Shown: positions 1-64,000 of the stretch, one piece after another | Position numbering within the stretch: position 1 is the first letter of the stretch | How the letters are laid out: each line of letters starts with the position of its first letter | IMG/VR virus record: IMGVR_UViG_3300025881_000002 | Direction: 5' to 3' (one strand) | DNA: 64,000 nt | Source: a virus | The notes under the pieces: generated by a model | What the model saw: only the letters and a program-made list of their open reading frames with translations | What the model was told of the DNA's origin: nothing | Databases searched by the model: none | Made by a program: the position numbers and the translations under genes

Positions 1-165
1 ATAATTCAATCATTTGGGTACACAATTCAATCATATAAGCTTTATTTCTTTTTTTTACCATTTTTAAGAAATATTTTCATAGTTTTATTATCATCTTGTA
101 ATTGAATTTCATCAATTTCACAATTCATATCTACAAATTGTCTTCCTATACCTTCTTTAATAATT

Positions 166-537
166 TCAACTCTTGTTACTTTTGTTGTTTTCATTATACC
201 ATTCTATAAATTTAATTACTACATAATAAACTGCTTCTAATTTAGATTTCATAATTACTTTTTCAGGACTTTCAGGAATGCATCCTGCTATAGCTCTAAA
301 AGTATCTTTTTGTTCTAAATATAAACTAAATTCACAATAATGAGAATTTATATTTATTTTAGGTAAAGTTGATTCATCTTCATATAAATATTCAATCTTT
401 TCAACAATTTGCATTAACCAATCCCATGATTTATGATATTTTAAATCATATTTATCAATAAAAAACTTATTATCATCAATTTTTAATTCAAACTTTCTAA
501 TAAGTTTATTACCATTTAATACAAAATTCTTCTCCAT
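166..537 (-). CDS. hypothetical protein
   Basis: 123-aa ORF. Its start overlaps the stop of the upstream UDG-like gene, so it is the distal member of the same minus-strand operon. No recognisable motif. Confidence 0.5.
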   Translation of the reverse strand: MEKNFVLNGNKLIRKFELKIDDNKFFIDKYDLKYHKSWDWLMQIVEKIEYLYEDESTLPKININSHYCEFSLYLEQKDTFRAIAGCIPESPEKVIMKSKLEAVYYVVIKFIEWYNENNKSNKS

Positions 538-1207
538 TATTTTCTCTTATTATATCATTAGCTTTTACAAAGTTATCACATTTCCAATCTGTTTTATTAT
601 GAGCTGAAGCTGCTGGATGTATTGCTTTTAATACATAACATTGTTTACTTAAATCATAAACATCAGTAGTTTCATATTTTTGAGCATTATTACCCCATAG
701 CATAACTATTAAACCTGGATTATTTTCACTAATAATTTTTAAAATTTGTTTAGTAAATCTATCCCATACTTTAAAATGAGAAGTAGGTTTATTACGAGTT
801 ACAGTTAAAGCTGTATTAAGTAATAAAACACCTTGATCTGCCCAATCTTCTAATGTTGGGTCAAAATCAAGATTAAATTCCTTATATACTTCTCTTTCTA
901 CAGATTCAATAATTTTTGTTAATGAAGGACTTGTTTTTAATATATAGTCTTTATTAGCAAAAGCTAAACCTGTAGCATTACCATCAAAGTAAGGATCTTG
1001 TCCTAATATTACAACTTTTATCTTCTTAGGATTACATAATTTAAAAGCTTTAAATACATCTTTTTTATCAGGGTATATTATCTTTTTATCATATTCATTC
1101 TGTAGATATTGTAATACTTTTTTCATATAAGGAGAAGATACAAGATCCCTTACTTCAGGGATCTTATACCATTCACCTAAGTGTTTAGTCCAATTCATTA
1201 ATTCCAA
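509..1207 (-). CDS. ung: family-1 uracil-DNA glycosylase-like protein with atypical motifs
   Basis: Collinear with E. coli/human UNG by eye: VVILGQDPYF (GQDPYH motif), GLAFA, GVLLLNTALTV (LLLN), MLWGNNAQ, and HPAASAH in place of HPSPLSAH. Confidence 0.8.
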   Translation of the reverse strand: MELMNWTKHLGEWYKIPEVRDLVSSPYMKKVLQYLQNEYDKKIIYPDKKDVFKAFKLCNPKKIKVVILGQDPYFDGNATGLAFANKDYILKTSPSLTKIIESVEREVYKEFNLDFDPTLEDWADQGVLLLNTALTVTRNKPTSHFKVWDRFTKQILKIISENNPGLIVMLWGNNAQKYETTDVYDLSKQCYVLKAIHPAASAHNKTDWKCDNFVKANDIIRENNGEEFCIKW

Positions 1208-2742
1208 AAATTATCTTTAGTTAAAGCTCCATACATAGAATCAAATTTAGCTTCATTTTTACCTAAATAATCTTTTTTAGCTTTAAGAGTTTCCATTATT
1301 TTAGTTCTTAAAGAATTATAAGATACATATCTTTCAATAATATCCTTAAATTTAAGAAGAGGTAATGATTTCTTAATAACATATTCTAATTTATTACTTG
1401 AAGATTTTAATTCTTTATACAAATCTGAAGTATTATCAGCTAGTTTATCAGAATTAATATTTACAAATTTAACAAATGTAGAACAGAATATTAAAAAATT
1501 AACTACTTTTTCAAATTCAAACGTTGGTGAATGTTGTCTAAATTCTAAAGTTTTCTTATTACCAAAAATTATAGGTACTAAATTTAACCAAGTATATCTA
1601 GAATGAATATTCCATTTAGATGTACCTTTAGGATCACTAGGATGCTTTTTAACTTTTTTAAGATCATTATTATAATTATCATAACTTCTACTGTCAGAAG
1701 CCATATAAAATAATCTAGCAAACTTTTCTTTTAAAGTTTTAGGTTCATTAATATTATCATGAACAGATTTAGCAATTTTTTTAGAATAATCTTTTTCTCT
1801 AGGATTATTATGATAACCTGTATTACCTCTTTTGTAAAAAGGTTGCATTTCAAATAATTCATCTTGTAAAAGATATCCTAAATTATAAGAAGCTAATATA
1901 GAATTTTCTTCTCTTTTAAGACCTCCTACGTGAATATGCAATGCACATTTTATATCAAATTTAGTACGCTTTTTAAGTTCTTCACAAATACCTTTTAAAG
2001 CATATAAACCTTTTTTACCAGATAAAGGTATAGTAACATATTCTAAACCGTCAATACTACCATCTCTTAAAGCTAAAACACCATATTTATAACATAATCT
2101 TTCAGCAACATAACCTGTAGAAGTTTCAAATTCTACACCAAAAGTAATTCCATTATCTTCTAACCAATCACCTAAAACATTTAACTGATTATTAGAGTAA
2201 TCTGGTTTAAAATGAGAATTAAATATATTTTTAGTTATCCCTTGAGAAAATCTACTATCATAAGGTAATCTTGATTTATTAATAATTTTATTACTAATTT
2301 CATTAAGAAACTTTGCTGTAATAGATGAATGTTTAGTACTATAAAAAATACCATCTCCTAAACGTTCTTTATATCCTAATTTTAAAGCTATTTCTTCAGA
2401 TATACAATGTAAATCTTTAGATACTTTATTAGGATCATCACGTAGAACAACATTTTCAACTAAATTAGGTGTATAAAAACCTATAATAGGTTCTTCATTA
2501 TTAATATCTACAATACCTGATTTTAAATGATTTTTATGAATTAAAACATATTTTTTTACATTATGATCATATTCTATAAGACCATTATTAAATCTATGAT
2601 ATTGATCTTCAATTTTATAGCATTCACCACTATCTTTTATTGAAACATCACCAACTAAATAATATTGACCTCTTATTCTTTTACAGTCTGATCTTTTTGC
2701 TTTTTTACCTGTAAAAGTTTTAATAATTCTGTTTTTATCCAT
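1198..2742 (-). CDS. Amidoligase_2-family (glutamine-synthetase-like fold) carboxylate-amine ligase
   Basis: Motifs FGVEFETS, LRDGSIDGLEYVTIP, CALHIHVGG and TLEFRQHSPT match the putative amidoligase family signature (E-x-E, H-x-H, EFR). Confidence 0.75.
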   Translation of the reverse strand: MDKNRIIKTFTGKKAKRSDCKRIRGQYYLVGDVSIKDSGECYKIEDQYHRFNNGLIEYDHNVKKYVLIHKNHLKSGIVDINNEEPIIGFYTPNLVENVVLRDDPNKVSKDLHCISEEIALKLGYKERLGDGIFYSTKHSSITAKFLNEISNKIINKSRLPYDSRFSQGITKNIFNSHFKPDYSNNQLNVLGDWLEDNGITFGVEFETSTGYVAERLCYKYGVLALRDGSIDGLEYVTIPLSGKKGLYALKGICEELKKRTKFDIKCALHIHVGGLKREENSILASYNLGYLLQDELFEMQPFYKRGNTGYHNNPREKDYSKKIAKSVHDNINEPKTLKEKFARLFYMASDSRSYDNYNNDLKKVKKHPSDPKGTSKWNIHSRYTWLNLVPIIFGNKKTLEFRQHSPTFEFEKVVNFLIFCSTFVKFVNINSDKLADNTSDLYKELKSSSNKLEYVIKKSLPLLKFKDIIERYVSYNSLRTKIMETLKAKKDYLGKNEAKFDSMYGALTKDNFWN

Positions 2743-2750
2743 TGTTATTA

Positions 2751-4589
2751 TTACACATTTTGATTAATAGAATTTACTGCTTCTGAAATTGGTTTTAAGC
2801 CATTTTCTAAAGTTTCTGTAAACTCTATAATCATATTAGTTAATTTACTATTTGACTTATACTCTTTTAATTCTTGTACGCTTTCTATAGCTGCGTCAAA
2901 ATTAGACATTACTTCAAATACAGTATCTATTTCATCTATACTACCTAATTCCATCATAGAATTAATTTCTTCTTCAAAAGTAGAATCTTCTACATCATCC
3001 TCTTCTTCATCTTCAAGTTTAGAAGAAGTTATAGAGGCGTTTTCAAAAATATCAAGAGTATTAAAATTAGCACTGTCATATTCTATCATTTCATCTTTTA
3101 AGGATGCTTTGGTTAATATACCATTATGGACAGTATAAACAACATAACTTCCAGCCATTATTATTTGACCACTAAACATTTTACTATCTTTAGTAATAGC
3201 TTGTTTAGCTCTTGTTATAACATCCTCTTTTTTTATCCTATCTAAATCAATAATAGGATGAACAGACATGTCAGAATAATCTTCAAATGTAGGTTCTTTT
3301 TTTCTAGCTAATGAAGGATTAAGACAAAACATATAGTCTTCTTCTGTTTCTAAAAGAACTCCATTATGAAAATAAAATAAATCTGCATCTTCGATATTTC
3401 CAAAATTGATATTTTCAGGCTGGGTTAAAGAAGAATCTAAAAAACTAAAATCTGATAATTTACTTTTAAGTTTATTAATATCATCTCCAATTTTAACATA
3501 ACCAATTTGATCTATAAATATGTGAATACCACTAACTCTTTTATTTTCAGAATCAAACCATCTTAGTTTGTTAAAGTTGATTTCTTGATACGTATTTTTA
3601 ATATATTTCTTTTCATAAAATAAATTATTTATAGCGTGATCATTAGTATTCATATCATCATTAGAATTTGAATCTAATGTTCTATTATAACCTATTCTAC
3701 TATTTGTAGTAGATTTTGGTTTAGTAGTATTAGCAAACTCTTTCTTTTTAGTTTCATAATAGTCAATAACATTACTTCTATCTATAACACATTTTTTAAC
3801 TATTTTACCAGCTTTTATCTCATAGATTCTATTAGGAGCAACTTCAAATATATTTTTTTTATCCTCTTCAACATTAATTATTGCTAATAATGAATCTTTT
3901 AAAGATGAAATATACATGCTACCATCATTCTCTTGCCAATAATATAAAGGTCTTTCGTCCCTTTCATAAGTATTAGTAAAAGTATCTTGTTTAGATTTAC
4001 CTCTAAATAAATACATAGTATCAGGGTTTTCAGAACTATGCATTAATAATGCAGCAGCACCATAATACTGTTCTAAAACTTTAATATTAGCATCATCTTT
4101 GGATATAATTTCTAATAATATTTGACTATCAATTTTACCAGTAGCATCAATTCCATATTCTCTAGCTATTTGATGATAATTTTTAAGTGTTCCATTATGA
4201 GCACCTATAAAATAACCTTCTTCACCATAATCAAATTTAAAAGGGTGAGCAGCAGAAATAGTATGTTTACCTACTGTAGCATGTCTAGTATGACCTATAA
4301 CTACTGTAGATTCTTTTGGATGAGGAGTTGTATTTTTGATTATATAATCTTGATATTCAGATATCACTCCAATACCTTTGTATAACTCACCATTTACAGC
4401 AACTCCACAAGAGTGTTTACCTCTCTCTACATTATACATACCTAATTTATCAAATTTATCTTTAGAAAATTTATCTGAGCTACTTCCTACCCATCCAAAT
4501 AAACCACAAGATAAAACTGATGAATTTTTATTCTTTCTTACGAGTAATAATACATAATGTATTAATATTAATATTAAGATTGTTTTCAT
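2751..4589 (-). CDS. class-II (Ntn) glutamine amidotransferase domain protein with about 300-aa unknown acidic C-terminal region
   Basis: SCGLFGW, RGKHSCGVA, IGHTRHATVG, AHNGTLKNY and DSQIL resemble the PurF/GlmS/AsnB Ntn-GATase motifs. The nucleophile Cys is preceded by a 27-residue hydrophobic leader, which may be a propeptide. Confidence 0.7.
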   Translation of the reverse strand: MKTILILILIHYVLLLVRKNKNSSVLSCGLFGWVGSSSDKFSKDKFDKLGMYNVERGKHSCGVAVNGELYKGIGVISEYQDYIIKNTTPHPKESTVVIGHTRHATVGKHTISAAHPFKFDYGEEGYFIGAHNGTLKNYHQIAREYGIDATGKIDSQILLEIISKDDANIKVLEQYYGAAALLMHSSENPDTMYLFRGKSKQDTFTNTYERDERPLYYWQENDGSMYISSLKDSLLAIINVEEDKKNIFEVAPNRIYEIKAGKIVKKCVIDRSNVIDYYETKKKEFANTTKPKSTTNSRIGYNRTLDSNSNDDMNTNDHAINNLFYEKKYIKNTYQEINFNKLRWFDSENKRVSGIHIFIDQIGYVKIGDDINKLKSKLSDFSFLDSSLTQPENINFGNIEDADLFYFHNGVLLETEEDYMFCLNPSLARKKEPTFEDYSDMSVHPIIDLDRIKKEDVITRAKQAITKDSKMFSGQIIMAGSYVVYTVHNGILTKASLKDEMIEYDSANFNTLDIFENASITSSKLEDEEEDDVEDSTFEEEINSMMELGSIDEIDTVFEVMSNFDAAIESVQELKEYKSNSKLTNMIIEFTETLENGLKPISEAVNSINQNV

Positions 4590-4599
4590 TTAATTTATT

Positions 4600-5418
4600 T
4601 TAAGCTAATTGTTTATCATTTAAGTTATTAAGAACTTTATCTAAGTTCTTTAAGTTAACAGTTTTGTCACTGTTTAAACATGATTCTACTAATTCTTTTA
4701 ATTCTTTATTAGTTTTCTTACTATTATTTGCAAATTCAATTGCTTTTAAGGTTCTATTCCATACATCAGTAATAGATTCTTCATTACGTAGAAAATAACC
4801 TCCTAGAGATCTACATTCTACTCCATAATCTTTATCTCTAGAATCACCAATTTTTCCATACAATAATCTACGATTATGCACATCTAAATCTTGATTAATT
4901 AAAGGTAAAGTAACAAACAGTTCAAAACAAAGTACTAATCTATCGTTAGTTTCTTCCTCAGGATATTCATAACCTATATGAATATGCATCCCAGCAGATC
5001 TTAAATTTCTATCTTCTTCTGATAATAATTCAATGTTGAGTTCAACTGATTGTTCATCTAAAACATTATAAGATGGTGAGCAACCAAATATATTTGCTTT
5101 CTCATCTTCTAATATCTTTTTAGTAGCTATTTCACTACTAGAATAATATAATTCCTTATCTAAAGGAGCTAAAATTGTTTCTATATAATTTTTAGAATGG
5201 TCTACTGATTTTAAGAACACTTCTAAATTGTTAGTAGGTGGAGTATTAAATTCAACAAGAATATTATCTTCTTGAACAAAACAACCTTTACCTATATCTA
5301 TAGGATTATCTTTCGTACCTTTAAAAAGATTAATTGCAGATGATAATTCACCTGATTTGTCTTTAATAAAAATTTCAGGATCTGATCCTATAAGTACATT
5401 TTTTATACTATAACTCAT
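4600..5418 (-). CDS. phiEco32-type COOH-NH2 ligase (GS/GCS2-like amidoligase)
   Basis: GSDPEIF near the N-terminus, then VEFNTPP, SAGMHIHIGY and GVECRSLGG. This pattern fits the phage COOH.NH2 ligase family. Confidence 0.65.
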   Translation of the reverse strand: MSYSIKNVLIGSDPEIFIKDKSGELSSAINLFKGTKDNPIDIGKGCFVQEDNILVEFNTPPTNNLEVFLKSVDHSKNYIETILAPLDKELYYSSSEIATKKILEDEKANIFGCSPSYNVLDEQSVELNIELLSEEDRNLRSAGMHIHIGYEYPEEETNDRLVLCFELFVTLPLINQDLDVHNRRLLYGKIGDSRDKDYGVECRSLGGYFLRNEESITDVWNRTLKAIEFANNSKKTNKELKELVESCLNSDKTVNLKNLDKVLNNLNDKQLA

Positions 5419-6088
5419 TTAATAATAATTTGTTTAATAATTCATAACTATATTCTTTAAAACCTTTACTTGAATAACTTCTTTCAGGATGACCTTGAAT
5501 AGCTAAAGATCTAGTATTTTTGTAATATACTATTTCTGGCTCTTTAAAATCTTTAGGCACTGGGAAATCTTTTCCTTCACCTGATTCATATCTAGTAGAT
5601 ATCTTTTTTAATGTAGTTCCTAATAATTTGTAATGTTTAGAATCTATATTATTAGGATACATCATTTGATGATGAGTAGATATTACATTAATAGTTTTAC
5701 CTTCAGATGTAATAATATTATGACTTGAAAGATGATTTGTTACATGTTGTATAACTTTACCTCCTGATAGAGCTGTTAATAATTGAGCACCCCTACAAAT
5801 ACCCATTTTAGGTATTGTAACAGGATATTTATTAAACATTACTGATTCAGTAATATCTCTTCTATTATTAACTCTAGTCATATGATGAATCTTATCTTCT
5901 TTATAGATATAAGGATTCACATCTTTACCTCCAGTAAATAATATTAAATCAATTCTAGCCAAAGGATATTTTTTATTAGGTCTATCTAAAAATGTACAAT
6001 TATATTTATCTTGAAAAAATCTTTGAACATCTATTGATAAATATTTTTTATTTGTTAGTATTACTAAATTTTTTTTAGGCTCTGTCAT
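5408..6088 (-). CDS. class-I glutamine amidotransferase / peptidase C26 (gamma-glutamyl hydrolase, PuuD-like)
   Basis: Cys-His-Glu triad context: MGICRGAQLL, THHQMM, AIQGHPE. Confidence 0.8.
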   Translation of the reverse strand: MTEPKKNLVILTNKKYLSIDVQRFFQDKYNCTFLDRPNKKYPLARIDLILFTGGKDVNPYIYKEDKIHHMTRVNNRRDITESVMFNKYPVTIPKMGICRGAQLLTALSGGKVIQHVTNHLSSHNIITSEGKTINVISTHHQMMYPNNIDSKHYKLLGTTLKKISTRYESGEGKDFPVPKDFKEPEIVYYKNTRSLAIQGHPERSYSSKGFKEYSYELLNKLLLNEL

Positions 6089-6977
6089 ATTTAAGTTTTA
6101 ACATTTTAGGAATTTCTTCTATATACTGTTTAGTAACAAAAGTTAATTCTTCTTGATTATCTCCAAAACTAGGTGCAGAGTTTATTTCAACAACTATAAA
6201 TTCAGAATAATCTCTTTTTCTATTTTTAGAATCAGTAGAAGATTGAATTCTTAAATCTACAGCTCCAAAATCGAGTCCAACAGCATTAAGGGCTTTAACA
6301 CTATGTAATACAACATCGTCCCAATTAACTGGTTTATCAAACAACCCAGTTTCTGAGTTTTCCATAATCCAAACGCAGTTATCATCGTTTCTATACCATT
6401 TTTTTTCATCTTCAGTTTCTCTTTTAAGCATTTTTCTACAAGTATAGAAGCAACCTTCACTATTTACATGAAGTCTATATTCTCTAGAGTAATTATAATA
6501 CTTTTCAAAAATATAAGATTTACAATTCTTACCTTTCATCCAAGCTTGCAATTCTTCAGGAGTATTATGTTTTGTATTACCTTTACCTCTACTACCAAAT
6601 AATGATTTAGAAATAATAGGATATTGAAGATCATTAATAGATAATATTAAATCTTCATTTGAATCCATTAATATAAAGTTAAGTTTTTCAGACCATAGGT
6701 AACCTACAGCTGTCTTAACTTTTCCTTTAACAAAACAACGTTTCATTCTTAACTTACTACTACTATTTCTAATAGCATCAATAGTATTAAGTTCAATTCT
6801 ATCACCTCCATTAGATACTGTATCAGATTGATCTGTAGTAGATCCTAATCTAATAATAGATTTAAATGGTAAAAGTGGTAGAGTTCTATTTTTTAACCTT
6901 AATATTGAATGAGAAGGATGTCTAGATCTAACCATAGGTCTAAACTTAGTGTAATTTTTCTTTTTAATTATAGTCAT
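6075..6977 (-). CDS. ATP-grasp ligase (RimK/glutathione-synthetase-like)
   Basis: PIISKSLFGSRGKGN (P-loop-like Gly-rich loop), YIFEKYYNYSREYRLHV, and FGAVDLRI...FIVVEINSAPSFG (Mg/ATP-binding E-x-N). Confidence 0.7.
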   Translation of the reverse strand: MTIIKKKNYTKFRPMVRSRHPSHSILRLKNRTLPLLPFKSIIRLGSTTDQSDTVSNGGDRIELNTIDAIRNSSSKLRMKRCFVKGKVKTAVGYLWSEKLNFILMDSNEDLILSINDLQYPIISKSLFGSRGKGNTKHNTPEELQAWMKGKNCKSYIFEKYYNYSREYRLHVNSEGCFYTCRKMLKRETEDEKKWYRNDDNCVWIMENSETGLFDKPVNWDDVVLHSVKALNAVGLDFGAVDLRIQSSTDSKNRKRDYSEFIVVEINSAPSFGDNQEELTFVTKQYIEEIPKMLKLKYDRA

Positions 6978-7420
6978 TTTAATAATTTTGTTAAGTTTTC
7001 TAAATTATATTCTGGTTCTCTAAAACCTTTTACCTTCATTTTATTTAAATTATTATGAGGTACAGAATTTAATTTTATTAAAAAAGGATATTTAATATCT
7101 CTACCGTGTGATTCCAATCTTATAACAGAATTATAAAAAACAAAACCTTGTCTATCTCCACAATATCTACCTGTTACATTAGAACTTAAAAGATATTTTT
7201 TAAGAATAGTAAAAAATCTTTTTTTAGTTAATGAAGAATAATAAGTTTTACAAACATTATATAAATCAATTATAGATCTTTGAAGAGAAATACAATGAGG
7301 TTGATTACACTCATAATTTTTATAAGTATATTGACATCCATATCTTCTACTTTCAAAAAACCATTTTATAAAATCTTTTATATATCTAGGTTTTTTTTCT
7401 ATTTTTACATATAATTTCAT
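6974..7420 (-). CDS. hypothetical protein (Cys-rich, basic) inside the ligase operon
   Basis: 148-aa ORF. Its stop overlaps the ATP-grasp start. No recognisable motif. Confidence 0.5.
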   Translation of the reverse strand: MKLYVKIEKKPRYIKDFIKWFFESRRYGCQYTYKNYECNQPHCISLQRSIIDLYNVCKTYYSSLTKKRFFTILKKYLLSSNVTGRYCGDRQGFVFYNSVIRLESHGRDIKYPFLIKLNSVPHNNLNKMKVKGFREPEYNLENLTKLLK

Positions 7421-7425
7421 TTATT

Positions 7426-7821
7426 TTAATATTTGTTTCTATAATCAGTATAATCACCTGATTCAATTAAAGTTGCATTACTAGCTCCATCGTGAAAATA
7501 TAATGAAGCTTCTATTTCTTCACCACCATCAAGTTCTACAGGTACAGGTTCTCTATAGTAACCTGTTTTAGAGGTATCTCCAGGTCTATAACCTTCAAGA
7601 CCATCTACTATAGGTAATTGTTCAGGAGTAACATCATACACTTCAACTTTAATCTTGCTAATAGGTTCTTTTGAATTTACAAAAGGTATCCCACTTGCTG
7701 TTAATTTATATTTATCTTTAGTCCATCCAGAATCAATAAGTTTTGAATTACCTAATACTCCGTGATTTCCATAACCTTCTCTTAATGTTCCGTAAACTGC
7801 TATTTTTATATTTTTATTCAT
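7426..7821 (-). CDS. gamma-glutamyl cyclotransferase (AIG2/GGCT-like)
   Basis: VYGTLREGYGNH N-terminal motif, VDGLEGY, and YYRE with a conserved Glu. Size is about 130 aa. Confidence 0.75.
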   Translation of the reverse strand: MNKNIKIAVYGTLREGYGNHGVLGNSKLIDSGWTKDKYKLTASGIPFVNSKEPISKIKVEVYDVTPEQLPIVDGLEGYRPGDTSKTGYYREPVPVELDGGEEIEASLYFHDGASNATLIESGDYTDYRNKY

Positions 7822-7823
7822 AT

Positions 7824-8906
7824 TTAATAAGGTAAATTGTCGTTAATTTTTAATTTTTTTAATTTTTCTGAAATTAAATCAGTTAATATCTTTTTTGCTT
7901 TTTCTTTCCCAAAATTTTTTACTAAATCACTAAAGTCTTTAGTTTTATATTTATCAGGTATTTTAATATTTATAATATTAAATTCATCACATAATTCTGA
8001 TGCAAATATCTGACCATAATTAGACTCTTTATCAAAATCATTATCATATAATATAAATATAGTTTCAAATCTTCTTTTTAATTCATTAACTACATTTATT
8101 TTAGGTTTTATTTTTTCATTTTGTAAAGATACCGATGCTAATCTACAAGTTTCATTTATAGACATTACATCTTTAAGAGATTTGGTCCAAATTAATATTT
8201 CATCAGACACAGGTAATTCTCTCCATCCTTGCCATATAGAAGTATTTACATCACTAAACCATTTATATTTACTAAAAGGTTGATATATTTTAAAAGTGGC
8301 TTCACCATCTTTGAATTCATAATAAGCATAAGAATATTTATCAGCTTTTACTGTTTTTTCTTTACTATTAGATTTAAATATAATATAGTCAACTGGAAAA
8401 ACATTATATTTTAAAAGTGTAATATGGTCTATACCAAAAGAATTCCAATATTTTATATCATAATCTTTCCAAGGTCTTACTGTAACACCTATTTTTACTT
8501 TATCATTTATTTTTACAGGTTTAGCACCTGTTTCAGGCTTATACTTTTTATATTCATTTTTAATAGAATTTTTACAATGATATATATTATCTAGCCAAAA
8601 ATCTACAGCTATTCTACTATATACATCAAACCAACTATTATATCCAAAATAATATTTTACAAATTGAAAAGCATCTCCTCCTCCCAATACAAAATCATTA
8701 TATAATATATCTCCAGTAGAATTTCTAAATAATGCAAAACTAGGTGTATTATCTTTTCTAAAAGGAGATGAAAAAGGTTCTTTTAATTTAATATCATTGT
8801 TAATATATTTTTTGAATATATCCCATTCAGTTATATTTTTTAATATTACTTCTCTACTTATAATTGGTTTATTTACATAAGGTAATTTATTCAAGTTTAT
8901 TTTCAT
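7824..8906 (-). CDS. DNA primase (Toprim domain, degenerate zinc-finger region)
   Basis: SPFRKDNTPSFALF resembles the CHC2 finger motif CPFHxEKTPSF but lacks the Cys residues. C-terminal Toprim signatures are LIWTKSLKD and ILYDNDFD (DxD). Confidence 0.7.
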   Translation of the reverse strand: MKINLNKLPYVNKPIISREVILKNITEWDIFKKYINNDIKLKEPFSSPFRKDNTPSFALFRNSTGDILYNDFVLGGGDAFQFVKYYFGYNSWFDVYSRIAVDFWLDNIYHCKNSIKNEYKKYKPETGAKPVKINDKVKIGVTVRPWKDYDIKYWNSFGIDHITLLKYNVFPVDYIIFKSNSKEKTVKADKYSYAYYEFKDGEATFKIYQPFSKYKWFSDVNTSIWQGWRELPVSDEILIWTKSLKDVMSINETCRLASVSLQNEKIKPKINVVNELKRRFETIFILYDNDFDKESNYGQIFASELCDEFNIINIKIPDKYKTKDFSDLVKNFGKEKAKKILTDLISEKLKKLKINDNLPY

Positions 8907-8916
8907 TTTTAGTTAA

Positions 8917-8946
8917 AGTAAAAAAGGGAGCTTTTACACTCCCTTC
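8917..8946 (-). terminator. rho-independent terminator
   Basis: On the minus strand: AAGGGAG-tgtaaaag-CTCCCTT followed by a T-run. It lies immediately downstream of the 8954 stop. Confidence 0.6.
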
Positions 8947-8953
8947 TATTATA

Positions 8954-9565
8954 TTACCAATCTATTTCATCACTTGATGGTAGATCAGCTGAAGTCTCTT
9001 CAAAAGAAGTTTCTTCCACTCTTGACATTAAGTCATCATACTGAGATTTATCAGAGTTTGAATTTACAGCAACTTTAAGTTTTGTAAATTCATCTGAAGA
9101 ATCTACAGCTTCAACAAAATTAATTTTTCTAACATTAAGATACTGACTAGGATAACCTTTTGTACCATAATTAACAAATACATTTACTTTACCTGTTTTA
9201 GAAGCTTCAGCAATTTGTTTCATTAAGAAATCAACAGCTGGTTTATAATCTTCAAATTCAGGAAGTTCTTTACCTATTAAAGAAGGGTTAATAGCATGTA
9301 GTAAATTTACTAATCTTGACAATGCAAATTTAGGATTACCTTTTCCACTATCATCTGGATAGTAAATACCATCATTTACTTCACCTCCATTATTATCTAC
9401 ATAGAATATTTTATATGGTGGTGCATTTTCTTTCTCTTCTGCTGTTCTTTTAGCAACACGTACTCTTACGTCTTTTACTCTACCAGCAATTCCTTCATTA
9501 AAGATAGGTTTTCTATCTTCATCATTGTTATTATTTTGTTGTGAAATTTCATTTAAATTTATCAT
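8954..9565 (-). CDS. possible ssDNA-binding protein (T7 gp2.5-like logic)
   Basis: Sits between the ATPase and primase genes. Has an acidic C-terminal tail ending in an aromatic residue (SADLPSSDEIDW). No direct motif match. Confidence 0.35.
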   Translation of the reverse strand: MINLNEISQQNNNNDEDRKPIFNEGIAGRVKDVRVRVAKRTAEEKENAPPYKIFYVDNNGGEVNDGIYYPDDSGKGNPKFALSRLVNLLHAINPSLIGKELPEFEDYKPAVDFLMKQIAEASKTGKVNVFVNYGTKGYPSQYLNVRKINFVEAVDSSDEFTKLKVAVNSNSDKSQYDDLMSRVEETSFEETSADLPSSDEIDW

Positions 9566-9628
9566 AAAATTTTATTATAAGTTTATAGTTAATAATTATT
9601 GACTATATTTCATCGACTTATATAAATT

Positions 9629-9841
9629 TTAAGAATAATATTCTGTTATAGCGTTATTGACTATTATAAGATCATTGTCTATGTTTTCTTCTTCAAACAT
9701 ACCCATTGGTGTCTTACATGTGTCATCTCCTCCTGTAACTGTTCTAAATACGTATTGAACAGGATTTCCTGGACTTTTAACAGCTTCTGCATAAAGTACT
9801 ATACTTGAAAAACTTTCTGGGAAGAATTTCTTAATTTGTTT
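9629..9841 (-). CDS. Sak4/AAA_24-like RecA-type ATPase, exon 2
   Basis: KQIKKFFPESFSSIVLYAEAV...YVFRTVTGGDDTCKTPMGMF continues the AAA_24 C-terminal pattern after exon 1 ends at ...AVQG. Confidence 0.65.
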   Translation of the reverse strand, partial: KQIKKFFPESFSSIVLYAEAVKSPGNPVQYVFRTVTGGDDTCKTPMGMFEEENIDNDLIIVNNAITEYYS

Positions 9842-9883
9842 CATTTTTACATATACATTTTCATATATATACCGACTATATCT

Positions 9884-10657
9884 TTATTCACGTTCATAAC
9901 TCCAATAATAACCTTTGAAAAAACCAGTTTTACGTATATAATAAGATAATGTACCACTACTTCCATTTACAGATTCTGCTGCTTTTTTAACAGAATTATA
10001 ATTAGTAATGTATTTTTTATCTTTAGTATATTGATATACTTTTTTTCTAGTTTTAACTTTTTTAATATAAGGTTTTATTTTTTTAGGATAATTTTTAGTA
10101 AAATATACAAATTGTTTATTTTTACATATTCTATTATCAGATTGCAAACAATGATATATAGAACTTGAAGTTACATTTAATTCTTTAGAGGCTTCTAAAG
10201 AACTATTATGTATTTTTTCAAAGTTACCATTAATATCATACTGAACTATTTTCTTTTTATTTAAATTTAAATTATATAGTTCAACTCTATCTGCTTTTTT
10301 TTGAATATTATATCCATTTTTTCTATTATAAGGTTTTAATTTATCTAAATAATATTGTTCTAATTCTATTATTTTATTTTTATCTATACATATTTTAATT
10401 ATATTAAATTCAATATTATCATTACCATATTTATTAAATGCATTTTGCAAATAATTATTAGGATGAATATTTTGTTTTAATAATCTTAAATGTTTAGACC
10501 ATCTACAATAAAATCCTTTATCAGAAATTTTATTAGACTTTAAACCTGCTATAGTAGAACCAATATATATTTTATTAGTTCCTTTAAAAGTTATGTTGTA
10601 AATACCAGTAGAACTAAGTTCTTCTATATTTACAAATTTTAATAGTTGTTTCTTCAT
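9884..10657 (-). CDS. GIY-YIG homing endonuclease with NUMOD-like C-terminal DNA-binding repeats
   Basis: GIYNITF...KIYIGST...RWSKH...NAFNKYG...EQYYL...GYNI. The start is set at MKKQLL because a TATCTTTG -7 box lies 4 nt upstream. Confidence 0.85.
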   Translation of the reverse strand: MKKQLLKFVNIEELSSTGIYNITFKGTNKIYIGSTIAGLKSNKISDKGFYCRWSKHLRLLKQNIHPNNYLQNAFNKYGNDNIEFNIIKICIDKNKIIELEQYYLDKLKPYNRKNGYNIQKKADRVELYNLNLNKKKIVQYDINGNFEKIHNSSLEASKELNVTSSSIYHCLQSDNRICKNKQFVYFTKNYPKKIKPYIKKVKTRKKVYQYTKDKKYITNYNSVKKAAESVNGSSGTLSYYIRKTGFFKGYYWSYERE

Positions 10658-10661
10658 AATA

Positions 10662-10669
10662 CAAAGATA
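10662..10669 (-). promoter_or_regulatory. Bacteroidetes-type -7 box (TATCTTTG) for the intron endonuclease
   Basis: The 20-mer TTGTATCTTTGTATTATGAA is identical to the plus-strand promoter/start at 36636-36655. Confidence 0.5.
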
Positions 10670-10906
10670 CAACAAAAATTCGTGAATACCTACTTTTTCA
10701 ATATAAATTTTATACTAATAATTTATACTTACTCCCTCACGGGATAGTCTGTGAACGTTCTCTATTTTAAAAGAGCTTCGCTGCTGATTATCTAATCTTA
10801 TATATTTTTAAACATTCACGCTTATCATTTATGATTACGTTGTAGTTATATAAGCTTAAAGACGTTCCAGCAATTAAATAGGTTTAATCAGGGCAAACAT
10901 TAATCA

Positions 10907-11365
10907 ACCCTGCACAGCTATTTCCATTCTAGGAAAGCCTGATTCATCATATACTATTTCAGGATGACAAAATAAATATACTACTAAATCATCTCTCAAC
11001 TTTTCGTTGATAATATTAATAAGTTTATAATGACTAAATGAGAAATTACCCCATTTTTCAAAACCTTTATTTTTTACAAAGCTAGGCGCCATTACTCCAT
11101 CAGTCATCATCCTACTCCAAGTATCAATTATAACTGTATTTACATTATCATTACTTTGTACTTCTTTTAATTTTGTTATTACTTCATCTACATTACTTGT
11201 TTGTAAGTAATTTCCTTTTTCTTCACTGTATTTGCTACGAAATTTAGGAAATGGTAAATCTTTTTGATCAGAATTTATAATCACAGTTTTATCTGGATCT
11301 AAATTTCTTGCACTAGTTGATTTACCCATTCCTGATTTCCCAACAATAAATACTAATTGTCCCAT
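10907..11365 (-). CDS. Sak4/AAA_24-like RecA-type ATPase, exon 1
   Basis: Walker A VGKSGMGKST, Walker B-like VIIDTWS, LVVYLFCHPE. The ORF ends in a stop directly after the P1 U. Confidence 0.7.
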
Positions 11366-11432
11366 TAATTTATTTTATAGTTAATAATTGTTTAGATTAT
11401 TTTCATCAACTATATAAATAAAAAATGAGCTG

Positions 11433-12035
11433 TTATTTTGTTAAAAATATTTGCATACTATTACCTTTATATTTAAATAAATCTTTTTTCTTTTTAAGGA
11501 TTATATTTTTATATATAGGACTATGATCTCCAAAATTAATACCTCTTCCTTGAGATTTATCTATTACATTATCTTTTATACATTTAAGTAAAAAATATAA
11601 AGAATCAGTTCCTCTACAATTATTAAATATATCTTTTTTAAATTGATCAATATTAAACTGACTAGCTCTATACCAATTTAATCTAATAATATTTAATAAT
11701 AAAAGATTTTTAGAATAAAAAAAACAAGCTCTATTTTTTACTCTATCTTTATCCCAATCAATTAATTTATATCTAATATATTTCTTGTTATTTATTTTAA
11801 CAATTTTACAAGACGTTATATTATTTATTAATTGAACTAATCGTGGTAAATCTTTAGTATTATTAAATTTATAAATATAAATATATTTAGTTTTTAAAGG
11901 TAATCTTTGTAAACCTGACCAACAAGCAGTTCCTAAATGAAAATGTTCAAATTTAACTTTACTTGAAGAACTTATATTATCATATATTTTATCTTCTATT
12001 TTTATACCATAATAACAAGAATAATTATTTCTCAT
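11433..12035 (-). CDS. hypothetical protein
   Basis: 200-aa ORF in the minus-strand array. No motif recognised. Confidence 0.5.
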   Translation of the reverse strand: MRNNYSCYYGIKIEDKIYDNISSSSKVKFEHFHLGTACWSGLQRLPLKTKYIYIYKFNNTKDLPRLVQLINNITSCKIVKINNKKYIRYKLIDWDKDRVKNRACFFYSKNLLLLNIIRLNWYRASQFNIDQFKKDIFNNCRGTDSLYFLLKCIKDNVIDKSQGRGINFGDHSPIYKNIILKKKKDLFKYKGNSMQIFLTK

Positions 12036-12048
12036 TTTTAATTAGTTT

Positions 12049-12390
12049 TTAATTACTATAAGCCAACATTTCTGCTGGTATTCTTGGGTATGATTTATAA
12101 TCAAATAATGTAAAATCTTTAATATCAATATTACCATTATCAATATGCCTCATAATATCATTATTTTTAAAATTATCATTATTTAAATTAGTTTGAGTTA
12201 ATGTACTAATCATTAATTCACTATCACCATACTTATCAACATCCCTACTTAACTGCTCTTTAACAGCATCTAAATGAGGTTCATAAATATGTACGTTGCT
12301 TAAATCACCTATAATACCTTTTGGTATCATATTAGTCATCTTACCTATAATCTGTGCTAAAAGTCCATAAGAAGCAATGTTAAAGGGTAA
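12049..12390 (-). CDS. thyA: thymidylate-synthase-like enzyme, exon 2
   Basis: LPFNIASYGLLAQII...VHIYEPHLDAVKEQLSR aligns to E. coli ThyA LPFNIASYALLVHMM...THLYSNHMDQTHLQLSR. Confidence 0.85.
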   Translation of the reverse strand, partial: LPFNIASYGLLAQIIGKMTNMIPKGIIGDLSNVHIYEPHLDAVKEQLSRDVDKYGDSELMISTLTQTNLNNDNFKNNDIMRHIDNGNIDIKDFTLFDYKSYPRIPAEMLAYSN

Positions 12391-12431
12391 CATTTTATTC
12401 CATAAAGTGCGTAACTACTTTATGCGTTTAA

Positions 12432-12668
12432 TTATAATTCTATTAAATTATACTCATTTTCATCATTGTTGTTTTCTAAATAAATATAAATTTCCTCTTC
12501 AGAATTAGTTTCAGTTTTAGCTTCTATTTGACACACTTCTATTAAATTCATAGCTTGAGTATCTATATCATAAACTGTTATTGTTTTCCAACCTGTAGTT
12601 TCTTCTATATTTTCTTCTAAATCAATTTGCTGTAGATGTTTTTCTACTACATAATATAAATTTTGCAT
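12432..12668 (-). CDS. small highly acidic protein encoded inside the thyA intron (P9 region)
   Basis: 78-aa ORF, Glu/Asp/Asn-rich, with no endonuclease motif. It lies between P9 and the terminal intron hairpin. Confidence 0.45.
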   Translation of the reverse strand: MQNLYYVVEKHLQQIDLEENIEETTGWKTITVYDIDTQAMNLIEVCQIEAKTETNSEEEIYIYLENNNDENEYNLIEL

Positions 12669-12798
12669 AATTTTTTATTTTTTATTAATTAAACTGCTGC
12701 ATATTACTATGCAGATTAGACTATATCTTCACTCATTTCTGAGGACTAGCGTTTCCAATCACTTGATTGTACTCCCATAAGGGATAGTCGTTCGGCAT

Positions 12799-13482
12799 TT
12801 ATTTTTTATAAAATTGTGGATAATTTTTGGATTTTACTCTATTTTGAATAGCAGTTATAGACATATTATAATATCTTGCTGCTTCTGCATAAGAAGGAAA
12901 TTCTTTTTGTTCACATATAATTATATGACCTTGATTAATACCTTCTTTATACAGTTTATTTTCATCTTTTTCTTCTCCTATAATGTTCCAATTTCTAAAT
13001 TTACTATTTAATGATTTACATCTATATCTAATAGTTGTAACTGGTAAATTTAAAGCAATTGAGGCTTTATTAAAAGAATTAAATATTTCACCATTTATAT
13101 TAACAGAAATAGCATTTCCAGGTAAACTACCTTTTCTACTTTCTGATATTTTTTTATAAACTTCTTTTTGTCTTTTTAATGGAAATGTTTTTATTATATC
13201 TCCACCAACAGAATTTGGTGATATATTATAAGATTTTGTAAAATCTAAATTATCTAGAAACTCTTGTTCAGTTTCTTTAATATTATTAACTTCAGCTATT
13301 ATTTTAAATTCAAAAAATTCTTCACCATGTTTATTATAAGAACTCTGTAAATGTTTATTTACATGTTTATTAGCTCTTAAATGCCATAAATGTTGTTTTT
13401 TTCTTGTTTTAAAATCAACTGTACTACCAATATAATATTTATTGGTATTTAAATTTGTAATTTTGTAAATATAACCTTTCAT
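12799..13482 (-). CDS. GIY-YIG homing endonuclease (I-TevI-like arrangement)
   Basis: GYIYKITN...KYYIGST...RKKQH...SSYNKHG...EQEFL...YNISP. C-terminal HTH-like repeats. Located in the P6 loop of the td-like intron. Confidence 0.85.
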   Translation of the reverse strand: MKGYIYKITNLNTNKYYIGSTVDFKTRKKQHLWHLRANKHVNKHLQSSYNKHGEEFFEFKIIAEVNNIKETEQEFLDNLDFTKSYNISPNSVGGDIIKTFPLKRQKEVYKKISESRKGSLPGNAISVNINGEIFNSFNKASIALNLPVTTIRYRCKSLNSKFRNWNIIGEEKDENKLYKEGINQGHIIICEQKEFPSYAEAARYYNMSITAIQNRVKSKNYPQFYKK

Positions 13483-13497
13483 AAATTTGTATTTCTA

Positions 13498-13528
13498 CAA
13501 ATATACAAAATAGTTACCTATATTGCAA
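13498..13528 (-). promoter_or_regulatory. Bacteroidetes-type promoter for the intron endonuclease
   Basis: Minus strand reads CTTG, 20 nt, TATATTTG, 15 nt, ATG. Confidence 0.55.
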
Positions 13529-13648
13529 GTTATTTACTCATTATTTTATAATAATATTTATTATATAAAAAAATTTAGCACGGGATTGTCCTTAACTTAA
13601 TATTAGGAGTTTCCCCGTTTAACTAGTTTTAACCTCAGCTTACTACCT

Positions 13649-14476
13649 ACCGAGGAATGTATCCACACTATGTTGATGCCATTTTAAAGTGAATTGATAT
13701 TTAGGTATAAACTCTTCACAAGAATCATGTTCTGGTCCAAAAAATATTTGATAATATTTATTTTCACATTTTATAACATCTTTATGTTCTAAATTTTTAC
13801 AAGCTTTTTCAAACCAATCATTTTCTTTAAGTCCTGTATAATCAGCAACATAATCAAATTCAATAGGTTCAACCAATACTTCAAAACTCCAATGACAAGG
13901 TGTTAAAGCACATTGATCTTTCTCTGCTGGATTCCAGAATGTTACTGTCTTCTTAGTAGCCATTGGATTAGTTTTAAGAATGTTTATAAGTTCTGCAAAT
14001 TGGTCTATAGTATTAAACTCTGGACCATTATCTACTTCACTAGAACCTCTCCAATTTCTCAATTGAGCACCATAACCTCTACCTATATCTCCAAAATTAT
14101 AGTTTTTATTATTTGAAATATTTCTTTCTACACCTATTTTTTTAATAAACTCATCATAAGGTTTAATTCCAAATTTACCTTCACCTTTACTTAAATAATA
14201 ATTATAAGTATCTTTATTCCAAATATTAATATCATTATCTACAAGATATTTAATATTAGTATCTCCTCTTAAAATCCACAATAACTCTCCTACAACAGAT
14301 TTCCACGCTAACTTTTTAGTAGTTAGCGCAGGAAAACCATCTCTAAAATCGTGTACAATCTTATAATCTGATATTTGACGCCTATATACACCTTTACGAT
14401 TAGGATCTTCATATCTATATCCTTCATCTAAGATGTGTTGTAATAATTTTTTATATTCATAATCTATTTTTGCCAT
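13649..14476 (-). CDS. thyA: thymidylate-synthase-like enzyme, exon 1
   Basis: GFPALTTKK, GELLWILRGDTN, YGAQLRNW, FWNP, ALTPCHWSF (catalytic Cys), HQHSVDTFLG. Ends exactly at FLG, preceding LPFNIASY of exon 2. Confidence 0.85.
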
Positions 14477-14872
14477 TTATGTTGTTTTTATTTCTACTAT
14501 TTTATTTAAAATATACATTTTATCTCTTAAAATAGTACATTCTTCAAATTTATTTTCTTCTACTAAATCATTTATTTTAGATTTAATACATGCAATTTCT
14601 TTCCTAGCTTCAGGTAAATTAATTAAATCATGATTTACTTGAATAAAAAAAGAAGATTTATCCATTTTAGTAATTTGAATTTTACTAAAAGTTTTATCTG
14701 AAGATATAAATTCTTTTGTTAATACAATACCATCTAAATCTTCCTGTAAAGATTCTTTATATATACCTCTATTAAGTATTTCTTCATTATTAAAAACAGT
14801 ATCTTTGTCAAAAAGATTACTTTCTAATCTTGGTATAACAGGTTTTAATTCTTTTAAGAGATTCTTAAACAT
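14477..14872 (-). CDS. hypothetical protein (C-terminal UVR-like helix motif)
   Basis: 131-aa ORF. LVEENKFEECTILRDKMYIL resembles the UvrB/C-type UVR motif. This is weak evidence. Confidence 0.5.
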   Translation of the reverse strand: MFKNLLKELKPVIPRLESNLFDKDTVFNNEEILNRGIYKESLQEDLDGIVLTKEFISSDKTFSKIQITKMDKSSFFIQVNHDLINLPEARKEIACIKSKINDLVEENKFEECTILRDKMYILNKIVEIKTT

Positions 14873-14874
14873 AA

Positions 14875-15636
14875 TTATAGTTCTAAGTTAATTATTTCAT
14901 TAATTGTAGTTTTCAAATCTACTGTAGAATCTTCTTTAGATTCATTCATTGATTCAAGGATCATATTACTTTTAATATTAGATAATGTATCAATAGTAGT
15001 TTTAGATTTTTCCATAAAATCAATCATATAAACTACATTTCCAATTAATTCTTTTATGTTATTTAATTCCTCAAGTTGATCTTTCAAAATTTGATCTAAT
15101 TCTTTCTTTTTTTCAGAAAGCACTTCTATTTCGATAATATTTTCACCTATTACTTTATATAAGCTAATATCATCAATTCTAACAGAATTACTTTTTCTAG
15201 CTGTCATTAACATTCTAGAATACAAACCTGATTTATTATCTACTTGAAGTCTACTATATGTGAAATTAACAGTGTTATAATCACTATTAGACATAAGTGC
15301 TATTTCTAATTTACCAGAATCGTTAATAAACACTTCAAAAGTCCATCTATCTCTTTTGTCTAGTTTATCTATAGAAAACATATGACCAGCTACATTATGA
15401 CCATTTGAATTTCTATTCATTTTAAAAAAATACTTTTGTTCTCTAGATTTTTTTACAAAATTTTCAAAAACATTATTTATAATTTCTAAAATTGGTGAAT
15501 ATACACCATCTGTACCTTCATCATTATAATCATTAATTAATTCATCATGATCTTCTCTTTCAAAAAGTTCTTTATTGATATTTTTATTTAAAATATCTTT
15601 TAAATTGCCTATATTTTTAGGTTCTTTCTCTTTCAT
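14875..15636 (-). CDS. hypothetical protein
   Basis: 253-aa ORF whose start overlaps the helicase stop. Confidence 0.55.
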   Translation of the reverse strand: MKEKEPKNIGNLKDILNKNINKELFEREDHDELINDYNDEGTDGVYSPILEIINNVFENFVKKSREQKYFFKMNRNSNGHNVAGHMFSIDKLDKRDRWTFEVFINDSGKLEIALMSNSDYNTVNFTYSRLQVDNKSGLYSRMLMTARKSNSVRIDDISLYKVIGENIIEIEVLSEKKKELDQILKDQLEELNNIKELIGNVVYMIDFMEKSKTTIDTLSNIKSNMILESMNESKEDSTVDLKTTINEIINLEL

Positions 15637-16570
15637 TTTTTATAAAATTTTTAATCTTATTCATTTCAGGAATATTAGTAGGTAAAGGAAGTTCTTTAAA
15701 AAAGTTTACAGCGCCATCAAAATATAATGGACATATACTATTTCCTCCTCCTTCACGTGAAGCTAATACTTCTAAAAACCTAATATTATCTTTAAAATAC
15801 ATTATGTTATAGCCATCCTTTTCAGGATATGTTTTTATTTTATGTCTATAAGGGCTAAATAAACCTAATACAACATCAGCATCTCTAGCAGTTAATTTAT
15901 TATCTGCAAGACCATCTAAACTAGGTTTAAGACGATTAGCTTTCATATTTTCAACTGATTCTTGAGCTGCTGATTGTTGTTGTATTACTACAGGTATAAA
16001 ATTATATCTATTTCTAAGTTCTACTAAATAATTAGAAGATAACTTAGTTATAGTTTGATGTAATGTCATACCTTGTTCCTGATGCAATAATGATACGTGA
16101 TCAATGATCATTATAACATATTCATCAGGGTCATTAGGTTCATAATAATTAAATATTTCATTTTCATATTTTTCACCAGTCTTATTATCTTTAAAAGTCT
16201 TAGTGGTCATATGAATAGTACCATTTGCTCTAGCGTAGTTACGCATAAATTTGTAAATACCAGTAGGATTTTTAATATTATCAATAAATGTTACCACTTC
16301 TTGAAACTTATCAAAATGTTCTTTAGAACCTTCTACTTCATTTAGTATTTCTTCACTTACAGGATTTTTTACACTCCTTAGATTTTTTGGATCTATTTTA
16401 TATTTACCTTTAGATTTTACATATAAATAATTACATATAGATTGTCTAAGTTTTTGTTCTTTAGACATCTCTAATGAGAAATAAAATATTTTAAGTTTAA
16501 TATTAGTTTTATTGTTTATAATATAGTCAATTGGATTGTACATATACAACCAATCGCAAGCTTGTGATTT
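15617..16570 (-). CDS. DnaB/T7 gp4-like replicative helicase, exon 2
   Basis: Frame opens as KSQACDW... after an in-frame TAG. Contains FYFSLEMS, MIIDHVSLL (Walker B), VVIQQQS, LDGLADNKLTARDADVVLGL and REGGGN...FDGAVNFF. Confidence 0.8.
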   Translation of the reverse strand, partial: KSQACDWLYMYNPIDYIINNKTNIKLKIFYFSLEMSKEQKLRQSICNYLYVKSKGKYKIDPKNLRSVKNPVSEEILNEVEGSKEHFDKFQEVVTFIDNIKNPTGIYKFMRNYARANGTIHMTTKTFKDNKTGEKYENEIFNYYEPNDPDEYVIMIIDHVSLLHQEQGMTLHQTITKLSSNYLVELRNRYNFIPVVIQQQSAAQESVENMKANRLKPSLDGLADNKLTARDADVVLGLFSPYRHKIKTYPEKDGYNIMYFKDNIRFLEVLASREGGGNSICPLYFDGAVNFFKELPLPTNIPEMNKIKNFIKNERERT

Positions 16571-16645
16571 CTATTTGTTACTACCAGTTTTATCTGGCGG
16601 TATAGTCATTTCTGCTATACTCTATAATTTAATATAATTAAAAAA

Positions 16646-17320
16646 TTAGTGGTCTTCTTCCAATTGAGCTAAATCAACAATATCTTCAACATCGTCTTCT
16701 TCTTCTAACTCATCATAATCTACACCTTCTACAGGTGTTACAACTACTGTATAAATTACTATTGTATTACCTGAATTAGGATTATCTACAAAAGTTTCAT
16801 TTATAATAAAACCATTTTGTCTTAAATGAGCAACAGCTTGAGGTAAATAAGCATAGTTAGCACAATTAATATTTGTACTAATTAACATAGCTCCAATATC
16901 TCTTACTTGAGTACAATATTGAATAAATCTAGCTAATACTCTAACCCTAAGATCTTGTCTATCAGGTAAAGTTTGTACGAAATTTAACATTGTTGTTATA
17001 GCATTTATACTATGAATACCACAACTACAAGTAATTCTACCTAATGTTTCTGAAGTTTGTGTTGAATAATTTTGATTGTCAACTGTAATGCTAATTGATA
17101 TAACTCCAGCTTCAGTTCTAGTTATTCTTAATGTATTTAAAGCTACATCTGCTGTATCTTCATTAGGTACATCTCTGAATAGTTCTGCTGAATAACGTCT
17201 TATACTACCATTATCATTTTCTACGTTGTAAAAACCTCTTACAGGGTTATTAGCAACTGTGTATTCACCACCTTGTGTTAGTCTATATCTCTTTGGATTA
17301 ATACATACTACTTGTTTCAT
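16646..17320 (-). CDS. intron-borne protein of unknown function (GC-shifted, acidic C-terminal tail)
   Basis: 224-aa ORF downstream of the intron catalytic core. It uses far more Arg/Val/Thr/Gln codons than its neighbours. No GIY-YIG, HNH or LAGLIDADG motif. The tail is DYDELEEEDDVEDIVDLAQLEEDH. Confidence 0.6.
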   Translation of the reverse strand: MKQVVCINPKRYRLTQGGEYTVANNPVRGFYNVENDNGSIRRYSAELFRDVPNEDTADVALNTLRITRTEAGVISISITVDNQNYSTQTSETLGRITCSCGIHSINAITTMLNFVQTLPDRQDLRVRVLARFIQYCTQVRDIGAMLISTNINCANYAYLPQAVAHLRQNGFIINETFVDNPNSGNTIVIYTVVVTPVEGVDYDELEEEDDVEDIVDLAQLEEDH

Positions 17321-17673
17321 CTTTAATTTAGTTTTAATTTAATTTTTAATTATTTTATTTTTATAGTTCGGACTATCTCATTATCCTACTAATTCACGTC
17401 TTTTTCCAGACACAGTTAGTTCAGGATATTCCTTGTTAGTCTCTACACCGTTTTGTAATATATGTTTAATAAAATCTGTAATTATTAAAGCGTCTTTTCT
17501 TTCAAGATTCTTATTTTTTATATAATTTATAGATTCATTTTTAATACTATCAAGTGACGGCACGGGATTGCCATTATTACATTTACACATAATTCTTATT
17601 TTAATGGGTTTCCCCGTTTAATAATATACTATTATTTTTTATGTATATTATCATATTTAGTTTATTTTAGTTA

Positions 17674-18483
17674 TTATTCTTCTAATTTTGCTAGAGCATT
17701 ATACATTGTACCATATCTCTTAAATTTAGATATTTTTAATTGTTTTTTAGCTCTTAAAATTTTATTATCAAAATATTCATTAACTTCTTGTTCATTTTTT
17801 AATTTTGAAGTTTTTAGTTTTAATGAATAAAGGCTATTTGAACCAGAACTATTACAATATATAAAACCTTTATTATATTTATCCAAATATTCTTTTTCAG
17901 AAGAAAATATAGCTTTATAATTTGCTTGTTGATAAGGTCTATTATAATCTTTTATATTTTGAATAGTTCTTCTTTTAGTAGCATCATATATATTATTACT
18001 TACATTAATTAATTTTGAATAATTACTCATTAATGAATAATTACAATTAAATCTTCTAATTTTACTAAGAACTTCAGATAACTGAATAGCTTGAAATATA
18101 CCTAAATTAGATCTTTCAATTATGTCATATAATAATTCTAATCTTTTTTTTAAATTACTATTTGAAAGTCTAATTATTCTAAAAGCAAATATTGCTTTAT
18201 ATTTAGCATCAAATTGTACTATATAATCATTTATAAAAGTACCTTGTAATTTTTCTATTATATCTTTTAACTTAGGATTTTTAATAAAAAATTCTGTATC
18301 ATCAACTTCTAATGTATTAAATTTAATACTATTATTAGTATATTGTGTAAAATAATCTGCACAATCTAATGTTCTTTTATTTACATTATAACTTTCACTA
18401 TTGCTTTTTTTACCATCTTTTGATAATTGGTATCTATATATTCTCATCAACTTTATTTTTAAACTAAATAATTCGGAATTCAA
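17674..18483 (-). CDS. intron-borne protein of unknown function (no His residues, no known endonuclease motif)
   Basis: 269-aa ORF between P1/P2 and the P3-P9 core. The ORF track start is TTG. The first ATG (MRIYRY) is 12 codons in. Confidence 0.5.
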   Translation of the reverse strand: MNSELFSLKIKLMRIYRYQLSKDGKKSNSESYNVNKRTLDCADYFTQYTNNSIKFNTLEVDDTEFFIKNPKLKDIIEKLQGTFINDYIVQFDAKYKAIFAFRIIRLSNSNLKKRLELLYDIIERSNLGIFQAIQLSEVLSKIRRFNCNYSLMSNYSKLINVSNNIYDATKRRTIQNIKDYNRPYQQANYKAIFSSEKEYLDKYNKGFIYCNSSGSNSLYSLKLKTSKLKNEQEVNEYFDNKILRAKKQLKISKFKRYGTMYNALAKLEE

Positions 18484-18516
18484 CTATATATTACTATATA
18501 GAGGGGCAAATCATTT

Positions 18517-18690
18517 ACCAACTTTACTGTTTGCTGTAACTATACTATATGTACCCTGTTCAATACCAGGAAGTTCATTACTGAATCTTGGTAATTTGAA
18601 TGGTATACAATTTAATTTACCTGAAAGGGATCTCTCTCTTCTTTTTAATAAGTCTCTACGTACTCTATCAAATAAATTATCGTTACTCAT
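18517..18690 (-). CDS. DnaB/T7 gp4-like replicative helicase, exon 1
   Basis: Not in the ORF track because it is under 60 aa. Translates as MSNDNLFDRVRRDLLKRRERSLSGKLNCIPFKLPRFSNELPGIEQGTYSIVTANSKVG, followed by K and a stop. This is the Walker A lead-in. Confidence 0.75.
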
Positions 18691-18704
18691 TTATTTTTAT
18701 TTTT

Positions 18705-19343
18705 TTATGTTAATGAAGTTGTCCAATCTGAATTAACAACTTCTTTTTGTTCTTCTTCTATAAATAAACTTAATCTAGAACTCTCTTCTTTTCTTTGATT
18801 TTGTTTATATATGAAGTAATCTGCTCTTTGAAGAAATCTATAATCTCCTTTTAAAGATTCGATATAACTATTTGTAGCATTAAGTATTTCTTTTTTAGTA
18901 ATCTCAGGATTATCTTTCATCCATCTTTTAAGCTTATCTTTTACAGCTTTTAAATTACCCATAGAACCTATTCTTAAGTCTTTAAATAAACTTCTAAATT
19001 TATTTACAAATGCTTCATAATCTTCTATCTTATCTTTATTAGATTTATCTTTAAGAACTAACTTATTTTCATCGTAATCTTTACTCTCTATTTGTACAAT
19101 TTTATTTAGTGTAACTTTTCCTTTTTCACGTAAATAATATTTTTGTCCTTTAATTTTCTCATCAAATAATAATATATATTTATTTAATGTTAAATAATCT
19201 AGATCTTCTTGTCTAACTTCGTAGTTTAACAAATCTTTATCTAAATAAAATTGTACTTTTAATAGAGTTAATATATGATTTAAATTTAGTGGAGTAATAG
19301 TTAAACATTTAATGTCTATAATTATACTCTTCTTAATTATCAT
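18705..19343 (-). CDS. hypothetical protein (replication module)
   Basis: 212-aa ORF between the polymerase and helicase genes. No firm motif. Confidence 0.55.
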   Translation of the reverse strand: MIIKKSIIIDIKCLTITPLNLNHILTLLKVQFYLDKDLLNYEVRQEDLDYLTLNKYILLFDEKIKGQKYYLREKGKVTLNKIVQIESKDYDENKLVLKDKSNKDKIEDYEAFVNKFRSLFKDLRIGSMGNLKAVKDKLKRWMKDNPEITKKEILNATNSYIESLKGDYRFLQRADYFIYKQNQRKEESSRLSLFIEEEQKEVVNSDWTTSLT

Positions 19344-19353
19344 ATTTAATTTT

Positions 19354-19509
19354 TTATACTAATTCTTCATCATCATAATGTTCAAACATAGAGTCTTCTA
19401 CTTCTCCATTTTCATCACATACATTACACTCTACATATTTTAAACGTCCTTTAACTTCTTTCATTTCAGTTTTTGCACCAAGGCAAATAGGACAGTGTGA
19501 TTTACTCAT
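19354..19509 (-). CDS. small zinc-ribbon protein
   Basis: 51-aa ORF, not in the track: MSKSHCPICLG...VECNVCDENGE with two CxxC pairs. Its start overlaps the polymerase stop by 8 nt. Confidence 0.45.
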   Translation of the reverse strand: MSKSHCPICLGAKTEMKEVKGRLKYVECNVCDENGEVEDSMFEHYDDEELV

Positions 19510-21643
19510 ATTGTATTTTATTAATAATTTTATAAACTTCTTTTATATAATATTTATAATTAATATCATAAGATTCTTCTTTTTTTGCAACGTATTTGTT
19601 AAATACTGTACATAACCATCCTGCTTCAATATTAGTTTCTCTATGTTTAGGATCTACTTTAATATCTTCTATAATATCAAATATATCTGTTTGATTAGGA
19701 GTTGATTGTTTTATCTTTTCTGTATTAGTAAGATAATTCTTTTCCAGCGGTGGGAGCTTTTTAATCAACTCTGAACCATTATTAGATACATAATATCTTG
19801 TAACTTTATAAAGTTTAATATCTTTTATATATGGTTTAAATCTAAACTCTCTATTGAAAGCTTGATTTAAACTCATCGCATACATACCTTCTCTATTAGG
19901 AGGTAAATACGTATTATTATAATATCTGGAATAACCTTTATTTATAATATAATTTATTTTAAAATCATCATTATAATGTGGTATTTTTTTTATCCAGTTT
20001 CTTTTATAAAGTTTATTTTTACCAGTCATTTTAGCGCCTATACAAAAATCATAGATACCATAGTTCTTAGCAAAATCATAATCCCAACCTTTAAGATGAT
20101 TCTTAATTGTCATTTCAGGACTAATATTGTTAATAAAATAATTAGCTACTGCAATAGCTACTATTCTTTTAGAATGATTTTTATGAAAATCTCTATCTAT
20201 TTCAAAAGCACCTTTAAATTTAACTTTATTTTGCAAATCAATAGACATATAATTATTTACATCTCTCATTATAAGTTTCTTATATGTTTGAGCTTCTAAA
20301 CCTATACCTGATAATTGTTCCATTTCTTTAAGAACTTTATCAACTAAATGTTTTTCAGACTTTTTAATAATATAAGAAGCACCATCAGTATTTTCAAAAC
20401 ATATTTTACAGTAAGATGTAGCATCTACAATCCATTCTGTAAGCATTGTTAAAAGTAACTGACCATTAATAGTAATAGCAAGTTGCCATTTAGGATCATA
20501 TAAATAAGCATATTTATCTTTACTAAGACCATAAGCACTATTCAATATAATTTTTAATACATAATTAATAGGATTACTTTTAGGATAGTTTTGTCTTTCA
20601 GTATAAAAACCTTTATATTTTGTACTAAATATTTTTTCAGGAATATGTTCAGGATGTAAACCATTAACAAATGATAGATGAGGGTAGTATGATGCAAAAT
20701 CTACATCATATACAATATATTCATCATTAGATTCATATATACCAGCTTTACCAAATGAATGTAAACCTCCTTCACCATATTCACGTTTAACATTTAAATA
20801 CTCATTAGAATGGCTTATTTTAGTACTAAAACCTTCTTCAGTAGATCTCCAATGTATAGATTTAAAATAATCTAACATTTTAATATTTTGTTTATGTTTA
20901 AACTTAATATAAGGAAATATAATATCTTTGATAGGGATATAAGAACGTTTAGTTCTCATTTGTTTTAAATCCCATACACTTACATTCATATCTTTAGATA
21001 GATATTTAGCAAATATTTCTTTAGCTATTTTTGTCTCTGAAGCATTAATAAGATTTATACCTTCTAGTTTAGTATAAAATTTTCTAATTTCTATGTGCTT
21101 AGTACTTAATTCATAAAACTTTTCTGTTGCATTAATATCATTATCACAATATTCAATAATATGATCCATTTGAGAATATGTAAGTATAGTACCTGGTTCA
21201 TAAGGTAAATCTTCAACATTCTCTAATCTCATAGCAAATTCTAACCATTTAAGACTAGTTCTTTTGTTTTTATTATCATAATGCCATATACGATATAAAT
21301 CTAGTTGAGGTATTTTAGTCCATTTATCAGGAATAGATGAATACTCAGCTTGAATTATCTCTTCTACAGCGTTGTAAATAGCTTTTGCAGTCCATTTACG
21401 CTTATATTTTAATATTGTGTTATGTAATACTGGATAATCAAAGTTTACGTTATTAAAACCTATTAATAATAGGTCTTTTTGATTTAGAAAATCATATAAA
21501 GATGTTATATCAGATTTCCTATCTGATATCTCAAATCTATAAAAGTTTTTATTATCTACATTCTTAAATGTAGCTAAAAAGAAATTAGGATATGTTTCTA
21601 AATCATAAACATATAAATTTCTTGTTTTTTTAATTTCATTCAC
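19502..21643 (-). CDS. family-B DNA polymerase with 3'-5' exonuclease domain
   Basis: Exo I YVYDLETYP, Exo II NNVNFDYPVL, Exo III YCDNDINAT. Pol motif A DVDFASYYPHL, motif B KIILNSAYGL, motif C FENTDGAS. Confidence 0.85.
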   Translation of the reverse strand: MNEIKKTRNLYVYDLETYPNFFLATFKNVDNKNFYRFEISDRKSDITSLYDFLNQKDLLLIGFNNVNFDYPVLHNTILKYKRKWTAKAIYNAVEEIIQAEYSSIPDKWTKIPQLDLYRIWHYDNKNKRTSLKWLEFAMRLENVEDLPYEPGTILTYSQMDHIIEYCDNDINATEKFYELSTKHIEIRKFYTKLEGINLINASETKIAKEIFAKYLSKDMNVSVWDLKQMRTKRSYIPIKDIIFPYIKFKHKQNIKMLDYFKSIHWRSTEEGFSTKISHSNEYLNVKREYGEGGLHSFGKAGIYESNDEYIVYDVDFASYYPHLSFVNGLHPEHIPEKIFSTKYKGFYTERQNYPKSNPINYVLKIILNSAYGLSKDKYAYLYDPKWQLAITINGQLLLTMLTEWIVDATSYCKICFENTDGASYIIKKSEKHLVDKVLKEMEQLSGIGLEAQTYKKLIMRDVNNYMSIDLQNKVKFKGAFEIDRDFHKNHSKRIVAIAVANYFINNISPEMTIKNHLKGWDYDFAKNYGIYDFCIGAKMTGKNKLYKRNWIKKIPHYNDDFKINYIINKGYSRYYNNTYLPPNREGMYAMSLNQAFNREFRFKPYIKDIKLYKVTRYYVSNNGSELIKKLPPLEKNYLTNTEKIKQSTPNQTDIFDIIEDIKVDPKHRETNIEAGWLCTVFNKYVAKKEESYDINYKYYIKEVYKIINKIQYE

Positions 21644-21664
21644 ATATCTTCTTTTTTTAGAAGA

Positions 21665-21886
21665 TTAGTCAATAGGATGTCTAGAATTATTCTCGTTATC
21701 TAAAGAATGAGGAAATGATTGTTGAGACATTGGATAATATCCACAACCAAATGCTTCATTATAATAATCATATAATGCATCATCATCTTCACTTCCTACA
21801 TGAGCATTTAAAGGAATTACTTTTTGTTTTTTTTCTAAAATAGAAATTTCTTTAGAATTATCTAATTTTAAGTGTTTTAAATTCAT
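21665..21886 (-). CDS. hypothetical protein
   Basis: 73-aa ORF upstream of the polymerase gene, same strand. Confidence 0.45.
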   Translation of the reverse strand: MNLKHLKLDNSKEISILEKKQKVIPLNAHVGSEDDDALYDYYNEAFGCGYYPMSQQSFPHSLDNENNSRHPID

Positions 21887-21910
21887 ATTTACATTTTTTT
21901 GAAAAGTCTA

Positions 21911-21940
21911 ACAAAAAGCCCACTAAATATATAGCGGGCT
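21911..21940 (-). terminator. rho-independent terminator
   Basis: Minus strand reads AGCCCGCUA-uauauuu-UAGUGGGCU followed by UUUUUG. Confidence 0.6.
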
Positions 21941-21965
21941 TGTTCATATATGTATATGATGATAC

Positions 21966-22388
21966 TTAATCTTCAGTATCAGTATTATCAATAACGTCTA
22001 CTCTAGGAGTATTTAATACATTAAGATAATCTTGTTTCAACTTTTCAATTCCATCTACTAGTCCAGTAACTGAATTAAGGTCTTTAGTAAATTCTTTTTT
22101 CTTTTCAACAATTACTTTATCAAACTCTTGTTTTTTTTGTTTAACAAAATTATCAAAAGCAACTTTCTTTTTTAAAAGATCTTTAAGTTTAGTTTTAAAT
22201 TCTTCTTTTTTCTCTTCAATTTCTTCTTTGAAGAATTCATCCATAATAGCATCAACTTCAGCATTAGGAATTGATGATACTGGTTTAAAATTGTTACCTT
22301 TTAAAAGAGCTAATGCTTTATTCATAGCATTTTCATAAGCTGCTTCTACTTTTTTTTGCTCTTTTGATTTATTTTCTTCTACTTGCAT
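21966..22388 (-). CDS. hypothetical Lys/Glu-rich coiled-coil protein
   Basis: 140-aa ORF followed by a terminator. Confidence 0.55.
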   Translation of the reverse strand: MQVEENKSKEQKKVEAAYENAMNKALALLKGNNFKPVSSIPNAEVDAIMDEFFKEEIEEKKEEFKTKLKDLLKKKVAFDNFVKQKKQEFDKVIVEKKKEFTKDLNSVTGLVDGIEKLKQDYLNVLNTPRVDVIDNTDTED

Positions 22389-22393
22389 AATTT

Positions 22394-22774
22394 TTAATGT
22401 GTATAATAATTTAAATCTTGAATTACTTTATTAATTGAATATTCATAAGGTTTACGTTCTAAAGAAGGTTCTAAATCTATAATTGAATTATTCATTAAAT
22501 CAATTAATTTTTGATTAGTTGCACCACCATAATTAACAATAAACATTATATATAATATTTTACCTGTATTTATATCCCAATGTATAGTGTCAATGTTAGC
22601 AATTGAAAAACCATTTCTAATATTTACTATCTGATTAAGATATCTTCTGATACAAGTATATAATTGACCTTTAGCATCTTTTTGTTCTAAAGTTAATCTA
22701 TTCTTTATAACATAGACTGTAAAATCATCAATAGCTTGTTTTAAACCTTTTACAATTGCTTGATCACTATGCAT
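22394..22774 (-). CDS. hypothetical protein
   Basis: 126-aa ORF in a tight minus-strand array. Confidence 0.5.
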   Translation of the reverse strand: MHSDQAIVKGLKQAIDDFTVYVIKNRLTLEQKDAKGQLYTCIRRYLNQIVNIRNGFSIANIDTIHWDINTGKILYIMFIVNYGGATNQKLIDLMNNSIIDLEPSLERKPYEYSINKVIQDLNYYTH

Positions 22775-22777
22775 AAT

Positions 22778-23056
22778 TTATTGGTTTATGTTATTCCAAA
22801 TATCAGTCCTAACTTCTCTATCTTCTATAGAAGAAATAGCTTTTCTAACAGCAAATTCTCTAGCTTTAACTTTATTATCTTGATCTTTGTTATTACGTAC
22901 AACATCAGCTTGAGCTATCATTTCTCCACTTTTACGTATAACACATCTAGTAGCCTTTACTACTTCATTTGCTGCTCCTTGAATTGGTCTTGGAACTCTA
23001 TATGAATGAAAATTAAATTTATAATCTCCATATACAATATCATTTTTTACTTCCAT
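22778..23056 (-). CDS. hypothetical protein
   Basis: 92-aa ORF in a tight minus-strand array. Confidence 0.5.
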   Translation of the reverse strand: MEVKNDIVYGDYKFNFHSYRVPRPIQGAANEVVKATRCVIRKSGEMIAQADVVRNNKDQDNKVKAREFAVRKAISSIEDREVRTDIWNNINQ

Positions 23057-23058
23057 AA

Positions 23059-23325
23059 TTATATTTTTGTAACTTTGTAACTTTTAGCATTAAAGTCGTG
23101 ACTTAATGTATTAATTTTTTTTATTATTTCATAAGGTTTTAACCTTTCATTATTATCATTGTAAAAAAAAGGTTCGTTAATAGTCAGTGTTCTCTTACTG
23201 TCATCTTGATGTAAAAAAGTAACTGTTAAATTTTCAGGTCTTGTTCTACTAAGTAAACCTATTAAAGAGCTTTTTTGAAAATTTCTAGAAACTTTTTCTT
23301 GAATAAATCTTTTTTTATTATTCAT
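23059..23325 (-). CDS. hypothetical protein
   Basis: 88-aa ORF in a tight array. Confidence 0.5.
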   Translation of the reverse strand: MNNKKRFIQEKVSRNFQKSSLIGLLSRTRPENLTVTFLHQDDSKRTLTINEPFFYNDNNERLKPYEIIKKINTLSHDFNAKSYKVTKI

Positions 23326-23334
23326 AAAAATTAT

Positions 23335-23559
23335 TTAACCATAAGCTCCTTCAAATCTAAGACAAGCTACTTCATTCACTTTTAAATCAACATCTAATAA
23401 TTCACATCTTTTCATACTGTAATCATAAAAAATACATTCTCCACAATAATCAGTATCAAATTTTGGATTAGAATAATGTTTATTTATAATAGGTTTCTTA
23501 TCTACTTCAGCAATGTCTACACTTTGATCTAAATTATCTGAACTTAAGTTTTTAAACAT
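23335..23559 (-). CDS. hypothetical Cys-containing protein
   Basis: 74-aa ORF in a tight array. Confidence 0.45.
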   Translation of the reverse strand: MFKNLSSDNLDQSVDIAEVDKKPIINKHYSNPKFDTDYCGECIFYDYSMKRCELLDVDLKVNEVACLRFEGAYG

Positions 23560-23568
23560 AATTAAATT

Positions 23569-23904
23569 TTAAACTTCTATGTTATTACAAAGTAAAGCTG
23601 TCATATTATCACCCATTATAACATTTTTATGTAAAAAACACCAAGTGGGTGATTTAGAATTATCAGAAAATTTACAAGAAGAACATTTAAATCTTTCTGG
23701 AAATTGAGCTTTTAAATCTTTTAAAATTCTTTTATCTCCTGAATTAATTCTTCTTCTTTGTTTTCTACTAAATTTACTAGGTTTTTTAATACCAGTATTT
23801 TTATTATTTTTCTTTGTATTATTTGAAGTATTAGATCCTCTTGTTTTTTTATGATATATATTAACTTCTTTACTCTTGTCAACTTTTAAATTATCTAAAT
23901 TCAT
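23569..23904 (-). CDS. hypothetical basic protein with C-terminal Cys cluster
   Basis: 111-aa ORF with a Lys/Arg/Asn-rich N-terminal half and CSSCKF...WCFLH. Confidence 0.5.
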   Translation of the reverse strand: MNLDNLKVDKSKEVNIYHKKTRGSNTSNNTKKNNKNTGIKKPSKFSRKQRRRINSGDKRILKDLKAQFPERFKCSSCKFSDNSKSPTWCFLHKNVIMGDNMTALLCNNIEV

Positions 23905-23905
23905 A

Positions 23906-24202
23906 TTATTTAAATATTATTTGTAAAGCTTTTCTCTCAACTAAGGAAGGTGCTATATTATCTTTGTCTCTATCTACTATAATAAACTGAGTTTGGTAAG
24001 TATCTTCATCGAATAACTTACGCAACATTCTTTTTATTTTTCTAAAATCTTTTAGTTTATTTTTAGTATTATCATGAATAAAAACAAAATCTCTTAAATC
24101 TAAAGTTTTAGTTTCAATTTTATCAATACATACTAAATTACAATCACCTTCTAAGCAAAATGACATTTCATATAGTATATCTGCATATGTTATTATCGCC
24201 AT
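23906..24202 (-). CDS. hypothetical protein
   Basis: 98-aa ORF. Start and stop abut the neighbouring genes. Confidence 0.5.
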   Translation of the reverse strand: MAIITYADILYEMSFCLEGDCNLVCIDKIETKTLDLRDFVFIHDNTKNKLKDFRKIKRMLRKLFDEDTYQTQFIIVDRDKDNIAPSLVERKALQIIFK

Positions 24203-24438
24203 TATAATTCAGAGTATAAATTAGTAATTATTTTATTAATAAATTTAGAACTACTAAATTTAAAACCTTTAAAAGATTCACTTTCTATTTTAAGATTTCT
24301 ACCATCTAAAGTAAATTCTAGATGGTAGCTCTTATTTTCCATTATTCTGTCATAATTTTCTTTTGCAGTTTTTTCATCACAATATTCTATAAAAGAATAT
24401 TTTACGGGTTTAAATTCTGCATTTTTTCCTTTAAACAT
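24202..24438 (-). CDS. hypothetical protein
   Basis: 78-aa ORF with 1-nt overlaps on both sides. Confidence 0.5.
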   Translation of the reverse strand: MFKGKNAEFKPVKYSFIEYCDEKTAKENYDRIMENKSYHLEFTLDGRNLKIESESFKGFKFSSSKFINKIITNLYSEL

Positions 24439-24749
24439 TAGTCTATTTCTCTTTTATAATCCCATTCTTCTTCTGAAATAGTATCTTTATCCCAAATAAA
24501 AGGAATATTAGATTTAGTTTTATAATAAGTTATATCTCTAACTCTGTATATTCTCCCATCTGAAGAATTGAGATGTTTTTTTACTACACCTTTTTGTTGC
24601 AAAGATATTATTTGACTTTGATTTAAATATTCTTTATCTTTAACAATATCATAATATTCCATATCAATATTTAAATACCAGTTTAATGATATTATAGAAC
24701 ATAATAATAATAATATTACAAATAAAGGATTAATCTTCATATTTTTCAT
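24438..24749 (-). CDS. membrane-anchored hypothetical protein
   Basis: 103-aa ORF with an N-terminal hydrophobic helix (LFVILLLLCSIISL). Confidence 0.5.
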   Translation of the reverse strand: MKNMKINPLFVILLLLCSIISLNWYLNIDMEYYDIVKDKEYLNQSQIISLQQKGVVKKHLNSSDGRIYRVRDITYYKTKSNIPFIWDKDTISEEEWDYKREID

Positions 24750-25518
24750 TCCAGTATTTTTTATAATTATGATTATTTAGATATGTATTTATTGTAAATA
24801 ATAATATACTTAGTAAGCCAAAAAATATAGCTACACCAAATTGACCTGCTATAGTACATAATATAGATATAAATAATGGTAAAGCTACACAAATTAAATT
24901 AAAACTTAACATGGGTAATTCTCCACTATAATTATTATTATCTATTTGTTTTAACCAAATTCTATTTTCATTCCAATCATTTCCAGAAGATGTAATTTGA
25001 ATTAAAGTAGTATTTTCCTTAACTTTTTCTGTATATCTACTATCAGCTCCATCTAAATAAAATATTATAAACGTTTTAACTTCTTTACCATAATATTTTT
25101 TTTCAAAACATTCTCTACCAGCTAGAATATAAAAAGAACTACTTTTTAAAACTTTATCAAATTTTTTTACAAAAGAATCAATTTCTCTTACAGTATCTTT
25201 ATTTAAATAACCTTTAAGTTTATCTAATTTATATATACCTAAAAAGTATTCATTACAAAGTTTCTTAATAAAGTGACCTTTAAAAGCTTCCTTATTATCA
25301 AATAATTTTTCATAAACTTTAATTGCTGTAATATCTTTTAATGAATCATTTACAAATTTAGATTGAGAAGGTATACCTAAAGTTCTAAATATACTATCTG
25401 TTTCATCAGGTTCATTAAGTAATAATACTTCATCTTCTGATAATTCACCTGTTTGAGCATAAACAGATTTTAATCCTTTATTTTTTATGCTCATTAATTT
25501 TCTAGAAGTTCCTGACAT
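24730..25518 (-). CDS. hypothetical protein with two C-terminal transmembrane helices
   Basis: 262-aa ORF. C-terminus is LSFNLICVALPLFISILCTIAGQFGVAIFFGLLSILLF. Confidence 0.55.
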   Translation of the reverse strand: MSGTSRKLMSIKNKGLKSVYAQTGELSEDEVLLLNEPDETDSIFRTLGIPSQSKFVNDSLKDITAIKVYEKLFDNKEAFKGHFIKKLCNEYFLGIYKLDKLKGYLNKDTVREIDSFVKKFDKVLKSSSFYILAGRECFEKKYYGKEVKTFIIFYLDGADSRYTEKVKENTTLIQITSSGNDWNENRIWLKQIDNNNYSGELPMLSFNLICVALPLFISILCTIAGQFGVAIFFGLLSILLFTINTYLNNHNYKKYWNEKYED

Positions 25519-26108
25519 TATTGTATATATTTAAGTGCTAATTCAGTTAAGTATAATTTAGAAAAGAAAGTTACTTTAATAAAATCCATTATATTAATTG
25601 CTATTAAAAAACAACCTAATAATAATGGTACTAAAGAAACTACAATTGTTGATATACCTGTGTATTTACTAACATAATATCTATTTAGTATTTTAACTAA
25701 AGGTGCTGGACGTTTAAAAGCATGTTCATCATTCTCTTCAAGTTCATCATTGTATACAGCTCCTGATATCTTAGATCTACCTATACTACTATAAAACTTT
25801 CTAGATAACCAGAATATAAGCAATAAACCTATAATAATAGGAATAAGATGACTTATTGAAGTGAAAATAATATACTGTTTAGTAATTATTAATCCTTCTG
25901 TCACAATAAGGTCTACAGCTTGAGATACAGTTGTTTTAGTGCCTTCAATCATTTGCTTAGTATAATGTACAAATGTTTGCTCAAATGTGCTTATATCTTC
26001 TAATAAAGGCTCTTCAGCAGGTATATTAGTTTCTACTTCTTGTGCAGTAATTGTTGTTACTCCTAACATTGTGACTGCTAAAGCAATCATTTTAAATCTT
26101 GTTTTCAT
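25518..26108 (-). CDS. secreted/membrane hypothetical protein
   Basis: 196-aa ORF with a signal-like N-terminus (MIALAVTMLGVTTITAQ) and internal hydrophobic helices. Confidence 0.55.
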   Translation of the reverse strand: MKTRFKMIALAVTMLGVTTITAQEVETNIPAEEPLLEDISTFEQTFVHYTKQMIEGTKTTVSQAVDLIVTEGLIITKQYIIFTSISHLIPIIIGLLLIFWLSRKFYSSIGRSKISGAVYNDELEENDEHAFKRPAPLVKILNRYYVSKYTGISTIVVSLVPLLLGCFLIAINIMDFIKVTFFSKLYLTELALKYIQ

Positions 26109-26131
26109 TTTTTAAATTTAGTTGTTAATAA

Positions 26132-26335
26132 TTAATTAAATAGTTTATTTTTTAATTCTTCTTTTGTTTTACCAATATGATTTTCTTCAATGCTTGAAAT
26201 TATACCTCTTTCCCATAAAAGATTATATGTTATTATAGAAATACAATCAATATGTATTGATGAAATTTTACATTTAGTTATCATATTTTTATGAATGATA
26301 TAACATTCATCATAAGGTTTAAATTCTGTTTCCAT
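26132..26335 (-). CDS. hypothetical protein
   Basis: 67-aa ORF immediately downstream of the tRNA pair. Confidence 0.45.
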   Translation of the reverse strand: METEFKPYDECYIIHKNMITKCKISSIHIDCISIITYNLLWERGIISSIEENHIGKTKEELKNKLFN

Positions 26336-26351
26336 TAATATTTAATTTTAG

Positions 26352-26425
26352 TGATTCTGCTAGGATTTGAACCTAGAACCTTCTCCTTAGAAGGGAGATG
26401 CTCTATCCAGTTGAGCTACAGAACC
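26352..26425 (-). tRNA. tRNA-Arg (anticodon TCT)
   Basis: The reverse complement folds as a cloverleaf: acceptor GGTTCTG/CAGAATC, D arm GCTC-AACTGGATA-GAGC, anticodon arm TCTCC-CTTCTAA-GGAGA, T arm CTAGG-TTCAAAT-CCTAG. Confidence 0.9.
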
Positions 26426-26509
26426 ATTCGGAGGTTATCCACTTTTACCTCCTTCAAGCCTTTTTTAAGTGGACCTAGTATTTAACGGGGCTTAATCCTT
26501 ACTAGGTAG

Positions 26510-26582
26510 TGGTCCCAAACAGATTTGAACTGCTGACCTATCCGTTATGAGCGGATTGCTCTACCAACTGAGCTATGAGACC
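26510..26582 (-). tRNA. tRNA with CAT anticodon (elongator Met or Ile2; not initiator-like)
   Basis: Acceptor GGTCTCA/TGGGACC, D arm GCTC-AGTTGGTA-GAGC, anticodon arm ATCCG-CTCATAA-CGGAT, T arm AGCAG-TTCAAAT-CTGTT. Has a G1-C72 pair and no GGG/CCC anticodon stem. Confidence 0.85.
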
Positions 26583-26795
26583 ATTTATACTTATTAATAC
26601 TACTTTACATAAAAGTGATTAACAATTATGTTCTGTACTAACATCTTCATTATTACTCTTTTAAAGTTTATAATTTATAGTTTTCCTCCGAGATATAATT
26701 TCTATTTCCTAGGTAGACATATCACTTACGGTCAGTATTATTAAAATGAAGGTAAATTATTCCATCTTTGTATAATAAGTATAATATTTTAAAAT

Positions 26796-26854
26796 AACAC
26801 CACATCTCAGGTATGTACCTGAAAGAGAGATTGTAGAGATTCTGATGTGGTGTT
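26796..26854 (-). terminator. compound hairpin downstream of gene 26861-27616
   Basis: An 11-bp outer stem AACACCACATC/GATGTGGTGTT encloses the palindrome TCAGGTACATACCTGA. The same palindrome family recurs at 36017-36032. Confidence 0.45.
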
Positions 26855-26860
26855 AAGTTA

Positions 26861-27616
26861 TTATAATTTTGATTTTACTAATTCTTTAAGTTCTAAAGCA
26901 TGTTTAGTCCATATATTATTACTACTACGTTTTAATTTCGGATAAACTTTAAATACATCATTTAAAGATAAACAAGGTTTATTCATTAAAATATACTCTT
27001 CAGCAGCTTCTTTTGTTGAAAAATACCAATATTTTTCAGTATCGTGATAAAAAGATATTTTAACATTATTAGTAAAATTACACCAATAAGTTAATTTAGT
27101 AACCCACCAATAAGTATCACCTTCAAATATATCAACACCATCTTCTGTTGTGAATAATGGTTTTTTAACTTTTGATAAATCTGATAATAATATTTCAACA
27201 CCTAAAACAAATTTCCTAAAGTCATCCATACTAATTCTTGTAAATAAATGAAGTCTCTCATCTGTTTTATAATCAGTATGATATTGAAGAACTTTATTTA
27301 GATTAGAATATGCATTGTTAGGATTACTTATTCTAAAAAACTTATATTTAGGACAATATTCTGTAATAAATTTAAGATTTTCTTCTGTTTCTGGAACAAC
27401 AAACCAATAATCAGGTAATCTCTTTATAGTTTTTGTCTCAGTAATTTCTTCCCAGTTCTCAGTATACTTTGTAATTTCAGACAATGTAAATTCTAAAAAT
27501 AAAGAATCATGTCTTCTTTTGTATTGTGCAATATTAGACCCTTCAGGAAATGTAATAATATCTCCTTCTTGTAATCCTGAATCACAAAAATTCTTAATTA
27601 ATTTAAATTTTCTCAT
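26861..27616 (-). CDS. hypothetical protein
   Basis: 251-aa ORF. Its N-terminus (MRKFKLIKNF) and internal F-T-x-DG-x-x-F-x-GD motif resemble the downstream frameshifted gene. Confidence 0.55.
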   Translation of the reverse strand: MRKFKLIKNFCDSGLQEGDIITFPEGSNIAQYKRRHDSLFLEFTLSEITKYTENWEEITETKTIKRLPDYWFVVPETEENLKFITEYCPKYKFFRISNPNNAYSNLNKVLQYHTDYKTDERLHLFTRISMDDFRKFVLGVEILLSDLSKVKKPLFTTEDGVDIFEGDTYWWVTKLTYWCNFTNNVKISFYHDTEKYWYFSTKEAAEEYILMNKPCLSLNDVFKVYPKLKRSSNNIWTKHALELKELVKSKL

Positions 27617-27627
27617 TTTTTAATTTT

Positions 27628-28145
27628 TTAACAGATTAGTAATAATTTTTTGTAAATAAATTCTCTTTTAAAAGTTTCAAATGCTTCTTGTGGTGAAAAA
27701 GGATGCATGTTCTCAGGTCTAAGTTGTTCCCATTCTTGATGTAAATTATGGTCTGTTTTATCAATAATTGATAAACTAATCCAACATTTATGTAAATTAT
27801 GAGAAAATGTTTCAGATTTAAATTGATAATTACCTACTGGAGATATTCTTAATTCTGATATTTCAACATATCTATTGATTTTATCACCAATAGTAAAAAC
27901 AACACCATCTGATAATCTTTTTACTGAATGGATATGCCAAAATTGTTTAGAATGATTTACTAAACTTACATAATCTTTATAACTTCTAAATTCTGTTAAA
28001 ATAGAATTATTTCTATATGTTAATATCTCATAATCTTTTTCAATTACTTGTTCATTAGCCCATTTTTCACAGTCTTTTTTACAATAGCTTCAAAACCTAT
28101 TTTAGGACTTCCTGGATATTCTTTAACTAATTTATATTTTTTCAT
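27628..28145 (-). CDS. hypothetical protein requiring a -1 frameshift at A-AAA-AAG (or a pseudogene)
   Basis: ATG at 28145 opens a 33-codon frame (stop TAA). The heptamer A AAA AAG lies at 28080-28074, spanning its codons 22-24. The -1 frame then stays open for about 148 codons to the TAA at 27628-27630 and has no start codon of its own near its beginning. Confidence 0.45.
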
Positions 28146-28411
28146 AATAAATTGTATATAAAGTTATAAAACTTATAAATTAAATAACCTATTAAACATA
28201 ATAAAAATAATACTGATGGCACGTGAGTAGTAATAAAAGTATTATCATCAGAGAAAAAATTCATAAAATTATCTCTTTTTCTATTAGTATTTAATCTTTT
28301 ACTTTTTTGTTTATGTAAATACCATCTAATTAAATTAATTATAAATATAATACCTAGTAATACAATTGATGTTATATAAATTGTTAATAATATTTTTTGA
28401 TCATTACTCAT
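28142..28411 (-). CDS. small membrane protein (two TM helices)
   Basis: 89-aa ORF with hydrophobic segments ILLTIYITSIVLLGIIFIINLI and VPSVLFLLCLIGYLIY. Confidence 0.55.
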   Translation of the reverse strand: MSNDQKILLTIYITSIVLLGIIFIINLIRWYLHKQKSKRLNTNRKRDNFMNFFSDDNTFITTHVPSVLFLLCLIGYLIYKFYNFIYNLL

Positions 28412-28440
28412 TTTTATTGTTTTAAATAATAATTATTAAT

Positions 28441-28544
28441 ATAGACAGTATTAAAGATGTATTGGTTAGATATAAATCTAAATGCTAGGGAATAGCATGC
28501 CTAAAATATTAGGTAAATACATCTTTAATGCTAATACTGTCTAC
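28441..28544. repeat. long imperfect inverted repeat (about 23-bp arms) forming a roughly 100-nt hairpin
   Basis: ATAGACAGTATTAAAGATGTATT ... AATACATCTTTAATGCTAATACTGTCTAC, with an inner ATGCTA/TAGCAT hairpin. It lies just upstream of the 28411 start. Confidence 0.6.
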
Positions 28545-28846
28545 TTCGCCAATGGATAATATTTGTGTGCCTCTCTATGGTCTTTAGCACTACTAAACTA
28601 TCTTAAACGCCTTCACTGTACGAGGTGAGCCTGCTCAAGTTTAAGTTAAAATGTTACCCTACATTAATAGTTTAATATACTAAGCAAAAGTTAATTCTCT
28701 CTTTTGTTTAGTAATTCTTTCTAAACTTCTTATATGTTTTAAATTATTAATCATTATTTTATGATTTTTAATTCTACAAGAAGAAGCTAAAAATATTTTA
28801 CGTTGTAATCTTGTTCTTTTACTCATAATTAGTTGGTTTTAATTAG

Positions 28847-29398
28847 TGGAGGCGGCGGGATTCGAACCCGCGTGTCTCATACTTAAATTATAATATTATT
28901 TACAGCTTTTTAATTTTTTAATGTGCTTTTCTGCACGTAGGATCAATCTTAATTGATACTCCACCACTTATTTTAATCTAAATAAGAAATCTTAGAATAC
29001 ATTACCAAAAGGTAATAAAAAATATATCATACAGTTCTCCTTACTATTTCTAGTTAGTGTGTTTAGTTACATCTCCAGCTTAAAAGGCTGGGCTATCAGT
29101 ATTAGAAGCTTACTTGTAACATCAAGGTTTCTGTGATATATTTATGCATAACGGTTACTACAAACCTTTTTTCACCTATGATATTATGCTACCATTGCTA
29201 ATTTATCTCCATACCAAGAACTACCTTGTAGTACTGGTTCAGAGTTTAGAATGTTGTGAACAACATTCATATTAGCTTCAATCTGTGCAGTTTCCTGCGT
29301 CTTATTAATGTTTCCATTTATAAAATTCACCTATGTTTACAGTTGTCTCTGGCTGAATATTATAATGTATAATACAAGGTCAAGCCCAAGTCGCCCCC
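28847..29398 (-). ncRNA. ssrA: tmRNA (ssrA), complete, unusually long
   Basis: 5' end GGGGGCGACUUGGGCUUGACC. 3' end GCGGGUUCGAAUCCCGC-CGCCUCC-A. The acceptor stem pairs with a G3.U70 wobble (Ala identity). An internal open frame ends ...GDKLAMVA-UAA. Confidence 0.85.
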
Positions 29399-29527
29399 TT
29401 TTTTATTATTAAATGTATAAAAATACATCATCTTCTTCTACATCAATAGTTTCATCTCTTGAATGTAAGTCTTCATTTAAATCTTCATAAATATTTTCTA
29501 ATAATATTGTTTTCATCTTTGTTGGTT

Positions 29528-30064
29528 TTAAAATTTATATCCTATTGAAAAAGTAGTGTTAAATACAGTTTGACTAGTTTCATCAAATGATTGATAATGA
29601 TAATCTAAATCTGGTCTACTTTTTAAATTAGCATTCCATTCTATAAAACCACCAAAGTTAAATTCATATTGTAATCCAGCATTCATACCAATACCTAATT
29701 GACTACTATGATTATCAGCAGTTTTACGTCCATCATTTATACCCCATCTATTAATTAAATTTAATTCAGGCATTAATGTACCATATAATCCTTTATAATA
29801 TAAAGGTAATATTACACCAGCTTGACCTGAAGTAGCAAAATAATTAATAACATTAAAATATTCTATCGATATTTGAGCTTTAAAGATATTATCTTCAACT
29901 CCTATTCTACCAGTAAAATCTAAATTACCTCCTCCTACTCTATTATTATCAATTAAAACTGCTGGATCTAATCCTACACTTATTACTGTTCTACGTTCTT
30001 GTTGTTCTTGTGATATAAGCCCTATGCTGAACATTAATATCACTATTGTTATTATTGTTTTCAT
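29528..30064 (-). CDS. outer-membrane beta-barrel protein (OmpX/Lom-size)
   Basis: Signal peptide MKTIITIVILMFSIGLISQ, alternating amphipathic beta-strand pattern, and a C-terminal beta-signal ...TFSIGYKF. Confidence 0.65.
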   Translation of the reverse strand: MKTIITIVILMFSIGLISQEQQERRTVISVGLDPAVLIDNNRVGGGNLDFTGRIGVEDNIFKAQISIEYFNVINYFATSGQAGVILPLYYKGLYGTLMPELNLINRWGINDGRKTADNHSSQLGIGMNAGLQYEFNFGGFIEWNANLKSRPDLDYHYQSFDETSQTVFNTTFSIGYKF

Positions 30065-30138
30065 TTTGTTGTTTATGTTGTGACATTACTTTTAAAGCAA
30101 TATCTGATTGTGTTTTATGTGACATAAGTTGTTTAAGT

Positions 30139-30175
30139 AAAAAAAGCTGTTAACTTTATATTAACAGCTTTTTAT
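30139..30175. terminator. bidirectional hairpin terminator
   Basis: AAAAAGCTGTTAA-ctttata-TTAACAGCTTTTT. Confidence 0.6.
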
Positions 30176-30205
30176 TAAATTTATTGTATTGTTTCTTATA
30201 GTAAT

Positions 30206-30607
30206 CTAATCTATGCCTTGCCTACTCATAATTGATGAGTATTGTTGTTTAGATTGATTAATAATAGTGTTAAGTAAATTATTACCACTGCTACTATAAT
30301 AGTTATTTTGAGCTGTGTTATTAACTACATTAACAGTATTCTCTGTAATAGTATTATTTAAATAAAGTATAGAAGGTTCTAGCTGTTTTCCAACATCATT
30401 TACTAGTTGGTCTATACTTGACCTAATACCATTATTAAAAAATAATTGAAGATCTTGTTGTAAGACATCCAAATCTGCAATAACAGTGTCTACTGTTACT
30501 GGTTCTTCAATTGTTGATAGATCAGTATCAACTACTAAAGTTTGTGCATTTACTGTAGTGAACATTGTCATTACTGCAAAAGCAAACATAAAAATTAACT
30601 TTTTCAT
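30206..30607 (-). CDS. secreted hypothetical protein
   Basis: 133-aa ORF with signal peptide MKKLIFMFAFAVMTMFTTVNAQ. The mature part is Asn/Gln/Ser-rich. Confidence 0.55.
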   Translation of the reverse strand: MKKLIFMFAFAVMTMFTTVNAQTLVVDTDLSTIEEPVTVDTVIADLDVLQQDLQLFFNNGIRSSIDQLVNDVGKQLEPSILYLNNTITENTVNVVNNTAQNNYYSSSGNNLLNTIINQSKQQYSSIMSRQGID

Positions 30608-30922
30608 TTGTTAAGATTTAAAGATTAAAATAAAATTAATATATGGTATCTCACCACTTTACACTGCAATTGTTTTAGCTCGTGTAGCTGTTCATAAACT
30701 AGCTTAATTAGTATCTTAAAAACTCTTTGCCTAAATATCAGTTAGGATAGTTAGCCACGATAATGTGTACTATTTAGCTATATCTCGAATAAACACAACT
30801 GCTGATACAGTTTAATAATATTACGGGTATCTCCTCTTCCTATATTAATATAAATACTAATACTTTGTCCGCTATTATTTACAGATATATTATCATTTAT
30901 CTTCAATCAAAGAGTTTAATTT

Positions 30923-31567
30923 TTATAAGTTTTCTTTAATCCAATCATCAAACCCATTCCAAGTAGGTCCAAATCTTTCATCGAACATGATTCTACATAA
31001 ATTAATTACTTCTTCTCTACTCCAACTATCTTTTACAGGTTTAATTGTAATAGTATTGTGAAAATCTGTTTTAAGTTTATATCTTTGAAATGCATAATCT
31101 ACATACTTAATATCTAATTCATATTCAACTAACACTTTATCAATACCACTTTGTTCACAAAATGCTTTAATAAAGTTATGTGATGGTTGAGGTAAAGTTT
31201 CTTTTTTAGGATTACTAGATAAACAATCTATCATATTACCAGTAGTTAAAGATTTATCTGTTGTAGCAATTATTTTTTTATCTACCAAATGATGTGTTCC
31301 TCTTCTTATGTTTCTAATAATACTATTATCGGAAATTCTATAAAACCAATCACCTTCTTTAATTTCATCATTTGATGTTATGTAAAGATGTTGAGGTTGC
31401 ACCTTACTTATTAAAAGTGCTTTATCATTACTTATTATTCTTAATTCTGTACCTCCCTTAATACTAGGGCTAATGCATATATTACCATTTACTCTATCTT
31501 CAGTAGGTAACATTACTACATTACATTCTTTGAAGTATTTACTTTCTTTTTCTATTAAACGTGACAT
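30923..31567 (-). CDS. hypothetical protein
   Basis: 214-aa ORF. Confidence 0.55.
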   Translation of the reverse strand: MSRLIEKESKYFKECNVVMLPTEDRVNGNICISPSIKGGTELRIISNDKALLISKVQPQHLYITSNDEIKEGDWFYRISDNSIIRNIRRGTHHLVDKKIIATTDKSLTTGNMIDCLSSNPKKETLPQPSHNFIKAFCEQSGIDKVLVEYELDIKYVDYAFQRYKLKTDFHNTITIKPVKDSWSREEVINLCRIMFDERFGPTWNGFDDWIKENL

Positions 31568-31686
31568 AAGTTCTTAGTTTTTATATTTAATTTAGTACAT
31601 ATTCCAATTTTATAATATGGACATACATCCCATTTAAAATTACAATTTTTACAAACATCTTTTGGTTTTTCTTTTAACTGTGACAT
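31555..31686 (-). CDS. possible small Cys-rich protein
   Basis: 43-aa ORF (MSQLKEKPKDVCKNCNFKWDVCPYYKIGICTK...) overlapping the start of the 30923-31567 gene. Below the ORF-track cutoff. Confidence 0.3.
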   Translation of the reverse strand: MSQLKEKPKDVCKNCNFKWDVCPYYKIGICTKLNIKTKNLCHV

Positions 31687-31713
31687 TTGTTCTTTAGTTT
31701 TAAGTTAGTTAAT

Positions 31714-31863
31714 TTACCATCCTGGGTCAAAGTCATCCCATTTTTCTTCATCTACGTCATTTAATCCCACAACATCATCTTGTGATGTATTATTTCCACT
31801 AGAACAATTAGGATAAGTACAATGGTTAACATATCCTGTTTTACACGGTGCGCATTTATTCAT
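31714..31863 (-). CDS. possible small Cys-rich acidic protein
   Basis: 49-aa ORF (MNKCAPCKTGYVNHCTYPNCSS...EEKWDDFDPGW). Below the ORF-track cutoff. Confidence 0.3.
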   Translation of the reverse strand: MNKCAPCKTGYVNHCTYPNCSSGNNTSQDDVVGLNDVDEEKWDDFDPGW

Positions 31864-31901
31864 AATATTTAATTTTAAGTTAATACAATTAGTATAAGCT
31901 A

Positions 31902-32564
31902 TTACTCTTTAAATCTTTTAGATTTATCATATATTTCTACTGACCAACCTTTATGTGTTTTAGCATTACCTATTATTAAATTAGTAATACTTCCATTAAG
32001 AAATTTATATTTATTTTTAAAATCTCTTTTGGTTACTCCTTCTTCAATAATACCTTCTTTATGTTTAAAAGTATATAATAACATTTTATTTAAGTCAGAG
32101 TACCAATTTTTAACATGAGTTTGTTTATTTTTTAAAACTCTATGCACTGCTGATTTATCAAGCTTATATTTTAATATAAAGTCTGATATTATAAGTTTTT
32201 CTACAATACCTGAAATATGATAGAATTTATATTCTTTTTTATCAGCTTTAAAGTGGTTTATTCCCCTCATAGTTTTTCTACCTCCTGGTAATAGATTATA
32301 ACCTTTTGATGAAGTAGATTTGTATCTCGATATATAAAAAGATTCTCTATCATCTAATAACTGAACATCACATAATTCTATTAATTTAATTTTAAATTTT
32401 GATATGCCATGTTTTCTAATACTATTAAATAAAAATCCTTTTTTACCATTTTTAGCATCATTTTTATGTCTTCTAAATCTAACTTTTAAAGATTGTATAG
32501 TTTGACCTACATAAATCTTTTTTGTAATTATATTAGTGATTTTATATATTTTTCCTTTCCTCAT
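31902..32564 (-). CDS. free-standing GIY-YIG homing endonuclease
   Basis: GKIYKITN...KIYVGQT...RFRRHKND...NSIRKHG...RESFYI...GYNLLPGG. The start is taken at MRKGKIY. No split host gene is detectable in the flanks. Confidence 0.8.
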   Translation of the reverse strand: MRKGKIYKITNIITKKIYVGQTIQSLKVRFRRHKNDAKNGKKGFLFNSIRKHGISKFKIKLIELCDVQLLDDRESFYISRYKSTSSKGYNLLPGGRKTMRGINHFKADKKEYKFYHISGIVEKLIISDFILKYKLDKSAVHRVLKNKQTHVKNWYSDLNKMLLYTFKHKEGIIEEGVTKRDFKNKYKFLNGSITNLIIGNAKTHKGWSVEIYDKSKRFKE

Positions 32565-32639
32565 TATCTTTTCAATTTTTATACAATTAGCAATCAATAT
32601 TTGATTGGACTACTACGCTACATTAAAGCTTGTATTATG

Positions 32640-33363
32640 TAGTAGATTTTAGAGATTAAGATTAATTCTATTGATATGTATCAATTCGTACACCTATAAC
32701 TTTACGTTAAAGAATTAATTTTAATGTAACTTAATCTCTTGGAATTTCAACCTTAATTAAATAAAGCATTAAGCATACACTTCTGCATTTTAATGGACTC
32801 AAATGACCAACTTTATTTAATTTATTAGCACCATCTATAATAACTACAACTTACTGGGAAGTATTAAGCTATGTCATTCACTAGCTATTATTATAAATGG
32901 TCACCAGATAATTCCCCATTGGTCTAGTATGACCAAGACTGTTATCCCTTGCTGTGAAATCCTAAGTGTATTTGTGTAAAATCAAACCGTTATCTTTACA
33001 CACCCAAAAGCTCTATACGAGTGTTATATTAGGTTTATTTAAGGTATATTTATTCCAACATATCACATACAGTTGGTACACTTGATAGATTTAATATGTA
33101 AATATACTCTGGCTATTACTCCTAAGTTTTCTATACAACTAAGTACTTCATTACAATTTATATTCTATCTTTCTTTAGTGTGAATAGTGTTTATACTATT
33201 CTTTAATCACAAGGTTTCAAGATTTAACCTTTATTTTAAAAACTCTCACAAGATTCAATCTTGAAGTGCAGTACTACACGTTTAATAACTTCAATAATGT
33301 GGTTGCACCCACAATAATTACCTCATTATTATACCTTTTGGATGAGAGTTTAATCTTTTTAAT
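32640..33363. ncRNA. candidate large structured non-coding RNA (family unknown)
   Basis: About 720 nt with no ORF of 60 aa or more on either strand, and visibly less AT-rich than other spacers. Nested helices include AGAGATTAAG/CTTAATCTCT enclosing ATTAATTCT/AGAATTAAT plus two hairpins (32651-32740); TGTGTAAA/TTTACACA; GAATAGT/ACTATTC; AAGGTT/AACCTT; CAAGAT/ATCTTG; and AAACTCTCA/TGAGAGTTT spanning about 100 nt. Confidence 0.45.
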
Positions 33364-33392
33364 TCAAAAACCCTTGCTATTTCTAACAAGGG
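33364..33392 (-). terminator. rho-independent terminator
   Basis: Minus strand reads CCCUUG-uuagaaauag-CAAGGG followed by UUUUUG. It lies downstream of gene 33506-33742. Confidence 0.55.
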
Positions 33393-33505
33393 ATTTATCA
33401 ACCAACTAATTTAAACCAAACCATTTTTCTTTATGAAAATTAAAAAATGATTGATTACACATCAAGAACGTAACTAACTACTATGGATGTGATACAATGT
33501 TGTAG

Positions 33506-33742
33506 CTAATTTATATTATAATAAGGTTTATTTAGAATAACATCTAATATTATAGTTAAACAAACTATAAATCCTCCTATTAATACTAATGGTAATAATG
33601 ATAAAGATATTATTACATCCATCATCATTATAACACCACATATTAATATACCTATGAATGAAATATTAAAACTATACTTACGTAGTATATATTTTAATTT
33701 ATTAATAGTTTTATTCTGTAAATATTTGAGCGAATACTTCAT
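33506..33742 (-). CDS. small membrane protein
   Basis: 78-aa ORF with hydrophobic core ISFIGILICGVIMMMDVIISLSLLPLVLIGGFIVCLTIILDVIL. Confidence 0.5.
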   Translation of the reverse strand: MKYSLKYLQNKTINKLKYILRKYSFNISFIGILICGVIMMMDVIISLSLLPLVLIGGFIVCLTIILDVILNKPYYNIN

Positions 33743-34146
33743 TTGTTTCTATTATGTTAATTGATTTATAATCAGTTTCTAAGAATTCTTTAAAGGTTTT
33801 TCTGTTATCTTCTTCATAACCTATAACTTTAATTGTTTTCATTGGTTTCATAGTTTATAGTTATTTAGTTAATAAAAAAGCAACTACACTTTTAACAATT
33901 GACAGTTTTTTCATACTGCAAGCTCTTGATTATTAAGTCAAGGATGTTTATTACACTAAATTGTTTATCCTCATAATATAATACACCAAGTATTATACCG
34001 ACATAGTTGCTTTTAACAATTTATTAATTAATCAAAAAAACACAATAAAGTTTTGATTATTACCATACTCTGCATTTTTATAAACAGACTTGTAACTGTC
34101 TTAGGTTGCATTATGGTGCTACTTTTTAAGAAGTAGCTAAACTTAA

Positions 34147-34365
34147 TTAATCGTTCCAATTATGAATTATATACTTTGTAATTAATACAAATAATATAAA
34201 TAATATTCCAATTATTGATAAACCTACCATTATACTAAAAAATGTTTCTTCTTGAAAAGGATTACCATTGTTTAATATATAGTAAGTATCTAATGCTATT
34301 ATTAACAATAATAATATAATAAATACTTTCTTACCTTTACCTAATTGTTTAATTTGTTTTATCAT
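34147..34365 (-). CDS. small membrane protein (two TM helices)
   Basis: 72-aa ORF: VFIILLLLIIALDTYYIL and FFSIMVGLSIIGILFILFVLI. Confidence 0.5.
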   Translation of the reverse strand: MIKQIKQLGKGKKVFIILLLLIIALDTYYILNNGNPFQEETFFSIMVGLSIIGILFILFVLITKYIIHNWND

Positions 34366-34366
34366 A

Positions 34367-34594
34367 TTACCAGTTATATTTTATCCATATTAATAACTTT
34401 ATTATTGAGTAACGTATTAAAGCTATTGTACCAGCTATTAAAATTACATAAGAGGTAACACCTAAAATTAATATAGGTAAATCTTTAATATCTTCACTAT
34501 CATTTGGTATATTATGAAATAATAGTATAAGTTTAAATAAACCTAGTACTATACATATTATACAAATAAATGCTACACTTTTACCTTTACTCAT
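34367..34594 (-). CDS. small membrane protein (two TM helices)
   Basis: 75-aa ORF, 1 nt upstream of the next gene. Confidence 0.5.
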   Translation of the reverse strand: MSKGKSVAFICIICIVLGLFKLILLFHNIPNDSEDIKDLPILILGVTSYVILIAGTIALIRYSIIKLLIWIKYNW

Positions 34595-34848
34595 AATAAT
34601 TTATTTAACTGTTCAGTTATATTAATCATCTCTTCTCTTGTCAACATCTGATTAACATATGTCCCTTTTGTTTTCATATTAGCTATATTTTATTTAGTGA
34701 TTATTAGTTATTCATCAGACATAAACATATAAGCTATGAATATAACTGCTACTATTATTAATAGTTCCATAATTAGTTGTTTTTAAGTATTAATAAGTTG
34801 TCAAACTCCCCAGCGTTACCTGTAGGAGACTTGACAATCTTTTTGTTA

Positions 34849-35034
34849 TTATCCTACAGTAATGCCATTTTCTTTTTTAGCATTAGTTAAGTTTGTTGAT
34901 TTGATTATCATTACATCATCATCTGTATTTGGGTCTGTTCCACTGCTAAGATATATTTCATCATAACAAGGATCACAATAATTTTCAAAGTTTCTATTAC
35001 TGTGATTTTCAAAGCAATTAGGGCATTTATTCAT
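34849..35034 (-). CDS. small zinc-ribbon-like protein
   Basis: MNKCPNCF...YCDPCYDE. The start is taken at the internal ATG of the 64-aa track ORF. Confidence 0.45.
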   Translation of the reverse strand: MNKCPNCFENHSNRNFENYCDPCYDEIYLSSGTDPNTDDDVMIIKSTNLTNAKKENGITVG

Positions 35035-35262
35035 AACTGTCAAGTTTTAATTAATAATTTGTTCACTCTGCATTATTACTCTAGGCTTGTGACTAGTTAA
35101 GCTGCATTAAACACCTTGTAATTAATAACATACTTATATTACAAGGATTAGTCAGTTCTTCAACGTTATTATTAATAAGTTAGCTATTTATTATTATTGT
35201 TAGGTTGGTTTTATAAGTTGATAAAGTTAAGGTATTGTGGTATATCATTGATAATCAACTAG

Positions 35263-35478
35263 TTAAGCTCTTAAATCAACACTATATGCCTCTGATGTTT
35301 CATTATTTAATACAATACCTCCTTCAGTAGCAAAATAATCTAAATAAACTAATATTCTTTCATCATCAATAGCTTCTTTATTTTCTTCATAGAATATAGG
35401 TAAGGTTTCTTTTATTTGTTTTGGATTTAAACAATCACATTTATTAATTATTGTTTTTTCATTCTTTGATATTTTCAT
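35263..35478 (-). CDS. hypothetical protein
   Basis: 71-aa acidic ORF. Confidence 0.45.
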   Translation of the reverse strand: MKISKNEKTIINKCDCLNPKQIKETLPIFYEENKEAIDDERILVYLDYFATEGGIVLNNETSEAYSVDLRA

Positions 35479-35980
35479 AAAATACGTATTTGTTAGCTAT
35501 GTTAATAATAATGACTATGTTGATAAGTATAGTCTTAAAAGTGTGGTTATTGGTGTTGTAATGCTACCTAAGCTACCATAAACACTCACAATCCCACTGA
35601 TAACAACACTTAACAGCACTTTAATCACTTCTAAAAGCAATCAAAACTACTATTAATATCACCACTAAAGAGTATAAGTTCATAATGTTTATAAGTTAAA
35701 TATATCTCTAATTATAAGTGCTATCATAAAAAGACCACTAAATCCTAATAATGCTAATAAAAGTATATTTAGTATGTAAATAAAAGTTTCCATATTAAAA
35801 GTATTAAGTTATTAAAGTCTAATAAAAAATAAACACACCCAATCTAATCTCTAACTAAATTTATATTTGTCGATGAAAACAATCTAGCTGTGTAGCTAGT
35901 TAGTTATTAATATAGAGAGGGTGTGCTATTTTAAGTAATTAAGTTTCCTAAGCTTGTTAAGTAAGTAAGGTATCTTAATA

Positions 35981-36032
35981 AAGAAAAACTAAGAGCCCCT
36001 AAGGACTCCTAGTTGTTCAGGTATGCACCTGA
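35981..36032 (-). terminator. tandem hairpin terminator
   Basis: The palindrome TCAGGTGCATACCTGA directly abuts the stop codon. It is followed by GAGUCC-uuag-GGGCUC and UUAGUUUUUC. Confidence 0.6.
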
Positions 36033-36446
36033 TTAAGCTGGTACATCAGCCTCTTCTTCTTGATTAGCAACTACCATAGGCTTTGCAGTCCCCATAAGAG
36101 ATGCAAATAGGTCTTTACTCTCAAGACCAGCACTACCAGTACCAATCACTCTAAAGTAAGTGTTAGTCTCATCAGCACTAATGTTGATTGCAACAATATC
36201 ACCTTTAGCAACTGGTGCAGTACCTTTCTCTGGGTTACCAGCATAGGTCTTCTCAAAGATTTGAGCTGACTTCACTTCAGTAGTACCATTATGGTCATAA
36301 GCAATATTACCAATCTTGTACTTTGTACCATTAGAGTTCTCTAGTACATTGTTACCAATGCTTTGTAGTACAGCTGAACCTTGTAGTTCAATAGCACTAG
36401 TTTCTTCATTAGTTACTTGTCTTGCATTAAGTTTAACAGTTTCCAT
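36033..36446 (-). CDS. hypothetical abundant protein (GC-shifted codon usage, acidic C-terminus)
   Basis: 137-aa ORF forming a monocistronic unit between a structured leader and a double terminator. Its codon composition resembles the capsid genes. The tail is NQEEEADVPA. Confidence 0.65.
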   Translation of the reverse strand: METVKLNARQVTNEETSAIELQGSAVLQSIGNNVLENSNGTKYKIGNIAYDHNGTTEVKSAQIFEKTYAGNPEKGTAPVAKGDIVAINISADETNTYFRVIGTGSAGLESKDLFASLMGTAKPMVVANQEEEADVPA

Positions 36447-36614
36447 AGTATTATGTATTAAGTTATTATGTATGGCTTGAAAGACTCATTCTCTCAATGA
36501 CCATAGGGGTTATCCCCAATTTTTAAAAAGAGTGGGGGTTGATTGTGGGTTGGTCATAAAACAGAAACTCTTAAATAATTTTAAAAAATATTTCAAAAAA
36601 TTTAACATAAAATA

Positions 36615-36646
36615 TTTGGTAGTTATAAATAATAGTTGTATCTTTG
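36615..36646 (+). promoter_or_regulatory. Bacteroidetes-type promoter
   Basis: TTTG (36615-36618), 20 nt, TATCTTTG (36639-36646), with the ATG 4 nt downstream. Confidence 0.6.
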
Positions 36647-36650
36647 TATT

Positions 36651-36851
36651 ATGAAAAAAAGTGATATAGAAAAGATTAAAGATTATCAAATATTATATAA
36701 TATTATATGGAGTAACTTAGATGATATGTTTAGATTATACTCAGAACAAACTAAGATAGATATTAATAAATATTTAGATACTTTGCCAGAAAATGAAAGA
36801 AAAAATGCTGAAGAAGAAATTTATGAATGGAAAATAAAAGGTAGAAAATAA
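36651..36851 (+). CDS. hypothetical early protein (probably leaderless mRNA)
   Basis: The track ORF starts at 36636, inside the -7 box. The first plausible start is the ATG at 36651 (MKKSDIEKI...). Confidence 0.55.
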   Translation: MKKSDIEKIKDYQILYNIIWSNLDDMFRLYSEQTKIDINKYLDTLPENERKNAEEEIYEWKIKGRK

Positions 36852-36880
36852 AACTTTAACAAAGATTTAACATTAAATAC

Positions 36881-36911
36881 TTGCATTTACTTATATAATG
36901 TTGTATCTTTG
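36881..36911 (+). promoter_or_regulatory. Bacteroidetes-type promoter driving an ORF-less transcript
   Basis: TTG (36881-36883), 20 nt, TATCTTTG (36904-36911). Confidence 0.6.
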
Positions 36912-36916
36912 TAAAA

Positions 36917-37237
36917 CAATCATTCAGTCACACTGAATATCATCCTAGAGGGCGAAAGTAGTTATAGGATCAGAAGTTGGGTTAGTATCTATATATAATA
37001 GAGAGGTTGTCCCCAATAGATTGGAAAATTACCTTAGTATAAAGTAGTAGTTGGGAATAAGACAAAATAAAGGTGAGTCCCCAAATAGGCTAAAGACGGT
37101 ACTAAAGAAATCTAAGGTTAAAATCGAAATTAGGTAACTAATTTTCAACTTCAAGGGGAAAGTTATATCTAATCCTCAACTAAATGATGAAAACAATTGA
37201 AGTAATAGCTTATACTTAAACGTATGGGCTTTTTTTA
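36917..37237 (+). ncRNA. candidate structured RNA or long regulatory leader (about 320 nt) bounded by promoter and terminator
   Basis: Hairpins ATTCAGT-CAC-ACTGAAT, ATCCTA...TAGGAT (with GCGAAAG inside) and AAATTAG-GTAA-CTAATTT. Two copies of AGTTGGG...G(T/A)GTCCCCAA(A)TAG. Long-range CTTCAA/TTGAAG. Ends in the 37207-37237 terminator. Confidence 0.5.
37207..37237 (+). terminator. rho-independent terminator
   Basis: AGCUUAUAC-uuaaac-GUAUGGGCU (two G.U pairs) followed by UUUUUUU. Confidence 0.65.
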
Positions 37238-37262
37238 TGCTTAATAATAAAATATAACAAAT

Positions 37263-37709
37263 ATGATAATAGAAGAAAACTTATTAAATAATAACAAATT
37301 TATATTCAGTGATCCTAAATTTTTTAATAGACCTTATGATTCTATAATGAAAGATAGAAAGAAATTAGAGATATATCTAAAACTAAAAGGTCCTTACTCA
37401 GAATATTATTTAGAAGCCTTTGATTACTTTATAATACATTCAGATGGTTATGATGGTGCTACTATAGTTAAAGATCTAATAGATTTAGTAGGTGTAGATT
37501 TAGCAGCTCTTAGACATGATTATGATTATATACATTTACTTAAACAATACAAAGGTTTTAAATGGTTAAAAAAGAAATTAAAATATGATTTTAATTATGG
37601 TAAGAATATGGAAAGATTAGGTAAAGGTGTTATAGAACCTTATATAAGAGTATTTTTATTATGGTTATCAACTCCTTTTTACTTAATTTATAAGTTATTT
37701 TCAAAATAA
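37263..37709 (+). CDS. hypothetical protein, possibly DUF1353-like, with C-terminal TM helix
   Basis: HSDGYDGATIV and AALRHDYDYI resemble the DUF1353 signature. C-terminal VFLLWLSTPFYLIY. Confidence 0.4.
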   Translation: MIIEENLLNNNKFIFSDPKFFNRPYDSIMKDRKKLEIYLKLKGPYSEYYLEAFDYFIIHSDGYDGATIVKDLIDLVGVDLAALRHDYDYIHLLKQYKGFKWLKKKLKYDFNYGKNMERLGKGVIEPYIRVFLLWLSTPFYLIYKLFSK

Positions 37710-37721
37710 ATGTTAAAAAAC

Positions 37722-37752
37722 TTGTATAATCCAAATATTGTTTGTACCTTTG
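37722..37752 (+). promoter_or_regulatory. Bacteroidetes-type promoter
   Basis: TTG, 20 nt, TACCTTTG. The upstream AAATAAATGTTAAAA block is shared with the promoter at 62433-62463. Confidence 0.6.
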
Positions 37753-37873
37753 TATCATAAATAATTAATAATATGATAAATAAAAAATTTTTAAAGAAAA
37801 ATAATCCTATTAAAGAAATAGTTAAGTATAGGATTAATGTATTAAAATATAAACAATTATTAAAAAGAATTTA

Positions 37874-38206
37874 ATGAAAGAAAAATTTAAAGATTTATTT
37901 AAAAGTACTAAAGGTATTTTTGTAGGAATTACTTTACTTTTATGGTTAGCTGGTCTTGGATTACTTATTGGAGGTAAATTAGACTTTATGACATTCATAG
38001 GAAGCTTATCTACAATATCAGTAGCAGTTACTGGATTATACCAATGGTATATTAAACAAGAAGTAGTTAAAGAGAATGAAAAACTTAGTATTGCAAATGA
38101 AGTATTGATTATTAAATCAAATAGATTATCTACAGCTAATAGTAAACTAAGAAAAGAAAATTCACAAGCTAAAGAAGCTATGAAATTAACTAAAACAAAG
38201 AAATAA
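37874..38206 (+). CDS. membrane protein with C-terminal coiled coil
   Basis: 110-aa ORF with two hydrophobic helices followed by a charged helix. Confidence 0.55.
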   Translation: MKEKFKDLFKSTKGIFVGITLLLWLAGLGLLIGGKLDFMTFIGSLSTISVAVTGLYQWYIKQEVVKENEKLSIANEVLIIKSNRLSTANSKLRKENSQAKEAMKLTKTKK

Positions 38207-38472
38207 TGAAAAAACTATTATTTGGATTACTTTTAATTAATTTTACATTATTTAGTCAAGTACAAGATAGTGTTTCAATTCATAATAAAGATTATAAAAA
38301 AGTAACTAAAGTAACTTTAGGAGAAGTATTAAAAACTGTAGATAGTTTATATAATGTAAATCCAAACTATTATAATGCATTTTATTTAATAAATAAGAAA
38401 GATACACTATATATAAAAAGAAAAGAAACTTACACTAAAATATTTAAAGTAATAAATGGAAAATCAATTTAG
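38206..38472 (+). CDS. secreted hypothetical protein
   Basis: 88-aa ORF with signal peptide MKKLLFGLLLINFTLFSQ. Confidence 0.5.
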   Translation: MKKLLFGLLLINFTLFSQVQDSVSIHNKDYKKVTKVTLGEVLKTVDSLYNVNPNYYNAFYLINKKDTLYIKRKETYTKIFKVINGKSI

Positions 38473-38623
38473 AATTATTGTTGCAGCTATAGATGCTGCT
38501 AATAGAAAAGGAACTTATTCACTAGCTGATTCACATACAATTGCAAATTGTATTATAGAACTTAAAGAACATCTAGGTATTAAAGATCCAGAACCACAAG
38601 AGGATGAACAACCAACAGAATAA
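38456..38623 (+). CDS. possible small protein
   Basis: 55-aa ORF (MENQFRIIVAAIDAANRKGTYSLADSH...) filling the gap between annotated ORFs. Below the track cutoff. Confidence 0.4.
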   Translation: MENQFRIIVAAIDAANRKGTYSLADSHTIANCIIELKEHLGIKDPEPQEDEQPTE

Positions 38624-38665
38624 TAATTATATATACTGGGATGACCAGTGGAACAAAGAATCACA

Positions 38666-38908
38666 ATGTACAAAGTAATAAAATATAAAGAAGGTTCAGG
38701 TATATTTATTAATATTGAAAAAGAAATTATAAATGAAGATGAAGCTTATGAGTACTTTGAAGAATTAATAAGAGAAGAACTTGAATATGAAATAGGTGAA
38801 GGATTACTTTCTGATCAAGAACTACAAAACATATATGCAAATATGGATTATAGATATGAAGATGAAAATAATGTAATACTTTTACAAATAGAAGAAATAA
38901 ATGAATAA
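38666..38908 (+). CDS. hypothetical acidic protein
   Basis: The track ORF begins at GTG 38648. The first ATG gives MYKVIKYKEG... Its stop overlaps the groEL-like start. Confidence 0.5.
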   Translation: MYKVIKYKEGSGIFINIEKEIINEDEAYEYFEELIREELEYEIGEGLLSDQELQNIYANMDYRYEDENNVILLQIEEINE

Positions 38909-40337
38909 AAAACTATATTTTGAAGATACAGCTAAAGTTAAACTTAAAGAAGGTTTTGATAAACTAGCTAAGGCTGTATCTTCGACTTTAGGACCTAATG
39001 GTAAGACTGTTATTATAGAAAATAATGATGGTAGTCACACTATTACTAAAGATGGAGTAACAGTAGCTAAAAGTATTAATTTACTAGATCCTGTAGAAAA
39101 CATAGCTGCTCAAATGCTTAAAGAAGCTAGTTTACTTACTAATAAAGAAGCAGGAGATGGAACTACTACAGCTACAGTATTAGCTAAAGCAATATTAGAT
39201 TTAGGATTTGAAGAATTGAAAAATAGATCAGGATTTGAAATACAAAGAGATTTACAATTAGATCTTGTAGAAATATTACATAAACTAGAAAAGAAATCTA
39301 TTAAATGTAAAAAATCAGATATAATTAAAGTAGCTAATGTTTCAACTAATGGAGATATAGAGTCTTCTAAATTAATATCTAACTTATATAAGAAAAGTAA
39401 AGGTTCTGAAATTATATTAGAACCATCTATAACAAATAAAACATATACATCGTTTATAGAAGGATATAGTTTTAATTCATCATATATAGATTCTTTCTTT
39501 ATAAATAGTGAAGCTAATCAAGTTAAATATGATAAACCATTATATTTTATATTTGATGGTAAATTAAATTCTTCAAAACAATTACTACCAGTATTAGATA
39601 ATGTAGCAAGAATTAAAAGACCTTTAATAATTATAGCAGAAGAAGTTAATCAAGATGTTTTACATACTTGTTTTAGAAACTTACAATCTGGAAATTTAAA
39701 AAATGTAATTATTAAAACACCAGGATTCTCAGAATCTAGAAAACAATATCTTAATGATATAGCAGTTTATACTAAAGGTGAAATTATCACTGAAAGTACT
39801 TTATCTACATTTAATTTAAATCAATTAGGTCAATCAGATAAAATAATTGTAACAGAAGATACTACAATTATACAAGATGGTAATTTTGATGAAAAAGAAT
39901 TAAATTCTTATATTTCTAATCTAGAACATCTTACTAAAAATAATTCAACATATAATAAACAAAAAATTAAAGAAAGAATATCTAAGTTTAAAACAGGAGT
40001 TGGAGTTATTTATATAGGAGCTGATTCAGAGTTAGAATTTAGAGAGAAGTATGATAGAATAGAAGATGCAAATAATGCAGTTAAAGCGGCCTTAGAAGAA
40101 GGAATTATACCTGGAGGAGGGTCTACTTTATATGATTTAAAAGATGATAAGGATAGTATTCTTTATAATGCAATAGCTAAACCTTTTGAATTAATAAATA
40201 AAGATAAATATATAAATTTAAAAGAACTAGAAAATATTATAGATCCTGTTAAAGTAACTAAATCAGCTTTAAAGAATGCAGTAAGTGTAGCATCAACAAT
40301 ATTAACAACAGAAACAGTAATAGTAAATGAACATTGA
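38901..40337 (+). CDS. groEL: GroEL/Cpn60-family chaperonin (compact, 478 aa)
   Basis: Collinear with E. coli GroEL: TLGPNGKTVII, ITKDGVTVAKSI, AGDGTTTATVLA, PLIIIAEEV, KTPGFSESRK, GVGVIYIGA, EEGIIPGGG, DPVKVTKSAL...TTETVIV. Confidence 0.9.
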   Translation: MNKKLYFEDTAKVKLKEGFDKLAKAVSSTLGPNGKTVIIENNDGSHTITKDGVTVAKSINLLDPVENIAAQMLKEASLLTNKEAGDGTTTATVLAKAILDLGFEELKNRSGFEIQRDLQLDLVEILHKLEKKSIKCKKSDIIKVANVSTNGDIESSKLISNLYKKSKGSEIILEPSITNKTYTSFIEGYSFNSSYIDSFFINSEANQVKYDKPLYFIFDGKLNSSKQLLPVLDNVARIKRPLIIIAEEVNQDVLHTCFRNLQSGNLKNVIIKTPGFSESRKQYLNDIAVYTKGEIITESTLSTFNLNQLGQSDKIIVTEDTTIIQDGNFDEKELNSYISNLEHLTKNNSTYNKQKIKERISKFKTGVGVIYIGADSELEFREKYDRIEDANNAVKAALEEGIIPGGGSTLYDLKDDKDSILYNAIAKPFELINKDKYINLKELENIIDPVKVTKSALKNAVSVASTILTTETVIVNEH

Positions 40338-40629
40338 TAAAATATTAAATAAAGAACTTAAACCATTAATAGATTATATTAATAAATTAAAAAATGATGA
40401 ATACTTTCATACACAAGTTAATTTAGAGTTTATAAGTACTTATAATAGTACAAAAAATTATGACTTAGGAATAGTATTAACTGTTGGAAGTTTAAAAATA
40501 GTTAAAGAATTTGTAACATTAATAGATGAAAGTGTAGTTACAGAAGAAGATGTAATAAATTTAAGTATAAGATTTAGAGAAAAATTTTATAGAAATATTT
40601 TTAGAAATATAAGACCAGAATTTTTATAA
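40327..40629 (+). CDS. hypothetical protein
   Basis: 100-aa ORF overlapping the groEL-like stop. Confidence 0.5.
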   Translation: MNIDKILNKELKPLIDYINKLKNDEYFHTQVNLEFISTYNSTKNYDLGIVLTVGSLKIVKEFVTLIDESVVTEEDVINLSIRFREKFYRNIFRNIRPEFL

Positions 40630-40928
40630 TGGGAATAGCAAGAAAACAACGTAGAGGTAAAGTAGATCATATGGGTAGACCAATACCTAAGAGATTATTT
40701 AATAACTCTAAAAGAACAAAAGGTGTTCAAGCAATGTCTGGAAGAAAACAAGATAGTTACTTTCAAATGAAAGCTAGATTAAAATATCTTGTACAACTAG
40801 CAGATGCTATCAATAAAGGTGGTGATAAACTAACTCAAGATAATTTTAAAGAAATAATTCGTAAATATAATAATGATATATTTGTAGATAAATATGAATT
40901 AGAATTAATGATAAATCATAATGGATAA
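40629..40928 (+). CDS. hypothetical basic protein
   Basis: 99-aa ORF with an Arg/Lys-rich N-terminus. Confidence 0.5.
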   Translation: MGIARKQRRGKVDHMGRPIPKRLFNNSKRTKGVQAMSGRKQDSYFQMKARLKYLVQLADAINKGGDKLTQDNFKEIIRKYNNDIFVDKYELELMINHNG

Positions 40929-41047
40929 ACCAGATAATTACAAAGATGGTTTAAGATTTATAGAATTATCTAAAATAGAAAAACCTAATATAGGTAGATA
41001 TAAAAAAATAGGTAATTATTTTATATTTATAGAGCAAGAAGAAGAAA

Positions 41048-41341
41048 ATGAAAATTAAAGAAATATTAAATATAAAAAACATATCTAGTTTTATTGAAGG
41101 TAATGCTAAATATCATTATGATCAATTAGTAGGATTACCAGATTATATTAAAGAACAACATATATATAGATTATCTCAATGTAAAGATGATTGTGTACCT
41201 CAAGGTAAATGTATAGAATGTGGTTGTCCTACAGAAAAGAAAGTATATGTTAATGAATCTTGCAATCCAGATAGATTTCCTGATATAATGAGTGAAGAAA
41301 AATGGATTGAATTTAAAAAACAAAACAACATAAATGACTAA
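41048..41341 (+). CDS. hypothetical Cys-rich protein
   Basis: 97-aa ORF: CKDDCVPQGKCIECGCP...ESCNP. Confidence 0.5.
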   Translation: MKIKEILNIKNISSFIEGNAKYHYDQLVGLPDYIKEQHIYRLSQCKDDCVPQGKCIECGCPTEKKVYVNESCNPDRFPDIMSEEKWIEFKKQNNIND

Positions 41342-41540
41342 CGTATTTAATTATAGATTTAAAGATTACTTAAAAGCAATAGAAAAACTAGATATACTAG
41401 ATACAAAACTTAATAATAAAAACTCAAATTATAAATTACAACTAGAAAAATCATCTTATGGTTACTGGAACTTAAAACTAAGTATAACAAATGAGCAGTC
41501 TAACAAAACAGAAATTAGAACATTTAACACAACTGTGTAA
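41334..41540 (+). CDS. hypothetical protein
   Basis: 68-aa ORF with overlapping neighbours. Confidence 0.45.
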   Translation: MTNVFNYRFKDYLKAIEKLDILDTKLNNKNSNYKLQLEKSSYGYWNLKLSITNEQSNKTEIRTFNTTV

Positions 41541-41805
41541 ATTCTACAGGCAAGTAAACAAGTATGCTCCATTTCCCATATATGATACTTATTCAGTATC
41601 ACAATTTGAAATAACAATTAATAAAATGAAAGAACAAGATTTAGAAGAAATAGAATGCTGTGCAAATTGTAAGAGTTTATTTCTTTATGAAGACGATGAA
41701 GACAGTTCTAAGATTTGGTGTGGTAAGTGTGACTCTTTAAATAAATTAGAAACATTACCTAATATTAATTATTGGATTAGACAGTATGGAGATATATGGA
41801 TTTAA
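41491..41805 (+). CDS. hypothetical zinc-ribbon protein
   Basis: 104-aa ORF: CCANCKS...WCGKCDS. Confidence 0.5.
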   Translation: MSSLTKQKLEHLTQLCKFYRQVNKYAPFPIYDTYSVSQFEITINKMKEQDLEEIECCANCKSLFLYEDDEDSSKIWCGKCDSLNKLETLPNINYWIRQYGDIWI

Positions 41806-42059
41806 CTATTATAAAAATAGTAGATGCATTATTAGATCCTGATACAGATGAAGTAACTAGATTATATGTACCTACAATACTTAAAAAATCAGATATTGAA
41901 TATGTAGCACCTAATATAACAAAAGAAGGTAAGCTTTATAAAACAATGTCAGTACTTAAAACTTACAGTGGAGATTCACATGTAGTAATAGGAAATTATA
42001 AAAAATTAAGTAAAGAAGTGGAAAACAAATACATAATAAAAAATATAGGATATAGATGA
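41796..42059 (+). CDS. hypothetical protein
   Basis: 87-aa ORF. Confidence 0.5.
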   Translation: MDLTIIKIVDALLDPDTDEVTRLYVPTILKKSDIEYVAPNITKEGKLYKTMSVLKTYSGDSHVVIGNYKKLSKEVENKYIIKNIGYR

Positions 42060-42712
42060 GCAAAAACCCAATAAATTTTGGTATTAAACTTAATGAAGAA
42101 CAGAAGTTAGCTAAAGCATTAATACTTTCTAAACCAATTAACTTTCTTTTAGGAAAAGAAGGAACTGGTAAAACTATGCTAGGAGTAAATATAGCATTAG
42201 ATTTATTTTTTAGAAAAGATACTAATTATAAACAAATTATTATTACAAGACCAGCTGTAGCTACAGAAGATTTTGGACATCTTCCTGGAAATCTTAAAGA
42301 GAAACTTGATCCATATATGCAACCTATATATGAAAATATAAGAAACGTATATGCTAATAGTCAAGTAAAAAAGACTAAGATTGAGAAACATTTAGAAAAT
42401 GATGATATCAGAATATTACCAATTGCTTTTACTAGAGGTGTAAGTTATGATCATGCTATCGTTATAGTAGATGAGTTTCAAAACTGTACAGCACATCAAT
42501 TAGAAATGATTATAGGTAGACTTGGTAAAACATCTAAACTTATATTTACAGGATCTAATGTTCAAATAGATCTTAAAAAGAAAGAAGATAGTTCAATATA
42601 TACTATTACAAAGCTTATAGGTAATCCTTATGTAAGTATTACTACATTATCTACTAATCATAGACACGCTGCTGTAGAAAGTGTATTAAACGCAATTAGA
42701 AATGAAGAATAA
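42056..42712 (+). CDS. phoH: PhoH-like ATPase
   Basis: GKEGTGKTMLGV (Walker A), ITRPAVATEDFGHLPGNLKEKLDPYMQPIYE, AFTRGVSYDHAIVIVDEFQN, FTGSNVQIDL. Confidence 0.85.
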   Translation: MSKNPINFGIKLNEEQKLAKALILSKPINFLLGKEGTGKTMLGVNIALDLFFRKDTNYKQIIITRPAVATEDFGHLPGNLKEKLDPYMQPIYENIRNVYANSQVKKTKIEKHLENDDIRILPIAFTRGVSYDHAIVIVDEFQNCTAHQLEMIIGRLGKTSKLIFTGSNVQIDLKKKEDSSIYTITKLIGNPYVSITTLSTNHRHAAVESVLNAIRNEE

Positions 42713-43082
42713 AAAAGAAGTAGTTATAAACACAAACTTTAAAGATTTGATGTACTACTGGTTAAAATTTATAAAACCTTTTCATAATTTACCAGAGCAA
42801 CCTATGAGAATATTAGCTCTAGTGTTATATTATTACTTTGAATATAAAGAAAAAATAACTGATGATGAAATTATATGGAAAATGATATTTGAATATGACA
42901 CTAAAGTTAAAATTCTAAATGAACTTAATATTAAAAATCATACATTAGAAAATAAATTTACAGATTTAAGAAAAAGAGGTGTAATAAAAAATAACACAGT
43001 AGATAAAAAATTTATACCTGATTTAAATATAAATAGTAAAGAATTTCAAATAAACTTTAGATTTAACATTAAAGATGACTAA
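42702..43082 (+). CDS. hypothetical protein (possible winged-helix DNA binding)
   Basis: 126-aa ORF. LNIKNHTLENKFTDLRKRGVI resembles a wHTH recognition helix and wing. Weak evidence. Confidence 0.45.
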   Translation: MKNKKEVVINTNFKDLMYYWLKFIKPFHNLPEQPMRILALVLYYYFEYKEKITDDEIIWKMIFEYDTKVKILNELNIKNHTLENKFTDLRKRGVIKNNTVDKKFIPDLNINSKEFQINFRFNIKDD

Positions 43083-43308
43083 AAAACAAAAAGACATATT
43101 ACATAAAATAGCTTTAAAATATAATAAAAGAGATTTAATTGCAAGACAAATTGTAGAATGTCCTTTTATGTTTATGAGAATGATAATTAAAGATTTAGAT
43201 TTTGAAAAAGATGAGAAAGTAAATTTCTATCATAAAAAATTAGGTAGATTTTATTTTAATAAAGGAATATATAAAAATATTAAGAAAACAAATAAAAAAA
43301 TTAAATAA
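43075..43308 (+). CDS. hypothetical basic protein
   Basis: 77-aa ORF. Confidence 0.45.
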   Translation: MTKKQKDILHKIALKYNKRDLIARQIVECPFMFMRMIIKDLDFEKDEKVNFYHKKLGRFYFNKGIYKNIKKTNKKIK

Positions 43309-43697
43309 TGAAAGAAAATTATGTAAGTGCTGATATGTTAGAAGAAGTAATTAGTAAATGTAACTTTGTACCATCTTCTAGAAAAGTATTAATAACTATT
43401 AATGAAGTACAAACAGAAAATGATATTGAACTAGTATCTAATAGTGAAATGACTATAGATGATTGGCAATTTGTAATTGCTAATGGTAAAAACTCAGAAT
43501 ATCAAGCAGGTCAAAAAGTATATTTAGATTTAACTAAATTAGTTAAAAGAGTTCCTAACCCTGTAAATACTCATGCTTTTATTGAAAAAATAGATATTCA
43601 TCCTTTTCAATTAAACGATTTTACTTTTGCTTTACTAGATGATTCAGTTATTGCAGGAGCTATAGATGAAACTGAACAACCAGATATTAAAGCATAA
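43308..43697 (+). CDS. hypothetical protein (weak GroES/gp31-like pattern)
   Basis: 129-aa ORF. RKVLITINE, FVIANGKNS..YQAGQKVYL and DDSVIAGAID loosely echo the GroES pattern of PL.DRVLV, V.AVG.G..V.VGD.V and DILA. Confidence 0.45.
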   Translation: MKENYVSADMLEEVISKCNFVPSSRKVLITINEVQTENDIELVSNSEMTIDDWQFVIANGKNSEYQAGQKVYLDLTKLVKRVPNPVNTHAFIEKIDIHPFQLNDFTFALLDDSVIAGAIDETEQPDIKA

Positions 43698-44278
43698 TGA
43701 CAAGTATAACAAGAACATTTAATACAGATGAAAGTTTCTGGAGTACTAACCCAGCTTTTTTAAGCATAAGTAAATTTAAACATTTTCATGATCTTGATAA
43801 GTCAAAAGGTAAAAAGAAAAGCTCACAGATAATGTGGGCTATTGCCTTTTTATTAGATCCTCATCAAGATAACCCTTGGAAAAACCTAAATGAATTTGAT
43901 AAGAAATTACTTATAACTGAAGATTATTTAAGTGATAAAAAGTTTAAGTGGGAAGACTACCAAGATATTAGTAACGAATATTATGAAAGAGTACTTACAT
44001 TAGCTGAGAAAGATTTCTATGAACTTCAAGAAAAGATGCATGAAAGAAAAGAGTTTATTAAAAATACACCTTATTCATTAGATGCTATAGAAGAAATAGA
44101 TGGTAGAATGAGAACAGTTAAAGGTACAGCTGCTCAGTTAGATAAAATGGTAGTAGATACTGCTAAACTTTATGAGCAGTTAGAATTAGTAAGGGAGAAG
44201 TTAGAAAAAGAAAAAGCAACAGATGGAGAAACAAAAGGAGGAATGCAAGAATCAGCAACAGAGCAAGGGATACTCTAA
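43697..44278 (+). CDS. possible small terminase subunit
   Basis: 193-aa ORF directly upstream of the large terminase, with a C-terminal coiled-coil segment. The call rests on position only. Confidence 0.35.
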   Translation: MTSITRTFNTDESFWSTNPAFLSISKFKHFHDLDKSKGKKKSSQIMWAIAFLLDPHQDNPWKNLNEFDKKLLITEDYLSDKKFKWEDYQDISNEYYERVLTLAEKDFYELQEKMHERKEFIKNTPYSLDAIEEIDGRMRTVKGTAAQLDKMVVDTAKLYEQLELVREKLEKEKATDGETKGGMQESATEQGIL

Positions 44279-44362
44279 ACCTTTAATTTATAGATGTAAA
44301 TGTGGTTTTAGTTACAGAAGTTGTAAAAGAAGAATATCTTGTAAAAATAAAGATAATAAAAA

Positions 44363-46747
44363 ATGCAAATAATTAGAGATAAAACTATACCTATAATTAA
44401 GAATAGAAATAATTTCTTAGTTAAAGATATACCTAAATACCATCCTTCTTCTATTAAGTTTCTTAAATATTGGAAGCAAGAGAAGAAAAGATGTATTGAA
44501 GGTTATTGGGGTGTAGATGATAATATAAGCTGCTCTCCTTTACAAATAGAACATCTTAATGAAGATAGACCAGTAGAGTATAGATATATGCCTGGTAAAC
44601 TTTATTTTTATGTTAACTATGGTACTATTAAACATAGACCTGACTATTTACCTAAGACTGCACCTAAGATTAAAATTAGACCTTATCTAAGAGATTTTGA
44701 ATGGGCATACTACTATGTAGAAATAGAAGCTAGAGGTTTTAGTGGTTTTACAGAAGATCAAGAATATTCATGTAATAGATTTCTTTTAGATGATTATACT
44801 GATGAAGAATTAGAACACATGTGTTTAGATCAAAATGGTGAACGTATTGATATTAAACATTTTAATTTCTTTAAAGAAGATGGTAGTAGAAAAGAGTATG
44901 TAGATGCTAGAGAGTATATAAGAAGAACTTTTGATAAACCAATGGGACTTCCAGTATATGAAAATGAAGCATCTAATTTTATGTTACTTGGAGCTCGTGG
45001 TGGAGGTAAATCATTCTTAACAGCAAATACTATTGCGCATGAATGGTTATTTGATGGAGCTAAATATTATACAGAACAATCTATTGTAAACCCTGCTGTA
45101 GCAGAAATATTAGTAGGTGCAGCAATTGCATCTAAGTCTTCTGAAATACTTGGTAAAGTATCTGATATGGTAGAAGAATTACCAGGAAAATATTCTAAAG
45201 ATTCTGTACATCCATTATATAAAGAACATTCTGGTACATTATCTCCTAATAATTTTAAGAATCCATTTAGACATGAGTATGAAAAGAAAATTGCAGGTAA
45301 ATGGAAAAAGTTAGGTTCTAAATCTAAAATATATCACGCTACATTTACTGTAGAAAATCCTGAAGCAGCAGCAGGTACAAGACCAGGTTTAATTATTGTA
45401 GAGGAGGTAGGACTTGCACCTAATATACTTACAGTACATGGATCTAATGAAGCTGCCCAGATGACAGATGGTGTAGTAAAATTTGGTACATCTATTTATA
45501 TTGGAACAGGTGGTAACGTAGAAAAGATTATAGAATCTGAACTTATATTTAGAGACCCAAAAGGATTCTCAATGTTAGAATTTAATGATATATGGGAAGG
45601 TAATGGTAAGATAGGTTGGTTTGTTCCAGCTTATTATATGGACGGTAACTATAAAGATAAGAATGGTAATACTAATTTAGCAGATGCAATTGAAGTATAT
45701 GAGAAGCGTAGAGCTGAAAAGAAAAAATCTAAATCATCATCTGCAATAGATCTTGAAATGATGAACTATCCACTTAAACCAAGTGAGATGTTTATTAATA
45801 AATTAGGTAATAGATTCCCTATTGCTGATCTTAAACAACAGTTAGTTGAAGTACAATCTAACAAAAAGGATTATGCTGATAAACATTGGTATGGTGAATT
45901 AACATTAACTACTAAAGGTGAAGTTAAATTTAAACCTGTTGAAAGTAATCAAGTAGTTCATGATTATCCTGTATTAGATAATAAAAATAAACCTGGTTGT
46001 GTTGAAATATTTGAGATGCCTAAACGTAACTCAGAGAATATAATATTCCCAAATAGATATTATCTAGGTACAGATACATATGATGATGATGATAGTACTA
46101 CTAATTCATTAGGATCTATATTAGTAATGGATGCTTGGACTAAAAGAATAGTTGCAGAATATACAGGTAGAAGAGGAACTAGAGAATTTTATGAGATAAC
46201 TAGAAAACTTACATTATTTTACAATGGTGTTAATAACTATGAAAATAATAAAAAAGGTTTATTCTGGCATTATGAAAAAATGAAGTCTCTTAATATACTA
46301 GCTGAAACACCAGAGTCTCTTAGAGATGAAGCTAATATATCTATTAGAAGAACTGGAAACACTAGATTTGGTACTCCTGCTACTGTAGGAGTAAATAAAT
46401 ATGCTATTCAATTAATTGAAATGTGGTTAGATGAACAAGCAGCTGGAAAAGAAGAAGGTGTTACTAATGTACAAACTATACGAAGTGTAGGAGTACTTAA
46501 AGAACTTATATCTTATAATCCAGACCCTAACTATAACTTTGATAGAATATCAGCCTTAGGAATGCTTTTAATTATTGTAGAGGATAATTATAGAGTTATT
46601 AATTCAGGTAAAGAAAATGATGGTAGACCTAAAAAAGATGCAAGTAAAGATCCTTTCTTTGAAAAAAATTGGTCAGGAACTAAAGGTTTGCATGAATTAA
46701 CAGATTATAGAATAAATAAAAGAAATAATAAAATACAATTTAATTAG
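44363..46747 (+). CDS. terL: terminase large subunit
   Basis: Walker A LLGARGGGKSF, Walker B LIIVEEVG, nuclease-domain YLGTDTYDDDD. 794 aa, followed by the portal-size gene. Confidence 0.8.
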   Translation: MQIIRDKTIPIIKNRNNFLVKDIPKYHPSSIKFLKYWKQEKKRCIEGYWGVDDNISCSPLQIEHLNEDRPVEYRYMPGKLYFYVNYGTIKHRPDYLPKTAPKIKIRPYLRDFEWAYYYVEIEARGFSGFTEDQEYSCNRFLLDDYTDEELEHMCLDQNGERIDIKHFNFFKEDGSRKEYVDAREYIRRTFDKPMGLPVYENEASNFMLLGARGGGKSFLTANTIAHEWLFDGAKYYTEQSIVNPAVAEILVGAAIASKSSEILGKVSDMVEELPGKYSKDSVHPLYKEHSGTLSPNNFKNPFRHEYEKKIAGKWKKLGSKSKIYHATFTVENPEAAAGTRPGLIIVEEVGLAPNILTVHGSNEAAQMTDGVVKFGTSIYIGTGGNVEKIIESELIFRDPKGFSMLEFNDIWEGNGKIGWFVPAYYMDGNYKDKNGNTNLADAIEVYEKRRAEKKKSKSSSAIDLEMMNYPLKPSEMFINKLGNRFPIADLKQQLVEVQSNKKDYADKHWYGELTLTTKGEVKFKPVESNQVVHDYPVLDNKNKPGCVEIFEMPKRNSENIIFPNRYYLGTDTYDDDDSTTNSLGSILVMDAWTKRIVAEYTGRRGTREFYEITRKLTLFYNGVNNYENNKKGLFWHYEKMKSLNILAETPESLRDEANISIRRTGNTRFGTPATVGVNKYAIQLIEMWLDEQAAGKEEGVTNVQTIRSVGVLKELISYNPDPNYNFDRISALGMLLIIVEDNYRVINSGKENDGRPKKDASKDPFFEKNWSGTKGLHELTDYRINKRNNKIQFN

Positions 46748-46764
46748 ATAGCTATTAAATCATA
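46748..46764 (+). repeat. 17-nt conserved element ATAGCTATTAAATCATA (copy 1)
   Basis: Identical to 49223-49239. It starts at the stop codon of the preceding gene and ends exactly 55 nt before a TAnnTTTG box. Confidence 0.7.
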
Positions 46765-46818
46765 ACCCCTAAATGTACATTTTGATACAATAATCTTTAC
46801 TTTTGGTTTAGAATATTG

Positions 46819-46826
46819 TATCTTTG
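46819..46826 (+). promoter_or_regulatory. -7 box TATCTTTG upstream of the portal gene
   Basis: Matches TAnnTTTG, with the ATG 21 nt downstream. No correctly spaced TTG was found. Confidence 0.5.
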
Positions 46827-46847
46827 TGTTTAAAATAATAAATAAAT

Positions 46848-49223
46848 ATGGCTAATAATTTTTCAGTAAGTTTACCTAGACAAAGACTAGCTTACTCACG
46901 AAAGAATAAAAAGTGGAGAAAAGATGTTGTTAATCACGCTGACAAATATTCTTTTTATCATAATGATAAAGTTAGAAATAGTTTAAAGAATAAACTATCA
47001 AACTTAAATTTATATAATGGTTATGTAGATAGAAATGATATTCAAAAGGTATTGAATCCTTTTGGTATTGATGCATCTTATGTACCAGATAATATACCTC
47101 ATCACCCTATAATGGTTCCTAAAATAGATCTATTAGTAGGTGAAGAGATTAATCGTAAATTAGAATATACTGCTGTAGTAACTAATCCTGATGCCATATC
47201 ACAAAAAGAAAAAGATAAGAAAGAATTTATAAAACAAAGTTTAGCTCAATTAATTAAGTCTACAGGTGGTGATGAACAGCAAATAGAAGCTAAATTAAAA
47301 GAATTAGATAAAGACCTTAAAACTTGGCAAGATACAAGAGAACTTACTATTAATAGAATATTAAGACATTATTCTCATGAACAACAATTTGATGTTAAGT
47401 TTAATGAAGGTTTTAAAGAAGCGTTAATTTATGGTGAAGAAATATATCAATGTGACATTGAACATAATGATCCAGTGTTACATAAGCTTAATCCTCTCAA
47501 AGTATTTTCAGTTCGTAGTGGGAATAGTAACAATTTAGAAGATTCTGATTTACTTATTATAGAAGATCACTGGAGTCCAGGTAAAATTATAGATACATTC
47601 TATGATGAGCTTAAACCTACTGATATTGATGAAATAACAGATTATGCTTATAAAAGAACTGGAACTAGTAACTCTTATACAGATAATGAAAACAATCATT
47701 TATTTTTAAGAGATGATCCAGCAAGTGCTGTTATAGATGGTCATGTTTCAATAGCTGAAATTAATGGTCACCACTTTAGTAGTAACTATACAGATAATGA
47801 AGGTAATATAAGAGTATTAAGAGTTTATTGGAAATCACAAAAGAAAATTTTAAAACTAAAGTATTATGATGAAAATGGTGATGCTCAACATAAATTTGTA
47901 TCTGAAGAATATATACCTAATGAAGATTTAGGTGAAGAAACAAAGACATACTGGATTAATGAAGCTTGGGAAGGAACTAAGATAGGTAAAGATATTTATA
48001 TTAATATGCGTCCTAGAAAAGTTCAGTACAACAAAATTAATAATCCTTCTTATTGTCATTTTGGTATTGTAGGTTCAGTATATAATACATCACAAGGTAA
48101 AGCTGTATCACTTATAGATAGAATGAAAAACTATCAATATTTATATGATATACTTTGGGATAGACTTAATAAATCAGTACAAAAGAATTATGGTAAAATA
48201 CTAGAGATGGATTTAGCTACTATACCAGATAACTGGGAAGTAGATAAATGGTTACACTTTGCTGTAGTTAATGGTATTGCTGTTAAAGATAGTTTTAAAG
48301 AAGGTAATAAAGGAGCTGCTACTGGTAAACTTGCTGGTAATATGGGTCAATCTAAAGGTTATCTAGATCTTGAAACTGGAGGATATATGCAACAACATAT
48401 TAATCTACTTGAGTATATTAAACTTGAGATGGGTGAAATTGCAGGTATTTCTAGACAAAGAGAAGGTCAAGTATCTAATAGAGAAACTGTAGGTGGTGTA
48501 GAACGTTCAGTAAATCAATCATCTCATATTACAGAATGGTGGTTTATGAAGCATGAAGATGTAAAACGTAGAGTATTACAATGTTTTGTTGATACTGCTA
48601 AAGTTGCATTTAAAGGTCAAAATAAAAAGATACAATATATATTAGATGATCAATCTATTGGTATCTTAAATATTGATGGAGATGAAATCTCTGAAATGGA
48701 TTATGGTATTGCAATCACTTCTTCAACTAGAAGTAGAGAACTTAAAGATACTATGAAACAACTTGCTCAAGCATTTATGCAAAATGGCGGTAGTTTCTCT
48801 ACTGTTATGGATGTATATTTATCACCTAGTTTATCTGATATGAGACGTAAGATTGAAGAAGCTGAAGAAAATTTACAAGAACAACAACAATCTCAAGCAG
48901 AACAGCAAAATAAAATAGCTGAAGCTCAATTAAAAGCTCAACAAGAAACTGAACAGAAAAATAGAGATCTTAAAAAGTACGAAATAGATACTAAAGCTAA
49001 TACTGATTTACAAAAAGCCATAATTAGTTCTATGGATAATAATAAAGAAGATGGAAATGAAGATGGTATATTAGAATCTCAGAAATTTAATTTAGATGTT
49101 ACTAAAGTTAAAAATGATTTAATGGTAAAAATGAAAGGGTTAAATCAACAACTTTCTATGCATAACGATAAAGTTAAATTAGAAGAGAAAAAGATTGCTA
49201 AACAGTCAAAGACAACTTCTTAA
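46848..49223 (+). CDS. probable portal protein
   Basis: 791-aa ORF immediately after terL, with a Gln/Glu/Lys coiled-coil C-terminus. The call rests on position and size. Confidence 0.6.
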   Translation: MANNFSVSLPRQRLAYSRKNKKWRKDVVNHADKYSFYHNDKVRNSLKNKLSNLNLYNGYVDRNDIQKVLNPFGIDASYVPDNIPHHPIMVPKIDLLVGEEINRKLEYTAVVTNPDAISQKEKDKKEFIKQSLAQLIKSTGGDEQQIEAKLKELDKDLKTWQDTRELTINRILRHYSHEQQFDVKFNEGFKEALIYGEEIYQCDIEHNDPVLHKLNPLKVFSVRSGNSNNLEDSDLLIIEDHWSPGKIIDTFYDELKPTDIDEITDYAYKRTGTSNSYTDNENNHLFLRDDPASAVIDGHVSIAEINGHHFSSNYTDNEGNIRVLRVYWKSQKKILKLKYYDENGDAQHKFVSEEYIPNEDLGEETKTYWINEAWEGTKIGKDIYINMRPRKVQYNKINNPSYCHFGIVGSVYNTSQGKAVSLIDRMKNYQYLYDILWDRLNKSVQKNYGKILEMDLATIPDNWEVDKWLHFAVVNGIAVKDSFKEGNKGAATGKLAGNMGQSKGYLDLETGGYMQQHINLLEYIKLEMGEIAGISRQREGQVSNRETVGGVERSVNQSSHITEWWFMKHEDVKRRVLQCFVDTAKVAFKGQNKKIQYILDDQSIGILNIDGDEISEMDYGIAITSSTRSRELKDTMKQLAQAFMQNGGSFSTVMDVYLSPSLSDMRRKIEEAEENLQEQQQSQAEQQNKIAEAQLKAQQETEQKNRDLKKYEIDTKANTDLQKAIISSMDNNKEDGNEDGILESQKFNLDVTKVKNDLMVKMKGLNQQLSMHNDKVKLEEKKIAKQSKTTS

Positions 49224-49239
49224 TAGCTATTAAATCATA
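49223..49239 (+). repeat. 17-nt conserved element ATAGCTATTAAATCATA (copy 2)
   Basis: Identical to 46748-46764, with the same 55-nt spacing to the TATATTTG box at 49294. Confidence 0.7.
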
Positions 49240-49270
49240 CTGTGAAAACTAAAGATAATTTATATTAAGG

Positions 49271-49301
49271 TTGTATTTAGTATTTAATTGTAGTATATTT
49301 G
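49271..49301 (+). promoter_or_regulatory. Bacteroidetes-type promoter upstream of the scaffold-like gene
   Basis: TTG (49271-49273), 20 nt, TATATTTG (49294-49301). Confidence 0.55.
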
Positions 49302-49340
49302 TATAAATTTGGAAGTTTAATATAATAGAAGAAGAAAAAA

Positions 49341-50477
49341 ATGGAAGATAACTTAAACATGGATCTGTTTAATGATGCGCCAATAGTTGATATTGGAGCA
49401 GATGAAATAAATCCTTTCCTTGAAATAGAGGATGAACAAGATGAAAATAATACTGATATTGAAACATCAGAAGAAAATGATACAATAACCGACGAGGATC
49501 AACTAGATCCAGAGAGCGTAGTTGGGAATGAAGATAGTCAGGATGAAGCAGAGGATGAATCTACACAAGATAATGATGTAGAGAATTCTTCTTCAGATCC
49601 AAATTTATTTAATTCCATAACTGCATTACTTGTAGAAAAAGGTTTGCTCTCTGTGGATTCTGACATTAAAGTAGAAGATGAAGATGCTTTTGTTAATTTA
49701 TTTAAACAAGAGATTGAAAAAACTCAAGATAGTAAATTCAATGATGTTCAAAAAGAATATTTATCTAAACTAGAAAAAGGTATACCTCAAGCTGTAATTG
49801 AAAAAAATAACAGTGAAATTGCACAACTAGATACTATTACAGAAGATAATCTTAAAGAAGATGAAAATCTAAGACAAAGAGTAATTTATCAAGATTATGT
49901 GAATAGAGGTTACTCAGATGAAAAAGCTAGAAAACTTTTACAAAGAAGTATAGAACTAGAAGAAGATGTTACAGATTCTCTAGAAGCTATGACAAGTATT
50001 AAAGAAGCTGCAAAAACTAGAATAGAAGCTGAAGAAGCTAAACTTGCAGAACAAAATACTAAAGCTAAAGACGCAGAAGAAGCTAGGATAGCTAAAATTA
50101 AAGATAAGATTAAAAAAACACCTGAAGTTATAAAAGACTTTAAAATTACAGATAATGTAAGAAATAAGGTGGAAAAAAATATGTTTGATATAGTTTCTAA
50201 AAATCCAGAAACTAATACTCCTGAAAATTCATTAATGAAATCAAGGAGAGAAAATCAAGAAGATTTTGATTTTAAACTCTATTATTTATATACTATAACT
50301 AATGGGTTTGAAAATTTTGATGCTCTTACAAAAACTACAAATAGTAAAGTAGTAAAAGATTTAGAAAGAGCGTTTAAATCAAACACAAGAATTAAAGATC
50401 CAGGTTCACCAGCATATTTGCAAGACCCAGAAAGCTATTCAATTGATATAGTTGGGCATGATATTGTTGTTGACTAA
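49341..50477 (+). CDS. probable scaffolding protein
   Basis: 378-aa, very acidic, helical and low-complexity. Sits between the portal and capsid genes. Confidence 0.5.
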   Translation: MEDNLNMDLFNDAPIVDIGADEINPFLEIEDEQDENNTDIETSEENDTITDEDQLDPESVVGNEDSQDEAEDESTQDNDVENSSSDPNLFNSITALLVEKGLLSVDSDIKVEDEDAFVNLFKQEIEKTQDSKFNDVQKEYLSKLEKGIPQAVIEKNNSEIAQLDTITEDNLKEDENLRQRVIYQDYVNRGYSDEKARKLLQRSIELEEDVTDSLEAMTSIKEAAKTRIEAEEAKLAEQNTKAKDAEEARIAKIKDKIKKTPEVIKDFKITDNVRNKVEKNMFDIVSKNPETNTPENSLMKSRRENQEDFDFKLYYLYTITNGFENFDALTKTTNSKVVKDLERAFKSNTRIKDPGSPAYLQDPESYSIDIVGHDIVVD

Positions 50478-50511
50478 CAAAAAAGAAAAAAATTAAAAAC
50501 AATTAAAAATT

Positions 50512-52029
50512 ATGAGTGTAGGAAAATTTGTAATGACTCAAGCAAAGTCGTTTACTGGTCTAACCACTAGGAATCACCTTGGTGCCATTTGGCAACAGGC
50601 TCCTCAGATGGCATCTAAGATCACTACTCAATTGCTACAAGAGTCTGGCATGAAAAACTTAGATTCATTCTTAAACAGCATGCCTGTAAAGTATCTTGAA
50701 ACAGATGATGATTTCATCTGGAGACTAGCTGGTAGTTCTGAAAGGAACATACCTCTAGTGGAAGCTAGATGGCAAGGTGCTGTTGTGGATGAAAACACAA
50801 CTAACGTAGGTGCTGGAAGAGCACCATTTGAATTGGTATTTCCAGAAAGGTATTTTACAGATGTTCATGAAATCGTAGGAGAAAGACCTGATACGTATCG
50901 TATTAGAATTCTTGATGACCCTAAAGAAGATGGAACAAATTATGTGTATACCTGTGAGGTGTTTGGAGGTGAAGAAACTTTACTAGGTATTCCTGGTGAT
51001 GAATTCTTACCACAAAAACGATTCTCTATTGAAGGAGCACCAGTAGAAGACGAACTTTCAATCAAAGGTGCTGGAATACAGTTCAATACGCCTTATACTA
51101 TGAGAAACTCTTTCTCGTATATACGTATGGAACATAAAGTATCTGGTAAAATGATTGATGTTAAATTGAAAGGTCAACCAACCTTTTTCTCTAACATTGT
51201 AACTAGAGATCCTAAAACAGGAGGTCTACATGAGTCTACTACTTGGATGCAAGAAGTATACTGGCAGTTTGAGCAAGCAATTGCTAAAATTAAGTCACGT
51301 ACTTGTTTCTTTGGAAAAACTAACAGAGATCAAAATGGTAGATACCTAAATACAGGTAAATCTAACATTAGTATTAAAGCTGGCTCAGGTATTCGTGAGC
51401 AAATGGAAGTTTCTAATACAGTATTCTATAATGAATTCTCTTTGAGACTTCTTACAGATATGCTTACTGAAATTTCTGAAGGTAAACTCGATCTAAACTA
51501 TTCTAGTGGAGAACGTAAGTTTATGGTTAAAACAGGAGAGCGTGGACTTATTCAATTCCATGAAGCTGCTACAAGAGAAGCTCTTGGGTGGATTTCATTG
51601 AGTAATAATAACCCAGCTACTGTGATGAAGACTTCATCAAAGTATCATCCTAATTCATTTAAAGCAGGATTCCAATTTACAGAGTGGATTGCACCTAATG
51701 GTGTACACGTAGTTGTAGAAGCAGATCCTTTTTATGATGATAAAGTAAGAAACAAACAACTTCACCCTAAAGGTGGTGTAGTAGAATCTTACAGATATGA
51801 TATCTTTGATATCGGTTCAATGAGTGAACCTAATATCCAAAAAGTTATGGTTAAAGGCGAAGAGGAACTTCGTGGTTACCAAGCTGGTATTAGAGATCCA
51901 TTTACTGGTCGTAGAGGAGGTCGTATGGAAAGAATGGAAGATAGTGCAACTATCACAGCGATGTGTACTATAGGTTCAATGGTGAAAGATCCATCTAGAA
52001 CTGCTTCATTACTACCAAATGTACTATAA
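50512..52029 (+). CDS. probable major capsid protein
   Basis: 505-aa ORF after the scaffold gene, with GC-shifted (high-expression) codon usage, followed by a hairpin. No direct motif proof. Confidence 0.6.
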   Translation: MSVGKFVMTQAKSFTGLTTRNHLGAIWQQAPQMASKITTQLLQESGMKNLDSFLNSMPVKYLETDDDFIWRLAGSSERNIPLVEARWQGAVVDENTTNVGAGRAPFELVFPERYFTDVHEIVGERPDTYRIRILDDPKEDGTNYVYTCEVFGGEETLLGIPGDEFLPQKRFSIEGAPVEDELSIKGAGIQFNTPYTMRNSFSYIRMEHKVSGKMIDVKLKGQPTFFSNIVTRDPKTGGLHESTTWMQEVYWQFEQAIAKIKSRTCFFGKTNRDQNGRYLNTGKSNISIKAGSGIREQMEVSNTVFYNEFSLRLLTDMLTEISEGKLDLNYSSGERKFMVKTGERGLIQFHEAATREALGWISLSNNNPATVMKTSSKYHPNSFKAGFQFTEWIAPNGVHVVVEADPFYDDKVRNKQLHPKGGVVESYRYDIFDIGSMSEPNIQKVMVKGEEELRGYQAGIRDPFTGRRGGRMERMEDSATITAMCTIGSMVKDPSRTASLLPNVL

Positions 52030-52051
52030 TAAGAAAAAATTATATTAATAT

Positions 52052-52075
52052 TAGAGGGGTAGGGATATCCCTCTA
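52052..52075 (+). terminator. hairpin after the capsid gene (weak terminator)
   Basis: TAGAGGG-N10-CCCTCTA, containing the palindrome AGGGATATCCCT. There is no clear T-run. Confidence 0.35.
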
Positions 52076-52111
52076 TATTAAAATTACTAACTGAAGAAGA
52101 ATAAAATAAAA

Positions 52112-52981
52112 ATGGAAGAAACAAAAAGTAAAGAATTTACTTTACCTAATAGATCGGTAAAGGTAAAATTTATAAATAGAAAAAGAGGAATGGCTAATGG
52201 TTCTTGGGTAACTAAAGATCACGCTATTGCTGGAGGAATGCTTAATAATTCAACTAAGAAATTATGTGTTCCATTGATGAAAAATAAAATGTTAGCTAAT
52301 GTGTTAACAGCTGATGAAAAAGAATATCTTGAAAGTAACAAAGGTCTTAATATAGATCTTAGTGTATATTCTAATAAAGAATTTTGGAAAGATAGGTTTG
52401 TAACACTTAGAAAAGGTATTAATTTACTTGATCTTTCAAACCCTATTGATTTTATTGATTATAAAATTCTATTAGCTAATAAAGATTTTATAGCACCTAA
52501 TTGGGAAGCTAGAAATAATAAACTTACATATTGGTTTGCAATTGTAGAAGATGGTGAAGAGCAAAGTATTAATAGAAAACAATTTAACTATAAAAAAGAA
52601 GCATTTAAAATGTATTCTGAATTAGAAGATAATTCTAATATTCTTAGAGGTATTGTTAAAACTATTCTTAGAAAACCTCTTGCTAAAACTACAGATATTA
52701 GATTTTTACAAGACCAAGTTGAAAAGATTATAGATGAAACACCTGAAAAGTTTGTTTCTCTATTACAAGACTCAACTTATGAAACTAAACTTCTATTATC
52801 AGATGCAGAAGATGCTGGAGTCATTGTTGTACAAAATAAACAATATATGACAGCTGATGGAATAGAATTATGTTATGAAGATGAAATAGCTTCTTATTCC
52901 AACGCAGTTAAATATCTTTCTGATCCTCTTAATCAAGAGTTAGTAGATATTATAAAAGTAAAAATTGATAAAAACAAATAA
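52112..52981 (+). CDS. hypothetical structural-module protein
   Basis: 289-aa ORF. Confidence 0.55.
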   Translation: MEETKSKEFTLPNRSVKVKFINRKRGMANGSWVTKDHAIAGGMLNNSTKKLCVPLMKNKMLANVLTADEKEYLESNKGLNIDLSVYSNKEFWKDRFVTLRKGINLLDLSNPIDFIDYKILLANKDFIAPNWEARNNKLTYWFAIVEDGEEQSINRKQFNYKKEAFKMYSELEDNSNILRGIVKTILRKPLAKTTDIRFLQDQVEKIIDETPEKFVSLLQDSTYETKLLLSDAEDAGVIVVQNKQYMTADGIELCYEDEIASYSNAVKYLSDPLNQELVDIIKVKIDKNK

Positions 52982-52983
52982 TA

Positions 52984-53745
52984 ATGACAGTACAGGAATT
53001 TAGAAATGAATTTGATTTGCTATATGATAATATAGCTAGCAAAGGTGCTCCTGGACTAGATGATTATGAAGTTTCAGTATTCTTAACTTTAGCTCAAGAA
53101 GAATTAGTTAAAAATAAGAATACACCTAAAAGTAATAAATTACAAGAAGGTTTTGAACAAAGTGAAAAAAGAAGAGTAGAATTAAAAGAATTAATTAGAG
53201 ATTATAAAGTTTTAAATCCTATTTTAACAGGAATATCAACTTCTATAACAACTAATAATATATCTACAAAATCTAAATTCTATAAAATACCTAATGATGT
53301 ATTTTTAATTAAATATGAATCAGCTTTTATAGACACTGAAAATTGTAATAATTTACAAGTTGAGGTTAAACCTATAACTTTAGATGAATATAATAAACAA
53401 AAGAAAAACCCCTTTAAAAAACCAAATAATAAAATAATTTGGAGATTAGATTATAATTCTATTGAACCTGGAAGTAATGCGGTAGAGTTAATATCTGAAT
53501 ACCCAATTAAAGAATATAATATGAGATATCTAAAACAACCTTCTCCTATTATATTAGTAGATTTGAATACTAATGAATATTTAAATGAAGGATTAACTAT
53601 ACTAGGGCAAACTCAACAACAAACTAGTAAATTACATCCTAATTTTCATTCAGAAATAGTAAGAAGAGCTGTAGAGCTTGCAACACTATCTTATAAAGAA
53701 AACAATTTAAGTAACTTAGTAAACTTATATCAAAGAAAAGAATAA
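52984..53745 (+). CDS. hypothetical structural-module protein
   Basis: 253-aa ORF. Confidence 0.55.
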   Translation: MTVQEFRNEFDLLYDNIASKGAPGLDDYEVSVFLTLAQEELVKNKNTPKSNKLQEGFEQSEKRRVELKELIRDYKVLNPILTGISTSITTNNISTKSKFYKIPNDVFLIKYESAFIDTENCNNLQVEVKPITLDEYNKQKKNPFKKPNNKIIWRLDYNSIEPGSNAVELISEYPIKEYNMRYLKQPSPIILVDLNTNEYLNEGLTILGQTQQQTSKLHPNFHSEIVRRAVELATLSYKENNLSNLVNLYQRKE

Positions 53746-53769
53746 ATTAACAAAAAAAATTAAAAAATT

Positions 53770-54774
53770 ATGAGCGTATTTGGAGGAAACCAAGTAGGAG
53801 AAATAATTGTAGGTAAGACCTATGGAGATGAATCAGATCTAGTAGATTTCATGCAAAATGGAACTGATGGAGATGTTCAGATCTTTTCAGGAGATGGTAC
53901 TGCTGTTTCAGAAGGACCTTTTAAAGTTCTTCAAAAAGCAGATGGTTCTATTGGAGGTATAGAGTATACTGAAGTTATTGATCCAAAAACAATTACGTCT
54001 TTAAAGACTGCTAAATATAAAGCACCTGTACAAAGACAATTAAAGGTTACTGGTTTTACTGGTACACCTAGAGAAAATGCCACTTATGAAGTTTTTATAA
54101 GACTTTATAATGATGGTGGAACACTTTCACCTGAGAATTTCAGACAAATTCCAGCATTTTATGTAACAAGAGAAAATGACACTTTTACAGATATCTTGAA
54201 TGGTTTAAAATCTAATATTGATAAAACTCTTCAAAGAGAAAGTAATACATTGTTTAACGTAACTGTTGATACTGGAAATGGTGAATTTATAGTAGAAGGG
54301 AATAATGTTTCTTTTGTACTAGGTAAAAAAGATGGTCGTCCTGTAGAATTTGATCTACAAGCTGTTGTAAGAGCTAATGGTAATTCTAGTAATGTTACTG
54401 GTAATTATTATAATGATCTTACAGTAGAAACTGTTGAAGCAGGTGATCCTGGTAGTGGAACTGGTAATCAAGTAGCTAATCTTGAGTGGTTCTTAAAAGG
54501 TAATAAATATGATAGATACAGAACTGTAGGTTATCCTAATAACTTCGACACCCCATACGTAGTTAATCCAGGAAGTACTTACCATATTGTAAATATTTCA
54601 TACTTTAAAGAACGTGAGTATACAAATGTAGAAAAGCAACATAGATTTGCATACTTTGTATTTGAAAATGCTGATCAAGATGGAGCTGGTGCAGGAACTA
54701 ATTTTACTGCTGTAAATTCTTTTATTAATGATTTAGAGACTGCAACTGGTCGAACTATTGCAGACCTTTCATAA
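53770..54774 (+). CDS. abundant virion protein (second capsid, decoration or major tail protein candidate)
   Basis: 334-aa ORF with GC-shifted codon usage like the capsid gene. It has its own strong terminator. Confidence 0.5.
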   Translation: MSVFGGNQVGEIIVGKTYGDESDLVDFMQNGTDGDVQIFSGDGTAVSEGPFKVLQKADGSIGGIEYTEVIDPKTITSLKTAKYKAPVQRQLKVTGFTGTPRENATYEVFIRLYNDGGTLSPENFRQIPAFYVTRENDTFTDILNGLKSNIDKTLQRESNTLFNVTVDTGNGEFIVEGNNVSFVLGKKDGRPVEFDLQAVVRANGNSSNVTGNYYNDLTVETVEAGDPGSGTGNQVANLEWFLKGNKYDRYRTVGYPNNFDTPYVVNPGSTYHIVNISYFKEREYTNVEKQHRFAYFVFENADQDGAGAGTNFTAVNSFINDLETATGRTIADLS

Positions 54775-54817
54775 TAAAGGGTATTTTAACTAACAAAACT
54801 TAAATTTAAATATAAAA

Positions 54818-54852
54818 GAGAGTGGAGTATAACTACTCTTCTCTCTTTTTTT
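54818..54852 (+). terminator. rho-independent terminator
   Basis: 12-bp stem GAGAGTGGAGTA/TACTCTTCTCTC with one mismatch, followed by a T7 run. Confidence 0.65.
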
Positions 54853-54862
54853 ATTCATAGAT

Positions 54863-55444
54863 ATGATAGTAATAAAGAAATTTCAAATAAATTCAGAAGC
54901 TAATTTAATAAATGTAGAACTTGAAGCTTCAGTAGGTGAGACAGTCACTAAAGTTTTACTATGGGATAATAGAACATTTCAAAATTATAATAAAGCTGTA
55001 GACCTTACAAGCAAGTTATCTCAAACTTCTAATATAGAAGAATTTACTATTGATCTTAAAGATGTAGGTCAAAGTAGTTTTACTGGCATATACTTTATGG
55101 AAGTATCTACTTCTGACCAAGAATGTGAAGATTGTGGATTAATAGGTATAGCTGCTAATTTAATTAAATATAATGAATGTTTATTAGATAAAGTATTAAA
55201 ATATTCAGTATGTGTAACTGGTAATTGTAATGATAAATTAGAAAATAATATACTTTCTATTGATACTTTACTTGAAACAGTTACTATTTGTATAACTTCT
55301 GGTTATTATAGTGAAGCTATAGATATACTTAAAACTTTAGATAAGTTATGTGGAACTTGTGATTCTTGTAAAACACTTACTACATATTGTGGTAAATCAG
55401 GATTAAGCTTTTCTACTTTAGATAATAACTTAATACTTATATAA
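54863..55444 (+). CDS. hypothetical Cys-rich structural protein
   Basis: 193-aa ORF with multiple CxxC-like pairs (CEDCG, CVTGNC, CGTCDSC). Confidence 0.55.
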   Translation: MIVIKKFQINSEANLINVELEASVGETVTKVLLWDNRTFQNYNKAVDLTSKLSQTSNIEEFTIDLKDVGQSSFTGIYFMEVSTSDQECEDCGLIGIAANLIKYNECLLDKVLKYSVCVTGNCNDKLENNILSIDTLLETVTICITSGYYSEAIDILKTLDKLCGTCDSCKTLTTYCGKSGLSFSTLDNNLILI

Positions 55445-55827
55445 TGGAAGATAAAATATTAGTAGGATCATCTATTAAAGCTATAAATAAATCTAAAGTA
55501 TATGGAATATTAGATTTAAAAAAATTAGCTTTAATTAAATTAATAAGAAGATTAAAGAACAATCCTGGTTTTGAGTTACCATTAGGTACTACAAATAAAC
55601 TTGATGAATTAGTTAGAAATATATCTTATAAATATGATGATATATGTAACTATAGAAGTGATAATGCATTTACTGAAGTAAGTTCTAATGTTTTTTTAAC
55701 TAATACAGTTAATACAAATGAATTGTATTCTTTATGGTTATCACAAGGTAATACAGGTACACTAGCTGAATTTTTAGAATTAATACTTAAAGATGAAGAT
55801 CTAAAATTAGAATTAAATAATTGGTAA
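55444..55827 (+). CDS. hypothetical structural protein
   Basis: 127-aa ORF. Confidence 0.5.
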   Translation: MEDKILVGSSIKAINKSKVYGILDLKKLALIKLIRRLKNNPGFELPLGTTNKLDELVRNISYKYDDICNYRSDNAFTEVSSNVFLTNTVNTNELYSLWLSQGNTGTLAEFLELILKDEDLKLELNNW

Positions 55828-55834
55828 TACAAAT

Positions 55835-56134
55835 ATGAAAGATGAATTAAAATTTGTAACATGGCTTAAATCTACATCTTTACCGATATTACCTGAACCT
55901 TTGACAGTATATATAATTAAAGATAGTAATGAATTTGAATTAAAAATTACTGATAGTGATAGTAATTATTTAGATCAAGTTCCTGCAGATGTAGATATAC
56001 CTGCTCAACTTATTCAAGATGTAAATGATAATAATTTACATAGAGCTAATATGAATAACCCCCATAATGTTTTAACAAATCAAATACAAGATGGTGATGA
56101 TTTAACATTACTATTTGAAAATAACTTAATATAA
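55835..56134 (+). CDS. hypothetical structural protein
   Basis: 99-aa ORF. Confidence 0.5.
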   Translation: MKDELKFVTWLKSTSLPILPEPLTVYIIKDSNEFELKITDSDSNYLDQVPADVDIPAQLIQDVNDNNLHRANMNNPHNVLTNQIQDGDDLTLLFENNLI

Positions 56135-56135
56135 A

Positions 56136-56714
56136 ATGGCATTTAATACAAACATAAACAATGTAGTTACAAGAATAGCTACAGAATTTAAAACAATAAG
56201 AACTTTAATATCTGGTTCTGGTACAGGAGATGTATCAGCTTTAGATACTGCTTCAACCAACTTAGTAGGGGCTATTAATGAGTTACACACAGAAGTTGAT
56301 GCAATTGTCAGTGGGGGTGGTGGAGATATGTTAGCTGCTACTTATGATCCTCAGAATGTAAATGGTGATGCATTTGCACGTTCTAATATGACAGGAACAC
56401 AGTTAGCATCTACAATTAGTGATTTTGCAACACAAGTTAATAGTTTAGCACAAGCTATAGTTAATAATGTTATAGATGCTGCCCCAGGTACATTAGATAC
56501 TTTAAATGAGTTAGCAGCAGCTTTAGGAGATGATCCTAATTTTGCTACAACAATTAACACAGCATTAGGTAATAGATTAAGATTTGATGCAGTACAAACA
56601 CTTACAGCACCACAACTTACTCAAGGTCAAGATAATTTACAAGTATATAGTAGAGCAGAATTAGGAGACCCTAATACAAACTATGTAACAACCTTTGAAA
56701 CTGGATTAGCTTAA
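56136..56714 (+). CDS. tail fibre protein (phage tail-fibre repeat)
   Basis: NLVGAINELHTEVDAI and TLDTLNELAAALGDDPNFATTINTALGNR match the classic phage tail-fibre repeat. Confidence 0.7.
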   Translation: MAFNTNINNVVTRIATEFKTIRTLISGSGTGDVSALDTASTNLVGAINELHTEVDAIVSGGGGDMLAATYDPQNVNGDAFARSNMTGTQLASTISDFATQVNSLAQAIVNNVIDAAPGTLDTLNELAAALGDDPNFATTINTALGNRLRFDAVQTLTAPQLTQGQDNLQVYSRAELGDPNTNYVTTFETGLA

Positions 56715-57499
56715 TGAGTTTTGTAACAAATATACAAGCACTTGCTGGACGCATACGTGATGAGTTTAATACGTTGCGCACGGAGGTTCTTACAGTAGCA
56801 AATAATTTAAGTGACGTTGCAAATACCGCTACTGCAAGAACTAACCTAGATGTTTATAGTAAAGGGGAAAGTGCTACAGCAGCTCAAGGAACTAAAGCTG
56901 ATAATTCAGTACAGAAAACAGGAGAAACAAGTCAAACAATAAACGGGAATATAAAAGCTACAGGTTTTTTAGAATCTGAAAAAGTTATAGCAAGTTCAGC
57001 ATTAGGAGACATTATTTCTTTATTTCAAAGTAGATTTAATCTTGCTGATATGTATGGGTTTGGAGTAGCATCAAGTGTTTTATACTATAAATCTTTCAAT
57101 AGACACCAATTTTATAGTAATAAGAATTTTGATAGTGTACCAAATGGTGCAATAGAAGCTGGAACTGTTACAGCTATCAATTTTATTCACACTACAGATA
57201 GTGGACCTGTTAGTGTTCAAAGAGGTGCGAATATAGATGGTTCTATAACTGCCAGTATCAAAAGTAATAGACTTATAGTAACTATGAAAGTAGGATCTAC
57301 TATACAAGACGGTACAGATGTTCAACTAGGTACTTTACCTGTAGGGTATAGACCTGATAGAACCGTTTTTTCAAGTTGTATTCATAATAAACAAATATAT
57401 CCTTTAACTATAGAAGCTAATGGAGATATAATAGGATTTATGACTCCAGGAGGAAATCTTACAAAAGCAGAAGTAGATATGTTTTTAACATTAAGTTAA
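56714..57499 (+). CDS. tail fibre protein
   Basis: The N-terminus parallels the previous gene (IRDEFNTLRTEV; ARTNLDVYSKGES...AAQGTKAD). Confidence 0.6.
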   Translation: MSFVTNIQALAGRIRDEFNTLRTEVLTVANNLSDVANTATARTNLDVYSKGESATAAQGTKADNSVQKTGETSQTINGNIKATGFLESEKVIASSALGDIISLFQSRFNLADMYGFGVASSVLYYKSFNRHQFYSNKNFDSVPNGAIEAGTVTAINFIHTTDSGPVSVQRGANIDGSITASIKSNRLIVTMKVGSTIQDGTDVQLGTLPVGYRPDRTVFSSCIHNKQIYPLTIEANGDIIGFMTPGGNLTKAEVDMFLTLS

Positions 57500-57523
57500 G
57501 TAATAAATAATAAAATAAATAAA

Positions 57524-60343
57524 ATGGCAAACATAATACCTTGTAATCAAATAGAACAAGAAGCAGATAGACTAAAAGTTTTATTTGAACCTTGTTACAA
57601 ACTTAAAGCTTCTGATTTAGATTCTTTAGCAGATTTAGCTTATTCTTCATCTTTATGTGGAGAAAGCGGTAGTGGGGGAACTATAAATGATCAAAATAAT
57701 ATATTTAAAACTCATTCTAATACTACAATTATAGGTCAATCAAGTATTGACCCTTCTGTAGGTTTTAATGCTAGTAGAACTGTAACAGTAGAAGAAACTG
57801 AAATATTAAATGTTCCTAATACATATACTATCGTTTCACCTAATGGATTAGGAAGAGAACTAATTACTGATTATTATTTTCTTAAATTAGGTAAAGGTAC
57901 TTATGGTTCAGGTGGTACTCCAGTTACTTTTCAAAATTTCTTAAAATATAGAACTAATCAGTTAGCTACAATAACTAGTACTACAGGTTTACCTCCAGTA
58001 ATAGAATATTTAGTTGGTGATATAAACCAACCACATACTGTTGCTAATGAAACAGATAGTTATATAATATCTAATGATGAGGATCTTTTTTTTATAATAT
58101 CTGCTGACAGTGTAGATACTTTAGAATCAAGTAAAAAAATATATAGGTTTACAGGTAATGAAGGGACTTATGGTTTAAATGAAACTCCTTTTGTATTTAA
58201 TGATTTTATATTAGTAGAAGATTTAACATTAGATGATTCAGGTAATCCACCATCTTTAGATAACGATAGAATTGAAGTTAATGTTTCTAATTGTTTTCCT
58301 TATGGTCCTGCAACAGATTATGATGATATAGCAGAATCTATTAAAAACTCATTTAAAGGTATTATTGCTACAGCTGATAACACTATACATAGATTTATCA
58401 CTACTGAAAACAGATTTGGTAAAATAGGAGACAGTACTGGTATTATTAGAGATAGAGTAGTTTATGATTGGAAAGGTGTTAAAGATATAATTAATGGTTT
58501 AGAAACTATAGAAAGTGATTTTGTTTTAATAGAAAGAACTTCATTAGAACCTTTAGTATCTACAGATCCAACTTTTAATGATCCTGAAATTGTATCTATA
58601 TTTGTGCCTGATATAAATGATAAAGATGGAATTGCTGAAAAAATTAATACTGAAGAAACATATATTATAAATAATAATGATTTATTTATAACAGCTTTAA
58701 ATGAATTAGGTGATATAAAAGATCCTGAATATAGTTTATACAGATTAAATAAAGGTAATGGTACTTATGGTAATACTGGAACTCAAATATTAGGGACAGA
58801 CTTAATTCTTATTGAAACTATTTCAGATATATTTGAACAAAAACAATTAGAATGGGTATATACCCTTGGCTCTTTACAGAATAATAATTTATTTATTGGC
58901 ATAGGTGATCCAGATGCAGGAATAATAGAGATTGATACTCAATTAAATGTATTATTTAATGGATTATCAGTAGAAATAGACAATGATTTACGAGTTGATG
59001 GTACTACAGATTTAAATGATGCTATTACTAATATGACTCTACAAGATATAGAGACATTAGGTAACCCAGCATTAACAACTAAAGAATATGTAGATTTACA
59101 ATCTTTATTAAGAGAAAGCAATTCTGAATTACATCCTTTTTATGGAACAAGATTATTTCCTAAAAATGATATTAATGGTTATTCTGTAAAATTATCTTCA
59201 GATAGTCCAGTAGGATATTTTGCAGATAATCAAAGTGGAGGCATTAATGGTTATGCTGGATTTACAGCAAAGTCAGGCGGTACAGATTATTTTAGAAATT
59301 TAGTTTCTTTACAGCAATTTAGTTCTAGTTATGGAATAACAAAATATAGAGATAATGGAGGATTATATAGTTCAGAGTCTTTATTTATATTTACTGGTAC
59401 TAATGCTGGAAGTATAAGCTTTACTTTAGGTCAAAGTGCTACACCTAATTTAAACCAACAAGATGATGTTCTACTACTAAATTCAGATAGAAGTATTACA
59501 GCACCTTCCTTGACTAATGCTTTAATAGATTCTGGAGGAAATCAATCTTTAATCACTAAACAATATCTTGATGCTAATTCAGGGGGAACTGCATCTACTG
59601 GTTTAGAAGCTATTGATGAAGGTAGCGGTATTGGGTGGAGACTTATAGGAAGAGATGATACTAAGTTTTCTAATATAGGATTAGGGGCGGTTGATTTTTC
59701 TAATAGTGAAGCTTTTACTACTAACGGAGGTGCTGTTGGAGAAGATTCCTTTGCTGTAAACGCTCAAAATTCAGCGGGGGGTAGGAACTCTTTTGTATCT
59801 GGATACAGAAACACTATAGCATTAAGTGCTAATGGATATGGTAGTTTCATAGCAGGAGGAAGTCAAAATAATATAAGTGCTCAAAATTCTTTTATAGCTG
59901 GTGGTGTAGGAAATTCTATACAACCTGGCGCAAATTTTGGATTTATAGCAGGAGGAAGTAACACAGTGCAGACTAATAGTTATGGAGCTGCTTTTGGTGC
60001 TAATAACATAGCTCAAGGTAGATACTCTTTTGTATCAGGTTTTGATAATAATTCTAGGTCTTTTGGTGAATTTTCAATCGGTATAGAAGGAATAGATTAT
60101 ACACCTTCTTCTACAGATTCTTGGGTAGCTACAGATAGAATATTTAATGTAGGAAATGGTATACCGAATGGTACTTCATCAAATGCATTCACTATCTATA
60201 AAAACGGTGCAGTTCAATTACATCCAGTAACAGAAGCTAGTATTACTAATCCTACTGTAGGAATGATGATAATTGATAGTGCAGATACTAACAAACTAAA
60301 GTTCTATGATGGAACCGCTTGGAGAACAGTAAGTTTTACATAA
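57524..60343 (+). CDS. large tail fibre/spike with YadA-head-like repeats
   Basis: 939 aa. The C-terminal third carries repeated NSF(V/I)(S/A)GG-type units (GGRNSFVSGY, GYGSFIAGG, AQNSFIAGG, NFGFIAGG, GRYSFVSGF) and FNVGNG...NAFTIYKNG. Confidence 0.65.
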   Translation: MANIIPCNQIEQEADRLKVLFEPCYKLKASDLDSLADLAYSSSLCGESGSGGTINDQNNIFKTHSNTTIIGQSSIDPSVGFNASRTVTVEETEILNVPNTYTIVSPNGLGRELITDYYFLKLGKGTYGSGGTPVTFQNFLKYRTNQLATITSTTGLPPVIEYLVGDINQPHTVANETDSYIISNDEDLFFIISADSVDTLESSKKIYRFTGNEGTYGLNETPFVFNDFILVEDLTLDDSGNPPSLDNDRIEVNVSNCFPYGPATDYDDIAESIKNSFKGIIATADNTIHRFITTENRFGKIGDSTGIIRDRVVYDWKGVKDIINGLETIESDFVLIERTSLEPLVSTDPTFNDPEIVSIFVPDINDKDGIAEKINTEETYIINNNDLFITALNELGDIKDPEYSLYRLNKGNGTYGNTGTQILGTDLILIETISDIFEQKQLEWVYTLGSLQNNNLFIGIGDPDAGIIEIDTQLNVLFNGLSVEIDNDLRVDGTTDLNDAITNMTLQDIETLGNPALTTKEYVDLQSLLRESNSELHPFYGTRLFPKNDINGYSVKLSSDSPVGYFADNQSGGINGYAGFTAKSGGTDYFRNLVSLQQFSSSYGITKYRDNGGLYSSESLFIFTGTNAGSISFTLGQSATPNLNQQDDVLLLNSDRSITAPSLTNALIDSGGNQSLITKQYLDANSGGTASTGLEAIDEGSGIGWRLIGRDDTKFSNIGLGAVDFSNSEAFTTNGGAVGEDSFAVNAQNSAGGRNSFVSGYRNTIALSANGYGSFIAGGSQNNISAQNSFIAGGVGNSIQPGANFGFIAGGSNTVQTNSYGAAFGANNIAQGRYSFVSGFDNNSRSFGEFSIGIEGIDYTPSSTDSWVATDRIFNVGNGIPNGTSSNAFTIYKNGAVQLHPVTEASITNPTVGMMIIDSADTNKLKFYDGTAWRTVSFT

Positions 60344-60353
60344 TAATAAGTTA

Positions 60354-60728
60354 ATGGAAACAGTCGCAATAACAAAATTAAAATCAATACCTAATGTAAT
60401 GATAAAGTATGTGGAATTAAAAGAGATTCCACTTGATAAAGAAATAGATTATTCTCCCAATCAAGATGGAACAATATTATGTACTAAAATTTCTGACAGA
60501 GATGATGGATTAAGTTTTAGAGTAATAATGAAAAGAGGAACTAAATGGGAAGCTCACCACCATGATTGTACTGAAACATTAATAGTATGGAAAGGAGCAT
60601 TACAAGGTAATTTAAATAATACTTCAATAAAAAGAGGTGGTATATTAGAAATGAGTGCAAAGTTAATACATGAGATATATGCAACAGAAGATAGCATATT
60701 TTACGTAGAATTTAAAAATCCCCAATAA
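60354..60728 (+). CDS. cupin-fold protein
   Basis: 124-aa ORF. WEAHHHDCTETLIVWKGAL...IHEIYA fits a cupin metal-site pattern. Confidence 0.45.
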   Translation: METVAITKLKSIPNVMIKYVELKEIPLDKEIDYSPNQDGTILCTKISDRDDGLSFRVIMKRGTKWEAHHHDCTETLIVWKGALQGNLNNTSIKRGGILEMSAKLIHEIYATEDSIFYVEFKNPQ

Positions 60729-60730
60729 AT

Positions 60731-61162
60731 ATGACATTAGCAATAATAGATCTTTGGTCTATATTGGAAAGTAATGTTTTTGCAATGATAATTTACCCTT
60801 CTTTATCTGGAGTGGTGATTTGGTTTGTTAGTAAAAAACGTTATCAAGAAAAAGATTTAAAAGATAGAGATGTAAATACAGAATCAAATCAGTCAGAAAT
60901 AGTATCTAAAAATCTTGAGTTATATCAAAGAATGTTAGATGATATAGAAAAAAGATATGAAGAAAGAATATTTAAATCAGATAAAGAAAAAGAAGAATTA
61001 GAACAAATAATAAAAGAATTAAAACAAATAATATCTGAGTTAGAACAAGCTTTAATTGAATCTAGAAATTTAAATTATGAGCTTGAAGTTAAGACTAAGA
61101 AATTTGTAAATGAAATAATAAACCTTAAAGGTAGATTAGAAGAATACGAAAATGAAAATTAA
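60731..61162 (+). CDS. membrane-anchored coiled-coil protein (holin or inner-membrane spanin-like candidate)
   Basis: An N-terminal TM helix followed by a long Glu/Lys coiled coil. Its stop overlaps the endolysin start. Confidence 0.45.
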   Translation: MTLAIIDLWSILESNVFAMIIYPSLSGVVIWFVSKKRYQEKDLKDRDVNTESNQSEIVSKNLELYQRMLDDIEKRYEERIFKSDKEKEELEQIIKELKQIISELEQALIESRNLNYELEVKTKKFVNEIINLKGRLEEYENEN

Positions 61163-61778
61163 AAATGTAATATTAGATTTTGGACATGGTGGTATAGATG
61201 TTAATGGTAATTATACTACTGCTCCAGCTAAAATGTTTAAATTTCCTAATGGTGAGATAGCTTATGAGGGTGTTTTAAACAGACAAATAGGTGGTCATGT
61301 AGTTACATGTCTTAGAAGTCATTTAGATTTAAATGTGGTTACTACAGTAGCTGAAACAGATCCTAGAGATTTATCATTAGGATGGAGAGTTAGAGTAGCC
61401 AATAAGTTTAATCCTAAAGAAACTATATTTATATCTATACATAATAATGCAGGTGGAGGTCAAGGTTTTGAATTATACACAACTAAAGGTAAAACTAAAA
61501 GTGATGATTTAGCTGAAAGTCTAGCTAATAATATGGAACATACTTTTAAACAGTATGATATGAAACTAAGATATGATTTCTCTGATTCTGATAAAGATAA
61601 AGAAGTAGATTTTTATGTACTTAGAAAAACTAAGTGTCCAGCAGTTCTTTTAGAATGTGGATTCTTTGATAGCAGAAAAGACTTTGATAAATTAAAAGAT
61701 CCTATATTCCAAGCACATCTTGGATCATTTATATATACTGGAATAATAGAATTTATAAACAAAGAAAATGGTAAATAA
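61152..61778 (+). CDS. N-acetylmuramoyl-L-alanine amidase (Amidase_3) endolysin
   Basis: VILDFGHGG, ISIHNNAGGG, VLLECGFFDS. Confidence 0.8.
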   Translation: MKIKNVILDFGHGGIDVNGNYTTAPAKMFKFPNGEIAYEGVLNRQIGGHVVTCLRSHLDLNVVTTVAETDPRDLSLGWRVRVANKFNPKETIFISIHNNAGGGQGFELYTTKGKTKSDDLAESLANNMEHTFKQYDMKLRYDFSDSDKDKEVDFYVLRKTKCPAVLLECGFFDSRKDFDKLKDPIFQAHLGSFIYTGIIEFINKENGK

Positions 61779-62409
61779 AATAAAAAATATAAGTCTTATA
61801 GTTTTAAGTATAGCTGTAATATTATTAAGTTTTAAAGCTTGTGATGAGAAAGAAACTATCACTGTGGAAGTACCAGTTAAAATAGATGTACCTGTACCAG
61901 TTGTAGAAACTGAATTTGATACTATATATCTACCTCAACCTATTAAAGTTATTAAAGAAACTGAAATAGATTCTAGTATTTATAATAAATATTTAGCTTT
62001 AAAAGATTCTATTGTTAAAAATAAAATAGTAAAAGATGCATTAACTATAAGAGAGTATAAAGAAAAATTTGATGACTCTATACAAACTATAGAAGTATAT
62101 TCTAATGTAACAGGGACTCTTAATAAGCAACAAGTATCTTATAAAACTAAACCTCGTACAATAGCTATAGATACAGTTATAGAAACTGATATTAAGATAC
62201 CTTATAAAACTAAATTTGCATTAGGAGGTGAATTTGGAATACCTTTACAAGGAGTTAAAGATATTTATAACACACCTCAAGGTTCTGTAGTTATAGAGCA
62301 AGATTTTGTAGCTAAAGCTAATTTTTTTATAGATACTAAAAAGTTTATATATTCAGGTTCATTTGATACTGAGAAAAGAGCTTGGGTAGGTATAGCATAT
62401 AAATTTTAA
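61768..62409 (+). CDS. lipoprotein with OMP-like C-terminus (outer-membrane spanin-like candidate)
   Basis: Lipobox-like LLSFKAC followed by the acidic residues DEKE. Beta-rich C-terminus ending VGIAYKF. Overlaps the endolysin stop. Confidence 0.5.
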   Translation: MVNKIKNISLIVLSIAVILLSFKACDEKETITVEVPVKIDVPVPVVETEFDTIYLPQPIKVIKETEIDSSIYNKYLALKDSIVKNKIVKDALTIREYKEKFDDSIQTIEVYSNVTGTLNKQQVSYKTKPRTIAIDTVIETDIKIPYKTKFALGGEFGIPLQGVKDIYNTPQGSVVIEQDFVAKANFFIDTKKFIYSGSFDTEKRAWVGIAYKF

Positions 62410-62432
62410 TTATAAAATAAATGTTAAAAGTC

Positions 62433-62463
62433 TTGTATATTAAATATATAAGTTGTACCTTTG
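62433..62463 (+). promoter_or_regulatory. Bacteroidetes-type promoter
   Basis: TTG, 20 nt, TACCTTTG. The upstream block AAATAAATGTTAAAAGTCTTGTATA parallels 37707-37730. Confidence 0.6.
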
Positions 62464-62488
62464 CATTATTATTAACTAAAATTAAAAT

Positions 62489-63436
62489 ATGAAATTATTA
62501 GATATTAAGAATTTTTTAAGAAATAAACCTGGTTATTTAAAAAAATCAGGTAGAAGTTTAAGTAGAATATTACTTAGTCAAGGTTATATTGCAAGTAAGG
62601 GTGAATGTACAGTTGCAATTAAAGAAGTTAAGAATGAACTTAAAGCTTTAACTGTATCTTCACCAGAAGAAATAAAAAATAGACCTTTAAAAGTGCTTAT
62701 ATACGATATAGAGACATCTTATAATATAGTAAGTACATGGCGTGCAGGATTTAAAATTAATATTCCTCATTATGCTGTAATTAAAGAAAGAGCTATTATT
62801 TGTGTAAGTTATAAATGGGCTGGAGAAGATCAAGTATATAATTTAACTTGGGATAAAAATCAAGATGATAAATTTCTTCTTGAACAATTTATTGAAGTTA
62901 TGAATGAAGCAGATTTACTTGTAGCTCATAATGGAGATAGATTTGATCTTAAATGGATTAAAACTAGAGCATTATTTCATAGATTACCAATGCTTATAGA
63001 TTATCCTCAATTTGATACACTTAAAGTAGCTAAGAAAAAATTCTACTTTAATTCTAATAAACTAGATTATATATCTCAGTTTTTAGGAGCAGAAGGTAAA
63101 TTACCAACAGATTATCAACTTTGGGATAGAGTTATTCAAGATAAATGCCCTAAAGCATTGCAAGAAATGTTAGATTATTGTGATGAAGATGTTAGACAAT
63201 TAGAGAAAGTATATGATGTACTTGTTAATTGGGAGAAACCTAAGACACACTTAGGAGTATTGCAAGGTAAAGATAAATTAACTTCACCTATAAGCGGTAC
63301 AACAAATATAGAACATGTTAAAACTGTAGCTACAAATAGAGGTACAATTAAACATATAATGAAAGATTTAGATACTGATAGATTATTTGAAATGTCAGAT
63401 ACTAACTACAAGAAACATTTAAAATATAATAGTTAA
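62489..63436 (+). CDS. DnaQ-like 3'-5' exonuclease (RNase H fold)
   Basis: VLIYDIETS (Exo I), LVAHNGDRFDLKWI (Exo II), DYCDEDVRQLEKVY (Exo III). Confidence 0.75.
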   Translation: MKLLDIKNFLRNKPGYLKKSGRSLSRILLSQGYIASKGECTVAIKEVKNELKALTVSSPEEIKNRPLKVLIYDIETSYNIVSTWRAGFKINIPHYAVIKERAIICVSYKWAGEDQVYNLTWDKNQDDKFLLEQFIEVMNEADLLVAHNGDRFDLKWIKTRALFHRLPMLIDYPQFDTLKVAKKKFYFNSNKLDYISQFLGAEGKLPTDYQLWDRVIQDKCPKALQEMLDYCDEDVRQLEKVYDVLVNWEKPKTHLGVLQGKDKLTSPISGTTNIEHVKTVATNRGTIKHIMKDLDTDRLFEMSDTNYKKHLKYNS

Positions 63437-63486
63437 TAATATTGATAACAGGATGTACTAGATGATCTGAACAAGTTATCAAATAA

Positions 63487-63512
63487 CCCTCTCTAGATTA
63501 GAGGGGGTTTTC
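63487..63512 (+). terminator. rho-independent terminator
   Basis: CCCTCT-ctagatt-AGAGGG followed by GGTTTT. Confidence 0.55.
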
Positions 63513-63525
63513 AATTTAAAATAAT

Positions 63526-64000
63526 ATGGCTACATTAGCAGAAATTACATATGACATAAGAGAAGCTATTAAAGAGTATACAGATGACTCAGAAATAGAT
63601 GATAGATATATACATTATTTAATAAATATTAAACGTGCTAAATATCTAAAACAACGTTTAGATCAATTAGGTAGAAAGTTTAATACTAGAATACTTCAAA
63701 CATTTTGTTTAGGTACTGAAGAAGTATCTATAAATGAATGTGGATTAGATTTAGAATGTGATACTATATTAAGAACTAATAAAACATTACCTCAGTTTTT
63801 ACAACTTTCTGATAAGGATGCTATTGAAAGAATATCACCTTCTAATAGGTTGTCTAAAAAGTTTAATGTTATACCTAGAGAAAAAGCTTCTTACTTAAAT
63901 AGTTCTTATCATCCTAATAAAATAAAAACATATCTTCACAATGATGGTTATTTATATTTTATAGGTGGTGATGATATATTTTTAGAATGTGTGAGTATAA
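63526..64000 (+). CDS. hypothetical protein, 3'-truncated by the window edge
   Basis: ATG at 63526 with the frame open to the end of the window (MATLAEITYDIREAIKEY...). Confidence 0.5.
   Translation, partial: MATLAEITYDIREAIKEYTDDSEIDDRYIHYLINIKRAKYLKQRLDQLGRKFNTRILQTFCLGTEEVSINECGLDLECDTILRTNKTLPQFLQLSDKDAIERISPSNRLSKKFNVIPREKASYLNSSYHPNKIKTYLHNDGYLYFIGGDDIFLECVSI

Follow-up and report, generated by a model that had tools for sequence, protein, structure and literature searches.

We find that a crAss-like phage related to the Steigviridae/Asinivirinae, with a genome of ~101.6 kb, of which the window analysed here covers 64,000 nucleotides, carries three amide-bond ligases and three to four glutamine- or gamma-glutamyl-cleaving enzymes between its primase and uracil-DNA glycosylase (UDG) genes. 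This gene set is one more instance of the "amidoligase cassette", which is mobile and confined to phages, and here it is co-expressed with the replication genes. We consider it most likely that the cassette is soluble, cytoplasmic and ATP-driven and that it makes and cleaves L-Glu/L-Gln amides on a small metabolite or peptide, a reading to which we assign a probability of roughly 0.45; its most likely target is an amine- or carboxylate-bearing small molecule or peptide, and DNA is not a likely substrate. Direct results of the analysis are the folds, the conservation of catalytic residues, of gene pairs and of their order, and the restriction to phages.

The initial annotation rightly linked these genes to the comparative-genomics literature but named only pairwise associations and the phage COOH-NH2 ligases. 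The whole cassette, comprising GGCT, ATP-grasp, COOH-NH2 ligase, class-II GATase and Amidoligase_2 with or without a class-I GATase/C26, is in fact a described phage module (Iyer/Aravind 2009; Hardies 2013), named the "peptidoglycan modification module" in the latter work and reported from phiEco32, 7-11, LUZ24/PaP3/tf/UFV-P2, RIO-1, PSA-HP1, PhiM6 and TC6 (PMC5498523, PMC11945000, PMC6256558, PMC3890496). It is annotated already in cr108_1 and in Cellulophaga phage phi14:2, the closest relative in culture, and tblastn with the COOH-NH2 ligase matched 319 GenBank phage records. The earlier statement that no substrate has been shown to date agrees with our searches, as the literature searched contained no experimental paper on the substrate, product or phenotype of any copy, and no solved relative was found for either GS-like ligase. 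New here are the primase-to-UDG gene order, fixed in about 74 crAss-like metagenomic contigs, a conserved hydrophobic leader of 24-31 aa on the Ntn-amidotransferase, and two more conserved domains that match no recognised kind.

Conservation of the neighbourhood was counted on 74 related crAss-like IMG/VR contigs with enough flank (77 for the UDG, 80 for strand), and the linkage exceeds chance. The class-II GATase (GATII) adjoins both Amidoligase_2 and the COOH-NH2 ligase in 74/74 of these contigs, the COOH-NH2 ligase is found in all 74, and the ATP-grasp gene is found in 71. C26 is found in 65/74, as is the pair that it forms with the COOH-NH2 ligase, at a copy number of 0 to 3, and GGCT in 58/74, lying near the ATP-grasp gene in 53/74. 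The primase precedes the cassette in all contigs but one (73/74), the UDG follows it in 60/77, and all genes share a single strand in 80/80. These gene pairs are found again in the copies of Kuravirus-like and LUZ24-like phages and of cyanophages, and in several lineages the cassette sits in replication or early modules, beside the primase (PMC5498523 for part). Since minimal cassettes (phi14:2 and several contigs) lack C26 and have three ligases and one GATase, and since the cr108-like group lacks GGCT, the rule of one hydrolase per ligase does not apply throughout; next to the COOH-NH2 ligase, Kuravirus-like and LUZ24-like phages carry a member of a different, unrecognised family.

All nine ORFs of the initial annotation are present on the minus strand with the coordinates given there, and independent gene calls archived with the source contig (ENA ERZ27295504 k141_1629412, 101.6 kb) match them, the sole disagreement being a UDG start 3 codons later in the stored calls. 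From the primase to the 123-aa protein at the distal end, the junctions measure +2, +5, -4, -14, -11, +10, +8, -10 and -29 nt, which confirms the tight, co-directional packing noted earlier: 9/9 junctions are of 10 nt or less. Because this close spacing runs on through at least 7 further genes, up to the RNR gene, the packing is no guide to the limits of the functional unit. The DNA primase itself (7824..8906, minus strand; phrog_12622, 1e-72) is an upstream neighbour and anchor, not a cassette enzyme, and a hairpin with a T-run lies just upstream of it at 8922-8947. No cassette protein has a signal peptide, and the GATase leader is the only TM-like segment.

Profile searches upheld the ligase, GATase and GGCT folds, all encoded on the minus strand, and with them the general chemistry first proposed, namely carboxylate-amine ligases acting alongside glutamine/gamma-glutamyl amidohydrolases and a cyclotransferase. 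The gamma-glutamyl(amine) cyclotransferase (7426..7821) has the AIG2/GGACT fold and matches PF06094 over the whole profile (67 bits) as well as phrog_2520; its YGTLR motif and LEGY glutamate are readable in the sequence, and its nearest solved relatives are PH0828 and YkqA. The ATP-grasp carboxylate-amine ligase (6075..6977; phrog_2599, 3e-29) is RimK-like, with a weak, below-cut-off match to the RimK family TIGR00768 (5e-9), and its cr108_1 orthologue matches ATP-grasp Pfam models. The class-I GATase/peptidase C26 (5408..6088; PF07722, 67 bits; PF00117, 28 bits) is of the gamma-glutamyl amide hydrolase type: the Cys of GICRG is kept in 6/7 aligned members, as is the His of the HPE motif, whose P-E is invariant, and among solved structures the family profile ranks Lin1909, 7d4r (a PuuD-like P. 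aeruginosa "probable glutamine amidotransferase") and PuuD first, with glutaminase subunits behind. The phiEco32-type COOH-NH2 ligase (4600..5418; phrog_3815, 1.8e-59), of GS/GCL-like fold, has tblastn matches to phiEco32-type genes and scores 24.9 bits against PF14395, slightly below the 25-bit cut-off.

The class-II GATase begins with a hydrophobic leader of 27 aa, MKTILILILIHYVLLLVRKNKNSSVLS (4509..4589, minus strand), which ends directly before Cys28, as the initial annotation had it. A leader of 24-31 aa is kept in 29/43 family members, with the pattern ..ILILLLIHYIG..FKPK.NTLS followed directly by CG; one further member has a 13-aa leader, and the other 13 start with MCG or VCG. No in-frame start codon adjoins Cys28, and residues 2-18 of the leader form a helix in the AF2 model. 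The Ntn glutamine amidotransferase domain (residues 28-270; 3780..4508; PF13522, PF13230, PF13537) has C28-G29, R102, N132-G133 and D154 invariant, which we take to correspond to GlmS Cys1, Arg73, Asn98-Gly99 and Asp123, and retains the residues that bind Gln or gamma-Glu by its alpha-amino and alpha-carboxylate groups; Foldseek places it with GlmS, PurF, AsnS and EgtC at 1e-10 to 1e-7. There follows a conserved beta-rich domain of unrecognised fold (residues about 330-500; 3090..3602; pLDDT about 90), in which R343, G354, G363, F381, G410, D418, S439, P445, G480, Y485 and G490 are conserved and whose profile found no relative in the PDB. The remainder (2751..3089) is an acidic linker, its acidic run visible in the sequence, predicted by AF2 to be disordered (residues 502-536, pLDDT below 50), and a C-terminal helical hairpin (helices 538-611).

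Amidoligase_2 (1198..2742, minus strand; PF12224, 38 bits; phrog_2443, 1.5e-66) is a long form in which an N-terminal beta-rich domain (residues 1-135, nt 2338-2742) accompanies the GS/GCL-like catalytic domain. Its AF2 model (pLDDT 93, pTM 0.90) has as best PDB matches plant GCL 2gwc, YbdK 1r8g, 1-naphthylamine GS, E. coli GshA and GS, all of them remote (E about 1e-3 to 0.1, TM 0.3-0.4) and Glu-activating ligases only. E204, E206, D227, E234, H269, H271, R277, E400 and R402 are invariant, and the catalytic residues of both the GATase and Amidoligase_2 are kept in 42-43 homologues at 28-68% identity. The long form is nearly missing from 185,579 species genomes, where its 7 matches fall mostly on MAG contigs, of which three measure about 100 kb.

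The two small proteins that the initial annotation placed in the operon are genuine ORFs, also on the minus strand, whose fixed membership in the cassette does not stand; neither matched a family in Pfam, PHROG or NCBIfam. The basic, Cys-rich 148-aa protein (6974..7420) is cassette-linked and has 44 relatives among 1.84 billion representatives, sharing the motif TY.D.EC..QC....RRSF.DLY..CKTYFP with R48 and C87 invariant; in related contigs the family lies at its present place or upstream of the primase (20/74). The 123-aa protein (166..537) follows the UDG, and its homologues lie downstream of that gene in many related loci.

How might these enzymes work together? The gamma-glutamyl chemistry, the assignment of a cleaving partner to each ligase and the class of substrate are inferences. 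Amidoligase_2 and the COOH-NH2 ligase, very divergent GS/GCL-like enzymes, would phosphorylate a carboxylate and couple it to an amine. All structural neighbours suggest, by analogy, the gamma-carboxylate of Glu as the group activated; the structural matches of the GS-like ligases being remote, this is an analogy and not a proof. The RimK-like ATP-grasp enzyme may add one more residue. The Ntn GATase, whose hydrophobic leader would have to come off to free Cys28, could either supply Amidoligase_2 with ammonia from glutamine or hydrolyse a gamma-glutamyl amide. The C26 enzyme or enzymes, mostly encoded beside the COOH-NH2 ligase, would act on gamma-glutamyl-amines in the manner of PuuD/SpuA, and the GGACT-type cyclotransferase, beside the ATP-grasp, would release the amine and 5-oxoproline. 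As to the substrate, a speculative guess is a polyamine or some other amine that is plentiful in the cytoplasm; in P. aeruginosa, replication of phage genomes is inhibited when polyamines accumulate (PMC9992862). The hydrophobic leader, which could mean a membrane-proximal (envelope) target, weighs against the cytoplasmic reading.

Modification of the envelope is the published working hypothesis (PMC5498523, PMC11945000, PMC6256558, PMC10580990; Iyer/Aravind 2009; Hardies 2013), according to which the ligases would give peptidoglycan precursors unusual peptide or amide bonds, such as amidated or extended stem-peptide carboxylates, and the hydrolases and cyclotransferase would trim them, to the benefit of superinfection exclusion or a wall readied for lysis. 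The conserved neighbouring ligase-GATase gene pairs would suit such a role, and the conserved TM-like leader could hold a GATase pro-enzyme at the inner membrane, the site of lipid-linked precursors. Bacterial GATase-plus-ligase pairs that amidate stem peptides, such as MurT/GatD, exist. We regard this explanation as unlikely, given that no cassette protein matches Mur-ligase, Ddl-type, NlpC/P60 or amidase families or belongs to a peptidoglycan enzyme family, that the structural neighbours are L-Glu/Gln and not D-Glu/DAP enzymes, that leader cleavage to expose Cys28 would leave the active enzyme untethered, that an "uncultured archaeal virus" GATase is among the structural matches, and that the Amidoligase_2 and GATase pair occurs in viruses assigned to the murein-less Poseidoniales archaea (PMC11706807). 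Somewhat less probable still is that each GATase is the glutaminase subunit of its adjoining ligase, so that a single substrate would have as many as three of its carboxylates turned into carboxamides with ammonia channelled from glutamine, and GGCT would have a side role. Two-subunit amidotransferases are usually encoded adjacently (CarA/CarB, PabA/PabB, GatD/MurT), and here the GATII-Amidoligase_2 and C26-COOH-NH2 ligase adjacencies are invariant or near-invariant, GATII keeps all glutaminase residues, and its additional conserved domain could dock a partner; however, the C26 family is nearer to gamma-glutamyl-amine hydrolases than to glutaminase subunits, minimal cassettes set three ligases against one GATase, and the cyclotransferase kept in 58/74 loci would have no role. 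Distinctly improbable, in our view, is protein tagging, in which the ligases would act like RimK, TTL or PafA and attach glutamate or peptides to a protein of the host or the phage, with the hydrolases and GGCT reversing or editing the tag. To our knowledge, small gamma-glutamyl-amines are the substrates of GGACT and C26 enzymes in all characterised cases; the ORF translations include no conserved small tag-like protein with C-terminal Glu/Gln or Gly, the Cys-rich protein has no fixed place in the cassette, and no target can be named. Tagging would fit the kinship of the ATP-grasp with the RimK family, the membership of the Pup ligase PafA among GS-like ligases, the long acidic GATase segment and the small conserved Cys-rich protein that accompanies the cassette. 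Peptide tagging has also been proposed for related systems in Aravind-group papers (PMC4431377).

The initial annotation favoured DNA or nucleotide hypermodification, in which a base or dNTP would bear an adduct of amino-acid type, put on or processed by the cassette, that shields the genome from restriction. We judge this very improbable, and no finding here supports a link between cassette and DNA modification. The two neighbours once called atypical are canonical. The UDG (509..1207, minus strand) is an ordinary family-1 enzyme that passes the NCBIfam ung equivalog TIGR00628 (190.5 against a cut-off of 185.75) and whose alignment with solved family-1 UNGs (3e-35) brings the GQDPY, GVLLLN and HP motifs into register; it is a downstream neighbour and member of the replication module, outside the cassette. 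Its adjacency to the cassette is specific to the present crAss-like lineage, and it is missing beside the Kuravirus-like, LUZ24-like and cyanophage copies. The ThyA gene, interrupted by an insertion that carries a homing endonuclease, encodes a normal thymidylate synthase; with its two exons joined it passes the thymidylate-synthase equivalog, and it keeps PCH and PFNIASY. We know of no carboxylate in canonical DNA, and only of poor amine nucleophiles, for such ligases to use. Profile searches, and Foldseek of the GATase and Amidoligase_2, gave no recognised DNA-binding domain. The primase neighbours the cassette in several lineages, and Lee et al. found amidoligase and glutaminotransferase Pfam domains without an assigned role in viral contigs with 5-HMUDK and aGPT-Pplase2 (PMC8989533), but 5-HMUDK and aGPT-Pplase have no match among 20 neighbouring ORFs. 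DNA of phage tf, a cassette carrier, is moreover cut by the five type II enzymes RsaI, HpaI, EcoRV, SmaI and HaeIII and has been cloned (PMC3517423). In the view of the BASEL authors, a dCTP deaminase and a nucleotidyltransferase account for the RM resistance.

The fold neighbours of the cassette enzymes, which are glutamate-cysteine ligase/glutamine synthetase, PuuD/SpuA, gamma-glutamylamine cyclotransferase and GlmS/EgtC, point to amide chemistry of L-Glu/L-Gln in the cytoplasm, with a small amine or peptide as the acceptor. This is the reading that we prefer, and the PuuA/PuuD-type gamma-glutamyl-amine chemistry that the initial annotation offered as an alternative is the best fit to the homology data. 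The Puu and Pau pathways need PuuB/PuuC-type steps that the cassette does not encode, and enzymes that make and cleave, with neither an oxidoreductase nor any other modifying step beside them, would seem pointless as a route of amine catabolism, which counts against our reading.

The cassette in the window is a further copy of a known, uncharacterised phage cassette that is already annotated in relatives, and it lies among ten co-directional genes that occupy the minus strand from 8906 down to 166, in a window of about 25% G+C. Successive junctions from the primase to the 123-aa ORF (166-537) measure +2, +5, -4, -14, -11, +10, +8, -10 and -29 nt, and the window ORFs match the stored gene calls of the source contig (ENA ERZ27295504, 101.6 kb). 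Profile searches, together with this junction check, bear out the cluster and the folds proposed in the initial annotation. All on the minus strand, the recognizable genes encode a GGACT/AIG2 cyclotransferase (GGCT; 7426-7821; PF06094), an ATP-grasp protein nearest to RimK (6075-6977; phrog_2599), a Peptidase_C26/class-I GATase with a GICRG Cys and an HPE motif (C26; 5408-6088; PF07722, 67 bits), a phiEco32-type COOH-NH2 ligase (4600-5418; PF14395 at 24.9 bits, 0.1 below the cut-off, and phrog_3815 at 1.8e-59), a class-II GATase (2751-4589; PF13522, PF13230, PF13537), Amidoligase_2 (1198-2742; PF12224 at 38.4 bits against a cut-off of 22, and phrog_2443 at 1.5e-66) and a family 1 UDG (509-1207; TIGR00628 at 190.5 against a cut-off of 185.75). 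Two small proteins, encoded at 6974-7420 and 166-537, matched no family among Pfam, PHROG and NCBIfam profiles. By tblastn the COOH-NH2 ligase reaches the phiEco32-like, PaP3 and 7-11 genes at 1e-21 to 1e-28, and the ATP-grasp, class-II GATase and AIG2/GGCT genes, which share the one co-directional cluster here, recur as a set in phages KBNP1711 and UFV-P2. In the source-contig calls the tight packing goes on for at least 7 further genes, as far as the gene for ribonucleotide reductase, and it thus marks a long early/middle transcription unit rather than one bounded by the cassette. Directly upstream of the primase there is a hairpin with a T-run; at 25% GC the promoter and terminator scan was uninformative.

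Several cassette enzymes could be placed further by structure and by remote homology. The predicted model of Amidoligase_2 is confident (pLDDT 93, pTM 0.90), and the PDB neighbours of its catalytic part, all remote, are plant GCL, YbdK, 1-naphthylamine gamma-glutamyl synthetase, GshA and GS, so that every structural neighbour of the modelled fold activates the gamma-carboxylate of glutamate. Its N-terminal 135-residue beta domain drew no Foldseek match in a search with the full-length model, which matched through the catalytic domain only; in GenBank this domain is limited to phi14:2, cr108_1 and Lbo-JY46. Neither Amidoligase_2 nor the COOH-NH2 ligase has a sequence-related solved structure. 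The C26 family profile lies nearest to Lin1909, the PuuD-like P. aeruginosa protein 7d4r (1e-14) and PuuD (8e-10), with glutaminase subunits ranking lower. The Cys-rich 148-aa protein (6974-7420) belongs to a small family of 44 relatives in which Cys, Arg and Ser positions are conserved and whose gene lies either as in the window or upstream of the primase; given this variable position we rejected it as a component or substrate of the cassette and do not count it among the cassette enzymes. A rule by which each ligase has its own GATase was likewise set aside as universal: the gene of about 200 aa beside the COOH-NH2 ligase in KBNP1711, UFV-P2 and 7-11 belongs to an uncharacterised PHROG and has neither a Pfam match nor a Cys/His motif.

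The class-II GATase has 27 residues ahead of its nucleophile Cys28 and no start codon beside that residue. Ntn amidotransferases require a free N-terminal Cys, and the leader is therefore most simply read as a pro-peptide that is presumably removed by processing. A leader of 24-31 residues with the pattern ..ILILLLIHYIG..FKPK.NTLS, directly followed by CG, is found in 29 of 43 GATase homologues; one other has a 13-residue leader, and 13 start with MCG or VCG. The leader is the sole TM-like segment among the cassette proteins and may hold the pro-enzyme at the membrane. We rejected a lipoprotein signal, both for the basic KPK-type spacer between the hydrophobic core and the Cys and because that Cys is also the conserved Ntn nucleophile. 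In the model, a confident Ntn domain with a GlmS-type glutamine pocket (R102, N132-G133, D154) is joined by a disordered linker to a conserved beta-rich domain (residues ~330-500), beyond which lie an acidic disordered stretch and a helical hairpin. C28-G29, R102, N132-G133 and D154 are invariant in the 43 sequences. Foldseek matched GlmS and PurF at 1e-10, and also EgtC; the beta-rich and C-terminal part found no solved relative by profile, and the full-length model returned matches to the catalytic domain only.

The arrangement is kept well beyond this one contig. An Amidoligase_2 profile retrieved 80 IMG/VR loci, mostly on contigs of 95-105 kb, and a census by profiles and single queries covered the 74 whose upstream sequence was long enough (77 for the UDG). 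GATase II and the COOH-NH2 ligase are present at 74/74 loci, the primase at 73/74, the ATP-grasp gene at 71/74, C26 at 65/74 (0 to 3 copies per locus) and GGCT at 58/74; the loci are phylogenetically related, so these counts are not independent events. GATase II adjoins both Amidoligase_2 and the COOH-NH2 ligase at all 74 loci, C26 adjoins the COOH-NH2 ligase at 65 of 74, and the UDG lies downstream at 60 of 77. Gene order is thus conserved across crAss-like relatives, as the initial annotation had suggested should be checked, and with protein identities down to 28% it has held across deep divergence inside the clade. Beyond the clade, tblastn finds the COOH-NH2 ligase in no fewer than 319 phage records of GenBank (Pseudomonas 121, Escherichia 94, Vibrio 22, and others), and the same families stand in other gene orders in the Kuravirus-like KBNP1711, in UFV-P2, in Salmonella phage 7-11 and in cyanophage Lbo-JY46. 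The GGCT end adjoins a primase/helicase gene, with transcription reversed, in KBNP1711 and UFV-P2; among the compared loci L007 (16789-19245), L008 (13774-16176) and L014 (5069-7585), where it lies beside the primase gene, the primase types differ and the transcription order is opposite relative to the cassette. Among 185,579 species genomes long-form Amidoligase_2 is all but missing, with 7 loci, mostly on MAG contigs that may be viral, three of them ~100 kb. NAPRTase/Nampt-family genes lie a few kb from the cassette in 7-11 (L009 1999-4562), in Leptolyngbya phage Lbo-JY46 (L010 4748-8957) and in a MAG contig (L014 1395-2900), and in the two phages PRPP-synthetase-like genes accompany them, an arrangement reminiscent of the NARP1 pair for NAD reconstitution; we rejected a link to the cassette, the genes being seen at only 1 of 80 crAss-like loci. 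In the cr108-like gut group (L011 6956-8857; L085-L095) two conserved ORFs of 329 and 300 aa, without Pfam or PHROG match, replace GGCT.

What might such a cassette do? Every recognizable relative of its enzymes has L-glutamine or a gamma-glutamyl amide as its substrate, whether GCL/GS-type, RimK-type, PuuD-type, EgtC/GlmS-type or gamma-glutamylamine cyclotransferase, and all cassette proteins except the GATase leader are predicted to be soluble; on these two grounds we take the cassette to be an amide-forming and amide-cleaving system of the cytoplasm. By analogy with these relatives, our leading, still tentative reading, to which we give a probability of about 0.45, is that a small amine or a peptide is the substrate on which it would make and cleave Glu/Gln-derived amide bonds. 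The functional pairs would be GATase II with Amidoligase_2, C26 with the COOH-NH2 ligase, and GGCT with the ATP-grasp enzyme. Analogies are offered by Puu/Pau polyamine gamma-glutamylation, by BtrJ/BtrG and EgtA/EgtC, and by the gamma-glutamyl cycle. Gamma-glutamyl-amine chemistry had been raised at the outset as an alternative, and it is this that the enzyme relatives fit best. During phage infection of P. aeruginosa, polyamines accumulate and inhibit phage genome replication while the host Pau/Spu catabolic genes go down (PMC9992862). Gamma-glutamylation by a phage, expressed with its replication genes, could counter or buffer such a block, and, more speculatively, the cassette might be a counter-defence that buffers or inactivates the cytoplasmic polyamines. 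A clear weakness of the polyamine idea is that the amine comes back once the ligated product is hydrolysed or cyclised, as no oxidising step intervenes.

Genome papers describe this gene set as a conserved module, citing Iyer 2009 and Hardies 2013 for the idea of unusual peptide linkages in peptidoglycan that block superinfection or prepare lysis (PMC5498523, PMC11945000, PMC6256558, PMC10580990). That the cassette modifies peptidoglycan, a hypothesis from which the module has its published name, gains a little from the TM-like GATase leader; it appears unlikely, as the cassette proteins match no peptidoglycan-enzyme family in Pfam or NCBIfam, the enzyme relatives are of L-Glu/Gln character, and the Amidoligase_2 and GATase pair is also reported from viruses assigned to the murein-less Poseidoniales archaea (PMC11706807). 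The conserved gene pairs would fit three glutamine-dependent amidotransferases, a reading made rather improbable by minimal cassettes that have a single GATase and by retention of the cyclotransferase. Protein tagging, for which no candidate tag or target emerged among the genes, we regard as improbable.

The initial annotation favoured DNA hypermodification, and here the contextual arguments failed. The UDG, described there as atypical, passes the ung equivalog cut-off and aligns with solved family-1 enzymes (3tr7, 3e-35) with its catalytic GQDPY, LLLN and HP(S/A) motifs in place, deviating in a Phe following GQDPY and in HPAASA instead of HPSPLS. The supposedly atypical ThyA proved to be encoded in two exons (13643-14476 and 12049-12393) which, joined, pass TIGR03284 thymidylate synthase (197 against 108) and keep PCH and PFNIASY; it scores as a thymidylate synthase, a score with which dUMP hydroxymethylase activity may still be compatible. 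Thymidine hypermodification clusters (dUMP hydroxymethylase, 5-HMUDK, aGPT-Pplase; Lee et al. 2021) are phage-encoded and near replication genes, like the cassette, but their defining enzymes were not found in the window: among 20 ORFs lying between 8.9 and 32.6 kb, covering those above ~120 aa and ahead of the late region, none matched the 5-HMUDK or aGPT-Pplase Pfam families. The DNA of phage tf, a carrier of the cassette, is moreover cut by five type II enzymes (PMC3517423). To be set on the other side are the unexplained restriction-modification resistance of Gordonclarkvirinae (PMC11990801), contigs in which thymidine-hypermodification genes stand with amidoligase and GATase domains of unassigned role (PMC8989533), and the recurrence of primase adjacency among unrelated phages, which, if the cassette did put adducts on DNA, would reflect coupling to replication. 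On balance DNA or nucleotide hypermodification seems highly improbable, and there is equally slender likelihood that the cassette makes a new Glu/Gln-derived adduct on phage DNA or a nucleotide precursor, which would be the missing covalent modification behind the resistance of cassette-bearing Gordonclarkvirinae.

Beside the cassette, the window contains split genes. The thyA gene (12049-14476, minus strand), uninterrupted in relatives as a 359-aa gene, breaks off after ...DTFLG and resumes at LPFNIASY; its insert holds a GIY-YIG ORF (12799-13482) that passes TIGR01453 "group I intron endonuclease", and a 78-aa ORF. A Sak4-like AAA_24 gene (9629-11365, minus strand) is also split, into an N part (10904-11365) and a C part (9629-9844) that shares 55% identity with residues 155-223 of its unsplit counterpart at the compared locus L002, with a second GIY-YIG/NUMOD1 endonuclease ORF (9884-10675) between the halves. 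No Rfam group I intron model matched in either gene. Between them lies a basic 200-aa ORF (11433-12035, minus strand) that several relatives have at the same place and that matches no family. A third GIY-YIG endonuclease ORF (31902-32597, minus strand; PF01541) falls within a stretch of low ORF density (26000-36500), where short ORFs are parted by gaps of several hundred bases and the larger ones have no Pfam match; the genes there could be fragmented or rich in introns, or could be small early genes that have diverged strongly. Two tRNA genes, tRNA-Arg(TCT) and tRNA-Met(CAT), lie at 26351-26582 (minus strand), and near 36.5 kb the GC skew changes sign and coding moves to the other strand.

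First described 15 years ago, the cassette is a constant feature across a large crAss-like clade (~100-kb phages) sampled in aquatic and gut metagenomes, and up to eight genes, ~7 kb, are retained in small streamlined genomes. Our literature search returned no experiment on any copy, only genome notes restating the 2009 and 2013 hypotheses, and no discussion of it in crAss-like phages; other authors class its genes as nitrogen-metabolism AMGs. Phages considered for therapy against Pseudomonas and E. coli are among those with the COOH-NH2 ligase, and solving the function could reveal a new phage metabolite, an envelope or DNA modification, or a counter-defence. The GATase pro-peptide and the invariant ligase-hydrolase gene pairs are concrete biochemical handles. 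The window adds little alone; work on the function would start more profitably from carriers in culture (phi14:2, LUZ24, tf, phiEco32-like BASEL phages).

Among characterized pathways, E. coli Puu and P. aeruginosa Pau-Spu combine a GS-fold ligase (PuuA/PauA) with a C26 gamma-glutamyl-amide hydrolase (PuuD/SpuA), as does the cassette, whose C26 is of the PuuD/SpuA type (its profile matching PuuD and 7d4r). The cassette ligases are not PuuA-type, having no Gln-synt_C match and only a remote fold likeness to GS and gamma-glutamyl-arylamine synthetase; no oxidoreductase of the PuuB/PuuC oxidase/dehydrogenase type is found among the cassette genes or their neighbours, and the ATP-grasp enzyme, Ntn GATase and cyclotransferase go beyond Puu/Pau. 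In butirosin biosynthesis the ATP-grasp ligase BtrJ adds a glutamate that the AIG2-like gamma-glutamyl cyclotransferase BtrG later removes, and in ergothioneine biosynthesis the GCL-type ligase EgtA and the class-II GATase-like gamma-glutamyl hydrolase EgtC do likewise. Both ligase-cleaving combinations have counterparts in the cassette, EgtC being a Foldseek match; the two pathways hold intervening chemistry (carrier protein, decarboxylase, sulfoxide synthase), none of which is in the cassette.

The closest comparison is with other phages. The window holds a member of the phage amidoligase or "peptidoglycan-modification" cassette (Iyer, Abhiman, Burroughs, & Aravind, 2009; Hardies, 2013). Five families (Amidoligase_2, COOH-NH2_lig, ATP-grasp, class-II GATase, AIG2/GGCT) are common to the window and to the cassettes of phiEco32, 7-11, LUZ24/PaP3/tf/UFV-P2, RIO-1, PSA-HP1 and PhiM6, which, like it, are co-directional and lie in the early or replication region, often with the GGCT end beside a primase (PMC3890496, PMC5498523). 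The nearest cultured relative, Cellulophaga phage phi14:2 (Crassvirales, Steigviridae, Asinivirinae; NC_021806), has g036-g042 annotated as primase, GGCT, ATP-grasp, COOH.NH2 ligase, aminotransferase, amidoligase and UDG, which is the window order without the C26 gene and the 148-aa protein; the human-gut crAss-like cr108_1 (gp028-gp035) has the same block without GGCT and with two extra uncharacterised ORFs, and the proteins of both are 37-49% identical to those of the window. The window differs from the published cassettes in its crAss-like carrier, its gene order, its fixed place between primase and UDG, the hydrophobic leader of its GATase and the N-terminal beta domain of its Amidoligase_2, and from those of podoviruses in having C26 where they have the uncharacterised ~200-aa family. 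New are the gene order fixed in the crAss-like clade, the conserved hydrophobic leader on the Ntn amidotransferase, and the extra domains of the GATase and of Amidoligase_2, the latter with its 135-aa N-terminal beta domain.

Follow-up and report, generated by a model that had tools for sequence, protein, structure and literature searches.

A probable group I intron carrying passenger reading frames in the Walker A motif of a crAss-like phage replicative helicase

In a marine crAss-like phage related to Cellulophaga phage phi14:2, the gene for the replicative helicase lies in two pieces within the window, the 64,000-nt stretch of IMG/VR record IMGVR_UViG_3300025881_000002 analysed here (Table 1). 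Exon 1 ends on a GGU codon (18519-18517, minus strand), which is followed in frame by AAA and then a TGA stop, and exon 2 opens with AAA TCA CAA (KSQACDW) at 16570, immediately after an in-frame TAG (16573-16571). Joining the two as GGU|AAAUCA rebuilds the Walker A motif (ANSKVG|KS), with the insert falling between the G and K codons. The joined product is 375 aa long, and its Pfam DnaB_C match spans the junction in profile searches. Aligned with five uninterrupted helicases, it shows no indel at TANSKVGK[ST]Q and is colinear with uninterrupted crAss-like helicases. An earlier note on this DNA had arrived at the same junction and at the same layout, with exon 1 at 18517-18690, a TAG before KSQACDW and a 1,946-nt insert with a final G, and our comparisons bear out both.

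Table 1. Features of the split helicase gene and its insert, in window coordinates
Feature	Position	Strand	Basis or remark
Helicase exon 1, 58 codons, MSND...TANSKVG	18690-18517	minus	homologous to N-termini of uninterrupted helicases
Probable group I intron, 1,946 nt, terminal G at 16571	18516-16571	minus	junction and fold
P1 hairpin; exon GGU and intron AAA pair with guide UGAUUUGCC (18513-18505)	18505-18519	minus	covariation
P2 hairpin, 7 bp, GUAA tetraloop	18484-18501	minus	compensatory changes at 7/7 pairs across relatives
P3 5' strand UUCC (18478-18475) and conserved GAAU	18471-18478	minus	pairs with GGAA 17432-17429
ORF-A, 257 aa from ATG 18447 (269 aa from TTG 18483), in P3-to-P4 connector	17674-18447	minus	
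10-bp hairpin just upstream of J3/4-P4; hairpins or ORFs there in relatives	17620-17652	minus	fold
J3/4 AAA; P4 CGGGG (17616-17612); P5 CCAUUA/UAAUGG with P5a; J5/4 CAA	within 17557-17619	minus	covariation, fold
P4' UCCCG (17567-17563); P6 5' strand GCCGU (17561-17557)	within 17557-17619	minus	covariation, fold
Third ORF, 69 aa, overlapping P5'-P4'-P6-P7-P3'-P8	17381-17590	minus	frame open in relatives
P6' ACGGU (17451-17447); J6/7; P7 G[A]GACUA (17443-17437); ACAA	within 17367-17451	minus	covariation, fold
P3' GGAA (17432-17429); P8 UAUCCU.../...AGGAUA (17428-17382)	within 17367-17451	minus	covariation, fold
J8/7 AUGAGA; P7' UAGUCC (17375-17370)	within 17367-17451	minus	covariation, fold
P9 5' strand CUAUAA (17366-17361) and 15-nt extension (17357-17343)	17343-17366	minus	93% complementary inverted repeat I8
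ORF-B, 224 aa, looped out of extended P9	16646-17320	minus	
P9 3' strand: extension 16644-16630, UUAUAG 16627-16622	within 16571-16644	minus	covariation
P9.1 (16620-16600), loop CAGAAAUGA	within 16571-16644	minus	covariation
P9.2 (16597-16584), then tail UAGUAACAAAUAG, terminal G 16571	within 16571-16644	minus	
Helicase exon 2, 317 codons and stop; opens AAA UCA (K-S), completes Walker A	15617-16570	minus	sequence

The insert can be folded as a group I ribozyme in three blocks: P1, P2 and the 5' strand of P3, upstream of ORF-A; a hairpin, P4-P6, P7, P3', P8, P7' and the 5' strand of P9; and the 3' strand of P9 with P9.1 and P9.2, downstream of ORF-B. The single central core of about 300 nt between two ORFs, as first described, is therefore wrong, the ORFs instead occupying the P3-to-P4 connector and L9. 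P1 comprises three exon pairs (GGU/GCC, including a U•G wobble) and three intron pairs, with GGU|AAA facing UUUGCC. The wobble, U18517•G18507, is invariant in all 14 relatives whose 5' end is known, and P1 in relatives is GGGU/GCCC. The UGAUUU of the guide also pairs with AAAUCA of exon 2 as a 6-bp P10, such that one guide serves both exons. ORF-B is flanked by 15-nt complementary arms and is looped out of the extended P9. Both ORF sites are peripheral and should leave the core undisturbed.

Comparative data support this fold. In alignment A5, which covers 18 related introns and was built by hand from anchored segments, with the best hairpin chosen for the P2 loop and the P3 5' strand of L005, L006, L009 and L011 placed partly by complementarity (which biases those cells towards the structure), 95.6% of tested cells are paired, compared with 37-45% in controls that shift the partners by 1-3 columns. 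Both sides have changed in 31 of the 63 pairs, and the observed values were reached in none of 500 shuffles. Covarying helices are P2, P3, P5, P8, P9 and P9.1; P3 alone appears as UUCC/GGAA, CUCA/UGAG, UUCA/UGAA, CUCU/AGAG and GAUC/GAUC, and one P7 pair is A-U, G-C or U-A among relatives. The P10 strand of the guide tracks exon 2, GAUUU occurring with AAAUC and, in relatives, UUUU with AAAAC. The P3/P7 pseudoknot, with P3-P8 in canonical order, is thus backed by covariation in A5. Folded by itself, the segment 17354-17660 gives P4, P5, P6, P7 and P8 in its minimum free energy structure (z = -3.3), and every insert compared ends in G. Anatomy and covariation together support the original proposal of a group I intron within the Walker A motif.

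The description of P4-P6 and P7 as td-like holds for the sequence motifs. The motif AAACGGGGAA...CAAUCCCGUGC at 17619-17560 has a near-identical copy in the thyA intron of the window (13619-13578), and J3/4-P4 (AAACGGGGAA), J5/4-P4' (GACAAUCCCGUGC) and J8/7-P7' (GAGAUAGUC) are near-identical to those of both this intron and T4 td. Conservation and a sequence-level resemblance to td extend to the bulged-nucleotide P7, G[A]GACUA/UAGUCC, and to J8/7 AUGAGA; a GNRA-capped P2 and an insertion site in a strongly conserved motif of a gene for DNA metabolism are also shared with td-type introns, as is, in relatives of the helicase intron, a GUGA-capped P9. However, helices P7.1 and P7.2 of the td type (IA2), present in T4 td and in the thyA intron, are absent, with only ACAA between P7 and P3' here and in all 18 relatives. 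The helicase intron differs further from the td type in that its P3 5' strand is parted from J3/4-P4 by hairpins or an ORF, its ORFs lie outside P6 and are not of the GIY-YIG family, and it holds three ORFs (up to six in relatives), a conserved one of which overlaps the core. Judged from sequence, the combination of hairpins or an ORF between P3 and J3/4 with missing P7.1 and P7.2 seems unusual for a td-like intron.

Phage phi14:2 and numerous marine viral contigs from IMG/VR, JGI, ENA and Logan have the helicase split at the same site by a related intron. In phi14:2 the intron lies unannotated: the RefSeq record shows just a 280-aa truncated DnaB for the helicase and labels exon 1, like the intron ORFs, a hypothetical protein. 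Related introns in L004, L008, L016, L018 and L019 keep the core without ORF-A and ORF-B, and others combine the same core with different ORFs, including LAGLIDADG and GIY-YIG genes. Among the relatives examined, few of the intron ORFs match known homing endonuclease families. A second family, of about 150 aa, likewise occurs both as free-standing copies and in the P9 loop of introns. The window itself holds at least three introns, in its helicase, thyA and Sak4-like ATPase genes.

Both cargo ORFs recorded in the earlier note are present, the upstream one most likely starting at ATG 18447, as in its homologues, rather than at the start giving 269 aa. A third ORF (17590-17381) overlaps the core; its frame is open in 16 of 18 relatives, and the P4'-to-P6' spacing, which takes 10 different lengths, is 1 mod 3 in every case. 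Neither ORF-A nor ORF-B matches a family in Pfam, PHROG, NCBIfam or PADLOC, in agreement with the earlier statement that they lack a canonical endonuclease signature. Profile searches of the two found no LAGLIDADG, GIY-YIG, HNH, His-Cys box, PD-(D/E)xK, EDxHD or LAGLIDADG maturase domain, and no known maturase or defence domain was matched. ORF-A occurs in this intron only, and its structure model (pLDDT 34) is unusable.

ORF-B, by comparison, has relatives in at least 586 clusters. It has no sequence match in the PDB, and comparison of its model (pLDDT 84) with PDB folds gave nothing significant, the best hits being weak and GNAT-like (E ~1e-2, TM ~0.3). The N-terminal domain is a small β-barrel similar to DUF6501, and in the C-terminal domain the only conserved residues are S, C, G, T and N. 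Among 31 loci with both ORF-B and a helicase, 14 are intron-borne and 13 are free-standing upstream of an unsplit Walker A motif, and the two states separate on helicase clustering. Identities of ORF-B and of the helicase rise together (Spearman 0.56, Mantel p = 0.001). ORF-B stably accompanies this helicase lineage and co-diverges with the helicase.

From the observed anatomy, covariation and insertion-site conservation, and from where the ORFs occur and how fast they evolve, we infer a self-splicing group I intron in the Walker A motif of a DnaB-type helicase, with ORFs that are passengers and not splicing factors (probability about 0.85). The guide UGAUUUGCC would pair with the exon-1 GGU, through the U•G wobble, to form P1, and an external guanosine bound in P7 would cut after U18517. 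The guide would then hold AAAUCA of exon 2 in P10, G16571 at the intron end would move into the G site, and exon ligation would give GGU-AAA-UCA and the 375-aa helicase. The ORFs would belong to a pool of variable small genes that related phages carry either in the interval between the replisome-organizer and helicase genes or in the loops of this intron family.

Very little speaks for an insert that stays in the RNA, as part of a decayed or split helicase, or for an intein, a group II intron or an element excised from DNA, and we consider all of these highly improbable. The intron and its compact, ORF-poor relatives have no match to Rfam RF00028 at E<10, which would fit such readings; in controls, however, a T4-type td intron reaches 42.5 bits where the gathering score is 50, and the td-like thyA intron of the window gives nothing at E<=1. 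Since td itself falls under the threshold, the missing match is weak counter-evidence. Many insert-bearing phages keep both helicase exons intact, with dN/dS of 0.06-0.3 showing strong purifying selection, and Walker A is broken unless the exons are joined, which counts against an unspliced or decayed gene; the covariation of a pseudoknotted group I fold likewise speaks against these readings. An intein is excluded by the stops at both junctions, a group II intron was rejected on finding no group II Rfam match and no reverse-transcriptase domain or ORF, and DNA excision on finding no direct or inverted terminal repeats at the insert ends. The earlier note had also suggested that, with P1 looking weak, splicing may depend on a protein cofactor, possibly a maturase encoded by one of the cargo ORFs, which we regard as very unlikely. 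In the window the guide pairs with just three bases of exon 1, ORF-A is confined to this intron, and ORF-B takes the place of the GNRA-capped L9 seen in relatives, through which a tertiary contact may be lost, leaving some room for a protein helper. Against this, a single guide forms 3+3+6 pairs in P1 and P10 combined, profile searches found neither a LAGLIDADG nor another maturase-type domain, and the near-neutral evolution of ORF-A (dN/dS ~1) would be surprising if its product had to match an RNA that is itself highly conserved. Relatives lacking both ORFs keep the same core, so that in those relatives the fold is independent of ORF-A and ORF-B.

What ORF-B does within the intron is a separate matter, on which two readings compete. 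It may be a partner of the helicase, such as a loader, regulator or replisome accessory, that moved, in one lineage, into the intron of the helicase and so became co-transcribed with it, a reading to which we assign somewhat less than even odds. At about 40 sampled loci ORF-B lies directly or closely upstream of a DnaB-like helicase, with L010, L031 and L051 as the only exceptions, and free-standing copies sit between the replisome-organizer and helicase genes, the position that the helicase loader gene has in Bacillus phage SPP1. The identity correlation fits a partner, as do the acidic C-terminal tail in the window clade and the better conservation of free-standing ORF-B (mean identity 57% at 68% helicase identity, against 33% at 66% for intron-borne copies). 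However, ORF-B is missing from many phages with closely related helicases (L004, L005, L007, L008, L016-L019, cr108_1 and crAss001), is under relaxed constraint and is dissimilar to every known loader; other variable small genes occupy the same interval, and the entry of an ordinary gene into an intron loop requires a special event. Alternatively, and we think this possible though doubtful, ORF-B (and perhaps ORF-A) belongs to a new family of homing or mobility proteins, starting out as a free-standing selfish gene beside its Walker A target that later entered the P9 loop. Bonocora and Shub reportedly proposed such a route for the formation of mobile group I introns, and all three of its stages occur: ORF-B beside an intron-less helicase (L015, L041 and L027), beside a helicase whose Walker A intron lacks it (L044), and inside the helicase intron (the window, phi14:2 and others). 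An ORF-B relative lies in a polB intron in L010, the P9 slot elsewhere carries a LAGLIDADG gene or other ORFs, and ORF-B changes rapidly (dN/dS 0.35-0.8, compared with 0.09-0.16 in exon 2). Its β-barrel is repeated in other phage proteins, and repetition within proteins is a habit of DNA-binding modules. Yet no nuclease motif or fold was found, the few residues conserved in the C-terminal domain and the weak GNAT-like matches do not favour mobility, and L023 and L025 hold a canonical LAGLIDADG gene besides ORF-B within one intron. Co-divergence with the helicase, with states that follow helicase clustering, points to long vertical inheritance and few moves, unlike the cycle of invasion, decay and loss of homing genes. 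We tentatively suggest that ORF-B represents a new, large family (at least 586 clusters) linked in function to the DnaB-type helicase that marine crAss-like phages carry, either as an accessory gene now in the helicase's own intron or as a homing or mobility protein without a known nuclease fold, and that intron loops more broadly serve as a landing pad for variable small genes of the replisome-organizer to helicase interval.

Several known systems offer partial parallels. Free-standing homing endonucleases can partner introns, as F-CphI does with the cyanophage psbA intron. The ORF-B family is similarly found free by an intron-less gene, free by an intron-bearing gene and intron-borne; in contrast, ORF-B has no known nuclease domain or activity and co-diverges with the helicase instead of moving often. 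The fungal mitochondrial large-subunit rRNA group I intron that houses rps3, a gene of host function, is a case of a non-endonuclease gene stably held in a peripheral intron loop, whereas the helicase intron belongs to a phage and holds several unrelated ORFs. Inteins and split inteins that interrupt ATPase motifs in helicases of the DnaB and gp41 types are likewise selfish elements lodged where a replicative helicase is most conserved. The present insert differs in having flanking stops and no intein blocks, and must be removed at the RNA level.

Group I introns of crAss-like phages have been found via endonuclease domains (Yutin et al. 2021, PMC7886860), an approach that would miss the helicase intron because it lacks such a domain. 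Intron screens by endonuclease domain or Rfam miss this entire intron family, which a covariance model built from A5 would detect, and the replicative helicase of phi14:2-like crAss phages is mis-annotated as a truncated protein. The co-divergence of ORF-B with the helicase, together with its free-standing and intron-embedded states, provides a concrete case for how genes enter intron loops, and bears on whether passengers of this kind benefit the phage or are purely selfish. As phi14:2 and its host Cellulophaga baltica are both in culture, the question is amenable to experiment.

The DnaB-type replicative helicase is encoded in two exons separated by 1,946 nt, on the minus strand, like every gene in this region. 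Joining the exons as GGU|AAAUCA, the junction proposed in an earlier note that placed the insert inside Walker A, yields a 375-aa protein with a Pfam DnaB_C match spanning the junction. In agreement with that placement, the joined protein aligns colinearly, and without a gap at TANSKVGK[S/T]Q, with intact helicases from crAss001, cr108_1 and several metagenomic phages. Among cultured phages, the nearest relative is Cellulophaga phage phi14:2 (Crassvirales, Steigviridae; exon 2 identity ~60%), which has an insert of 2.6 kb at the identical codon boundary; RefSeq lists the phi14:2 helicase only as a truncated 280-aa DnaB, and both exon 1 and the insert ORFs as hypothetical proteins. Strong purifying selection on both exons in intron-bearing phages (dN/dS 0.06-0.3, NG86) argues against a dead helicase gene.

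Coordinates of split genes, introns, intron ORFs and tRNA genes in the window
Feature	Position	Strand	Description
Helicase exon 1	18690-18517	-	58-codon ORF, C-terminal end ...TANSKVG, then AAA TGA
Helicase exon 2	16570-15617	-	opens AAA TCA CAA... (KSQACDW...), in-frame TAG directly 5'
ORF-A	17674-18447	-	257 aa
Small core-overlapping ORF	17381-17590	-	69 aa, overlaps P5'-P8
ORF-B	16646-17320	-	224 aa
thyA intron	about 12391-13646	-	split after ...DTFLG; core nearly matches that of T4 td, including P7.1 and P7.2
thyA intron GIY-YIG ORF	12799-13482	-	
thyA intron 78-aa ORF	12432-12668	-	
Putative third group I intron, Sak4-like ATPase gene	about 9845-10903	-	P7 GACUAUCCC, P7' AUAUAGUC
Sak4-like ATPase exon 1	10904-11365	-	ends ...AVQG
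Sak4-like ATPase exon 2	about 9629-9844	-	
Sak4-like ATPase intron GIY-YIG ORF	9884-10675	-	
tRNA gene	26352-26425	-	Rfam 71.8 bits
tRNA gene	26510-26582	-	Rfam 69.8 bits

The insert is very probably a group I intron (probability about 0.85), an identity already suggested in the earlier note and borne out by P1/P10 guide pairing, the terminal G and a covarying core with a P3/P7 pseudoknot. The 5' end ...GUGGGU|AGA..UUUGCCCC is conserved across relatives, the window version being ...GUUGGU|AAAUGAUUUGCCCC. Exon GGU pairs with GCC to form P1, including a U•G wobble, and the guide UGAUUU, adjacent to the P1 part, complements the hexamer AAAUCA that opens exon 2 to form P10; in relatives with exon 2 AAAACU (K-T), the guide is UUUU. 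Every insert compared ends in G. Comparison identified P2 (with a GNRA loop), P3, P4, P5, P6, P7 (with a bulged A), P8, J8/7, P9, P9.1 (loop CAGAAAUGA) and P9.2, in the canonical group I order.

Covariation was assessed on an 18-sequence alignment, hand-assembled from anchored core segments, in which the P2 loop is the best hairpin chosen and the P3 5' strand of four relatives was placed partly by complementarity. Paired cells made up 95.6%, compared with 37-45% when the 3' partners were slid by one to three columns; both sides had changed in 31 of 63 pairs, and none of 500 shuffles matched the observed values. P4 and P6 are invariant across the alignment and therefore uninformative either way. 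A minimum free energy fold of 17354-17660 alone recovers P4-P8 (z = -3.3). The 5' strand of P3, UUCC at 18478-18475, lies just 3' of P2, with ORF-A and a 10-bp hairpin intervening before J3/4-P4; in relatives, this position is occupied by one or two hairpins or by other ORFs. The relatives contradict a P3 placed directly upstream of J3/4, since it is the UUCC immediately following P2 that covaries. P9 is lengthened around ORF-B by two 15-nt arms that are 93% complementary.

Other element types were also considered. Stop codons at both junctions rule out an intein or split intein. A group II intron and excision at the DNA level, the alternatives raised in the earlier note, were looked for and rejected: the insert has no reverse transcriptase ORF, no group II RNA match in Rfam and no terminal repeats. 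Rfam searches of the window, the intron and compact relatives, at gathering and E-value thresholds, returned no group I (RF00028) matches. This silence is uninformative, because a T4-type td control scored 42.5 bits against a curated threshold of 50, and the td-like thyA intron of the window had no match even at E<=1.

The td-like motif reported in the earlier note was recovered, with AAACGGGGAA, GACAAUCCCGUGC and GAGAUAGUC common to the helicase intron, T4 td and the thyA intron. Unlike td, however, the helicase intron has neither P7.1 nor P7.2, a reading with these helices being contradicted by relatives, and its P7 and P3' are only ACAA apart. It departs from the IA2 type in its missing hallmark helices, its ORFs between P3 and P4 and its core-overlapping ORF. 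A third group I intron in the window seems to interrupt the Sak4-like ATPase gene.

A 21-nt core motif recovered 18 IMG/VR contigs, most with the helicase split here by inserts of 2.1-2.7 kb, and look-ups of ORF-B homologues supplied nearer relatives (loci L021-L025 and L029). Neither megablast nor blastn, run with the region and with the core, matched anything in the phage collection, phi14:2 included. In some contigs the intron core lies outside this helicase gene, in an SNF2-type helicase gene (L008, L017) or in polB (L010). Two related loci, L007 and L020 (IMGVR_UViG_3300001605_000656 and 3300002220_000062), have two group I introns in Walker A, 9 nt apart, in the order ...TANS, a 302-nt ORF-less td-like intron, the micro-exon AAAGUGGGU (K-V-G) and the multi-ORF helicase intron. 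In L018 (IMGVR_UViG_3300037515_000316), the P7' strand of the helicase intron (UAGU|...|CC) holds a LAGLIDADG ORF with flanks, which may be a nested element.

Relatives of ORF-A were found at the matching intron position in phi14:2 (g025) and L021-L023, and probably in L025. Word-indexed searches with the single sequence and a 5-sequence profile retrieved only ORF-A itself and g025. Between the window and L021-L023, its dN/dS is ~0.9-1.5 with dS similar to that of the exons, a crude estimate at 30-45% identity. Something nevertheless maintains the frame, since it remains open over 257-316 codons in a genome rich in AT. Downstream of polB in L010, a 221-aa ORF (817-1482, minus strand) has ORF-A motifs (ACADYF ... 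FRILRF), a weak resemblance with an hhalign probability of 9%.

The frame of the small core-overlapping ORF is uninterrupted in 16 of 18 relatives, and the P4'-to-P6' spacing takes ten different lengths (25-172 nt), each 1 mod 3, a pattern that points to a coding constraint superimposed on the ribozyme core. Its P8-loop-encoded part is Cys-rich in several relatives. In L023, an extra U in P4'/P6 disrupts the ORF. In L006 (IMGVR_UViG_3300028388_005288), it is fused in frame to a ~110-aa upstream domain that, judged by eye, resembles a GNAT acetyltransferase motif (LRKGYA).

The structure predictions called for in the earlier note were run on both large ORFs; the ORF-A model was unusable (pLDDT 34), and that of ORF-B was confident (pLDDT 84). 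In the ORF-B model, an SH3/Tudor-like barrel resembling Pfam DUF6501 forms the N-terminal part, and an alpha/beta domain, for which only weak GNAT-like matches were obtained, forms the C-terminal part; the tail is acidic. Conserved residues comprise C6, Y12, L14-T15, Y20, N35-D36, Y43 and L47-F48, together with the motifs S-C-G (99-101), S-T-N (148-150) and NPNSGN..I..W (180-190). The absence of a canonical endonuclease signature from either ORF, as first noticed, still stands: ORF-A had no family match in any library searched, and the conserved residues of ORF-B correspond to no known nuclease signature. The ORF-B family has 586 representatives (E<=1e-3, 50%-clustered library), almost all ~200 aa.

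In nearly all sampled loci, ORF-B lies just upstream of a DnaB-like helicase, the exceptions being the polB intron of L010 and L031 and L051, which have no helicase within 4 kb. Among 31 loci with both genes, ORF-B is intron-borne in 14 and free-standing in 13, between a replisome-organizer gene and a helicase with unsplit Walker A; in L044, a free-standing copy sits beside a helicase split near the Walker A site by a GIY-YIG-bearing intron. The free-standing and intron-borne forms separate cleanly on helicase clustering. Free-standing copies are the better conserved, with a mean identity of 57% versus 33% among intron-borne copies at similar helicase divergence.

The ORFs are passengers at peripheral intron positions. 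The earlier note had proposed that one of them could be a maturase, which we consider highly improbable because relatives keep the same core without the ORFs. ORF-B could tentatively be read as an accessory protein linked to the helicase and now resident in that gene's intron, given its constant neighbourhood and its co-divergence with the helicase (Spearman correlation of identities 0.56, Mantel p = 0.001). A somewhat less favoured reading is a new kind of mobility protein, given that ORF-B is patchily present, forms a series from free-standing to beside an intron to inside one, and evolves fast.

Related introns hold further ORF families, only some of them canonical endonucleases (LAGLIDADG in L018, L023 and L025; GIY-YIG in L044). 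In L023 and L025, close relatives of the window intron, a LAGLIDADG_2 gene (4108-4725 and 2792-3439, respectively) accompanies ORF-A and ORF-B. A second family (~150 aa, motif ...RSFxDL...) occurs both free-standing in the organizer-helicase interval and in a related intron's P9 loop. Its members flank free-standing ORF-B in L041 (3166-3594 and 4654-5118) and L015 (4901-5356) and a further one stands free in the window at 7049-7381; homology links the family to the ORF in the P9 loop of the helicase intron of L007 (E 1e-9 to 7e-11). An ORF-B-like domain common to several cargo ORFs (SCG / STN / NPNSGN) was considered and dropped, as hhalign gave it no support (probabilities mostly <3%).

Group I introns in core genes of crAss-like phages are already known (PMC7886860). 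Our literature searches turned up no earlier description of ORFs or helices between P3 and P4, and no report of phage introns in helicase Walker A. The helicase intron, whose cargo in the window consists only of genes of unknown function, represents an unannotated family missed by both Rfam and domain-based screens.

What the first reader, a model, noticed from the sequence alone, without database searches (positions are those of the whole stretch)
32600..33400. About 0.75-kb ORF-free, helix-dense region: candidate large ornate ncRNA
There is no ORF of 60 aa or more on either strand for about 900 nt. The sequence is less AT-rich than ordinary spacers here. It holds many nested complementary segments. 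One is a four-helix module at 32651-32740: 10-bp and 9-bp stacked stems enclosing two hairpins. Another is a multi-helix junction closed by AAACUCUCA/UGAGAGUUU at about 33241-33355. At least five further 6-8-bp hairpins are present. The region begins just after a terminator (33364-33392) and ends at the promoter region of a free-standing GIY-YIG gene. Large structured RNAs of unknown function (GOLLD, ROOL and similar) are known to reside in phages and prophages near tRNA genes, and this window's tRNA/tmRNA cluster is a few kb away.
Basis: seen in the sequence. Interest (0 to 1): 0.7.

Follow-up and report, generated by a model that had tools for sequence, protein, structure and literature searches.

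The report
New phage structured RNA, tmRNA-linked
The ORF-free stretch is a real gene for a large folded non-coding RNA. It belongs to a previously undescribed RNA family found almost only in phages and often placed directly in front of phage tmRNA genes; its relative in Cellulophaga phage phi14:2 is already known to be very abundant during infection, but its function is unknown.

Summary
Observation confirmed; interpretation supported. Window 32604-33350, minus strand, is an ORF-free, helix-rich region that encodes a modular non-coding RNA.

- **Core.** The core (32825-33230) has stems P1, P2, P4 and P5, a pseudoknot between the P2 loop and an almost invariant strand (GGGAGUUCUCAGCAAG; window AGGAUUUCACAGCAAG), and a GCUAA tail.
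- **Family membership.** A covariance model built without the window hits 32941-33087(-) at 41 bits, E about 6e-7.
- **Family size and range.** I found at least 94 distinct members. One 19-mer occurs in 101 IMG/VR contigs but only 2 contigs among 185,579 species genomes. No Rfam 15 family matches.
- **Structure support.** 97.6% and 93.6% of cells are paired in two subfamily alignments (shuffles 83-85%, slid controls about 40%). 19/27 and 13/29 pairs show compensatory changes.
- **Expression.** The homologous region of phi14:2 (g004-g005 junction) is a published, abundant, persistent lncRNA of unknown function.
- **New linkage.** 15 of 91 members have a tmRNA gene starting within 200 nt downstream on the same strand, three of them only 4-7 nt away. 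The window's own tmRNA lies 3.2 kb downstream.
- **Mobile elements.** Homing endonuclease genes repeatedly sit in or beside the RNA gene; here it is a GIY-YIG gene.

The mechanism is inferred: a stable trans-acting RNA of the phage translation and RNA-processing toolkit.

The parts
33371..33392 (-). Intrinsic terminator of the upstream 78-aa gene. It marks the upstream limit of the non-coding region.
   Evidence: a 9-bp stem followed by UUUUU; the only terminator-like site in 31500-34500.
33241..33350 (-). Upstream module M0. It is a multi-helix element closed by AACUCUCA/UGAGAGUU and followed by UUUUU. It is conserved, but in relatives it is not always adjacent to the RNA core.
   Evidence: The same closing stem and flanks occur in L134 (1829-1940). 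In L005 (1183-1315) the stem is AACUCUUA/UAAGAGUU, a compensatory change.
33207..33230 (-). 5' motif AGGUUAAAUCUUGAAACCUUGUGA. Its ACCU is the proposed 5' strand of a second pseudoknot, pairing with AGG at the start of the conserved strand.
   Evidence: The motif is shared with L130, phi14:2, L005 and L141. In type A relatives CCC pairs with GGG; this becomes UCC:GGA in L140, L141 and L142, and CCU:AGG in the window. The pairing is tentative.
33084..33206 (-). Expanded P0 domain, a variable peripheral region. In minimal relatives it is a 7-bp hairpin with a GUAA loop.
   Evidence: P0 in minimal forms. (78.7% identity to L130 1878-2017).
33055..33083 (-). P1 5' strand (AAGUG) followed by the P2 hairpin CCAAC-UGUAUGUGAUAU-GUUGG. 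The loop segment UGUGA is the pseudoknot strand.
   Evidence: 19 of 20 identity to the family motif, unique in the window; covariance-model alignment; pair counts.
32969..33054 (-). P3, a variable insert between P2 and the P1 3' strand.
   Evidence: Relatives have inserts of 0-100 nt at this position.
32948..32968 (-). P1 3' strand (CACUU) plus the conserved strand AGGAUUUCACAGCAAG. UCACA pairs with the P2 loop to form pseudoknot PK1.
   Evidence: The family has UGAGA:UCUCA; the window and L130 have UGUGA:UCACA, a change on both sides.
32905..32948 (-). P4 hairpin (GGAUAA ... UUAUCU).
   Evidence: P4 covaries across the family: GUAGUUA/UAACUAC, GUAACUA/UAGUUAU, GAGAUAA/UUAUCUC, GAUAUUA/AAAUAUC.
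32825..32904 (-). GUGA linker, the long P5 hairpin (base ACCAU/AUGGU) and the invariant GCUAA tail. This is the 3' end of the family core.
   Evidence: unique match, 0 expected; the P5 base CCCU/AGGG becomes CCAU/AUGG; in L136 a terminator follows GCUAAGG; in other loci a tmRNA 5' end follows 4-7 nt later.
32604..32824 (-). Lineage-specific 3' domain. It contains the motif AAGGUUGAAAUUCCAAG (32730-32754), a 10-bp stem (32651-32660 with 32731-32740) around a variable insert of about 70 nt, the strand AAAAUCUACUACAUAAUACAA, and a terminal hairpin CUACUAC...GUAGUAG.
   Evidence: Blocks of 25 and 30 nt are identical in phi14:2. The domain is also present in L130, L131 and L135. Supporting variation: a G-U variant of the stem in L131, and an inner hairpin that reads GCU/AGC, ACC/GGU or UCC/GGA.
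32573..32591 (-). Motif GCUAAUUGUAUAAAAAUUG, which follows the RNA in all 3'-domain relatives. It is repeated after the GIY-YIG gene (31879-31895), and probably marks the insertion point of the endonuclease gene.
31902..32564 (-). Free-standing GIY-YIG homing endonuclease gene immediately 3' of the RNA.
   Evidence: Homing endonuclease genes also flank or interrupt the RNA gene in L130, L142, L143, L144 and L153.

Best explanation
Window 32604-33230 (minus strand), probably together with the upstream module at 33241-33350, is the gene for a stable, highly structured non-coding RNA. It belongs to a phage-restricted family that has not been described as a family.

**Architecture of the family core.**
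- A 5' motif and a P0 hairpin.
- P1 enclosing the P2 hairpin. Five to six nucleotides of the P2 loop (UGAGA; UGUGA in the window) pair with the conserved strand GGGAGUUCUCAGCAAG to form a pseudoknot.
- P4, a GUGA linker, the long P5 hairpin and a GCUAA tail.
- The variable stems P0, P3, P4 and P5 carry all the length differences between members.
- The window copy adds a large P0 domain and a 220-nt 3' domain that it shares with phage phi14:2.

**Proposed mode of action (inferred).** The RNA is transcribed in the direction of the surrounding genes. It accumulates as a stable RNA through infection, as shown for phi14:2, and acts in trans through its compact pseudoknotted core. I infer this from its recurrent position at the head of tmRNA or tRNA genes. 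On that basis it belongs to the phage's translation and stable-RNA toolkit, for example by binding a component of the trans-translation or RNA-processing machinery. Where a tmRNA or tRNA follows directly, its 3' end would be set by RNase P cleavage of that downstream RNA.

**What is shown and what is not.** Shown: homology, the fold, the strand, the phage-only distribution, the tmRNA linkage, and expression in phi14:2. Not shown: the molecular partner and the activity.
For: **Homology and expression.** Phi14:2 positions 2905-3589 align with the window region, including identical blocks of 25 and 30 nt. That interval is the g004-g005 junction. It is reported as transcribed rightward above the level of most genes, from the earliest time point and without later decline (bioRxiv 10.1101/2020.03.07.982082).

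**Family membership.** Covariance model R1 was built from 13 members, excluding the window. It hits 32941-33087(-) at 41.0 bits, E 5.9e-7, and the next best hit scores 16.5 bits.

**Fold.**
- Type A alignment: 97.6% of cells paired against 82.7% in shuffles; 19 of 27 pairs have changes on both sides; 0 of 500 shuffles reach this; slid controls give 36-45%.
- Type B alignment: 93.6% paired against 84.7%; all 11 pairs of P1 and P2 are compensatory.

**Strand.** G-U-only variation falls on the modelled strand. Gene orientation and the direction of transcription in phi14:2 agree.

**Distribution.** The 19-mer occurs in 101 IMG/VR contigs, in 2 contigs among 185,579 species genomes, and in only phi14:2 among 50,697 GenBank phage records. 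There are 94 distinct members, mostly 200-350 nt long. No Rfam family matches.

**tmRNA linkage.** 15 of 91 members have a same-strand tmRNA starting within 200 nt downstream, 17 of 91 within 1 kb, and gaps of 4-7 nt occur in L183, L186 and L217. Both the window and phi14:2 also carry a tmRNA.
Against: - No transcript data exist for the window's own phage.
- The function is inferred only from gene neighbourhood. More than 80% of members have no tmRNA within 1 kb, and many are followed directly by unrelated protein genes.
- A sequence-only profile finds the window core only weakly: E 0.004, and only with the filters off.
- The skeleton alignments used for pair counting were cut and registered by hand around invariant anchors, so they lean towards the proposed structure.
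- The second pseudoknot rests on four sequences and is not supported in type B.
- The ends of the mature RNA are not mapped. Whether the module at 33241-33350 and the 3' domain are part of one RNA with the core is not shown.
Confidence: 0.6

Rival explanations
1. The core is a self-cleaving or otherwise catalytic RNA. On this reading its job is to process polycistronic early transcripts, for example by separating itself from the downstream tmRNA, tRNA or mRNA, or from upstream homing-endonuclease mRNAs.
For: - The core is compact and pseudoknotted, with near-invariant junction nucleotides and freely variable peripheral stems.
- Conservation begins and ends abruptly, at the 5' motif and at GCUAA.
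- The context is phage DNA rich in homing endonuclease genes. Ribozyme-like matches occur nearby: a twister-P1-like match at 34062-34117 in the window and a RAGATH-1-hammerhead-like match in L142.
Against: - No known ribozyme family matches.
- Where a tmRNA follows, RNase P alone would already define the junction.
- In phi14:2 the whole junction region accumulates as abundant RNA. That is equally expected for a non-catalytic stable RNA.
- No cleavage site can be inferred from sequence.
Confidence: 0.15
2. The RNA is an accessory or derived part of the phage tmRNA system. Examples would be a detached pseudoknot domain of a split or permuted tmRNA, or a leader that assists tmRNA folding or maturation.
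For: - In L140 and L134 the core sits immediately 5' of a permuted tmRNA. The coding piece of that tmRNA ends right after the tag, so the pseudoknots that usually follow the tag are missing there.
- Gaps of only 4-7 nt to standard tmRNAs occur in L183, L186 and L217.
Against: - Most members have no adjacent tmRNA.
- In the window and in phi14:2 the two RNAs are 3.2 kb and 0.67 kb apart, and the tmRNAs there are full length, 554 and 470 nt.
- tmRNA models do not match the core.
Confidence: 0.12
3. The RNA is a cis-regulatory leader, such as a riboswitch or attenuator, that controls the downstream gene. In the window that gene would be the GIY-YIG homing endonuclease.
For: - It lies upstream of the endonuclease gene in the window.
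- In L136 and L161, and from the same sequences also L220 and L235, a terminator-like hairpin follows GCUAA.
Against: - Downstream genes are unrelated across members: ThyX-like, lipoproteins, small hypothetical proteins, tmRNA, tRNA.
- With only 4-7 nt before the tmRNA in some loci, there is no room for an expression platform.
- The endonuclease gene is upstream of the RNA or inside it in other loci.
- The transcript is abundant and persistent in phi14:2.
Confidence: 0.06
4. The region is not an RNA gene at all. It could be a decayed protein-coding gene or a DNA-level element such as a homing-endonuclease target, an origin of replication or an array of promoters.
For: - Homing endonuclease genes cluster here.
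- The 5' strand of P5 (GUGACCCUACUCUUAU) is conserved at the sequence level beyond what pairing alone needs, which could reflect an endonuclease recognition site.
Against: - Compensatory base-pair changes and strand-specific G-U pairs argue for an RNA-level constraint.
- There is no conserved reading frame.
- The homologous region in phi14:2 is an abundant transcript.
Confidence: 0.03

Closest known systems
Phi14:2 'long non-coding RNA' of the g004-g005 junction (Drobysheva et al., bioRxiv 10.1101/2020.03.07.982082; published in Nature 2021, the latter from my own knowledge)
   Same: It is a true homologue. It shares the core (P4, P5, the conserved strand, the GCUAA tail) and the 3' domain, including identical blocks of 25 and 30 nt. 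It lies on the same strand relative to neighbouring genes and in the same gene neighbourhood (g004-family protein, tmRNA).
   Different: - The paper reports only the abundance and timing of the transcript. It defines no family, structure or tmRNA linkage.
- Phi14:2 has the type B 5' half (P2 loop CUUGAGAAA), whereas the window has type A (UGUAUGUGAUAU).
- Gene order differs. In phi14:2 the g004 gene is upstream of the RNA. In the window it is downstream, with a GIY-YIG gene inserted between.
GOLLD and ROOL, large ornate RNAs of phages and prophages
   Same: They are also large, multi-domain, strongly structured RNAs of unknown function, carried by phages and often close to tRNA genes. This characterisation is from my own knowledge of the published families and was not tested here.
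   Different: - There is no sequence or structure match to any Rfam 15 model.
- The conserved core here is much smaller, as short as about 142-165 nt in minimal members.
- The linkage here is to tmRNA.
- The family is virtually absent from bacterial genomes.
tmRNA (SsrA), including the permuted two-piece form
   Same: It is co-located with the RNA and probably co-transcribed with it in many members. Both are pseudoknot-rich stable RNAs, and both regions are abundant in phi14:2.
   Different: The core has no tRNA-like domain, no tag reading frame, and no match to tmRNA models.
Pseudoknotted ribozymes and riboswitch cores (HDV-like, twister, glmS)
   Same: They share the architectural logic: a compact pseudoknotted core with invariant junction nucleotides and dispensable peripheral stems. 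This is my own knowledge of those families set against the fold supported.
   Different: No model matches, no cleavage site or ligand is known, and the resemblance is generic.

Membership tests
New family defined here (homologues of the phi14:2 g004-g005 RNA) | P1 enclosing the P2 hairpin, with a conserved loop containing UGAGA, followed by the strand GGGAGUUCUCAGCAAG. | tested here: met
   Covariance model R1, built without the window, hits 32941-33087(-) at 41.0 bits, E 5.9e-7, with all 10 pairs formed. The P2 motif has 1 mismatch and is unique in the window.
New family defined here (homologues of the phi14:2 g004-g005 RNA) | Pseudoknot between the P2 loop and the conserved strand. | tested here: met
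   The window has UGUGA:UCACA where the family has UGAGA:UCUCA. The central pair is AU in 16 sequences and UA in 2, the window and L130.
New family defined here (homologues of the phi14:2 g004-g005 RNA) | P4 hairpin, GUGA linker, long P5 hairpin with base ACCCU/AGGGU, and a 3' GCUAA tail. | tested here: met
   The pattern GTGACC...GGTGCTAA is unique at 32825-32904, with 0 matches expected. P4 and the P5 base pair with compensatory changes.
New family defined here (homologues of the phi14:2 g004-g005 RNA) | Accumulates as an abundant stable transcript during infection. | not testable with these tools
   This is shown only for phi14:2. No expression data exist for the window's phage.
GOLLD / ROOL / HEARO / OLE large RNAs | Match to the family covariance model (Rfam 15). 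| tested here: not met
   No match in 31500-34500 even at E <= 10, none at gathering score in the whole window, and none in relatives.
Group I / group II intron carrying a homing endonuclease gene | Match to the intron covariance model, and flanking exons of an interrupted gene. | tested here: not met
   No intron model matches in the region, although the same search detects group I introns in L143. The flanks are a terminator and separate complete genes, not split exons.
tmRNA | tRNA-like domain (acceptor stem plus T-arm) and a tag reading frame. | tested here: not met
   ARAGORN and Rfam find no tmRNA features in 32600-33400. The window's tmRNA lies elsewhere, at 28846-29399.
Riboswitch / cis-regulatory leader | Consistent class of downstream regulated genes, and an expression platform. 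| tested here: not met
   Downstream genes are heterogeneous. In three loci a tmRNA starts 4-7 nt after the core.
Known small self-cleaving ribozymes (twister, hammerhead, HDV-like, pistol, hatchet) | Match to a family model; self-cleavage activity. | tested here: inconclusive
   No model matches within the RNA, so it is not a member of a known class. Catalytic activity as such cannot be tested with these tools.

The most novel reading that the evidence does not exclude
The RNA is a new functional class: either a ribozyme, or an RNA that binds the ribosome, SmpB or RNase P. On this reading it works together with phage-encoded tmRNA and tRNAs to take over or protect host translation and ribosome rescue during infection. 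That would make it a previously unknown RNA component of trans-translation biology, and one that is widespread in uncultivated phages related to the crAss-like phage phi14:2.
Probability: 0.2. Interest if true: 0.9.

Novelty: new variant of a known kind. Interest (0 to 1): 0.75.

Why it matters
- **It explains a published unknown.** A transcript reported as unexplained in the model crAss-like phage phi14:2 becomes a defined RNA family. The family has a testable fold, at least 94 distinct members, and minimal versions of about 142-165 nt that suit biochemistry and structural work.
- **It resolves the second phi14:2 transcript.** The second unexplained phi14:2 'lncRNA' turns out to be a tmRNA. 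The first is repeatedly fused to the front of phage tmRNA genes.
- **It suggests where to look for function.** That linkage gives a concrete, testable lead: trans-translation, RNase P processing, or translation takeover. For large phage RNAs such leads have been hard to obtain.
- **Experiments are possible now.** Phi14:2 and its Cellulophaga host are cultivable, so genetics and pull-downs can be done.

Tried and rejected
- **Exact scans with the 3'-domain blocks.** IMG/VR returned only phi14:2. The single metagenome scan gave one 1-kb contig.
- **A 17-mer genome scan.** It returned 120 loci, all of them chance matches in coding sequence. L010-L129 are noise, as are L154-L156.
- **The protein route through the neighbouring g004-family gene.** It did yield bridging homologues (L130, L131, L134). 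The protein itself gave no functional clue: no Pfam match, a PHROG of unknown function, a confident AlphaFold model (pLDDT 88), and no PDB fold match (best E 0.06, TM about 0.15).
- **nhmmer with default filters.** It missed the window entirely. With the filters off the window core is the top hit, but only at E 0.004.
- **MAFFT on full-length members.** It misaligned the variable stems, so I used anchor-cut skeleton alignments. A full-length covariance model would have exceeded the calibration limit.
- **My first assignment of P1 and P2 in phi14:2.** It was wrong and I replaced it once type B members were seen.
- **A second pseudoknot in type B (CAU:AUG).** Four variants break it without compensation.
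- **Complementarity of the UGCUAA tail to UUAGCA in the tmRNA tag region.** It is seen by eye in the window and in phi14:2 (sequences). Other phage tmRNAs have different tag codons, so I treated it as chance.
- **Literature.** Searches found no description of the family beyond the phi14:2 paper. No supplementary tables were held.
Full report
**Observation.** Genes between about 23.9 and 36.4 kb of the window run on the minus strand.
- Between the stop codon of a 78-aa gene (33506) and the start of a GIY-YIG gene (ATG at 32564; an upstream TTG at 32597) there is no ORF of 60 aa or more on either strand.
- The stretch is richer in G+C (0.26-0.335) than its flanks (0.19-0.25).
- It folds more stably than dinucleotide shuffles on both strands, z = -3.6 and -4.2.
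- An intrinsic terminator lies at 33371-33392 on the minus strand.
- The downstream gene is a GIY-YIG homing endonuclease.
- Rfam 15 finds only two tRNAs in the whole window at gathering score. Inside the region it finds nothing even at E <= 10.

**Homology to a known transcript.** A sensitive BLAST search against GenBank phages found one short match, in an unannotated part of Cellulophaga phage phi14:2, a crAss-like phage.
- Aligning the two regions showed identical blocks of 25 and 30 nt. These flank a stem whose roughly 70-nt interior has diverged completely.
- The phi14:2 region spans 2905-3589, between g004 and the former g005.
- Drobysheva et al. reported that this junction and the next one (g005-g006) are transcribed rightward at higher levels than most protein genes. 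Transcription starts at the earliest time point and does not decline later. The authors called both 'long non-coding RNAs' of unknown function.
- ARAGORN and Rfam show that the second of these is a 470-nt tmRNA.
- The first is the homologue of the finding. The phi14:2 RNA strand corresponds to the window's minus strand.

**Finding the family.**
- Exact scans with the 3' blocks found almost nothing new.
- The neighbouring g004-family protein led to bridging loci L130, L131 and L134.
- Those loci exposed further conserved motifs. Scans with these motifs recovered more loci.
- A 19-mer spanning the conserved strand and P4 occurs in 101 IMG/VR contigs. In contrast it occurs in only two contigs, both Clostridium sp. 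MAG contigs, among 185,579 species genomes.
- Among 50,697 GenBank phage records only phi14:2 carries it.
- In the held loci there are 94 distinct members, mostly 200-350 nt long and as short as about 142-165 nt.
- None matches any Rfam family.

**Architecture of the core, 5' to 3'.**
- A short 5' motif.
- P0, which in minimal members is a 7-bp hairpin with a GUAA loop.
- P1, enclosing the P2 hairpin and an optional P3 insert.
- The near-invariant strand GGGAGUUCUCAGCAAG.
- P4, then CGUGA, then the long P5 hairpin, then UGCUAA.
- The P2 loop has two forms: UGUAUGAGAUAU (type A, 17 members, including the window) and CUUGAGAAA (type B, 66 members, including phi14:2). Both contain UGAGA, which is complementary to UCUCA in the conserved strand, giving a pseudoknot.

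**Covariation.** I cut the variable loops at invariant anchors to obtain gap-free alignments and counted pairs.
- Type A (18 sequences): 97.6% of cells paired, against 82.7% in column shuffles and 36-45% when partners are slid. 19 of 27 pairs have changes on both sides, and 0 of 500 shuffles reach the observed values.
- Type B (50 sequences, including several mis-registered rows left in): 93.6% against 84.7%. All 11 pairs of P1 and P2 show compensatory changes, and slid controls give 36-44%.
- The pseudoknot changes on both sides in the window and in L130, UGUGA:UCACA.
- Variation that keeps pairing only through G-U falls on this strand: the P4 3' strand in type B, P1 in L143, and the 3'-domain stem in L131. 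This fixes the RNA strand.
- These alignments were registered by hand and therefore lean towards the structure. The anchors themselves are unambiguous.
- A possible second pseudoknot (ACCC in the 5' motif with GGG of the conserved strand) is compensated in L140, L141 and L142 (UCC:GGA) and in the window (CCU:AGG). It is not supported in type B.

**Is the window copy a member?**
- A sequence-only profile built without it gives only E 0.004, although this is the top hit in the window and lies at the right place and strand.
- A covariance model of the type A 5' half, built from 13 other members, hits 32941-33087(-) at 41.0 bits, E about 6e-7. All modelled pairs form, and the next best hit scores 16.5 bits.
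- The P2 motif and the P5 pattern are each unique in the window, with 0.01 and 0 matches expected by chance.
- Coordinates of all elements are given under 'parts'.

**Domains beyond the core.**
- The window RNA has an enlarged P0 domain, shared with L130.
- It has a 220-nt 3' domain shared with phi14:2, L130, L131 and L135.
- Upstream lies a separate module (33241-33350) closed by AACUCUCA/UGAGAGUU. It recurs in L134, and in L005 with a compensatory change, but in those loci it is not adjacent to the core.

**Context.**
- The most informative result is the position relative to tmRNA. Of 91 members with at least 450 nt of downstream sequence, 15 have a same-strand tmRNA starting within 200 nt and 17 within 1 kb. 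Of the 18 same-strand tmRNAs in these loci, 15 are in that position.
- In L183, L186 and L217 only 4-7 nt separate GCUAA from the tmRNA 5' end. In L140 and L134 a permuted tmRNA follows directly. Others are followed by long-arm tRNA-like sequences, by terminators or by unrelated protein genes.
- The window has its own tmRNA at 28846-29399, minus strand, 3.2 kb downstream.
- Homing endonuclease genes are recurrent neighbours. GIY-YIG sits after the RNA here. An HNH gene lies inside a duplicated copy in L130. An endonuclease-like ORF lies between duplicated P5 segments in L144. HNH-like ORFs end just before the RNA in L142, L143 and L153.
- In the window the motif CUAAUUGUAU occurs on both sides of the GIY-YIG gene, consistent with insertion of that gene next to the RNA.
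- A g004-family protein of unknown fold is near the RNA in at least six loci.

**Interpretation.**
- Shown: a conserved, pseudoknotted RNA gene on the minus strand; a member of a large family that is virtually confined to phages; a homologue that is an abundant, persistent transcript; and frequent location at the head of tmRNA or tRNA genes.
- Inferred: it acts in trans as a stable RNA of the phage's translation and RNA-processing toolkit. Where a tmRNA or tRNA follows, RNase P would define its 3' end.
- Disfavoured: the riboswitch, intron, tmRNA-fragment, decayed-gene and DNA-element readings, for the reasons listed under the rival explanations.
- Not excluded: a catalytic role.

**Novelty.** The existence of the phi14:2 transcript was published. 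The family, its fold, its distribution and its tmRNA linkage appear to be undescribed in Rfam 15 and in the searchable literature. It is a new class within the known kind 'large structured phage RNAs of unknown function'.

Noticed in passing
window 28846-29399 (minus strand): A 554-nt phage tmRNA. Its 5' end reads GGGGGCGACUUGGGCUUGAC, its T-arm is GCGGGUUCGAAUCCCGCC followed by GCCUCCA, and its tag ends ...GDKLAMVA*. ARAGORN missed it. Rfam scores it at 24.5 bits, below the gathering score of 47, but as a full-length match with E 2e-7.
   Followed up: partly
window 34062-34117 (minus strand), inside the ORF-free stretch 33743-34146: A twister-P1-like match at 39.3 bits (gathering score 67.2), E 2e-6, spanning the full model but with one hairpin deleted. 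It may be a variant self-cleaving ribozyme about 0.7 kb upstream of the RNA.
   Followed up: no
window 32573-32591 and 31879-31895 (minus strand): The motif CUAAUUGUAU(U)AA occurs on both sides of the GIY-YIG gene. It also follows the RNA in phi14:2, L130, L131 and L135. This looks like duplication of the target site when the endonuclease gene inserted, or a promoter or leader element.
   Followed up: partly
L003 (phi14:2) 4031-4500: The second 'long non-coding RNA' of phi14:2 (g005-g006 junction) is a standard tmRNA with tag GSSVQKLAMVA*. No tmRNA feature appears in the RefSeq features listed for 1-9000.
   Followed up: yes
window 28442-28544 (minus strand): A long, near-perfect inverted repeat lies about 300 nt 3' of the tmRNA. 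Rfam reported it only as a spurious snoR41 match. Its role is unknown.
   Followed up: no
L130 1788-2040 and 2982-3480; L144 7620-8506; L149 4-91 and 133-378; L146 and L250 (same 100-kb contig): The RNA gene is partly duplicated around inserted homing-endonuclease ORFs in L130 and L144. It is present in two copies in L149 and in the MAG contig NZ_JBNMNU010000001.1.
   Followed up: partly
window 30923-31567 (minus strand) and relatives: The g004-family protein (PHROG 15656, over 3,000 homologues) is encoded next to the RNA in the window, phi14:2, L134, L140, L141 and L144. It also occurs in unrelated Cellulophaga phages. Its AlphaFold model is confident, but no fold match was found.
   Followed up: partly
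L143 6157-8860; L142 612-675: L143 carries several group I intron matches, two of them above the gathering score. L142 has a RAGATH-1-hammerhead-like match at 50 bits (gathering score 56.3). These phages appear to be rich in ribozymes and mobile elements.
   Followed up: no
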